From positions 1 through 17,937 of the forward strand of contig CAYWPR010000110.1 of the NCBI GenBank assembly GCA_964460115.1: 17,937 bases of DNA. The letters are read 5' to 3'. Numbering within the stretch: the first letter of the stretch is position 1; each line of letters opens with the position of its first letter. This document shows, in pieces, positions 1-17,937 of the stretch. Origin of the DNA: an uncultured Myxococcales bacterium. GTDB taxonomy: Bacteria > Myxococcota_A > Polyangia > Palsa-1104 > JAEUJZ01. The notes below the pieces were generated by a model. It did not search any database. It was not told the origin of the DNA and worked only from the letters and a program-made list of their open reading frames with translations. Position numbers and translations under genes: made by a program.

Positions 1-980
1 TAAAGCCACGGTGGCGGACGATTTCCCGACGATGGCGTGCGCACATTGCCAGAAATGACGTTGTGGCACTGCTCGGCCAGCGTCTTGCCTAAAAATGGCG
101 GCATTCCACAAACCGCCTCGAAAAGCGCAATGCAGAAACTAAATTGATCAGTTCGTCCGTCTGTGGTCTTGCCGCGAAATTGCTCCGGAGACATATATCG
201 CGGAGTTCCCATCAAGGCTCCGGACTGCGTCAATGGAGCGCTTAAGGGCTGCGTTTCTCCGATTCTGTTTAAAATATTTGAAGAAACTCCGGAAACTCCG
301 GAATGTGCGGAAGCTTCGGAAATTTGTGTGGCTGCAAGAGCTGAGGAAGGGTCGGCCGCGCTGCCTTCTGCCTCCGGCGGGGGCCCGGGAATCTGAAGTT
401 TTTGAATGTCGATGCCGGCGCTTGAATCTCGTCGCTCGACATCGCGGGCCAAGCCAAAATCCATGACCCGGGCGCGTCCATCTTTGCCCACAAGCACGTT
501 ATCCGGTTTGAAGTCGCGATGGATGAGCCCGGCGGCGTGGGCGGCGGCAAGTCCGCAGCCTGCTTGATGGAAAATCTCCAGAATTTCATTGCGCGTGCGC
601 GGTTTTTCCTTCAACCAATCGCCCAGCGTGCCGCCTTCGACAAATTCCATAGCGACAAAGACCTGGTCAAAGGCCGTGCCGACGTCAAACACCGAGATGA
701 CATTGGGATGGGCCAGCCGGGCCATGGCTTGGGCCTCGCGCAAAAGGCGCACCCGTCCTAGTGAATCGTCGGCCGAGGAGCTTTTATGACGCAAAAGCTT
801 GATGGCCACCTTGCGGTTTAGCTCCGGATCATAGGCTGCGTAGACGACGCCCATGCCTCCGGCTCCAAGCCGGCTAAGCACCAAGTATCGGCCGATGCTG
901 GCGCCGCGCGGCAGGGCATCACTAGTCACGGCCGTATTCTTCGCATCGGACTTGGAGGGAGAGGGCTGCGTGATAGACAT
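1..980 (-). CDS. Hanks-type Ser/Thr protein kinase, partial (start at 980; C-terminal part continues beyond window start)
   Basis: Reverse-strand translation from ATG at 978-980 gives MSITQPSPSKSDAKNTAVTSDALPRGASIGRYLVLSRLGAGGMGVVYAAYDPELNRKVAIKLL (Gly-rich loop GAGGMG and VAIK lysine). It continues with HRDFKPDNVL (catalytic loop), MDFGLAR (DFG) and GTPRYMSPEQ (APE-like). Frame stays open to position 3, so the 3-prime end is outside the window; the track omits it because it runs off the edge. Confidence 0.85.
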   Translation of the reverse strand, partial: MSITQPSPSKSDAKNTAVTSDALPRGASIGRYLVLSRLGAGGMGVVYAAYDPELNRKVAIKLLRHKSSSADDSLGRVRLLREAQAMARLAHPNVISVFDVGTAFDQVFVAMEFVEGGTLGDWLKEKPRTRNEILEIFHQAGCGLAAAHAAGLIHRDFKPDNVLVGKDGRARVMDFGLARDVERRDSSAGIDIQKLQIPGPPPEAEGSAADPSSALAATQISEASAHSGVSGVSSNILNRIGETQPLSAPLTQSGALMGTPRYMSPEQFRGKTTDGRTDQFSFCIALFEAVCGMPPFLGKTLAEQCHNVISGNVRTPSSGNRPPPWL

Positions 981-1137
981 CCAATCTATTATCTTACTAA
1001 AAGCTGCGCGACGACGGGCATTCATAAGGAGGCGCTCGACGCTCAGCATGCGTTGGGAATGCTGGCCAAATTCACTGCGGAAGATTCGCTGCGGAAGATC
1101 CGCTATGCTGAGTTTGGGCGTATCGCCTTTTGTCACA
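981..1137. promoter_or_regulatory. Divergent intergenic region between kinase gene (-) and secreted-protein gene (+); presumed to hold both promoters
   Basis: Non-coding gap between two divergently oriented starts (980 minus, 1138 plus). No specific -35/-10 or operator recognised; assignment is by position only. Confidence 0.3.
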
Positions 1138-1698
1138 ATGCCAGGACTTTTGCGTGTGCTTTTGTTTTTACTTTTGTGCTGGCCAGCCGCGGCTACTGCG
1201 CAGTCGCCGCAATTGCCACACGGCAAATGGCAGCTTGTCGAGTCTTCGGGCGAGGAAATCTGCGTGGAAGTTCTTGAGGACTTTCGGCTGCGTCTGACCT
1301 TTCGCAGCGCCGGATCGGACGATTGGAAACCAATTGTTATAGGTGGTACCTATCGCATCACCGCGAACAAGTTTGGTTCCTTTCACGCCGAGATGAAGAT
1401 TCAGGAAATTCGCCAAAAAGGGATTTCGCGCTGTCGAAAATATGTCGTAGACAACGAGCTGCCGGAGACCACTCAGCTTGGAGTGAAGATGCAGCCGGGT
1501 CAGATTTTGCGCCTGACGTTTCATTTCGCCTGCGCCGACCGAAAAGAGCACCTGCAGCTATGCCTGCATCAAACCGAGACCGAAAAAACGCCTCGAGTGA
1601 TCTGTAAAGATTTTCAGCAAGAAAATGCTTCCTGCCGCAGCCGGTCGGCAAGCGGGCCGGCGATCGACGGCAGCTTGCTCAACCGTCCGCCGAAGTGA
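1138..1698 (+). CDS. Small secreted hypothetical protein (cleavable signal peptide, 6 Cys in mature part)
   Basis: Track ORF 853..1698 overlaps the kinase start on the other strand. The in-frame ATG at 1138 gives MPGLLRVLLFLLLCWPAAATAQSP, a textbook signal peptide with an A-x-A cleavage site, so I truncate to 1138. No family recognised for the mature protein. Confidence 0.55.
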   Translation: MPGLLRVLLFLLLCWPAAATAQSPQLPHGKWQLVESSGEEICVEVLEDFRLRLTFRSAGSDDWKPIVIGGTYRITANKFGSFHAEMKIQEIRQKGISRCRKYVVDNELPETTQLGVKMQPGQILRLTFHFACADRKEHLQLCLHQTETEKTPRVICKDFQQENASCRSRSASGPAIDGSLLNRPPK

Positions 1699-1702
1699 TC
1701 GA

Positions 1703-2479
1703 ATGGGGCGCGGCAGGCAGTTCCTTTTTGTTGTCGGTCGGCAGCTTCGGCGTGGGACCTCATTCTTATGGCGCAGGCGCAAGGCCCTGGCTGCGGTCTT
1801 TACGCGGCGCCGCAGAATCCTTTGGCGGCTTTGCGTCCTTTGCGCTGTGCTTGGTGTGTTGACCGTGGGCCTTAGCAGCCATGTCGTGGGCCGGGCTGCG
1901 CAAGGCCGCCTTTTTGATCTTGAAACCGCGCCGTCTCGGCAAGTCGCCATTGTGTTTGGCGCCGGAGTATTTCCCAACGGTACTTTGACCGCCCCTTTGC
2001 AGGATCGAGTGTGGACGGCGGTGCAGCTTTACCGTTTGGGCAAAGTGCGCAAGCTCCTCATGAGCGGCGACAACGGCCAAACAAGCTACGACGAGCCGAC
2101 GGCAATGCGCGAGTATGCCGTAGCAAAGGGCATACCGCTTGCCGACGTCGCGCTCGACTATGCGGGTTTTCACACCTACGACACTTGCTATCGCGCCCGC
2201 GAGGTATTTGCCGTAAAAAGCGCGACGCTTATCACCCAAGCCTATCATCTGCCGCGTGCGCTTTTTACCTGTCAATCTCTAGGCATTGACGTCATCGGCA
2301 TTCCCGCGGATAGGCACAGCTATCGCCGCTACCTTTGGTATCTTTTGCGCGAGCAAATCTCGCGCGCGCGGGCCTACTTTCAAGTGCGAGTTTTTCGTCC
2401 GCGCCCGCGCTTTTTGGGACCGCAAATTCCCATCGCCGCTGCCACATCGCGCAATTTCTTCGTAAATTCCACGGGTTAG
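1703..2479 (+). CDS. DUF218 domain protein (SanA/ElyC/YdcF family)
   Basis: Track ORF 1625..2479 trimmed to the in-frame ATG at 1703, 4 nt after the upstream stop. An N-terminal hydrophobic helix is followed by VAIVFGAGV...LYRLGKVRKLLMSGDNGQTSYDEPTAMREYAVAKGIP...DYAGFHTYDTCYRAREVF, matching the DUF218/SanA core pattern (G-x-G ... SGG/SGD ... E ... DT). Confidence 0.7.
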   Translation: MGRGRQFLFVVGRQLRRGTSFLWRRRKALAAVFTRRRRILWRLCVLCAVLGVLTVGLSSHVVGRAAQGRLFDLETAPSRQVAIVFGAGVFPNGTLTAPLQDRVWTAVQLYRLGKVRKLLMSGDNGQTSYDEPTAMREYAVAKGIPLADVALDYAGFHTYDTCYRAREVFAVKSATLITQAYHLPRALFTCQSLGIDVIGIPADRHSYRRYLWYLLREQISRARAYFQVRVFRPRPRFLGPQIPIAAATSRNFFVNSTG

Positions 2480-2512
2480 CGAATGTTATTCGTAGTACGA
2501 TAAAAACTGCCA
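2480..2512. promoter_or_regulatory. Two adjacent small palindromes (CGAATgttATTCG 2480-2492; TCGTAgTACGA 2490-2500) immediately upstream of first gvpF/L
   Basis: Inverted repeats read directly in the 33-nt gap before the first gas-vesicle gene. Candidate operator or RNA hairpin; function not established. Confidence 0.2.
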
Positions 2513-3373
2513 ATGAAAGCCTCGACAAGGTTCGCGCCAGCTGACATGCAGAAAACAGGCAGTTGCACCTATGTTTTTTGCGTCACCAAGGGGCAAGCGC
2601 AAGCACCGGCAGGCAGTGGTTTTGCGCCCGACAGCCCGCTGGAATATGTGGTTGCGGAAGATTTGGCAGCGCTGACCTGCCGCGTTTCGCTTGACGAGTG
2701 GACGGGAAAAGACGCCGAAGCGCGGCTTGGCGATTTGCAATGGCTGGGACCACGGGCCGTGCAGCACGAGGCGGTCATTGAAGCAGCGCTGGCGCTGGCG
2801 CCGGTTTTGCCGCTGCGCTTTGGCTGTTTGTTTTCGTCTGCCGCCGCCGTGCAGAACTGGCTTTTGATCTGGCGTGATCAAATTGCCGATTTTCTCAACG
2901 ATATCGCCGACCGCGAAGAGTGGTCGCTAAAAGGCTTTTTGGATGTGCCGCGAGCGGAAGCGGCGCTTTTGGCCAAGGATCCGCGCTTTTCTGCGCTACC
3001 GGCTTCGCCAGGTGCGCGGTATCTGCGCGAACAAAAGCTGCGTCAGGAAATTGCTCGCTCGGTGCGCGTATGGGCCCGCGAGCACGAGCAAGCGGCGCTC
3101 GACGCGCTTTCGGCGCTGGTTCAAAAATCGCGTTCTTTGCGCGCCATCAGCGGCGAACTTTCTGGTCGCAGCGAAGAAGCCGTGTTTCATCGGGCGCTGC
3201 TTGTGCCGCGCCCCTGCCACGCCGAACTTTTGCAGCACATTGAGCCGCTGCAAAAAAACCTGGCAGGGCAGGGACTGCTGCTGGAACTTTCCGGACCCTG
3301 GCCGCCGTACAATTTCTGTCCGACGCTTGCGCCTTCTGCACCTGCGCAAACGCTCGGCAAAAGTGACGCCTAA
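2513..3373 (+). CDS. gvpF: Gas vesicle protein GvpL/GvpF family (paralog 1)
   Basis: N-terminus TYVFCVT...LEYVVAEDLAALTCRVSLDEW, central VLPLRFGCLF and C-terminal LSGPWPPYNF match GvpL/GvpF family hallmarks (YxYGV, LAAVVS-like, LPMRFG, GPWPPYSF). An alternative start at ATG 2546 (MQKTGSCTYVF) is equally plausible. Confidence 0.8.
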   Translation: MKASTRFAPADMQKTGSCTYVFCVTKGQAQAPAGSGFAPDSPLEYVVAEDLAALTCRVSLDEWTGKDAEARLGDLQWLGPRAVQHEAVIEAALALAPVLPLRFGCLFSSAAAVQNWLLIWRDQIADFLNDIADREEWSLKGFLDVPRAEAALLAKDPRFSALPASPGARYLREQKLRQEIARSVRVWAREHEQAALDALSALVQKSRSLRAISGELSGRSEEAVFHRALLVPRPCHAELLQHIEPLQKNLAGQGLLLELSGPWPPYNFCPTLAPSAPAQTLGKSDA

Positions 3374-3391
3374 GCGGCTGCTTGGCGAAAC

Positions 3392-4153
3392 ATGACAAAG
3401 CCCGCTTTTGACCACTGGCTGCTTTGCTGTGTGACTTCCGCTGCGGTCTGCGCCGATGGCGCCGAACTGGCCGATTTGCCGCCCGGGGCTTTTGGCGTAC
3501 GCTGCCGCGGTTTGGCGGCCGGGCCCTTGTTTGGCGTTGCGGCACCGCTTTGTGGCGCTCGGCAAATTGCGCAGCCAACGGCAGAAGATTTGCTCGCCTA
3601 CAGCCGAGTCGTAGACCTTGTGCATGCGCGACATACTGCCGTTCCCATCCGTTACGGCAGTACGTTTGGCAGCGATGCGGCAATTCGTACCTATCTTCAT
3701 GAAAACGCCGCACATTACGAGCGTCTGCTTCAGCAGTTTGTCGACCGAGTCGAAGTCGCCGTACGCACCGCATTTTCTGCCGAGATCGCGCAATCGCTGC
3801 CGTCCCTCGAAAATTCCGCTCCGCGAATTTCCGCCGGGAGCACAGGCACTGCCTATTTGCGTCGCCTGCAAGCGCAGCAGGAAAAAATGCGTGCTACAGC
3901 CGATGCGGCAGCCCGTCAAGGCGAACAGATTTACGCCGCCCTGGCACCGGGCGGATGCCCGCATCGAGTAGAAACGCGCACCGACAACCCCGGCGGAGTC
4001 ATTCGTGACATCGCCGTTAGCTTTTTGCTGAAACGCGACGCCGTGTCGGAATTTCGCCGCCGCGTGGAAGAACTGCAGCAAAAAGCGCAGCGCCCGCTGC
4101 GCTTTTTGGGACCGTTTGCGCCCTATAGCTTCGCCGAGCTTGCACCGCCCTAA
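3392..4153 (+). CDS. gvpL: Gas vesicle protein GvpL/GvpF family (paralog 2, more divergent)
   Basis: N-terminal WLLCCVTSA, then LLAYSRVVDL, VPIRYGSTF and C-terminal LGPFAPYSFAEL, the same family architecture as paralog 1. Calling it gvpL rather than gvpF is arbitrary. Confidence 0.75.
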   Translation: MTKPAFDHWLLCCVTSAAVCADGAELADLPPGAFGVRCRGLAAGPLFGVAAPLCGARQIAQPTAEDLLAYSRVVDLVHARHTAVPIRYGSTFGSDAAIRTYLHENAAHYERLLQQFVDRVEVAVRTAFSAEIAQSLPSLENSAPRISAGSTGTAYLRRLQAQQEKMRATADAAARQGEQIYAALAPGGCPHRVETRTDNPGGVIRDIAVSFLLKRDAVSEFRRRVEELQQKAQRPLRFLGPFAPYSFAELAPP

Positions 4154-4271
4154 TTCGAATAACGAAAACAGCCGTTCCTATTTAAAAGACGTTTTATTAT
4201 TGTAATGATAAATTCATTATTTCGCGATCCTGCATCAAGGCTGCGCATCGCGCTTGTTAAAGGCCAAAGCA
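4154..4271. promoter_or_regulatory. AT-rich island inside the gvp cluster, likely internal promoter/operator for gvpF3-arsA-gvpM
   Basis: A sharp GC drop (taattcgaataacgaaaacagccgttcctatttaaaagacgttttattattgtaatgataaattcattattt) in an otherwise >60% GC locus. It contains TTATTATT at 4194-4201 and a 5-bp inverted repeat AATGA-N5-TCATT at 4204-4218. AAAGG lies 9 nt before ATG 4272. Confidence 0.35.
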
Positions 4272-5027
4272 ATGACCCAAAGCAGCGAACAGTCGGGGGG
4301 CGAGTACATTTATGCGCTGGTCCAAAATGACGGACCGAAAACGCTTGGGGCCATCGGCATTGATGGCGCCGAGGTACGGCGAATTGCAGTCGGCGAGCTA
4401 GCGGTCTTCATCAGCCGCATTGCTCGGCCGCGCATTCGTCCCGAGCGGCGAAATTTGGCCGCGCACAACGCCGTGCTGAAACAAGCCATGGCAAGCGGCA
4501 CGGTTTTGCCCGTCGCCTTTGGCATCATCGCGCAGAACGAGGATGCCGTTCGCGTCGCACTTTTGACGAACCAGCTCGATTTGCAGGCGCAGTTTGCCAA
4601 AGTCGCCAATAAGGTCGAGATGGGTTTGCGGGTGCTGTGGGACGTGCCCAATGTTTTTGAGTATTTCGTCGGCGTGCATCCCGAACTGCGCGCCGCCCGC
4701 GATGCCCTTTCCGATCCGCGGCAGCCGCGCCGCGACGAAATGATCGAGCTTGGCCAACTATTCGATCGAATTCTGAATTTCGAGCGCGAGCGCCACTTCG
4801 AGCGCATTAGCGAGCTTTTCGAAAAGCGCGGTTTTGAGACGCTGCGCAATGCCACGCGCAGCGAACGTGAGGTGCTAAACCTCGCCTGCCTGATTTCGCG
4901 CGACGCGCAAACCGATTTCGAAAACGCCGTCACCGCCGCTGCCGCCGATTTCGACAACAACTACACATTTGATTTCAACGGGCCCTGGGCACCGCATCAC
5001 TTCGTGGCGCTGAACCTCAAACTGTAG
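4272..5027 (+). CDS. gvpF: Gas vesicle protein GvpL/GvpF family (paralog 3)
   Basis: Track ORF 4254 uses a TTG start; I prefer ATG 4272 (MTQSSEQSGGEYIYALV). GEYIYALV...GELAVFISRI...VLPVAFGII...NGPWAPHHFV are typical GvpF/L motifs. Confidence 0.8.
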   Translation: MTQSSEQSGGEYIYALVQNDGPKTLGAIGIDGAEVRRIAVGELAVFISRIARPRIRPERRNLAAHNAVLKQAMASGTVLPVAFGIIAQNEDAVRVALLTNQLDLQAQFAKVANKVEMGLRVLWDVPNVFEYFVGVHPELRAARDALSDPRQPRRDEMIELGQLFDRILNFERERHFERISELFEKRGFETLRNATRSEREVLNLACLISRDAQTDFENAVTAAAADFDNNYTFDFNGPWAPHHFVALNLKL

Positions 5028-5036
5028 TGGGGCGGC

Positions 5037-6995
5037 ATGGCGCATTTGCCGGCATTTCTCTTTCGCGAAGATTTGCAGCTCATCCTTTTTTCCGGCAAAG
5101 GCGGAGTCGGCAAGACGACCTGTGCGGTGGCCAGCGCGGTACATATGGCGCTCGGTGCGCCGAAGTTTCGCTTTCTGCTCGTCTCGGTGGATCCGGCGCA
5201 CTCGGTGCGCGATTGCCTCGGCGAAGATACGCCGCCGCAAAATCTCGACGTCATCGAGCTTGATGCACCGGCTTTGCTGCGTGAATTTCTGACCGCGCAC
5301 GAAGCCACCCTGCGCGAGATTGCTCGGCGCAGCACCTTTTTTGACGAGGCAGATATCGCGCATTTTGCTGCGCGTTCGCTTCCCGGAATGGACGAGCTGT
5401 TTGCCTTTTTGCGCATCGCCGAGTGGGTGCAAAAGGGGGCCTATCAAACGATTCTGGTCGATACAGCGCCAGCCGGTCATACCCGTCGGCTGCTTGAAAT
5501 GCCGCAGCTTTTGCGGGCCTGGACAAAAGCGTGTGACGGACTGCTTGCCAAGCATCGCTACATGGTGCAGCAGTTTCGCGGAGCCTATAAGTCCGATGCG
5601 ACCGATCAATTGCTTGTGGATTTGGCGCAATTTGCCAAGCAGGTCGATGCGCTGCTGCGTTCTGCGGCCAGCTTGGTGGTGCCGGTGCTTGTGCCAGAGC
5701 CGCTGTGCTTGGAAATCAGCCTGAACTTTGTGAATGAACTGCGCGCGCAGGGCATAAAGCTCGGGCCGCTTGTCATAAATCGGCTGCGCAACGCGGAAGG
5801 CTGTGCAAGCTGCGCGCTTGTGGCCCTGGCGCAAAAGCAAGCCTTGGCCGCGCGCCAAACTCAGCTTGCCGACGATGGCGGCGGCTGGGGCCTGCCGCTT
5901 TTGGCAAAAGAAGTGCGCGGTCTGGAACATTTGCGAAATTTTTGGCAGCAGGGCGAACCATATTCTTTCATCGCGCCGCCCGTAAGTACCAAGCTGCCGA
6001 ACTCGATCTCGAGCCCGCGTATCGATATCGAAATCGAAGTGCAAAATCCCGCGGCGCTGCCGCCCCAAACTCAGCGCGTGTTGCTTTTTGCCGGCAAGGG
6101 CGGCGTTGGCAAAACCACATTGGCCTGCGCCACGGCGCTGTTTCTGTCCGCGACCGCGCAGCGCTCGGTCCTGCTAATTTCGACCGACCCGGCGCATTCG
6201 CTGTCCGCGGCGCTGAACGTAGCCATCAGCGCAACCGACACAAGGCTGCCGACCTGGCCGCGGCTCACGGTTGTAGCGCCCGAGCCACAAGCAAAATGGC
6301 AAGCTTGGCGCGACGAATATGCCGACGAGATATCGGCTTTTTTTCGCAAACGCCTGGGCCACGTAGACTTGGCGTTTGATCGGCAGGCCCTGGAGCAACT
6401 GATGGATCTGACACCGCCCGGGCTCGACGAAATCGTCTCGCTGACTCGCGTTGGCGAATTGCTGGCGGAAAATAAGTACGAGCACATCGTGCTGGATACC
6501 GCGCCCACCGGCCACCTGCTGCGGCTTTTAGAGCTGCCGGCCGTGCTCGACGATTGGCTAAAGGGCATTTTCGCCATTCTATTGAAGCAGCAACCGGCGC
6601 TGCGCCTGCCGCGGCTTAGCGACCGTTTGATTGGGTTGTCCAAACAACTCAAGCGGCTGCGCAAAGTCCTTTGGGACGCGCAGCAAAGCAGCTTGTATGC
6701 GGTCAGCATCGCGACTTGTCTGGCGCATGAAGAGACGCTGGACCTTTTGCACGCTTGTCGCCGCTTGTCGCTGCATGTAGGCGGCGTATTTGTCAACCAG
6801 TGCACGCCCGTCGCGAATTGCAAACTGTGCACGGCGCTTTTTCAGCGCGAAACCCAGGTCAACACGGCGCTACAGCGCGAAGTGGCAAACGTGCCGCTGA
6901 CCTGTATCACAGCGGGCACGCCGCCCCTCGGCCTGGCGGCGCTTTTTGCGCTGGGGCAAAAACTATATACATTGGGAGACTCGCTTGGCCGCTGA
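5037..6995 (+). CDS. ArsA/Get3-family anion-transporting-type ATPase, tandem duplicated (two ArsA halves), embedded in gvp operon
   Basis: Both halves carry the deviant Walker A GKGGVGKTT (FSGKGGVGKTT at aa ~19 and FAGKGGVGKTT at aa ~355). Both carry the ArsA A-loop (VSVDPAHSV; ISTDPAHSL) and the ArsA/Get3-specific DTAP(A/T)GH..RLLE signature (DTAPAGHTRRLLEMP; DTAPTGHLLRLLELP). ATG 5037 lies 10 nt after the gvpF3 stop with GGGG upstream. Confidence 0.85.
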   Translation: MAHLPAFLFREDLQLILFSGKGGVGKTTCAVASAVHMALGAPKFRFLLVSVDPAHSVRDCLGEDTPPQNLDVIELDAPALLREFLTAHEATLREIARRSTFFDEADIAHFAARSLPGMDELFAFLRIAEWVQKGAYQTILVDTAPAGHTRRLLEMPQLLRAWTKACDGLLAKHRYMVQQFRGAYKSDATDQLLVDLAQFAKQVDALLRSAASLVVPVLVPEPLCLEISLNFVNELRAQGIKLGPLVINRLRNAEGCASCALVALAQKQALAARQTQLADDGGGWGLPLLAKEVRGLEHLRNFWQQGEPYSFIAPPVSTKLPNSISSPRIDIEIEVQNPAALPPQTQRVLLFAGKGGVGKTTLACATALFLSATAQRSVLLISTDPAHSLSAALNVAISATDTRLPTWPRLTVVAPEPQAKWQAWRDEYADEISAFFRKRLGHVDLAFDRQALEQLMDLTPPGLDEIVSLTRVGELLAENKYEHIVLDTAPTGHLLRLLELPAVLDDWLKGIFAILLKQQPALRLPRLSDRLIGLSKQLKRLRKVLWDAQQSSLYAVSIATCLAHEETLDLLHACRRLSLHVGGVFVNQCTPVANCKLCTALFQRETQVNTALQREVANVPLTCITAGTPPLGLAALFALGQKLYTLGDSLGR

Positions 6996-7086
6996 CGTAA
7001 CTGATCTCAGCTTGACCGATGATGGAAAAAGTCATGCCGTTTCGAATACGACGCGCCACGAAGCGACTCGAGACGAAGAAGAACGC

Positions 7087-7308
7087 ATGTCTTTGTGCGA
7101 ACTGCTCGATCGAGTTTTAAACAAAGGCGTGGTGGTTCGCGGCGAAGTGGTCATTACCGTCGCCGATATCGAGCTACTATATTTGGGTTTGGAACTTATT
7201 CTGTGTGCCACCGAGACGGCGCGCCAGGCCGGTGTGCGCCTGCCAAGCGATATGAACGCAGCGCGGTTTTTGCCCAATCCGCAGGTCGTCAAGGTTCCTT
7301 CGCGCTAA
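7087..7308 (+). CDS. gvpM: Small gas vesicle structural-family protein (GvpA/GvpJ/GvpM family; GvpM-like)
   Basis: MSLCELLDRVLNKGVVVRGEVVITVADIELLYLGLELILCATETARQ matches the GvpA-family core (SL.E.LDR.LDKGVV...V..IELL....R..IAS.ET). VVITVADIELL resembles the GvpM/J type rather than GvpA DAWVRVSLVGIELL. The track ORF starts at TTG 6946 inside arsA; I prefer ATG 7087. An in-frame TTG near 7010 is a possible longer alternative. Confidence 0.7.
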   Translation: MSLCELLDRVLNKGVVVRGEVVITVADIELLYLGLELILCATETARQAGVRLPSDMNAARFLPNPQVVKVPSR

Positions 7309-7714
7309 GGCGCTCTTCCATGCGGCGCAAGCTTGCCTCCATGGCTCGCAGCCGCGCTTCAACCGGATCTGCGGGCCGCGCGACTTCATCTGCTGCTGGC
7401 GCTGCAGCTTTCGCCGGCGCCGCCGCCGGCAGTTCGCTTTGCGGGACGCTTTGAGCAAGCTGATCTTCGACTTGGGCCAGCCGGGCCATCGTGGACCAAT
7501 GCGGGTCGGTTTTCCACCAGTCCATGCCCATGGCCATGGCGCGTTCGACCGAACAGACGACTAGACGAATCTGAATGGTCAAAAGCTCAATTTCGACGAG
7601 CTTTATTTTGATGTCGCCGGCGATGACGATGCCTTTGTCGAGCACTCGCTCTAAAATATCGGCCAGCGTCGAGCCACGCGTCGAGTTGGTAATCGTTGTG
7701 GGACGGTTAGTCAT
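7289..7714 (-). CDS. gvpJ: GvpJ-like gas vesicle protein (GvpA-family core plus C-terminal Ala/Pro-rich extension)
   Basis: MTNRPTTITNSTRGSTLADILERVLDKGIVIAGDIKIKLVEIELLTIQIRLVVCSVERAMAMGMDWW is a GvpA/J-family core. The following ~60-aa low-complexity tail is typical of GvpJ. The 3-prime end overlaps the convergent gvpM-like gene by 20 nt (7289-7308). Confidence 0.8.
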   Translation of the reverse strand: MTNRPTTITNSTRGSTLADILERVLDKGIVIAGDIKIKLVEIELLTIQIRLVVCSVERAMAMGMDWWKTDPHWSTMARLAQVEDQLAQSVPQSELPAAAPAKAAAPAADEVARPADPVEARLRAMEASLRRMEERLSAKEP

Positions 7715-7740
7715 GGGCGAGCGGCTCCAGCTTGCGGGCG

Positions 7741-8271
7741 CTATAGCAGTTTGCCAAGCGGCCCGAGATCCAGATTGAGGTCTTCTTCACGCAGGCCGAA
7801 GGCTTCGCGCAGGCGGTGTAGCTCTTCGGCTTGGCGCATTAGAGTCAGGCCGAGTTGTTCGATTTGTTCATCGCTTAAAGTTCCCGATTCGACGCGGCGC
7901 AGGGCCTGCTTTTCCAGCAAATCGTGCAGCAGTTTGACGAGCGTTAGCACCAATTGCCCCAGTCCATTTTTGACGCTGTCGGGATCGATATTGATGCGGC
8001 GCGACGGTCCTAATGCAGGCTCAGCCGGAGCGGTTTTTGCTGCCGCTGTTTTCGTCGACTTTTTTGCCGCTTTGGCCGAATTTGTCGGCTTTTTCGTCGA
8101 TTTCGCCGGTTTCGTCGTCAGCTTCGGCATCGACTTCGTCGGCTTCGTCGATTTCATCGTCGGCTTCGTCGATTTCATCGTCGGCTTCGTCGTCGATTTC
8201 GTCATGAGGCAGTTCTTCGTCATCCTCAACTGCCGCTTCTTCGTCCCCAGATGCGGCTTGCTCCAACTCAT
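7741..8271 (-). CDS. gvpK: Gas vesicle protein GvpK with Lys/Thr-rich repetitive N-terminal extension (start uncertain: ATG at 8271, 8223, 8205, 8178, 8157 or 8130)
   Basis: The C-terminal 86 aa are RINIDPDSVKNGLGQLVLTLVKLLHDLLEKQALRRVESGTLSDEQIEQLGLTLMRQAEELHRLREAFGLREEDLNLDLGPLGKLL, the conserved GvpK pattern. The only in-frame ATGs lie upstream of the gvpG stop (8021), so any ATG start overlaps gvpG in another frame. The maximal ORF adds 90 aa containing TKPTMKS repeats. Confidence 0.7.
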   Translation of the reverse strand: MSWSKPHLGTKKRQLRMTKNCLMTKSTTKPTMKSTKPTMKSTKPTKSMPKLTTKPAKSTKKPTNSAKAAKKSTKTAAAKTAPAEPALGPSRRINIDPDSVKNGLGQLVLTLVKLLHDLLEKQALRRVESGTLSDEQIEQLGLTLMRQAEELHRLREAFGLREEDLNLDLGPLGKLL

Positions 8272-8479
8272 CCAGCCGGTCTAGCAGCAGCTTTTCTTCA
8301 TGATCAAACTCTGACTCAGAGATCTGATTTGTCTCGAGCAGCATATAAAGTTCGCGCAAACGGTCTTTGATGCGGTCGGATTCTGCTGCTTGTTCTTCCT
8401 CTGCAGCTTGCGCGATTTCTTTCAAAATCCAGACCACGCCTTTGATGGGTGCGGTCAGTAGATCATCAAGAATAAACAT
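8021..8479 (-). CDS. gvpG: Gas vesicle protein GvpG with long poly-acidic repeat C-terminal tail
   Basis: MFILDDLLTAPIKGVVWILKEIAQAAEEEQAAESDRIKDRLRELYMLLETNQISESEFDHEEKLLLDRLDEL matches the GvpG family consensus (MF..DDLL..P..G..WI...I...AE...L.EL...LE.G.I.E.E....E..LL.RL). It is followed by a DEIDEAD-type acidic repeat tail (aa ~80-152) ending at the TGA at 8021-8023. Confidence 0.8.
   Translation of the reverse strand: MFILDDLLTAPIKGVVWILKEIAQAAEEEQAAESDRIKDRLRELYMLLETNQISESEFDHEEKLLLDRLDELEQAASGDEEAAVEDDEELPHDEIDDEADDEIDEADDEIDEADEVDAEADDETGEIDEKADKFGQSGKKVDENSGSKNRSG
8086..8210. repeat. Tandem 21-bp repeat (gtcggcttcgtcgatttcatc, about 3 clean copies at 8138-8203 plus degenerate copies 8086-8137)
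   Basis: Direct repeats read in the sequence; the unit length is a multiple of 3. On the minus strand the repeat encodes DEIDEAD in the gvpG frame and TKPTMKS in the gvpK frame. It also generates the plus-strand shadow ORFs 7751..8284 and 8013..8207. Confidence 0.85.
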
Positions 8480-8519
8480 GGACTTTCAGGCCGCGCCCCT
8501 TGGCCACGGGCTTTGCGCA

Positions 8520-8600
8520 GTGCAAGTGGGCGTATTTTCACAGGAAATATTATGTAAATAATAACACTAATAAATGGATTGGAAAAGTGCTGCCTGTCCT
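8520..8600 (-). promoter_or_regulatory. AT-rich island upstream of gvpG; candidate promoter for gvpG-gvpK-gvpJ
   Basis: Minus-sense sequence ttattagtgTTATTATTtacataatatttcctgtgaaaatacgcc contains TTTACA and, 17 nt later, an A/T-rich block. It shares the octamer TTATTATT with the 4154-4271 island. Assignment is by position and composition only. Confidence 0.3.
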
Positions 8601-8604
8601 GAAA

Positions 8605-8660
8605 AAGGACGCAGAAAGCCCCGTAAGCGTTTGCTCACGGGACTTTACGGGTAGGACTGC
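8605..8660 (-). terminator. Possible intrinsic terminator of the OmpA-family gene
   Basis: The minus-strand RNA would form CCCGT-gagcaaacgctt-ACGGG (or a 7-bp CCCGTAA/TTACGGG stem) followed by GCTTTCTGCGTCCTTTTTC. The U-rich run is interrupted, so this is weak. Confidence 0.3.
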
Positions 8661-8693
8661 GAAGGAAATTAAAAGCGGGAAGGAGTGAAAAGC

Positions 8694-10568
8694 TTACTCG
8701 CCCTGATTCGTGCGGGCGGTGCCTTCCACGATGCGGAACTCGACGCGGCGGTTTTTGGCGCGGCCGGCCGCGGTCGTATTGGGTGCGACCGGTTGATCCG
8801 GGCCAAAGCCCTGCGATTCTAGACGATCTGCTTCGATGCTGTGCGCGATGAGCCAAGTCATAACGCTGCGCGCTCGGCGCTGCGACAGATCGATATTGTA
8901 GATGTGCACACCCTGGCTGTCCGTATGTCCTTCGATGCGGACCCGCTTGATGTTGGGCGTAGCAATGAGCGCGTCGGCCACTGCCTGCAGGACCGGGTAG
9001 CTTTGCGCCAGAATGATGTCCTTATCGAGCGCAAAGAACACCGGCTTGAGGATCACCAGCTTGCCGCCATGAATCTGAACCAGACTTGGGCAGCCGTTCT
9101 TCCGCGGATTGGGATGCGGCGCACCTGGGGTATCCGGACAAGCGTCTACCTTATCGGGGACGGTGTCTTTGTCGCGGTCGGGCAGCGGGCAGCCAATGCG
9201 CTCCGGATCGGGGTGCAGTCCGGAAGGCTCAAAGACGCACTTATCAATGGTGTCTACGTAGCCATCCTTGTCACTGTCGAGAGCCGGACAGCCCAAGCGG
9301 TTCGGATCCGGGGTCGGGCCCATATGCTCATCCGGACACAGGTCCAGCTTGTCGGGTACGCCATCGCGATCGCGATCCGACTCGGGCGGCTGCGGACAGC
9401 CACGGCGCAGCGGATCGGGCGTCGGGCCCATATGCTCGTCGGGGCAGACGTCATCTTGATCGGGCACGCCGTCGCGATCGCGGTCGGCCACTGGCGGACA
9501 GCCGTGGGTGCTGGGAACACCAGTGCGAATGCCGCGTACATCCGGACAAGCATCTTCGCCGTCAGGAATGCCGTCGCCATCGCGATCCGTTTCCTTGGCG
9601 CGCACCGGAGCATAGGCCACGCGCAGCAGCCAGCGGAAGTCAGGATTGCCCGCCTGACGGACAAAGCCAGTGCCAAAGGCCATACCGACCTGAACAAGCT
9701 TGGCGATGTTGTACTGACCGCCGACCAAAGCCGATACGCTGGTGCCAAAGCGCGAAAACGCATCGCGGCCCAGCACCTGGCCAGAGATCATTAATTCCGG
9801 GCCGACCGAGAAGCGTTTCTCTTGATCGAAGTAGGAAGCGGCCAGCGAGAACTGAATTTCCGAACCTACGCCACCCGGGTCGCCAGCATCCGCTGGAACC
9901 ATGGCCGTCGCTTCGGGACGGTAATAGAACCCAAAAGTTCCCGACCACAGCAGCTTGCGCCACACACCGCCCGCGACGAGTCGTGGCAGTATACGCACGC
10001 CCGTGTCGCTGTACGAAGGGGGCACGGCGTTGGGATCACCGGCGCGCAGCGGAATCCATAGATTTAAGCCGAAGCTGATGGACAAAATGTCCTGAAACGG
10101 CTGATTGTAAAGGCGGACCATGGCGCCTAGACGCGGATCGCCAACCGATGCGCCGCTCGAGACCGAGGGCTCGCCCTGGCTCAGAAAGACCACCGGAAGC
10201 GAGGCGGTCAATAGGACACGGTCTAAAAACGACCCGGCCAAATCCAGGTGGCCGATGAACTGATGCTCAATCAGCACGCGTCTTTGAGAAAAAGACCCGT
10301 CGGAGTTTAACGATCCGGCAACAAGCGGCTGGTGCGCATAATCTAGAGTCAGACCAGCGGCAAAATATCGCACCGAGGAGTACCACGGGTGGTCGACCGC
10401 GAAAGACCATTCACCGGCGGCCGTCGGTTCATAGCGGTTAAGTTGGAACCCCTGCGTGGGCGCTTGCTGGGCAAAAGCTGTGCCGCCCACAGACATCGCA
10501 CCCAAAAACAGGGAGAGAATGGAACATCGGAACGAGGATCGCAAAGTCACCCTCCAGTACAGAATCAA
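8694..10568 (-). CDS. OmpA-family outer-membrane protein with thrombospondin type-3 (TSP3) Ca-binding repeats and C-terminal OmpA peptidoglycan-binding domain
   Basis: Signal peptide MILYWRVTLRSSFRCSILSLFLGAMSVGGTAFAQQ, then an N-terminal beta-rich region. Multiple D.DRDG.PD..D.CPD TSP3 repeats follow (ETDRDGDGIPDGEDACPD, ADRDRDGVPDQDDVCPDEHMGPTPDP, SDRDRDGVPDKLDLCPDEHMGPTPDP, DSDKDGYVDTIDKC, DRDKDTVPDKVDACPD). The C-terminus has the OmpA-like motifs IEGHTDSQG...NIDLSQRRARSV...RRVEF. Confidence 0.8.
   Translation of the reverse strand: MILYWRVTLRSSFRCSILSLFLGAMSVGGTAFAQQAPTQGFQLNRYEPTAAGEWSFAVDHPWYSSVRYFAAGLTLDYAHQPLVAGSLNSDGSFSQRRVLIEHQFIGHLDLAGSFLDRVLLTASLPVVFLSQGEPSVSSGASVGDPRLGAMVRLYNQPFQDILSISFGLNLWIPLRAGDPNAVPPSYSDTGVRILPRLVAGGVWRKLLWSGTFGFYYRPEATAMVPADAGDPGGVGSEIQFSLAASYFDQEKRFSVGPELMISGQVLGRDAFSRFGTSVSALVGGQYNIAKLVQVGMAFGTGFVRQAGNPDFRWLLRVAYAPVRAKETDRDGDGIPDGEDACPDVRGIRTGVPSTHGCPPVADRDRDGVPDQDDVCPDEHMGPTPDPLRRGCPQPPESDRDRDGVPDKLDLCPDEHMGPTPDPNRLGCPALDSDKDGYVDTIDKCVFEPSGLHPDPERIGCPLPDRDKDTVPDKVDACPDTPGAPHPNPRKNGCPSLVQIHGGKLVILKPVFFALDKDIILAQSYPVLQAVADALIATPNIKRVRIEGHTDSQGVHIYNIDLSQRRARSVMTWLIAHSIEADRLESQGFGPDQPVAPNTTAAGRAKNRRVEFRIVEGTARTNQGE
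9100..9590. repeat. TSP3-repeat-encoding DNA, including a ~107-bp near-identical direct duplication (gggcccatatgctc... at ~9317 and ~9424)
   Basis: Repeated nucleotide blocks visible directly in the sequence. They account for the long spurious plus-strand ORFs 8841..9794 and 9086..10078. Confidence 0.6.
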
Positions 10569-10629
10569 TCCGGCGTCTGCGCCAAACTGCTCAGGCGCCG
10601 GCTTCGTTTTGGTTCTTTTTCTTTGCCTG

Positions 10630-10653
10630 ACACCGTGGCCTAGGCCGCGGTGT
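10630..10653. other. Strong GC hairpin/palindrome ACACCG-TGGCCTAGGCCG-CGGTGT 12 nt downstream of the DUF11/MYXO-CTERM gene stop
   Basis: Perfect 6-bp outer stem plus an inner GGCC..GGCC palindrome. On the transcribed (minus) strand it is followed by an A-rich rather than U-rich stretch, so it is not a canonical intrinsic terminator. Possibly a 3-prime stabilising stem-loop or a REP-like element. Confidence 0.35.
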
Positions 10654-10664
10654 TAGGTAAATGG

Positions 10665-12836
10665 TTAGTGGCTTGCTCCCTGACGTCGCCGACGCAACAT
10701 CGTGGCCAGGCCCAGGGCGGCGCCTAAGACCGCCCAAGCGCTAAGACCGCCCAAGTGGGCTGCGGAGCTTAGCGTACATCCAAAGGCTCCACCGGCGACG
10801 CGGGCACCGACGCCGTTGTTGCCAAACTCATCCCACTCGTTGTCGGCGGGATTCGTATCGTAGGCGCCTTCGGAGTAGGTGATGACGTGCACGCCGGTAC
10901 CCGGGCCAGGAGGATCGGTCGGGGTAATCGGCTGGCGTACAACGACATCCACGGCGTGGCTCATCTGGCCGGCAGGAAACTTCGTCGGGAGTGTGCACGA
11001 AATGCGACGGTCGTTCTGCGTGCAGGTCCAGCCGGGTCCCGGCGTCACCTTGTCGATGGTGCCACCTTTGGGAATATCAATCTGTACTTTGATCGGGCCC
11101 TGATCTTCGGTGTTGCCGACGTTGGTGACATCTACACCGTAGGTGGTGGGCTCTTGCGGCGCCGGCTGATCCGGGGTCTTGGTCACGGTCACGCGCAAAT
11201 CACTGCCCTTGTTGGGCACGTAGACGATGGTCGGGGCACCGGGATCGCTGGGATTACCCGACGGGAAGGTGGCAGGACCAAGGCTCGGTTTGCTTTCGGG
11301 AGTGGCAATGGTCGTGCTTTGGTTCGGAATCTGCGGGGGGGCATTGTTGACGGTCTTGAGCTTGTACTTGATGACAACCGGCGGATCGTTAGGCTGAAGG
11401 GAACCACCCGCCGCGCCGCCAGCGCCTCGGCCCAGGCGAACGATCAGCACGGGCTTGTTGGTCATCGGATCGATGGCGATTTCGGCTTGATCGTCGCCGG
11501 CCTTATCGGTCTTAACGCCGTTTTGCTTGCTGTCCGGTCCGCTGATGAAATTTACGGAACCGGGCACAAAGGTCATGCCATCGGGAATGGGGTGACGCAG
11601 AATCAGGCCGGTGGCGCCATCGTCGCCCACATTGACGGTGGTGGACGTAAACTCGACAGTGTCGCCAGGACGCACGCTGGACGGGTCGGCATCTAGGGTG
11701 GTGACGATGACGGGTTTGCGGCTGCGAATCGAGGTAAACATCGCACCGACATAGAAAATGTCGTCCACAGAAGTCGCTGCAATGGTGGCGCCGGTGTCGC
11801 CAGGCATCACCAGGGTCGAGATATCGGCCACATCCAGGTCCACGCCGCTCATGCTGGCTTGGCCGCCGGTAAGCTGCGGCAGATCGCCAGGCAAAGAAAA
11901 CGGCATGCCCAGCAAGGTATGGGAGCCGTTAAAGAAATTCTCACTGCCGTTGATGGCATCGGAGACAATCTTATTGTTGAAAGTGAACTTGTCTTTTAGG
12001 TCCGGATCGCCTTCATAAGCGATGACGCCGAGCTTCGCATCGGGGATGCCGTCAGTGGGAACATTGAATCCACTGATATCCAGGCTGACTGTTTGCGCGG
12101 TATCGACAAAATCCATGCCATCAAACAGCGCCAAGTTGCGTACAAGCTTGCTATTGTCTTGATAGAAGATAACAAGGGACCAGGCGGCAAAAAGCACGTC
12201 AGCTTTCTGATTGAGCAGCGTCGAGTGGGCCACACTGCTAACTCGGTACACACCAGCACCATAACGTTGCACAACGGCCGTCACGTCTGCTGAAGCCTGA
12301 AAGACGTGACCACCCGGACCACCGGGGCTTAGCTTCACATCGTCATCGATCGGACGTACCGAGACCGAAAAGCCTTTGGCACCTGGCCGATCCAGGGTTA
12401 CAGGGTTTTTAGAGTCGAGGTCTTCATCGAGTACACCCGCCCAGTACAAGCGTGCATAGGTGACGCGCTGGCCGGCAGCAAGTTGCAGCATCGCGGCACT
12501 ACGAGCTTGTTGTACTGTTACCGTATCATCCGCTACCGCAGTGCCGTTATCACTGGCATTCCAGAACACATCAGGAGCACTGTCGTTGATCGAGACGGCA
12601 TCCGTTCCACAATTGCCTACCGTCCCTACGATCGGTGCCGGAATGCCAACGCCGGCACGGCAATCTTGTCCCAGGGTATTGCCGATCAGTATCACATCGC
12701 CCTTTTGATCGATCTGAACGCGAATTTTGGGCTTCGCCGATGCGGCAGAGGGCGCCAACGCACAGAAAGCGAATAGCAGCGGCAGGAGCCCTGTGCTTCG
12801 CCAGCGCTGACGGTCAGGGAATGTTCTACGGGACAT
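10665..12836 (-). CDS. Secreted DUF11-repeat surface protein with MYXO-CTERM-like C-terminal sorting tail
   Basis: Signal peptide MSRRTFPDRQRWRSTGLLPLLFAFCALAPSAASA. Two DUF11-like repeats (VTTLDADPSSVRPGDTVEFTSTTVNVGDDGATGLIL...; DLRVTVTKTPDQPAPQEPTTYGVDVTNVGNTEDQGPIKVQIDIPKGG...WTCT...ISCTL). The C-terminus GCTLSSAAHLGGLSAWAVLGAALGLATMLRRRRQGASH has a Gly-Cys, a hydrophobic helix and an Arg cluster, the MYXO-CTERM pattern. A strong Shine-Dalgarno GAGGAGG lies 6 nt upstream of ATG 12836. Confidence 0.7.
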   Translation of the reverse strand: MSRRTFPDRQRWRSTGLLPLLFAFCALAPSAASAKPKIRVQIDQKGDVILIGNTLGQDCRAGVGIPAPIVGTVGNCGTDAVSINDSAPDVFWNASDNGTAVADDTVTVQQARSAAMLQLAAGQRVTYARLYWAGVLDEDLDSKNPVTLDRPGAKGFSVSVRPIDDDVKLSPGGPGGHVFQASADVTAVVQRYGAGVYRVSSVAHSTLLNQKADVLFAAWSLVIFYQDNSKLVRNLALFDGMDFVDTAQTVSLDISGFNVPTDGIPDAKLGVIAYEGDPDLKDKFTFNNKIVSDAINGSENFFNGSHTLLGMPFSLPGDLPQLTGGQASMSGVDLDVADISTLVMPGDTGATIAATSVDDIFYVGAMFTSIRSRKPVIVTTLDADPSSVRPGDTVEFTSTTVNVGDDGATGLILRHPIPDGMTFVPGSVNFISGPDSKQNGVKTDKAGDDQAEIAIDPMTNKPVLIVRLGRGAGGAAGGSLQPNDPPVVIKYKLKTVNNAPPQIPNQSTTIATPESKPSLGPATFPSGNPSDPGAPTIVYVPNKGSDLRVTVTKTPDQPAPQEPTTYGVDVTNVGNTEDQGPIKVQIDIPKGGTIDKVTPGPGWTCTQNDRRISCTLPTKFPAGQMSHAVDVVVRQPITPTDPPGPGTGVHVITYSEGAYDTNPADNEWDEFGNNGVGARVAGGAFGCTLSSAAHLGGLSAWAVLGAALGLATMLRRRRQGASH

Positions 12837-12942
12837 CTAAGCCTCCTCAACTTGGTGGATTGGACCGAGCATATGGACCCTAACTCTACTGCTCCGGATA
12901 CCGATCAGTACTACCAGATTGGTAGGCTCTCGAAACTTCAAC

Positions 12943-12964
12943 GAAAAAGCAAGACTCTTCTTGG
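12943..12964 (-). terminator. Possible small intrinsic terminator after P5C dehydrogenase gene
   Basis: Minus-strand RNA CAAGA-agag-UCUUG followed by CUUUUUCG, beginning 6 nt after the stop at 12970. The stem is short (5 bp), so confidence is low. Confidence 0.3.
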
Positions 12965-12969
12965 TGTGG

Positions 12970-14598
12970 TTAAGCTTCCGACATACAGCCGTAGCGGTAG
13001 TCGGTGGGCGGCAGGAAGTTCTCTTTTATGGTGCGCAGCGACGTCCAGCGCAAAAGATTGAGGGGCGATCCGGCCTTGTCATTGGTTCCGGAAGCGCGTG
13101 CGCCGCCAAAGGGTTGCTGGCCAACCACAGCTCCGGTTGGCTTGTCGTTGATGTAGAAATTGCCAGCGGACTGGCGCAAACGCGAAAGGCTGCGCGAGAT
13201 CGCCTGACGATCGCGTGCGAACACGGCTCCCGTAAGCGCATAGGGCGAAGTGCGATCGACAAGCTCCAGGGCTGTCTCAAAGTCGCGGTACAGGTGCACC
13301 GTGACCACCGGGCCAAAGATCTCTTCGCGGAGTAGTTTGTGCTGCGGATCGTCCGCCAGAATCAAAGTCGGGCGAATGAAGTAACCCTCGCTATCATTTC
13401 CGGTTCCACCGCTTATAAGGCGCGCGCCCTGGCCATCGGCCAAGCGAATGTAGGAGTTTATCGATTGGTAGGCCCGGCGGTCGATGACCGCCCCCATGAA
13501 GTTGCGAAAGTCACAGACATCGCCAACCGCAAGCGTGTTGATTTCGGCACCCAGGCGAGAAAGCAGTCGGCGCCCCATGGTTTCCGGCAGGTAAACCCGC
13601 GAAGCCGCCGAGCACTTTTGTCCCTGATATTCATAACCGCCGCGCAAAATGGCGGTCGCTAGGGAATCCTCATCCGCGCTTTCGTGCGCCAAAATGAAGT
13701 CTTTGCCGCCGGTTTCGCCAACGATGCGGGGATAGGTACGATACCGGCCCATATTGCCGGCCACCGTTTTCCAGATGTGGTTAAAAACACTCGTCGAACC
13801 GGTAAAATGGACTCCTGCCAAATCCGGATGGCACAGGGCGACATCGCCGAGTTCGGCTGCCGGTCCGTTTACCAGATTAATCACGCCCGGCGGCAGTCCG
13901 GCTTCGAGCAGCAATTCCTGAATCAGATAAGCGCTCAGAATGGCGGTGGGAGCTGGCTTCCAAACCACGACATTGCCCATCAATGCCGGTGCCGTTGCCA
14001 AGTTGCCAGCGATGCTCGTGAAGTTAAAGGGGGTGACGGCAAAGACAAAGCCCTCGAGCGGGCGCAGGTCCACCTGATTCCAGAGATCTTTGGGACTATA
14101 GGGCTGCTCGCTTTCCAGCAAGCGGCGCAGGTAGTAGACATTCCAGCGCCAGAAATCGATAAGCTCGCAGGCGGCATCGATCTCGGCCTGCAGACAAGTC
14201 TTAGACTGGCCCAGCATGGTTGCGGCGTTTAAACGGGCGCGCCACGGCCCAGCCAGCAAATTGGCCGCTCGCAAAAAGACGGCAGCGCGTTGTTCCCAGG
14301 GCAGAGCGGCCCAGCCGGCGGCTGCATGCAAGGCCGCGGTAATGGCTTGGTTCATCTCGGCGGCGCCCCCTTGATGGGCTTGGCCAAGCACATGGCGATG
14401 GCGGTGTGGGGCGGAAAGCGGCAACAGATTGCCGCTGTGCACGCGCGCTTCGCCTATATAAAGCGGAACCTCGGCCGTCTGCGACTGCATGCTGCTTAAT
14501 GCGGCCTTTAATGCGGCGCGTTCCGTGCTGCTCGGCAAGTAGCTGTAGACGGGTTCGTTTTGCGGTTCGGAATAGCGGGCGATGGTGGCAAACGTCAT
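12970..14598 (-). CDS. pruA: L-glutamate gamma-semialdehyde (delta-1-pyrroline-5-carboxylate) dehydrogenase, aldehyde dehydrogenase superfamily
   Basis: ALDH motifs FTGSTSVF, IVGETGGKDFI (catalytic Glu region) and EYQGQKCSAASR (catalytic Cys in the P5CDH-type GQKCSA context). The track ORF extends to 14670; I prefer the ATG at 14596-14598 (MTFATIARY), which avoids overlapping exbD. The symbol could equally be rocA. Confidence 0.8.
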   Translation of the reverse strand: MTFATIARYSEPQNEPVYSYLPSSTERAALKAALSSMQSQTAEVPLYIGEARVHSGNLLPLSAPHRHRHVLGQAHQGGAAEMNQAITAALHAAAGWAALPWEQRAAVFLRAANLLAGPWRARLNAATMLGQSKTCLQAEIDAACELIDFWRWNVYYLRRLLESEQPYSPKDLWNQVDLRPLEGFVFAVTPFNFTSIAGNLATAPALMGNVVVWKPAPTAILSAYLIQELLLEAGLPPGVINLVNGPAAELGDVALCHPDLAGVHFTGSTSVFNHIWKTVAGNMGRYRTYPRIVGETGGKDFILAHESADEDSLATAILRGGYEYQGQKCSAASRVYLPETMGRRLLSRLGAEINTLAVGDVCDFRNFMGAVIDRRAYQSINSYIRLADGQGARLISGGTGNDSEGYFIRPTLILADDPQHKLLREEIFGPVVTVHLYRDFETALELVDRTSPYALTGAVFARDRQAISRSLSRLRQSAGNFYINDKPTGAVVGQQPFGGARASGTNDKAGSPLNLLRWTSLRTIKENFLPPTDYRYGCMSEA

Positions 14599-14614
14599 GA
14601 TGCGCTTTCTTGAG

Positions 14615-15058
14615 CTATTTGCTGCGTCGTGTCGCGATGGCCAATCGGTGCAGGCCGATGGATTTGGCAAGCTCCATCACCGAGACAACGCGGCCATGAT
14701 GTGTGGCTTCATCAGCTTGAATGATTACTTGCGTGTCGGGATTTTCCGCATGGGCGGTGGTCAGCATGCGGCTTAGTTCGGCGGGCTCGAGCACCTGGCC
14801 GCGGACGACCATCTTTCCGTCTTGCGCGATGGCAATGGTCAAGTCCTTCTGGCCAATGTTGACTTCTTTGGTGGCGCCCTTGGGAAGGTTTACGCGCAAG
14901 CCGCTGCGGGCTCCGGCATCGGCCATGACCGACGAAGTCACCATGAAAATGATGAGCAGCACCAAAAAGATATCAGTCAGGGGCGTGATGTTGATTTCGG
15001 CAAAAATGCCTTCGTCATCGCTGCCATCGCCCTCGCCGGGAACCTTGCCAAGCGCCAT
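14615..15058 (-). CDS. exbD: ExbD/TolR family biopolymer transport protein
   Basis: EINITPLTDIFLVLLIIFMVTSSV, the single N-terminal TM typical of ExbD/TolR, followed by a periplasmic domain. Its start codon overlaps the exbB stop by 1 nt (TGATG). Confidence 0.8.
   Translation of the reverse strand: MALGKVPGEGDGSDDEGIFAEINITPLTDIFLVLLIIFMVTSSVMADAGARSGLRVNLPKGATKEVNIGQKDLTIAIAQDGKMVVRGQVLEPAELSRMLTTAHAENPDTQVIIQADEATHHGRVVSVMELAKSIGLHRLAIATRRSK

Positions 15059-17937: not shown

What the first reader, a model, noticed from the sequence alone, without database searches (positions are those of the whole stretch)
2513..8479. Non-canonical gas-vesicle cluster in a genome with myxobacterial hallmarks; gvpN and classical gvpA absent from the window
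Eight gvp-family genes form two convergent units: gvpF/L x3, arsA-like and gvpM-like on plus; gvpG, gvpK and gvpJ-like on minus. The neighbours (a MYXO-CTERM-like tail protein, a TSP3-OmpA and a Hanks-type kinase) point to Myxococcota, a group not classically associated with gas vesicles. Neither a GvpA with the canonical [14 protein letters not shown] core nor a GvpN AAA+ protein is inside the window. Either the 73-aa or the 141-aa GvpA-family protein acts as the main shell protein, or the remaining genes lie outside the window.
Basis: partly seen in the sequence, partly recalled or inferred. Interest (0 to 1): 0.7.

Follow-up and report, generated by a model that had tools for sequence, protein, structure and literature searches.

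The report
Accessory half of a gas-vesicle cluster
This is the assembly-gene half of an ordinary, widespread type of gas-vesicle gene cluster in a myxobacterium-like metagenome genome. The shell gene gvpA and the ATPase gene gvpN are most likely on another contig, so there is no sign of a new kind of gas vesicle.

Summary
Positions 2513-8479 carry eight gvp-family genes in two convergent units: three gvpF/L, a two-domain ArsA/Get3-like ATPase and a gvpM/S-like gene on plus; gvpG, gvpK and a gvpJ-like gene on minus. No canonical gvpA or gvpN lies anywhere in the 17,937 bases.

The "non-canonical" reading is not supported.
- The window is a whole MAG contig, so absence from it says little about the genome.
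- The same eight-gene convergent block recurs in the closest relatives (ArsA 50-56% identical). Where the relative's contig is long enough, gvpN and a canonical 72-aa gvpA sit 3-4 kb beyond gvpG.
- In 21 related loci of 12 kb or more, 18 carry gvpN and 15 carry canonical gvpA. The three without either end too early.
- The two small GvpA-family proteins are orthologues of accessory paralogues that coexist with canonical GvpA in those relatives that extend far enough.
- ArsA homologues in gvp clusters were described in 2010.

A Myxococcota (Polyangia-like) origin is supported. The complete genome of the cultured myxobacterium Polyangium aurulentum already has an annotated gvp cluster with gvpA and gvpN.

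What differs here is gene order. The gvpA-gvpN module is at least 9.4 kb from gvpG, or it has been lost.

Verdict: a new member of a known kind, of low to moderate interest.

The parts
2513..3373 (+). gvpF/L paralogue 1 (286 aa; the NCBI call is 275 aa)
   Evidence: Pfam GvpL_GvpF 8.9e-48. 55% identical to the first gvpF/L gene of L003. The independent Logan contig L001 links it to the upstream DUF218 gene.
3392..4153 (+). gvpF/L paralogue 2 (253 aa)
   Evidence: Pfam GvpL_GvpF 7.6e-33. 37-39% identical to the second F/L gene of L003 and L104.
4254..5027 (+). gvpF/L paralogue 3, the most GvpF-like (257 aa from TTG 4254; 251 aa in the Logan call)
   Evidence: Pfam GvpL_GvpF 5.1e-58. Its best NCBIfam hit is cyanobacterial GvpF at 101 bits, below the cutoff of 350. 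64% identical to L003.
5037..6995 (+). Two-domain ArsA/Get3/TRC40-family ATPase (652 aa). Both P-loops (GKGGVGKTT) and both DTAPxGH switch motifs are intact, and each half carries a CxxC.
   Evidence: Pfam ArsA_ATPase x2, 1.3e-91. TIGR00345 GET3_arsA_TRC40 scores 304.6 bits against a cutoff of 135. The arsenical-pump equivalog TIGR04291 scores 162 against a cutoff of 650. Invariant motifs in alignment A1. Best PDB hit is Chlamydomonas ArsA1 5zme, 2.4e-42. The CxxC aligns with the CxxC of the Get3 homologue 7spz.
6985..7308 (+). gvpM/gvpS-like GvpA-family paralogue. Probably 107 aa from TTG 6985, overlapping the arsA stop by 11 nt; minimal version 73 aa from ATG 7087.
   Evidence: Pfam Gas_vesicle 5.6e-16. 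All NCBIfam GvpA, GvpJ and GvpM models score below cutoff. 89% identical to the L003 orthologue. Conserved N-terminal extension and a Shine-Dalgarno-like GGGAGA. Logan contig L087 aa.
7289..7714 (-). gvpJ-like GvpA-family paralogue (141 aa): a GvpA-like core, then GMDWW..DP, then an Ala/Pro-rich segment and a helical C-terminal tail. Its 3' end overlaps the gvpM/S-like gene by 20 nt, convergently.
   Evidence: Pfam Gas_vesicle 7.5e-17. The NCBIfam GvpA subfamily model scores 52.8 against a cutoff of 100. About 50% identical to canonical GvpA over ~50 aa, but 73% over its full length to the L003 orthologue.
7741..8130 (-). gvpK. The ORF is open to 8271 and the last possible start is ATG 8130. 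The GvpK domain is encoded by 7741-7998.
   Evidence: Pfam GvpK 1.5e-32 over aa 92-176 of the ORF. No ATG, GTG or TTG lies between 8130 and the domain. Read by eye in the output (not computed), the domain closely matches L003 GvpK.
8021..8479 (-). gvpG (152 aa) with a long acidic C-terminal tail
   Evidence: Pfam GvpG 2e-15 over aa 7-71. 76-79% identical to L003, L104 and L106 over the domain.
8136..8192 (.). Perfect 21-bp tandem repeat (2.7 copies) inside the gvpG/gvpK overlap. It is read in two frames, as the acidic GvpG tail and the Lys-rich GvpK N-terminus.
   Evidence: Tandem Repeats Finder score 114, 100% matches. Translations.
8558..8585 (-). Weak sigma-70-like promoter match upstream of gvpG, a possible promoter of the minus-strand unit
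   Evidence: 9 of 12 hexamer matches with a TG extension. The number of such sites in the region is no higher than in shuffled sequence, so this is only suggestive.

Best explanation
Positions 2513-8479 are the accessory (assembly) half of a gas-vesicle gene cluster in a Myxococcota, Polyangia-like, genome. The cluster belongs to a widespread type whose usual colinear order is cdc48-F-F-gvpA-gvpN-F-G-arsA-M-K-J. In this clade it has been rearranged into two convergent operons: gvpF/L x3-arsA-gvpM/S on plus, facing gvpG-gvpK-gvpJ on minus. The structural and ATPase module (gvpA, gvpN and a CDC48-type AAA protein) has been split off.

In the closest relatives that module sits 3-4 kb beyond gvpG. 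In this organism it is not within 9.4 kb of gvpG or 2.5 kb of the first gvpF/L. It therefore most likely lies on another contig of the fragmented MAG.

Inferred mechanism. GvpF/L proteins bind and nucleate GvpA-family proteins. GvpG and GvpK join the nucleation complex. The GvpJ-like and GvpM/S-like proteins are minor shell or initiation components. The Get3-like two-domain ATPase probably shields and delivers the very hydrophobic GvpA-family proteins, by analogy with Get3 handling tail-anchored proteins. The shell itself would be built from a canonical GvpA encoded elsewhere, with GvpN supporting growth.

Shown here: gene identities, orthology, architecture, the comparative location of gvpA and gvpN, and taxonomy. 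Inferred only: that gvpA and gvpN exist elsewhere in this genome, that vesicles are made, and the chaperone role of the ArsA-like protein.
For: Gene identities come from Pfam and NCBIfam.

The same eight-gene convergent block occurs in L003 and L104/L105 (ArsA 56% identical), L106 (54%) and L108 (53%), and with only two F/L genes in L107 (50%). In L003, L104 and L105, gvpN and a 72-aa canonical gvpA follow a RicinB-like gene beyond gvpG. L106 ends inside that RicinB-like gene, L107 ends in gvpK, and L108 has only 2.6 kb beyond gvpG.

Of 21 loci of 12 kb or more holding ArsA (>=38% identity) plus a GvpJ-like gene, 18 have gvpN and 15 have canonical gvpA. The three without either are truncated.

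By matching contig lengths, ArsA and GvpN homologues also appear to share contigs of 18,699 and 154,493 bp (this is an inference).

The window equals a whole 17.9-kb contig.

All eight genes are intact, with lengths like their orthologues. The small proteins are 89% and 73% identical to L003, which argues for purifying selection.

Literature: two GvpA-related genes (J and M/S) are standard in gvp clusters, and A, J and M cannot replace each other (PMC9501494). ArsA homologues in gvp operons are reported in four phyla (PMC2963123).

Polyangium aurulentum has a full gvp cluster with gvpA and gvpN.
Against: No gvpA or gvpN from this organism was found. The NCBI contig is not in the position index, and the GvpN candidates looked up (P0274, P0254) come from other samples.

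Where relatives place gvpN and gvpA, beyond gvpG, this contig has 9.4 kb of unrelated genes: TSP3-OmpA, a DUF11 protein, P5C dehydrogenase, ExbD and ExbB. Loss of the module therefore cannot be excluded.

No independent contig spans the gvpG-OmpA junction at 8479-8694.

The window has 58.5% GC against 65-69% in the closest relatives. It is a divergent lineage, and inference from relatives is correspondingly weaker.

No experimental evidence exists for gas vesicles in any myxobacterium, as far as the paper library shows.
Confidence: 0.75

Rival explanations
1. Relic cluster. The organism has lost the gvpA-gvpN module. The accessory block is a non-functional or recently orphaned remnant, or has been put to some other use.
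For: gvpA and gvpN are missing from the position they hold in the closest relatives, and unrelated genes occupy 9.4 kb beyond gvpG. gvp clusters are known to be partly degenerate in some non-buoyant strains, for example the title finding of PMC7204071 listed.
Against: All eight reading frames are intact and of orthologue-like length. The small proteins are 89% and 73% identical to those of a relative whose ArsA is only 56% identical. No frameshifts or premature stops were seen. A MAG contig of 17.9 kb cannot show genome-wide absence.
Confidence: 0.15
2. Truly non-canonical system. The GvpJ-like or GvpM/S-like protein forms the shell, and the ArsA/Get3-like ATPase replaces GvpN.
For: Both small proteins carry the PF00741 core and align to solved GvpA structures (8gbs and 7r1c: 1e-9 for the 141-aa protein, 9e-5 for the 73-aa version). 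An ATPase is present in the block. No gvpA or gvpN is on the contig.
Against: Orthologues of both small proteins and of the ArsA-like ATPase coexist with canonical GvpA and GvpN in the relatives that extend far enough. Both proteins score below the cutoff of every NCBIfam GvpA model. In haloarchaea GvpA, GvpJ and GvpM cannot substitute for each other (PMC9501494).
Confidence: 0.04
3. Assembly or binning artefact. The contig is chimeric at the gvpG-OmpA junction, or the gvp block belongs to a different organism from the myxobacterial-looking flank.
For: No independent contig spans 8479-8694. The 8001-9000 window has the lowest GC in the contig, 0.543.
Against: GC is even across the contig at 0.54-0.64, with no step at the cluster borders. 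Independent Logan assemblies reproduce DUF218-F1-F2-F3 (L001) and F3-ArsA-M-J-K (L087, from a second run). Both the right flank (P5C dehydrogenase) and the gvp block itself point to Myxococcota.
Confidence: 0.05

Closest known systems
ArsA-containing gvp clusters (Castillo & Saier 2010, PMC2963123: Pelodictyon luteolum, Polaribacter irgensii, Anabaena/Nostoc, an acidobacterium). Environmental examples fetched here: L004, L007 (Gemmatimonas), L008 (Thiohalocapsa), L113-L185.
   Same: The same gene families are present: gvpF/L copies, gvpG, a two-domain ArsA homologue of about 650 aa without ars genes nearby, gvpM-like, gvpK and gvpJ-like. The local order ArsA then gvpM-like is kept.
   Different: Those clusters are colinear on one strand and have gvpA and gvpN between the F/L genes. 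Here the G-K-J part is inverted into a convergent unit, all three F/L genes are contiguous, and gvpA and gvpN are not on the contig.
Closest relatives with the same convergent block: L003 (Logan SRR19038524), L104/L105 (SRR10663364/62), L106 (ENA ERZ26165376), L107 (JGI 3300006092), L108 (JGI Ga0075158).
   Same: The layout is identical: F/L x3-ArsA-M facing J-K-G. Identities are ArsA 50-56%, GvpM/S-like 67-89%, GvpJ-like 53-73% and GvpG 76-79%.
   Different: L003 and L104/L105 carry gvpN-gvpA 3-4 kb beyond gvpG, and in L003 a cdc48-like AAA gene follows further on (L104 ends before that point). The window has TSP3-OmpA, a DUF11 protein and P5C dehydrogenase there instead. The relatives have 65-72% GC against 58.5% here.
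Polyangium aurulentum gvp cluster (complete genome CP079217.1; locus L188)
   Same: It is a cultured member of Myxococcota (Polyangia). It has gvpF/L x3, gvpG, gvpM-like, gvpK and gvpJ-like genes, 43-68% identical to the window proteins apart from the second gvpF/L at 29%.
   Different: Its cluster is compact, with canonical gvpA (94% identical to the L003 GvpA) and gvpN in the middle, and it has no ArsA homologue.
Get3/TRC40/ArsA1 tail-anchored-protein targeting ATPases (PDB 5zme Chlamydomonas ArsA1; 7spz, 2woj Get3)
   Same: The ArsA/Get3 fold family is met (TIGR00345 above cutoff). It is a two-domain pseudo-dimer like ArsA1. The CxxC sits at the Get3 zinc-site position in both halves.
   Different: No membrane receptor genes (Get1/2-like) lie nearby. 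The presumed client would be a GvpA-family protein of a protein-shelled organelle rather than a tail-anchored membrane protein. The function is untested.

Membership tests
Gas-vesicle (gvp) gene cluster | Major shell protein GvpA with the canonical core (about 70 aa, ...[14 protein letters not shown]...) | tested here: not met
   tblastn of three canonical GvpA sequences against the window hits only the two paralogues, at 47-56% identity. Both score below the NCBIfam GvpA cutoffs. The feature is met in relatives L003, L004, L008, L104 and L188.
Gas-vesicle (gvp) gene cluster | GvpN AAA+ ATPase | tested here: not met
   tblastn of two GvpN sequences gives only P-loop-level matches (E >= 0.02) inside the ArsA-like gene. 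No AAA_5 hit appears in any window ORF scanned.
Gas-vesicle (gvp) gene cluster | GvpF/L, GvpG and GvpK accessory proteins | tested here: met
   Pfam GvpL_GvpF x3, GvpG and GvpK all score above their gathering scores.
Gas-vesicle (gvp) gene cluster | Two GvpA-related minor paralogues (J, and M or S) | tested here: met
   There are two PF00741 proteins. They are positional and sequence orthologues of the M-like and J-like genes of relatives. The naming convention follows PMC9501494.
Gas-vesicle (gvp) gene cluster | Formation of gas vesicles by the organism | not testable with these tools
   The source is an uncultured MAG. No paper in the library links myxobacteria to gas vesicles.
Canonical GvpA (NCBIfam NF006874 / NF046092) | Score above the curated cutoff | tested here: not met
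   The 141-aa protein scores 52.8 against a cutoff of 100 and 45.7 against 112. The plus-strand paralogue (scanned as the 120-aa ORF 6946-7308) scores 26.6 against 100 and 23.0 against 112.
GvpJ / GvpM (NCBIfam NF046090 / NF046091, haloarchaeal models) | Score above the curated cutoff | tested here: inconclusive
   The 141-aa protein scores 47.5 against a GvpJ cutoff of 125. The plus-strand paralogue (scanned as the 120-aa ORF 6946-7308) scores 36.3 (J) and 34.7 (M), both below cutoff. These models are haloarchaea-specific. The J-like and M/S-like assignment rests on synteny and on alignment to relatives.
Arsenical pump-driving ATPase ArsA (TIGR04291 equivalog) | Score above the equivalog cutoff; ars operon context (arsB, acr3, arsD or arsR) | tested here: not met
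   It scores 162 bits against a cutoff of 650. No ars genes are in the window. E. coli ArsA 1f48 is a weaker PDB hit than Chlamydomonas ArsA1.
GET3/TRC40/ArsA transport-energizing ATPase subfamily (TIGR00345) | Score above the cutoff; P-loop GKGGVGKTT; DTAPTGH switch II | tested here: met
   It scores 304.6 bits against a cutoff of 135, with two matched stretches. Both motifs are invariant in both halves of alignment A1.
MYXO-CTERM sorting-signal proteins | Match of the C-terminal tail to the NCBIfam MYXO-CTERM model | tested here: not met
   For the 723-aa protein the only NCBIfam hit at E <= 0.1 is the DUF11 repeat. The tail (GC...hydrophobic...RRRR) only resembles the class.
Phylum Myxococcota (taxonomic placement of the contig) | Housekeeping proteins closest to Myxococcota | tested here: met
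   For the P5C dehydrogenase, a 75%-identical cluster holds MBL9005201.1 [Myxococcales bacterium]; Polyangia score 71% and Myxococcales 69%; Gemmatimonadaceae and Vicinamibacterales score 63-64%. This rests on one marker, so the support is moderate. The TSP3-OmpA protein gives a partial hit to the myxobacterial TraB model (207 bits against a cutoff of 700).

The most novel reading that the evidence does not exclude
This Polyangia-like bacterium truly lacks canonical gvpA and gvpN. It builds a gas vesicle, or another protein-shelled body, from the GvpJ-like and/or GvpM/S-like paralogues, with the Get3-like two-domain ATPase as the only dedicated ATPase. The evidence does not exclude this because the rest of the genome could not be inspected.
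Probability: 0.04. Interest if true: 0.8.

Novelty: new member of a known kind. Interest (0 to 1): 0.27.

Why it matters
If the block is functional, it adds to evidence that some Myxococcota could regulate buoyancy. That evidence so far sits only in database annotations, for example Polyangium aurulentum. The phylum is known for surface gliding and predation, and no paper in the library discusses gas vesicles in it.

The clade also shows that the accessory genes and the gvpA-gvpN module can be physically separated and probably regulated apart.

The Get3-like ATPase is a standard part of a very widespread gvp cluster type, yet its role has not been tested since it was noted in 2010. This compact eight-gene block, together with the gvpA-gvpN module of a relative, would be a convenient construct for testing whether it chaperones the hydrophobic GvpA-family proteins.

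None of this depends on the window being unusual. As it stands, the window is an ordinary fragment.

Tried and rejected
1. Extending the contig. Look-ups of window proteins returned only short Logan contigs (1.8-4.1 kb) from SRR8797211 and SRR8797212. The NCBI contig itself is not in the position index. The ArsA-like protein's longest contig is 17,937, so the window is the whole contig.

2. Finding the source genome among GTDB representative genomes. The scan with the ArsA alignment chose the P-loop as its pattern and saturated at 600 rows. It did not return the window's genome. The best hits were a Gemmatimonas MAG (44%) and Thiohalocapsa (40%).

3. Hunting for this organism's gvpN. I searched with the GvpN of L003 and looked up NCBI/Logan candidates. 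P0274 and P0254 come from other samples. The approach is a needle-in-a-haystack search and I dropped it.

4. Cluster-member look-up for organism names of the window's own proteins gave no names or accessions.

5. MYXO-CTERM as a taxonomic marker gave no model hit.

6. Promoter and terminator scan. The counts are no higher than in shuffled sequence. Only a weak promoter-like site lies upstream of gvpG.

7. tRNA and Rfam scans of the window found nothing.

8. The idea that ArsA replaces GvpN is rejected, because both co-occur in the relatives.

9. Recent horizontal acquisition of the block as a compositional island is rejected, because GC is even across the contig.

Full report
**What is in the window**

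The six-frame ORF list and Pfam/NCBIfam scans give a clear gene map.
- A Hanks-type Ser/Thr kinase is on the minus strand and runs off the left end.
- A small secreted protein is at about 1105-1698 (+).
- A DUF218/SanA-like gene is at 1703-2479 (+).

Then come the eight gvp-family genes of the finding:
- three GvpL_GvpF genes at 2513-3373, 3392-4153 and 4254-5027 (+);
- a two-domain ArsA-family ATPase at 5037-6995 (+);
- a PF00741 gene on plus, ending at 7308;
- a 141-aa PF00741 gene at 7289-7714 (-);
- gvpK, within the ORF 7741-8271 (-);
- gvpG at 8021-8479 (-).

Beyond gvpG lie:
- a TSP3-OmpA protein at 8694-10568 (-);
- a 723-aa DUF11/DUF3344 protein at 10665-12836 (-);
- L-glutamate gamma-semialdehyde (P5C) dehydrogenase at 12970-14670 (-);
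- ExbD and ExbB (-);
- a major-vault-protein homologue that runs off the right end (+).

All Pfam E-values for the gvp genes lie between 1e-15 and 1e-91.

**Absence of gvpA and gvpN**

tblastn of canonical GvpA (Anabaena and two relatives) and of two GvpN proteins against all 17,937 bases finds only the two PF00741 paralogues and P-loop-level matches in the ArsA gene.

The window is a whole contig, however. The ArsA-like protein is in the protein collection with a longest contig of exactly 17,937 bases, from NCBI and Logan sources. Every other copy is a 1.8-4.1-kb Logan contig from SRR8797211 or SRR8797212. There is no flank to inspect, and absence from the contig is not absence from the genome.

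**Comparative context**

The closest ArsA homologues (50-56% identity) lie in loci with exactly the same two convergent units. These are L003, L104/L105, L106, L107 (with only two F/L genes) and L108.
- In L003, L104 and L105 the contig continues beyond gvpG. After a RicinB-like gene come gvpN (AAA_5) and a 72-aa gvpA, then an Ala/Pro-rich protein (390 aa in L003). The gvpA sequence is fully canonical: [64 protein letters not shown]... In L003, which extends furthest, a CDC48-type AAA ATPase follows.
- L106 ends inside the RicinB-like gene, L107 ends in gvpK, and L108 has only 2.6 kb beyond gvpG.

More distant loci (ArsA 38-45%) come from many environments and phyla, including Gemmatimonas, Thiohalocapsa and numerous JGI metagenomes. 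They show a colinear cluster: cdc48-F-F-gvpA(-x)-gvpN(-x)-F-G-ArsA-M-K-J.

I counted loci of 12 kb or more that hold ArsA (>=38% identity) and a GvpJ-like gene. Of 21, 18 have gvpN and 15 have canonical gvpA. The three with neither are L106, L107 and L127, and all three are truncated.

The window's block is therefore the accessory part of a common cluster type. The convergent arrangement, with a detached gvpA-gvpN module, is a feature of its clade.

**Identity of the two small proteins**

The 141-aa protein is about 50% identical to GvpA over the ~50-aa core. Over its full length it is 73% identical to the L003 orthologue. The match includes the GMDWW..DP segment and the helical C-terminal tail, which GvpA lacks.

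The plus-strand protein is 89% identical to its L003 orthologue. It most likely starts at TTG 6985, which has GGGAGA 6 nt upstream, gives 107 aa and overlaps the ArsA stop by 11 nt. The extension DVTDLSLTDDG aligns with YVSDLELGPDG in relatives, and an independent gene call gives 107 aa.

Both proteins fall below every NCBIfam GvpA, GvpJ and GvpM cutoff. Both occupy the positions of the M-like and J-like genes in clusters that also have a canonical GvpA.

The 2022 Pfeifer review states that two gvpA-related genes (J and M; B and S in Bacillus; A3 and A2 in Serratia) are standard. It also states that A, J and M have different functions and cannot replace each other (PMC9501494). The idea that one of them is the main shell protein is therefore poorly supported.

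**The ArsA-like ATPase**

It passes the GET3/ArsA/TRC40 subfamily model (304.6 against a cutoff of 135). It fails the arsenical-pump equivalog (162 against 650). No ars genes are nearby.

In an alignment of 21 homologues, both P-loops and both DTAPxGH motifs are invariant. Each half has a conserved CxxC, at C256/C259 and C595/C598. That motif aligns with the CxxC of a Get3 homologue, 7spz. That this CxxC coordinates zinc in Get3 is my recollection, not something tested here.

The best solved relative is Chlamydomonas ArsA1, ahead of E. coli ArsA. From my own knowledge, ArsA1 is a two-domain factor that targets tail-anchored proteins.

Castillo and Saier (2010) already reported ArsA homologues of about 640 aa inside gvp operons of four phyla. 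They proposed that these energise a biogenesis step distinct from that of GvpN (PMC2963123). My inference is a Get3-like holdase and delivery role for the aggregation-prone GvpA-family proteins. This is untested.

**Taxonomy**

The P5C dehydrogenase has unnamed best hits at 73-79%.
- A 75% cluster contains MBL9005201.1 [Myxococcales bacterium].
- Named hits at 71% are Polyangia, and at 69% Myxococcales.
- The next tier, at 63-64%, is Gemmatimonadaceae and Vicinamibacterales.

The GvpN clade of L003 includes a protein named "[Myxococcales bacterium]" (75%). It also includes a cluster (68%) containing WP_248913819.1 from Polyangium aurulentum.

The complete P. aurulentum genome has a compact gvp cluster, F-F-gvpA / gvpN / F-G-M-K-J, with canonical gvpA and gvpN and without ArsA.

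The Myxococcota assignment is thus supported, on one housekeeping marker plus the cluster's own phylogenetic neighbourhood. But gvp clusters in this phylum are already annotated in public genomes, and they are canonical.

I found no paper in the library that discusses gas vesicles in myxobacteria. The MYXO-CTERM claim is not backed by a model hit.

The window's GC (58.5%) is lower than that of its relatives (65-72%) but even across the contig. This argues against a recently acquired island or a chimera.

**What remains open**

In this organism the place where relatives keep gvpN-gvpA is taken by unrelated genes for 9.4 kb. Either the module is elsewhere in the genome, which I favour at about 0.75, or it has been lost (about 0.15).

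The intactness and strong conservation of all eight genes favour a functional system.

I could not find this organism's gvpA or gvpN.

The gvpG-OmpA junction is not covered by an independent contig.

**Verdict**

The interpretation as a non-canonical cluster is not supported. This is a new member of a known, widespread ArsA-containing gvp cluster type, with a clade-specific rearrangement, on a short MAG contig. Interest is low to moderate.

Noticed in passing
window 15886-17937 (+), runs off the right end: A bacterial homologue of the eukaryotic major vault protein (Pfam Vault_3 1e-8, Vault_4 4e-5, MVP_shoulder 3e-6), at least 684 aa and truncated by the contig end. It sits about 7.4 kb from the gvp block. 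No link between the two is implied.
   Followed up: partly
window 8021-8271 (-), repeat at 8136-8192: gvpG and gvpK overlap by at least 110 nt in two reading frames across a perfect 21-bp tandem repeat. This gives an acidic D/E-rich GvpG tail and a Lys-rich GvpK N-terminal extension from the same DNA. No start codon exists for gvpK after 8130. Relatives overlap by only about 17 nt (L003). An independent Logan contig (L087) shows the same open frame up to 8148.
   Followed up: partly
loci L011-L024 and L039 (MAGs of Acidobacteriota, Gemmatimonadota, Rokubacteria and Labilithrix): A second, different ArsA-linked gvp cluster type. ArsA is only about 30% identical, a GvpA-like protein is only about 59% identical to canonical GvpA, and no GvpN lies within 10 kb. 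It recalls the gvpN-less actinomycete-type clusters.
   Followed up: no
L188 (Polyangium aurulentum CP079217.1, 10452860-10473765): A cultured myxobacterium with a complete genome carries a compact gvp cluster: F-F-gvpA / gvpN / F-G-M-K-J. It has canonical gvpA and no ArsA. No paper in the library mentions gas vesicles in this phylum.
   Followed up: partly
L094 (GCA_020051655.1, JAHZTJ010086934.1) 1-2058; window 10665-12836 (-): A homologue (38-39% identity) of the window's 723-aa DUF11/DUF3344 protein lies directly beside a 403-aa protein, gvpA, gvpN and gvpF in another relative. This may be shared chromosomal neighbourhood or a recurrent association. The window protein ends in a Gly-Cys, hydrophobic, RRRR tail that no NCBIfam sorting-signal model recognises.
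   Followed up: no
window 5037-6995 (+): Both halves of the ArsA-like ATPase keep a CxxC (C256/C259 and C595/C598) that is conserved across 21 gvp-linked homologues. It aligns with the CxxC of a Get3 homologue; I recall that this motif coordinates zinc in Get3. The best PDB hit, Chlamydomonas ArsA1, has no cysteines at the aligned positions.
   Followed up: partly
window 853-1698 (+) and 1-1053 (-): The long ORF 853-1698 overlaps the N-terminus of the minus-strand kinase. Its real start is probably at about 1105-1138, just before a signal-peptide-like segment. It has only a weak hit to a Gemmata paralogous family (TIGR03066, E 0.003).
   Followed up: no

Follow-up and report, generated by a model that had tools for sequence, protein, structure and literature searches.

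A two-domain Get3-like ATPase encoded in gas-vesicle gene clusters and its possible role as a chaperone of hydrophobic Gvp proteins

How the very hydrophobic GvpA-family proteins stay soluble and enter the growing gas vesicle is still an open question. Gas vesicles are used as genetically encoded ultrasound reporters, and their expression in foreign hosts is proteotoxic, which limits this use. Chaperoning of hydrophobic GvpA has been recognized as a required step, with the factor responsible for it left unassigned (PMC11445434). The stretch of DNA analysed here, 17.9 kb in length and referred to below as the window, contains a gas-vesicle (gvp) gene cluster with an embedded gene for an ATPase of the ArsA/Get3 family, which raises the question of what such an enzyme does in this company. 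A Get3-type ATPase of this kind recurs in such clusters in no fewer than 14 phyla and is a concrete candidate for the step in which GvpA is kept soluble or fed into the vesicle.

The gene is real. It encodes an ATPase of the Get3/ArsA family with two domains and is part of the gas-vesicle cluster, not of an arsenic pump. Its open reading frame (Table 1), with an ATG start and a TGA stop, encodes 652 aa, in which the Pfam domain ArsA_ATPase (PF02374) is matched twice (E = 1.3e-91; 307.5 bits, cut-off 24.3), and the NCBIfam model TIGR00345 (GET3/ArsA/TRC40), whose cut-off is 135, gives 304.6 bits; the tandem ATPase read from the sequence in the initial annotation is thereby confirmed. The long antisense open reading frames within the gene gave no Pfam match. 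Domains above the curated cut-offs, the deviant Walker A motif, switch I and switch II together place the protein in the ArsA/Get3/TRC40 superfamily. As had been noted, GKGGVGKTT is found in both halves and each half has its own switch II signature; the TDPAHS loop, also ascribed to both, is present in the C half, whereas the N half reads VDPAHS. Judged from sequence, the nucleotide-binding motifs are intact in both halves.

Gvp genes lie on both sides of this 652-residue protein, as in the gvp-associated class of two-domain ArsA homologues (~600–680 aa, no ars genes). The gene sits, as first described, between a third gvpF/L gene and a GvpA-family gene. Its ATG does follow closely on the stop of the gvpF-like gene (5025–5027), with 9 bases (TGGGGCGGC) between the two; other assemblies call a 251-aa version of this gvpF-like gene from an ATG at 4272. 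On the downstream side, the called TTG start of the GvpJ/M-like gene (107 aa as called in locus L085) overlaps the ATPase stop. The window covers just 2.5 kb upstream of the gvp cluster, and the reported absence of gvpN from its 17.9 kb was borne out by tblastn and by Pfam scans of the large open reading frames. A search of the window against Rfam gave no match, and promoter and terminator scans of it performed no better than chance. The GvpA/J-like, GvpK and GvpG genes all run convergently on the minus strand, and the GvpG protein carries an acidic tandem-repeat tail after its domain.

Table 1. Gvp genes of the window and features of the embedded tandem ATPase (positions in the window; residues of the ATPase).
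Feature	Position	Strand	Residues	Evidence and remarks
GvpL/GvpF-family gene 1 (GvpL-like)	2513..3373	+		Pfam GvpL_GvpF E 8.9e-48; NCBIfam GvpL best
GvpL/GvpF-family gene 2 (GvpL-like)	3392..4153	+		Pfam E 7.6e-33; NCBIfam
GvpL/GvpF-family gene 3 (GvpF-like)	4254..5027	+		Pfam E 5.1e-58; NCBIfam GvpF best
Tandem (two-domain) Get3/ArsA-family ATPase gene	5037..6995	+		Open reading frame; Pfam ArsA_ATPase x2; TIGR00345; AlphaFold2 model
N-half deviant Walker A, GKGGVGKTT	5094..5120	+	20–28	Invariant in 37-sequence alignment
N-half switch I region, SVDPAHS	5184..5204	+	50–56	D52, P53, A54, H55 and S56 invariant in 37-sequence alignment
N-half PGMDE motif	5382..5396	+		Occupies pump As-binding Cys113 position (Cys115 in comparison sequence); P116, G117, D119 and E120 invariant in 37-sequence family alignment
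N-half switch II, DTAPAGHTRRLL	5460..5495	+	142–153	Motif scan; followed by extended helical insert, aa ~155–208; predicted helices aa 155–181 and 188–208 (AlphaFold2 model)
N-half CxxC (CASC), Get3-type putative zinc motif	5802..5813	+	256–259	C256 and C259 family-invariant
Inter-domain linker	5967..6065	+	~311–343	Poorly conserved; alignment length variable; low confidence; pLDDT < 50 at aa 317–327 (AlphaFold2 model)
C-half deviant Walker A, GKGGVGKTT	6093..6119	+	353–361	Motif scan and alignment
C-half switch I region, STDPAHS	6180..6200	+	382–388	Motif scan and alignment
C-half PGLDE motif	6417..6431	+		Occupies pump As-binding Cys422 position (Cys423 in comparison sequence)
C-half switch II, DTAPTGHLLRLL	6495..6530	+	487–498	Motif scan; followed by extended hydrophobic helical insert, aa ~491–546; predicted helices aa 491–517 and 525–546 (AlphaFold2 model)
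C-half CxxC (CKLC)	6819..6830	+	595–598	C598 invariant; first Cys in most family members
Small Gas_vesicle-family gene (GvpJ/M-like)	6985..7308	+		Pfam E 5.6e-16; NCBIfam GvpJ/GvpM best
GvpA/J-like gene, 141 aa	7289..7714	- (convergent)		Pfam Gas_vesicle E 7.5e-17; NCBIfam
GvpK gene	7741..8271	-		Pfam E 1.5e-32; domain in C-terminal 85 aa; true start uncertain
GvpG gene	8021..8479	-		Pfam E 2e-15; domain in N-terminal ~70 aa

Relatives of this protein are automatically annotated as 'arsenite-transporting ATPase', and its fold does resemble ArsA structures: the tandem fold and the nucleotide-binding motifs are common to it and to the pump ArsA (E. coli R773; PDB 1F48; TIGR04291), with TMt values of 0.66–0.78. 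For one relative (L003), genes for a permease of the ArsP family and a regulator of the ArsR type even lie immediately outside the gvp cluster. However, against TIGR04291, the equivalog model for the pump-driving ArsA, the protein scores 162.1 bits where the cut-off is 650, well as it passes the general family model. The metalloid-binding cysteines (Cys113, Cys172 and Cys422 in the E. coli ArsA numbering) are absent; in an alignment to a plasmid ArsA encoded beside arsD, PGMDE and PGLDE stand where that protein has Cys115 and Cys423, and Cys166, which lies near the third metalloid site, is not conserved, being Leu in most relatives. The pump ArsA, in contrast, has all three cysteines, shorter segments after switch II and an ars operon with arsD and arsB, and it lacks both CxxC and PGxDE. 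Pfam scans of the open reading frames in the window found no arsB, acr3, arsD, arsC or arsR. The pump-type tandem ArsAs among the surveyed loci served as an internal control: these are flanked by ArsD, ArsP or ArsR homologues, and ArsD homologues flank only their separate Chloroflexia group. An arsenical pump ATPase is rejected on score, missing cysteines, context and this control, in agreement with the initial annotation, which had disfavoured arsenic efflux, and a pump ATPase or arsenic sensor stimulated by arsenite or antimonite is scarcely credible.

The protein carries hallmarks of Get3. In the AlphaFold2 model (pLDDT 84.4, pTM 0.86), the whole protein resembles closed ArsA (9nbw; TMt 0.78), while each half was matched to Get3/TRC40 in a model-based structure search (TMt 0.75–0.81) and superposes on Get3–client complexes (TMt 0.77–0.79). 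The deviant Walker A, switches I and II, PGxDE, the extended helices and a CxxC at the same position are shared with Get3/TRC40 of yeast and mammals and with archaeal Get3; the archaeal Get3-like proteins have the CxxC, a putative zinc motif, exactly where it is found here. The segment from DTAP to the next strand after switch II is 81 aa long in the N half and 74 aa in the C half, compared with 67 and 55 in pump ArsA and 88 in the archaeal Get3-like proteins, which corresponds to an insert of 14–19 residues in each half. Judged by segment length and secondary structure, this is the TRC40-type insert with extended helices 7–9 that, together with the CxxC, was used by Farkas et al. (PMC6593721) to distinguish Get3 homologues. 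By sequence composition, the helical segments are 46–50% hydrophobic, compared with 40–46% in the pump, in a model that resembles the closed ArsA. Methionines are scarce in the two helical subdomains (3 and 1).

There are differences as well. Get3/TRC40 works as a homodimer and targets a membrane via Get1/2/4/5. In the present ATPase the two halves are covalently fused, there is no such pathway, methionines are few, and the structure presumably served is a protein shell free of lipid. None of the Get1/2 or Get4/5–Sgt2 partners was found among the annotated neighbours of three close relatives; to our knowledge, partners of the GET/TRC pathway are not expected in bacteria. The best solved sequence relative is ArsA1 of Chlamydomonas reinhardtii (148.8 bits, ~24% identity; PDB 5ZME/5ZMF), which is treated in the literature as a factor for tail-anchored proteins. 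Like the present ATPase, it is a pseudo-dimer of two tandem halves that each have PGxDE, but it is a eukaryotic, chloroplast-related protein that handles tail-anchored proteins and has no CxxC within the aligned region.

When the loci encoding relatives of the ATPase were surveyed, relatives inside gvp clusters were found in no fewer than 14 phyla, and their surroundings follow one of three recurrent gene orders. Each of the three close relatives that were inspected is situated in a gvp cluster, and Gvp genes lie within 10 kb in 53 of the 80 species-level genome loci of relatives, whose retrieved representatives are 25–45% identical to the ATPase. In these clusters the ATPase genes lie very close to gvp genes or overlap them. 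Clusters of the L003/L010 type have a cultured source in Thiohalocapsa sp. ML1, and an arsA homologue also adjoins a Nostoc/Anabaena cluster. In genome and metagenome loci alike, they mostly adjoin gvpF/L or gvpG, and in every cluster sharing the gene order of the window a small Gas_vesicle-family gene follows directly. One of the three gene orders is that of a single-domain form adjoining genes for Hsp20-like, Cdc48-like and J-domain–GvpF/L proteins; in a Chlorobiaceae locus (L044), for example, it lies between Hsp20-like and Cdc48-like AAA+ genes, with a fusion of GvpF/L to a J-domain adjacent. Hsp20-like genes occur in 28 of the surveyed loci and J-domains in 11, and such neighbours are chaperone-type company. 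The gene is also facultative: of the near-identical clusters of the window's type, about two thirds carry it and about one third lack it. In the metagenome loci it is gained or lost at a single, constant position, with gvpG on one side and gvpJ/M on the other.

The clade to which the window belongs stems from lineages not yet cultured, has its genes arranged convergently and is robust in phylogenetic analysis (bootstrap 92–100/100). In a neighbour-joining tree of single domains, the N halves, C halves and pump domains formed separate clades. The deeper placement relative to the pump, which had been suggested as a check, was less firmly resolved, with 59/100 for pump plus Chloroflexia versus the rest and no more than 7/100 for monophyly of the halves; overall sequence distances are saturated and differ little between comparisons with pump-type domains and with those of archaeal Get3-like proteins. 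Since the deep branches are weakly supported, we make no claim of a single ancient duplication or of a deep placement.

The initial annotation regarded this ATPase as an undescribed accessory component, which is not the case. Castillo & Saier described in 2010 (PMC2963123) ArsA homologues of ~637 aa with two domains inside gvp clusters of several phyla and proposed that they energize a gas-vesicle biogenic step alongside GvpN. Their Clusters 4 and 6 comprise two-domain ArsA proteins of ~640 aa whose genes lie among gvpF/L, G, J, K and M (and N); as here, ars genes and the arsenite-binding cysteines are both lacking, and Hsp20 is often present. Their set was drawn from a few cyanobacterial, Chlorobi, Bacteroidetes and acidobacterial genomes and one delta-proteobacterial genome, and made no link to Get3 chaperones. 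Conversely, Farkas et al. reported in 2019 (PMC6593721) a class of tandem bacterial Get3 homologues in Myxococcal species and other Proteobacteria, having, like the present ATPase, the insert after switch II and a CxxC in both domains (cyanobacterial versions lack the CxxC, a pattern that recurs in the present data); no function was assigned to this class and gas vesicles were not mentioned, and a general chaperone role was suggested for the bacterial Get3 homologues. The gene in the window is therefore one more member of a known family and no discovery in itself. Our literature search found no paper joining gas vesicles with Get3, or one of these two studies with the other. Searches combining gas vesicles with Get3, tail-anchored proteins, the arsenical pump or CDC48 returned no experimental work on this gene, and the gas-vesicle papers among them do not mention this ATPase, though it had been flagged in 2010.

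Taken together, these observations point to a two-domain ATPase that is Get3-like rather than pump-like, a conserved but facultative accessory of gvp clusters that probably acts as a chaperone for hydrophobic Gvp proteins, a reading to which we assign a probability of roughly 55%. A chaperone had already been suggested in the initial annotation, and the suggestion is plausible in this gene context. The two halves would behave as a Get3 dimer joined covalently, and a single zinc ion bound by both CxxC motifs might clamp them together. ATP binding would bring the halves together, with the long helices that follow switch II making a hydrophobic groove; in it, an exposed hydrophobic stretch of a new shell protein of the GvpA family (GvpA/J/M), or else of GvpG, could be shielded. 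Hydrolysis of the ATP would then open the ATPase, and the client would be passed to the GvpF/L–G–K assembly machinery. Such an activity may make vesicle assembly more productive or more robust. As far as we know, the gene is absent from the model clusters of Halobacterium, Bacillus megaterium and Serratia, which do make vesicles, and therefore the ATPase cannot be essential. Moreover, since a gas vesicle lacks a lipid membrane, the classical role in tail-anchor insertion does not transfer directly. We also entertain, more tentatively and at less than even odds, a wider version in which the gvp-linked Get3-like ATPases of many uncultured phyla, tandem or single-domain, are dedicated, ATP-powered chaperones of the hydrophobic, gas-facing GvpA-family shell proteins within a conserved proteostasis module that includes the Hsp20-like, Cdc48-like AAA+ and J-domain–GvpF/L proteins. 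If true, this would be the first class of Get3-family clients to end in a lipid-free protein shell and not a membrane; the 'previously unnoticed' tandem Get3 homologues of bacteria would thereby acquire a function, and support would accrue to the view that a broader chaperone activity came first and tail-anchor targeting evolved from it.

Some findings count against a chaperone role. The ATPase might instead power another step of biogenesis, with no shielding of hydrophobic segments, such as remodelling or recycling of GvpF/L–G–K, nucleation, or positioning in the manner of MinD/ParA. No client feature was detected: a comparison of 39 clusters that have the ATPase with 16 that lack it showed no length or sequence difference in the downstream GvpJ/M-like protein, and an all-against-all comparison of gene content (22 clusters with, 13 without) revealed no partner gene co-varying with it beyond contig-length effects. 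The low number of methionines in the helices and the absence of the gene from about a third of the clusters likewise speak against a chaperone. The lack of a client feature and the preference for gvpF/L or gvpG as neighbours would suit such another step, the 2010 proposal went no further than the energizing of a biogenic step, and the ATPase is of the SIMIBI class, as are MinD and ParA. The matches to the latter are, however, far under their cut-offs (53.9 bits against 180 for the ParA partition model, 28.7 against 212.9 for MinD), and the CxxC motifs, the inserts after switch II, PGxDE and the Hsp20-like, Cdc48-like and J-domain neighbours favour protein handling over positioning, so that we consider this explanation rather unlikely. 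Still less probable is a housekeeping Get3-like chaperone whose gene is a neighbour of gvp genes by coincidence and which serves tail-anchored membrane proteins or works as a holdase, either general or redox-switched. It would agree with the general role suggested by Farkas et al. (PMC6593721), and cyanobacterial and Myxococcaceae relatives do exist that have no gvp neighbours (L026, L027, L031, L034, L038 and L046). The CxxC motifs could also form a redox switch of the kind known from yeast Get3. Yet chance proximity fits poorly with three conserved gene orders across so many phyla, with tight packing and overlap, and with presence or absence at a single slot.

The initial annotation had also suggested that the ATPase substitutes for GvpN as the ATPase of the cluster. 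The window has no gvpN, and among 47 genome loci that have two or more Gvp families, the retrieved stretch shows none in 27. On the other hand, the upstream part of the window is short, and in relatives gvpA–gvpN lies several kb off in variable position. Nor are the two genes mutually exclusive: within the window's own clade gvpN accompanies the ATPase at several genome loci (L001–L003, L005, L006, L008–L011, L035 and L043) and in 12 of the 15 ATPase-positive metagenome loci of at least 8 kb, and sister clusters without the ATPase gene have gvpN too. Fold family and mechanism differ as well, the ATPase being of the SIMIBI and GvpN of the AAA+ type, and Pfam found no match to AAA_5 (PF07728) in the ATPase. 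Because the two genes co-occur, substitution is not supported for the clade of the window, and as a general explanation it is very improbable. It may apply only to a different, gvpN-less type of cluster such as L017, a compact Terriglobia cluster in which the ArsA homologue is the only NTPase besides a sensor kinase; in such clusters the ATPase may be the sole energy source for assembly.

The 652-residue ATPase encoded in the window is a tandem member of the ArsA/Get3 family: Pfam finds ArsA_ATPase twice in it (E = 1.3e-91), and gas-vesicle (gvp) genes lie on both sides, as the initial annotation had described. The motifs it listed for the two halves are all present, the sole correction being that the N-half loop reads VDPAHS, not TDPAHS. 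Nine bases separate the stop of the preceding GvpF-like gene from the ATPase ATG, and long antisense ORFs inside the ATPase gene gave no family match. It was also correct that gvpN and arsenic genes are missing, as no gvpN-like or ars-like match was found within the 17,937-nt window. Three relatives with 44–56% identity all lie inside gvp clusters (loci L001–L003), which also hold a 72-residue gvpA, gvpN (AAA_5) and a Cdc48-like AAA+ gene. The window has none of these genes, nor the Hsp20-like gene of the relatives; its cluster is therefore either divided, reduced or truncated where the contig stops. The missing gvpA and gvpN probably lie beyond the contig, as the sequence upstream of the cluster extends for only 2.5 kb and their counterparts in L001 and L002 are several kb away, at differing positions. 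The boundaries of gvpG and gvpK, as called from sequence, are putative.

Features of the window, its ATPase and surveyed loci carrying relatives (HK, histidine kinase; RR, response regulator; other order letters as in the text)
Feature	Location	Strand	Remark
DUF218/SanA-like gene	window 1625-2479		directly upstream of first gvpL-like gene; 136.9 bits to SanA model, under cut-off 363
Three GvpL/F genes	window 2513-5027		5' of ATPase; last ends at 5027
Tandem ATPase	window 5037-6995	plus	652 aa
GKGGVGKTT	aa 20-28; aa 353-361		N half; C half
(S)VDPAHS	aa 50-56		N half
(S)TDPAHS	aa 382-388		C half
DTAPxGH..RLL	aa 142-153; aa 487-498		N half; C half
GvpJ/M-like gene (Gas_vesicle family)	window, from TTG 6985	plus	directly after ATPase, overlapping its stop
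GvpA/J-like gene	window	minus	convergent with ATPase side
Overlap of GvpJ/M-like and GvpA/J-like 3' ends	window 7289-7308		20 nt, convergent; about 90 nt between L001 equivalents
gvpK ORF	window 8271->7741	minus	convergent with ATPase side
gvpG ORF	window 8479->8021	minus	convergent with ATPase side
gvpG/gvpK overlap	window 8021-8271	minus	250 nt, different frames
Perfect tandem repeat, 21 nt x 2.7	window 8136-8192		within gvpG/gvpK overlap; acidic DEIDEAD tail in GvpG frame, K/T/P-rich N-terminus in GvpK frame
OmpA-family (thrombospondin type 3 repeats) and large DUF11/CLIPPER-repeat proteins	window 8694-12836	minus
OmpA-family and large DUF11/CLIPPER-repeat proteins	L002 15056-21574		adjoin gvp cluster, as in window
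PAS histidine kinase, response regulator	L003 3731-5679; L017 6197-8331		inside gvp clusters of two gene orders
ArsP_1-family permease, ArsR-type HTH regulator	L003 12928-14497	opposite	directly past ArsA-homologue-bearing gvp cluster
Compact gvp cluster (Terriglobia)	L017 4961-14000		A A HK RR F ArsA F A K; no gvpN, gvpG or cdc48 detected
OmpA-family gene	L017 15033-16670		after gvp cluster
Hsp20-like (172 aa, borderline Pfam score), single-domain ArsA (312 aa), Cdc48-like double AAA+ (726 aa), GvpF/L::DnaJ J-domain (339 aa)	L044 9466-14120		Chlorobiaceae

The protein is not the ATPase of an arsenical pump. It scores 304.6 bits against the NCBIfam GET3/ArsA/TRC40 subfamily model (cut-off 135), and only 162 bits against the arsenical-pump equivalog model, which requires 650. 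When its halves were aligned with an ArsA whose plasmid gene neighbours arsD, the metalloid-binding Cys115 and Cys423 of the pump fell on PGMDE and PGLDE (together PGxDE), and Cys166, the only Cys near the third metalloid site, is Leu in most relatives. Score, absent cysteines and the ars-free context of the window thus agree with the earlier view that arsenic efflux is disfavoured. The survey set holds an internal control in the tandem ArsAs of Chloroflexia, which have neither CxxC nor PGxDE, sit beside ArsD, ArsP or ArsR homologues and cluster with the pump sequence in a neighbour-joining tree, with weak bootstrap. The gvp-linked ATPases have no such neighbours, except for an ArsP/ArsR pair in L003, the only gvp-linked locus with an ArsP homologue, and an ArsR-like match in L032.

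The features of the protein are instead those of Get3. In an alignment of 37 family members (43–56% identity), the N-half CxxC (C256, C259) is invariant and the C-half one (C595, C598) is kept in most; archaeal single-domain Get3-like proteins carry CxxC at the same domain position, whereas pump-type proteins do not. The stretch between switch II and the following strand measures 81 (N half) and 74 (C half) residues in the gvp-linked proteins, compared with 67 and 55 in the pump and 88 in the archaeal single-domain proteins. The AlphaFold2 model (pLDDT 84.4, pTM 0.86) predicts two long helices after switch II in each half; as a whole it resembles closed tandem ArsA 9nbw (TMt 0.78), and each half resembles Get3/TRC40, including Get3–client complexes (TMt 0.75–0.81). 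The top solved sequence relative, Chlamydomonas ArsA1 (148.8 bits), also has PGxDE in both halves. Inserts and CxxC are likewise the defining features of the 'previously unnoticed' tandem bacterial Get3 homologues of Farkas et al. (PMC6593721), in which each domain bears the TRC40 insert; they have CxxC except in cyanobacteria, a predicted hydrophobic groove and a function given as unknown. The cyanobacterial exception recurs in the present set. As to the separate clade that the initial annotation proposed to look for by phylogeny, the window's own clade is robust (bootstrap 92–100/100), but the pump-versus-rest split reaches just 59/100 with saturated distances, and the deep phylogeny of ArsA/Get3 domains gives no firm placement. 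It is thus motifs, inserts and context, and not the tree, that carry the Get3-like assignment; on these, the ATPase is Get3-like and gas-vesicle-linked, not a pump component.

The proposed survey of other gvp clusters bore out the co-localisation in many phyla. Scanning a single genome for each species yielded 80 loci, 53 of which have Gvp-family genes within 10 kb and 47 two or more Gvp families; the taxa include Verrucomicrobiota, Acidobacteriota, Gemmatimonadota, Gamma- and 'Delta'-proteobacteria, Myxococcota (Labilithrix), Chloroflexota, Methylomirabilota, Cyanobacteriota, Bacteroidota, Chlorobiota, Planctomycetota, Bacillota, Spirochaetota and Nitrospinota. With A for GvpA/J/M, F for GvpF/L, G for GvpG, K for GvpK, N for GvpN and C for Cdc48-like, three gene orders recur: C F F A N F G [tandem ArsA] A K A in the window's clade, with a convergent variant in the window, L001 and L088; A A F [tandem ArsA] F A K, without gvpN, in Acidobacteriota, Gemmatimonadota, Labilithrix and others; and A N A [single-domain ArsA, ~310 aa] C F F G F A F K. 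The cyanobacterial tandem homologues in L026, L027 and L034 have no detectable gvp neighbours and an adjacent Cdc48-like gene on the opposite strand.

A GvpK-centred metagenome scan recovered clusters close to the window's (GvpK 56–78% identical). Of the loci that show the junction, 30 plus L088 carry the ATPase between gvpG and the GvpJ/M-like gene, and 16 lack it there with the remaining gene order unchanged; it is thus facultative in this cluster type. The suggestion that it substitutes for GvpN fails in the window's clade, where gvpN accompanies it in 12 of the 15 ATPase-bearing metagenome loci of at least 8 kb; gvpN also occurs in ATPase-less clusters. Among the genome loci with two or more Gvp families, 27 of 47 have no gvpN within the fetched stretch. 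Such a substitution is conceivable for the second gene order only; in L017 the only NTPases are the ATPase and a sensor kinase.

If the protein works as Get3 does, ATP would bring the fused halves together, and the long helices that follow switch II would then shape a hydrophobic groove to shield a hydrophobic segment of a GvpA-family protein or of GvpG; hydrolysis would hand the client over to the GvpF/L–G–K machinery. The two CxxC motifs could share a single zinc ion where the halves of the pseudo-dimer meet. The Get3 hallmarks, the catalytic residues conserved in both halves, the tight operon packing and the chaperone-type neighbours all count for this mechanism. Against it count the low methionine content of the helical subdomains, the dispensability of the ATPase in sister clusters and the lack of any client signature in the GvpJ/M-like proteins or gene content of clusters with versus without it. 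To our knowledge, the gene is also absent from model gas-vesicle systems, which counts on the same side. That the ATPase is a Get3-type chaperone dedicated to the shell proteins of gas vesicles stays a tentative reading, to which we give a probability of roughly one in three.

The initial annotation regarded the ATPase as an undescribed accessory component, yet Castillo & Saier 2010 (PMC2963123) had already reported ~637-residue two-domain ArsA homologues within gvpFGJKLMNOW-plus-hsp20 clusters of cyanobacteria, Chlorobi/Bacteroidetes, Acidobacteria and one delta-proteobacterium, without ars genes or pump cysteines, and proposed that they energise a biogenesis step distinct from that of GvpN. 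The Nodularia homologue nsp15480 directly follows gvp genes, yet is listed among arsenic genes. GvpA chaperoning is an assembly stage in a 2024 interaction study (PMC11445434), with GvpF and GvpG tentatively assigned to it. The gas-vesicle literature that could be searched makes no mention of an ArsA/Get3-like gene, and literature searches found no experimental study joining gas vesicles with Get3, tail-anchored proteins, the arsenical pump or CDC48; nor did they turn up any paper dealing with Cdc48-like or J-domain components in the gvp clusters of bacteria. The window ATPase is a further member of a known family. Among the surveyed loci, 28 have Hsp20-like genes and 11 have J-domains; in L044 the single-domain form sits between Hsp20-like and Cdc48-like genes, followed by the J-domain fusion. 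The kinase and regulator embedded in L003 and L017 suggest dedicated two-component control of vesicle genes. In three loci (L005, L134 and L137), GvpJ/M-like and GvpK frames are fused into single proteins of 180–200 residues.

Follow-up and report, generated by a model that had tools for sequence, protein, structure and literature searches.

Introduction

GvpG and GvpK of B. megaterium bind each other directly, and the gvpK ORF of this organism overlaps the upstream gvpS gene. Moving the gvpK start codon there removes the overlap without loss of function, and most terminal fusions to GvpK leave gas-vesicle assembly undisturbed (PMC11445434). Overlaps between genes of the same strand have been modelled as arising by the loss of the start codon of the downstream gene and its replacement by a start further upstream (Fonseca, Harris and Posada 2013, PMC3887535). 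In a survey of 715 cases, Palleja et al. (2008) found no genuine co-directional overlap of more than 60 bp, the longest real one being 56 bp (PMC2478687).

The locus described here lies in a 17,937-nt stretch of DNA (the window) from an uncultured Myxococcales bacterium (contig CAYWPR010000110.1), which contains a gas-vesicle cluster with gvpG directly followed by gvpK. A first-pass annotation had proposed that a 21-bp tandem repeat at this junction is read in two frames, as the end of gvpG and as the beginning of gvpK. In the present study, the junction was compared with its orthologues, and the coding signal of both frames and the possible starts of gvpK were analysed.

Materials and Methods

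The junction set comprised 11 loci with gvpG directly 5' of gvpK (L001-L003 and L025-L032), all of which were processed with one script. Loci L004, L017 and L018 were left out of the junction comparison because their gene order differs, no gvpG being directly upstream of gvpK. For resampling, the GvpG protein was kept fixed and synonymous codons were redrawn with the codon usage of the window itself. The codon-frame likelihood was trained on 4187 codons of the Pfam-supported genes of the window; over segments of 36 codons, true frames scored a mean of +0.33 (sd 0.16) and off-frames a mean of -0.43 (sd 0.2). The coordinates of all features are given in Table 1.

Table 1. Features of the gas-vesicle locus and their positions in the window
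Feature	Position	Strand	Remarks
GvpL/F genes (n=3)	2513-5027	+	Gas-vesicle cluster, Pfam
ArsA-type double ATPase gene	5037-6995		Gas-vesicle cluster, Pfam
GvpA/J-family gene	end at 7308		Convergent with gvpG-gvpK-gvpJ
gvpG-gvpK-gvpJ unit	8479-7289	-	Convergent to the GvpL/F, ArsA and GvpA/J genes
GvpA/J-family gene 3' of gvpK (gvpJ)	7289..7714	-	Pfam Gas_vesicle PF00741, E 7.5e-17
Maximal gvpK ORF, 176 aa from the first ATG	7741..8271	-	Frame +1 relative to gvpG
GvpK domain, helical hairpin	7744..7998	-	Pfam PF05121, aa 92-176 of the maximal ORF
gvpG CDS, 152 aa	8021..8479	-	TGA stop 8023-8021; Pfam PF05120
GvpG acidic C-terminal tail, aa 72-152	8024..8266	-	Translation
Minimal gvpG/gvpK overlap, 110 nt	8021..8130	-	gvpG reads DAEADDETGEIDEKADKFGQSGKKVDENSGSKNRSG and the stop; gvpK reads MPKLTTKPAKSTKKPTNSAKAAKKSTKTAAAKTAPA
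gvpK-frame ACG (Thr)	8053..8055	-	Within gvpG GAC 8056-8054 followed by G
Candidate gvpK start ATG	8128..8130	-	ATG closest to the domain, hosted in gvpG codons GAT-GCC
Perfect 21-bp tandem repeat, 2.7 copies	8136-8192	-	TRF, 100% matches, score 114
Sigma-70-like promoter match	8558..8585	-	5' of gvpG; TTTCCA, 16 nt, TATTAT, with TG; consensus match only

Results

The gas-vesicle cluster and the acidic tail of GvpG

All the other gvp genes around gvpK were found intact by Pfam analysis, and Shine-Dalgarno matches are weak or absent in the gvp genes of the window in general. The promoter scan yielded no sigma-70-like match within gvpG, the sole match lying 5' of that gene, and the Rfam search gave 0 matches in the whole window.

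GvpG was assigned to PF05120 by a match at aa 7-71 (E 2e-15; 57.1 bits against a gathering cut-off of 30.6), and this domain is 77-82% identical to that of its closest homologues. The tail that follows has 81 residues, of which 37 are Asp or Glu, and a net charge of -31. The tails of 54 GvpG homologues had medians of 44 aa in length and -22 in net charge, D/E-rich tails being present in the close homologues as well. Of the 11 orthologues at the compared junctions, nine have a long acidic tail and two (L002 and L003) a short one. These comparisons indicate that the acidic tail in the gvpG frame is a conserved feature of the clade.

According to the first-pass annotation, gvpG stays open through the repeat and ends only at 8021, and the repeat yields DEIDEAD when read in frame with gvpG and TKPTMKS when read in the +1 (gvpK) frame. 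Both points were borne out, the former by the ORF (8479..8021, minus strand) and the latter by TRF and the translations. It is also true that a unit of seven codons preserves both frames, but so does any period divisible by three. Tandem arrays were found in the acidic tails of orthologues too, with a 21-bp period in L001 (4.4 copies) and a 12-bp period in L029 (5.5 copies). The GvpG tail may grow by in-frame tandem duplication, of which the 21-bp repeat would be the latest event.

The gvpK frame and its possible starts

GvpK was assigned to PF05121 over profile positions 1-85 of 85 (E 1.5e-32; 111.9 bits against a cut-off of 25). It contains the invariant motifs NGLGQLVLT and DLNLDLGPLG, the first of which is unchanged in 27 aligned sequences. 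The gvpK frame is open from 8280, the upstream in-frame stop being TAG at 8283. Six ATG codons occur in this frame, at 8271, 8223, 8205, 8178, 8157 and 8130, exactly as first listed; all are upstream of the gvpG stop, and those at 8178 and 8157 each sit in a copy of the repeat. The other start-like codons 5' of the domain are TTG 8229, CTG 8250 and CTG 8121. No ATG, GTG or TTG was found in the gvpK frame between ATG 8130 and the domain start at 7998, and reading of the sequence from 8121 to 7998 revealed none of the three in any frame. Within the domain, the gvpK frame offers ATC 7995, ATC 7989, CTG 7962, TTG 7953 and GTG 7950, the last two being the next canonical starts.

Both frames are open across the junction, and no canonical gvpK start removes the overlap, the nearest being ATG 8130. 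The earlier statement that gvpK must overlap gvpG was upheld for canonical starts, which give overlaps of 110-251 nt.

The two canonical starts inside the domain, TTG 7953 and GTG 7950, are both preceded by a GGGG motif, and a truncated GvpK might be made from them. Such a protein would lose the invariant residues N55-Q59 and the first ten residues of helix 1. The segment RINIDPDSVKNGLGQL, upstream of this TTG and GTG, matches the family consensus and begins helix 1 in the AlphaFold2 model. Since it is consensus-like and carries the invariant NGLGQLVLT, it must be translated, and 7953 and 7950 are therefore excluded as starts; both were rejected as candidates on the ground that the invariant NGLGQ motif would be removed. 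Alternatively, a GvpG-GvpK fusion could be produced by +1 ribosomal frameshifting in the overlap, given that the gvpK frame is +1 to gvpG and open across the tail. However, the stop has no prfB-like shift site (context UCC GGC UGA G), the two genes are separate in the orthologues, with a +2 phase in L001 and L026 and a gap in L025, and the two proteins of B. megaterium are distinct and interact with each other (PMC11445434). Taken together, a fusion or a truncated GvpK is most unlikely. Programmed +1 frameshifting of the prfB type was rejected as a candidate, as there is neither +1 re-pairing nor a Shine-Dalgarno match and the phase varies among the orthologues.

Comparison of orthologous junctions

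The closest relatives were MAGs labelled Myxococcales, Nannocystaceae and Polyangia. The best domain identity was 82% in the protein searches with GvpK and GvpG, and the best identity was 85% in the genome-contig scan, from a Myxococcales MAG, and 80% in the metagenome-contig scan. No near-identical sequence or second copy of the locus was detected in these protein, genome-contig and metagenome-contig searches. The order gvpG-gvpK-gvpJ also occurs in L025-L029, L031 and L032.

A gvpK ATG is present at the junction in all 11 orthologues, with GvpK proteins of 93-120 aa. The overlap between gvpG and gvpK is 4 nt in two of them (L001 and L026), 8-11 nt in five (L002, L003 and L027-L029) and 17-20 nt in three (L030-L032), and in L025 the called gvpK start lies 19 nt past the gvpG stop. 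Because every one of these syntenic orthologues needs an overlap of at most 20 nt or has a gap, the overlap of at least 110 nt that a canonical start requires in the window is unusual. The phase of gvpK relative to gvpG is +1 in nine of the 11 junctions and +2 in the other two (L001 and L026). In five orthologues (L003, L027, L028, L029 and L032), and likewise in the window, exactly 22 nt separate the gvpG stop from the GvpK domain. This shared spacing suggests that the 3' end of gvpG is ancestral and that the gvpK start is therefore what changed.

L002, L003, L026 and L031 keep the acidic tail of GvpG but have a gvpK frame that closes a few codons ahead of the gvpK start. With L001, this makes five junctions that retain the tail although the gvpK frame closes, or begins, only just ahead of the junction, which is the condition that the first-pass annotation had set for a refutation. 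The overlap is thus not conserved among the 11 syntenic junctions, and the idea of conserved dual coding had to be given up. In six others (L025, L027, L028, L029, L030 and L032) the gvpK frame runs back into the tail for 200-400 nt without a stop and has ATGs far upstream, as in the window; L001, with an open stretch of about 160 nt, brings the long open frame to seven of the 11. A long open second frame thus exists in orthologues in which it is demonstrably unneeded.

The tblastn matches that reach query residues 32-63, from Nonomuraea and Bacillales loci, revealed no basic head on inspection. The in-frame sequence upstream in the Bacillales loci is not a basic head, and the Nonomuraea frame, as read, closes after 20 codons.

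Origin of the open second frame

Asp and Glu codons (GAN), when shifted by one base, are read as ANG (AAG, ACG, AGG or ATG) and never as a stop. GAT followed by G yields ATG in the +1 frame, in which the residues read Lys, Thr, Arg and Met. Upon resampling, no stop interrupted the +1 frame over 8271-8021 in 45% of trials; for the shorter span 8130-8021 the figure was 81%. An ATG was present in this frame in more than 98% of trials, and the +2 frame was free of stops in about 0%. That the second frame is open does not exceed the chance expectation. The presence of an open, ATG-bearing +1 frame can be attributed to the construction of the tail from acidic GAN codons, and the second open frame across the repeat would accordingly be a side-effect of these codons and not a conserved dual code. 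The same effect was observed in a Haloarcula locus (L016), whose frame 5' of gvpK remains open over about 140 codons and is Arg/Thr-rich when read.

The codon-frame score over 8271-8131 was +0.60 for the gvpG frame and -0.37 for the gvpK frame. Over 8130-8024 the gvpG frame was gene-like (+0.28) and the gvpK frame off-frame-like (-0.29). The DNA of the overlap carries the gvpG signature only, and the gvpK-frame codon statistics gave no sign of selection on the gvpK head. Since the gvpK frame is off-frame-like, a gvpK head, if translated, must be young or unconstrained; a young overprinted head would be expected to score in this way, and the score is compatible with translation.

The gvpK gene might start at one of the five more distant ATGs (8157, 8178, 8205, 8223 or 8271), in which case the repeat would be read twice, in the acidic GvpG tail and in a basic GvpK head of 52-90 aa. 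In favour of this, all five lie in the gvpK frame, which has no stop from 8280 onwards, two of them are within repeat copies, and GAGG motifs occur near 8223 and 8205. However, the spacing of these motifs is poor (about 0 and about 17 nt), and the heads of the 138-176-aa proteins so produced would reach or exceed the maximum of 58 aa among 112 homologues; those from 8205-8271, with 68-90 aa, lie outside the homologue range altogether. The off-frame score of the gvpK frame over 8271-8131, the 45% of resampling trials in which the same openness arises and the presence of the same open frame and ATGs in orthologues whose gvpK begins at the junction further count against a distant start, which was judged unlikely.

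With a start at ATG 8130, by comparison, the repeat at 8136-8192 would be upstream of gvpK and therefore read in the gvpG frame alone. Dual-frame use of the repeat itself was thus not supported, the +1 openness being a by-product of GAN codons in a frame that scores as off-frame; most likely it is an illusion created by codon composition. In short, what had first been read from the DNA was correct in every particular, and the need of a canonical gvpK start for an overlap of 110 nt or more stood; the dual coding of the repeat was not supported.

Probable loss of the proximal gvpK start

In nine of the 11 orthologous junctions, the gvpK ATG is hosted by a GAT (Asp) or CAT (His) codon of the gvpG frame with a G after it, and in the other two it is part of ATGA. 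In gvpG of the window, the last GAT followed by G occurs at 8131 (GAT-GCC) and supplies ATG 8130. All five Asp codons beyond it, the last in gvpG (8119, 8116, 8098, 8086 and 8056), are GAC, and the gvpK frame reads ACG or ACA (Thr) at these sites; the window therefore has no proximal gvpK ATG. A C-to-T change at 8054, synonymous in gvpG, would yield ATG 8055 and an overlap of 35 nt. GC3 in this genome is 66%, the bias running toward GAC. The start of gvpK thus depends on a synonymous site of gvpG.

These observations point to the following course of events. In the relatives, gvpK starts at a GAT-G or an ATGA located 4-20 nt from the gvpG stop, an arrangement that would couple both genes. In the window, gvpK would have lost this usual start in an otherwise ordinary gvpG-gvpK-gvpJ operon of the Myxococcota type, and initiation would then have shifted to ATG 8130, the closest in-frame ATG on the 5' side.

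The missing start could also mean that gvpK is not properly expressed, by a recent start loss that leaves an incipient pseudogene, or that a base-call or assembly substitution hides a proximal start. Four gvpK-frame ACG codons (8118, 8115, 8097 and 8055) are one C-to-T change from ATG, the sequence is known from a single copy in the collections searched, and a survey ascribed nearly all long co-directional overlaps to errors (PMC2478687). Against this, the GvpK domain is intact and near the consensus, also in the residues that precede the internal TTG and GTG, the neighbouring gvp genes are all intact, and in-frame ATGs are available upstream. Nor can a single indel restore a proximal start, since no start codon occurs in any frame between 8121 and 7998; rescue by correction of an indel error was rejected for this reason. 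Non-expression or a sequence error was therefore considered improbable.

Re-initiation, by ribosomes that have terminated at the gvpG stop, at a near-cognate codon close to the ancestral site, such as ACG 8055 or AUC 7995, would yield a GvpK of the usual short kind that overlaps gvpG little or not at all. The ancestral 22-nt spacing retained by the gvpG stop would agree with it, as would short-range termination-reinitiation coupling, which is reported to be common in such gene pairs (PMC10666635). Moreover, ACG 8055 is one transition from ATG, and AUC 7995 has the least structured context among the candidates. However, no convincing Shine-Dalgarno match was found upstream of either codon, and a start at 7995 would give an N-terminus shorter than in any homologue. 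The very low initiation efficiency of ACG and AUC in bacteria is a further argument against such a start, which is quite improbable.

The probable start at ATG 8130 and its predicted product

From the comparison of sequences, we infer that gvpK on balance probably now starts at ATG 8130 after losing its junction start, a lineage-specific shift that would have produced the 110-nt overlap and a GvpK of 129 aa. The Shine-Dalgarno pairing energies revealed no usable match at any candidate ATG, including 8130, and local mRNA folding no unusually open context at the candidate ATGs, so that neither ranked the starts. The candidate start at 8130 is preferred on grounds of parsimony and length. The N-terminal heads of 112 GvpK homologues measure 11-58 aa (median 39), with net charges of -5 to +4. 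The head of 43 aa predicted from 8130 is within this range of lengths; it is rich in Lys, Thr, Ala and Pro, and its net charge of +9 is outside the range of the homologues. Against this start, initiation inside a gene under translation is expected to be inefficient.

In the AlphaFold2 model, pLDDT is below 50 for residues 1-41 and about 90 over the helical hairpin. By analogy with the tolerance of B. megaterium GvpK to fusions, a disordered extra head would plausibly be tolerable. The head seems to be tolerated rather than selected.

Discussion

The gvpG/gvpK junction of the window appears to be a lineage-specific arrangement that is not conserved, and a known kind of event, fitting the published model of start loss and upstream replacement (PMC3887535). 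If GvpK starts at 8130 or upstream of it, the junction would be a rare documented case of a bacterial co-directional overlap of more than 100 nt with a clear origin. A silent change of GAT to GAC in gvpG can erase the start of gvpK, whereupon the acidic tract would offer a stop-free path and ATGs upstream. The locus may thus serve as a worked example of the neutral origin of overprinting.

The gene finder Prodigal limits same-strand overlaps to 60 bp. Given this limit, a gvpK called by programs with such a cap would be cut short within its conserved domain.

The predicted head is encoded in the +1 frame of the DNA for the acidic tail and is therefore opposite in charge to that tail. Since GvpG and GvpK bind each other directly in B. 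megaterium (PMC11445434), one may imagine that the basic GvpK head (+9 to +22, depending on the start) serves as an electrostatic clasp for the GvpG tail (-31), strengthening or tuning the GvpG-GvpK complex; this is a very improbable, speculative reading. If it were true, the copy number of the repeat would alter both partners together, and out-of-frame reading of acidic tracts would offer a general way of obtaining basic partners that match them. What is known of gas-vesicle assembly is unchanged unless the basic head is functional.

Compared with the Myxococcota/Polyangia junctions (L001-L003 and L025-L032), the window has the same gvpG-gvpK-gvpJ unit convergent with gvpA/J-family and ArsA-like ATPase genes, and the same acidic GvpG tails with tandem repeats. 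Unlike these junctions, it has no proximal ATG and would need an overlap of 110 nt or more together with a basic head, whereas their heads are non-basic. In B. megaterium gvpK likewise overlaps its upstream neighbour, but the partner there is gvpS and no acidic/basic repeat is involved. The proposed 110-nt overlap is longer than any co-directional overlap accepted by Palleja et al. (2008; PMC2478687). Finally, what the window would add to the model of Fonseca, Harris and Posada (PMC3887535) is that here the stop-free path and the spare ATGs are systematically supplied by the GAN composition of the acidic tail.

Convergent Ends of the GvpA/J-Family Genes

The two convergent GvpA/J-family genes of the window share 20 nt at their 3' ends (positions 7289-7308). 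The genes as called overlap in the same manner by 17 nt in L026-L029 and by 86-137 nt in L025 and L031, all among the syntenic gvpG-gvpK orthologues, and the convergent 3' overlap looks like a conserved trait of this type of cluster.

The plus-strand GvpA/J-family gene (6946-7308) has an ambiguous start. Its longest ORF begins with TTG at 6946 and overlaps the end of the adjoining ArsA-type ATPase gene by 50 nt (6946-6995), and the first ATG, at approximately 7087, lies directly 5' of the Gas_vesicle domain. Orthologues, as called, encode 114-121 amino acids and have a 17-nt overlap. The ArsA-type ATPase gene lies within the gas-vesicle cluster, and such a neighbor was also found in L025-L028, L031, and L004, a locus of different gene order.

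Features in and around the gvpG-gvpK-gvpJ unit
Feature	Position	Strand	Remarks
ArsA-type double P-loop ATPase, 652 aa	5037-6995	+	Pfam ArsA_ATPase, E 1e-91
GvpA/J-family ORF	ends 7308	+	3' end overlaps minus-strand gvpJ-like gene
gvpJ-like gene	7714..7289	-	convergent partner of plus-strand GvpA/J-family ORF
OmpA-family protein gene, 624 aa	10568..8694	-	thrombospondin type 3 and Excalibur-like calcium-binding repeats
Tandem repeat, 108-bp unit, 1.8 copies, 80% identical	9303-9497		inside OmpA-family ORF (-)

Region Upstream of gvpG

The OmpA-family gene is located directly upstream of the gvpG promoter region, and the intergenic stretch between it and gvpG (8480-8693) is AT-rich. Promoter-like matches were detected on both strands of this stretch at 8535-8585, and it is probably the regulatory region for the gvpG-gvpK-gvpJ unit.

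Open Frame Upstream of gvpK in Haloarcula

In L016 (Haloarcula amylovorans; 3575-4000), the gvpK frame is open for approximately 140 codons upstream of the gvpK ATG, with a basic, Arg/Thr/Pro-rich reading. This frame is similar in form to the by-product in the acidic GvpG tail of the window.
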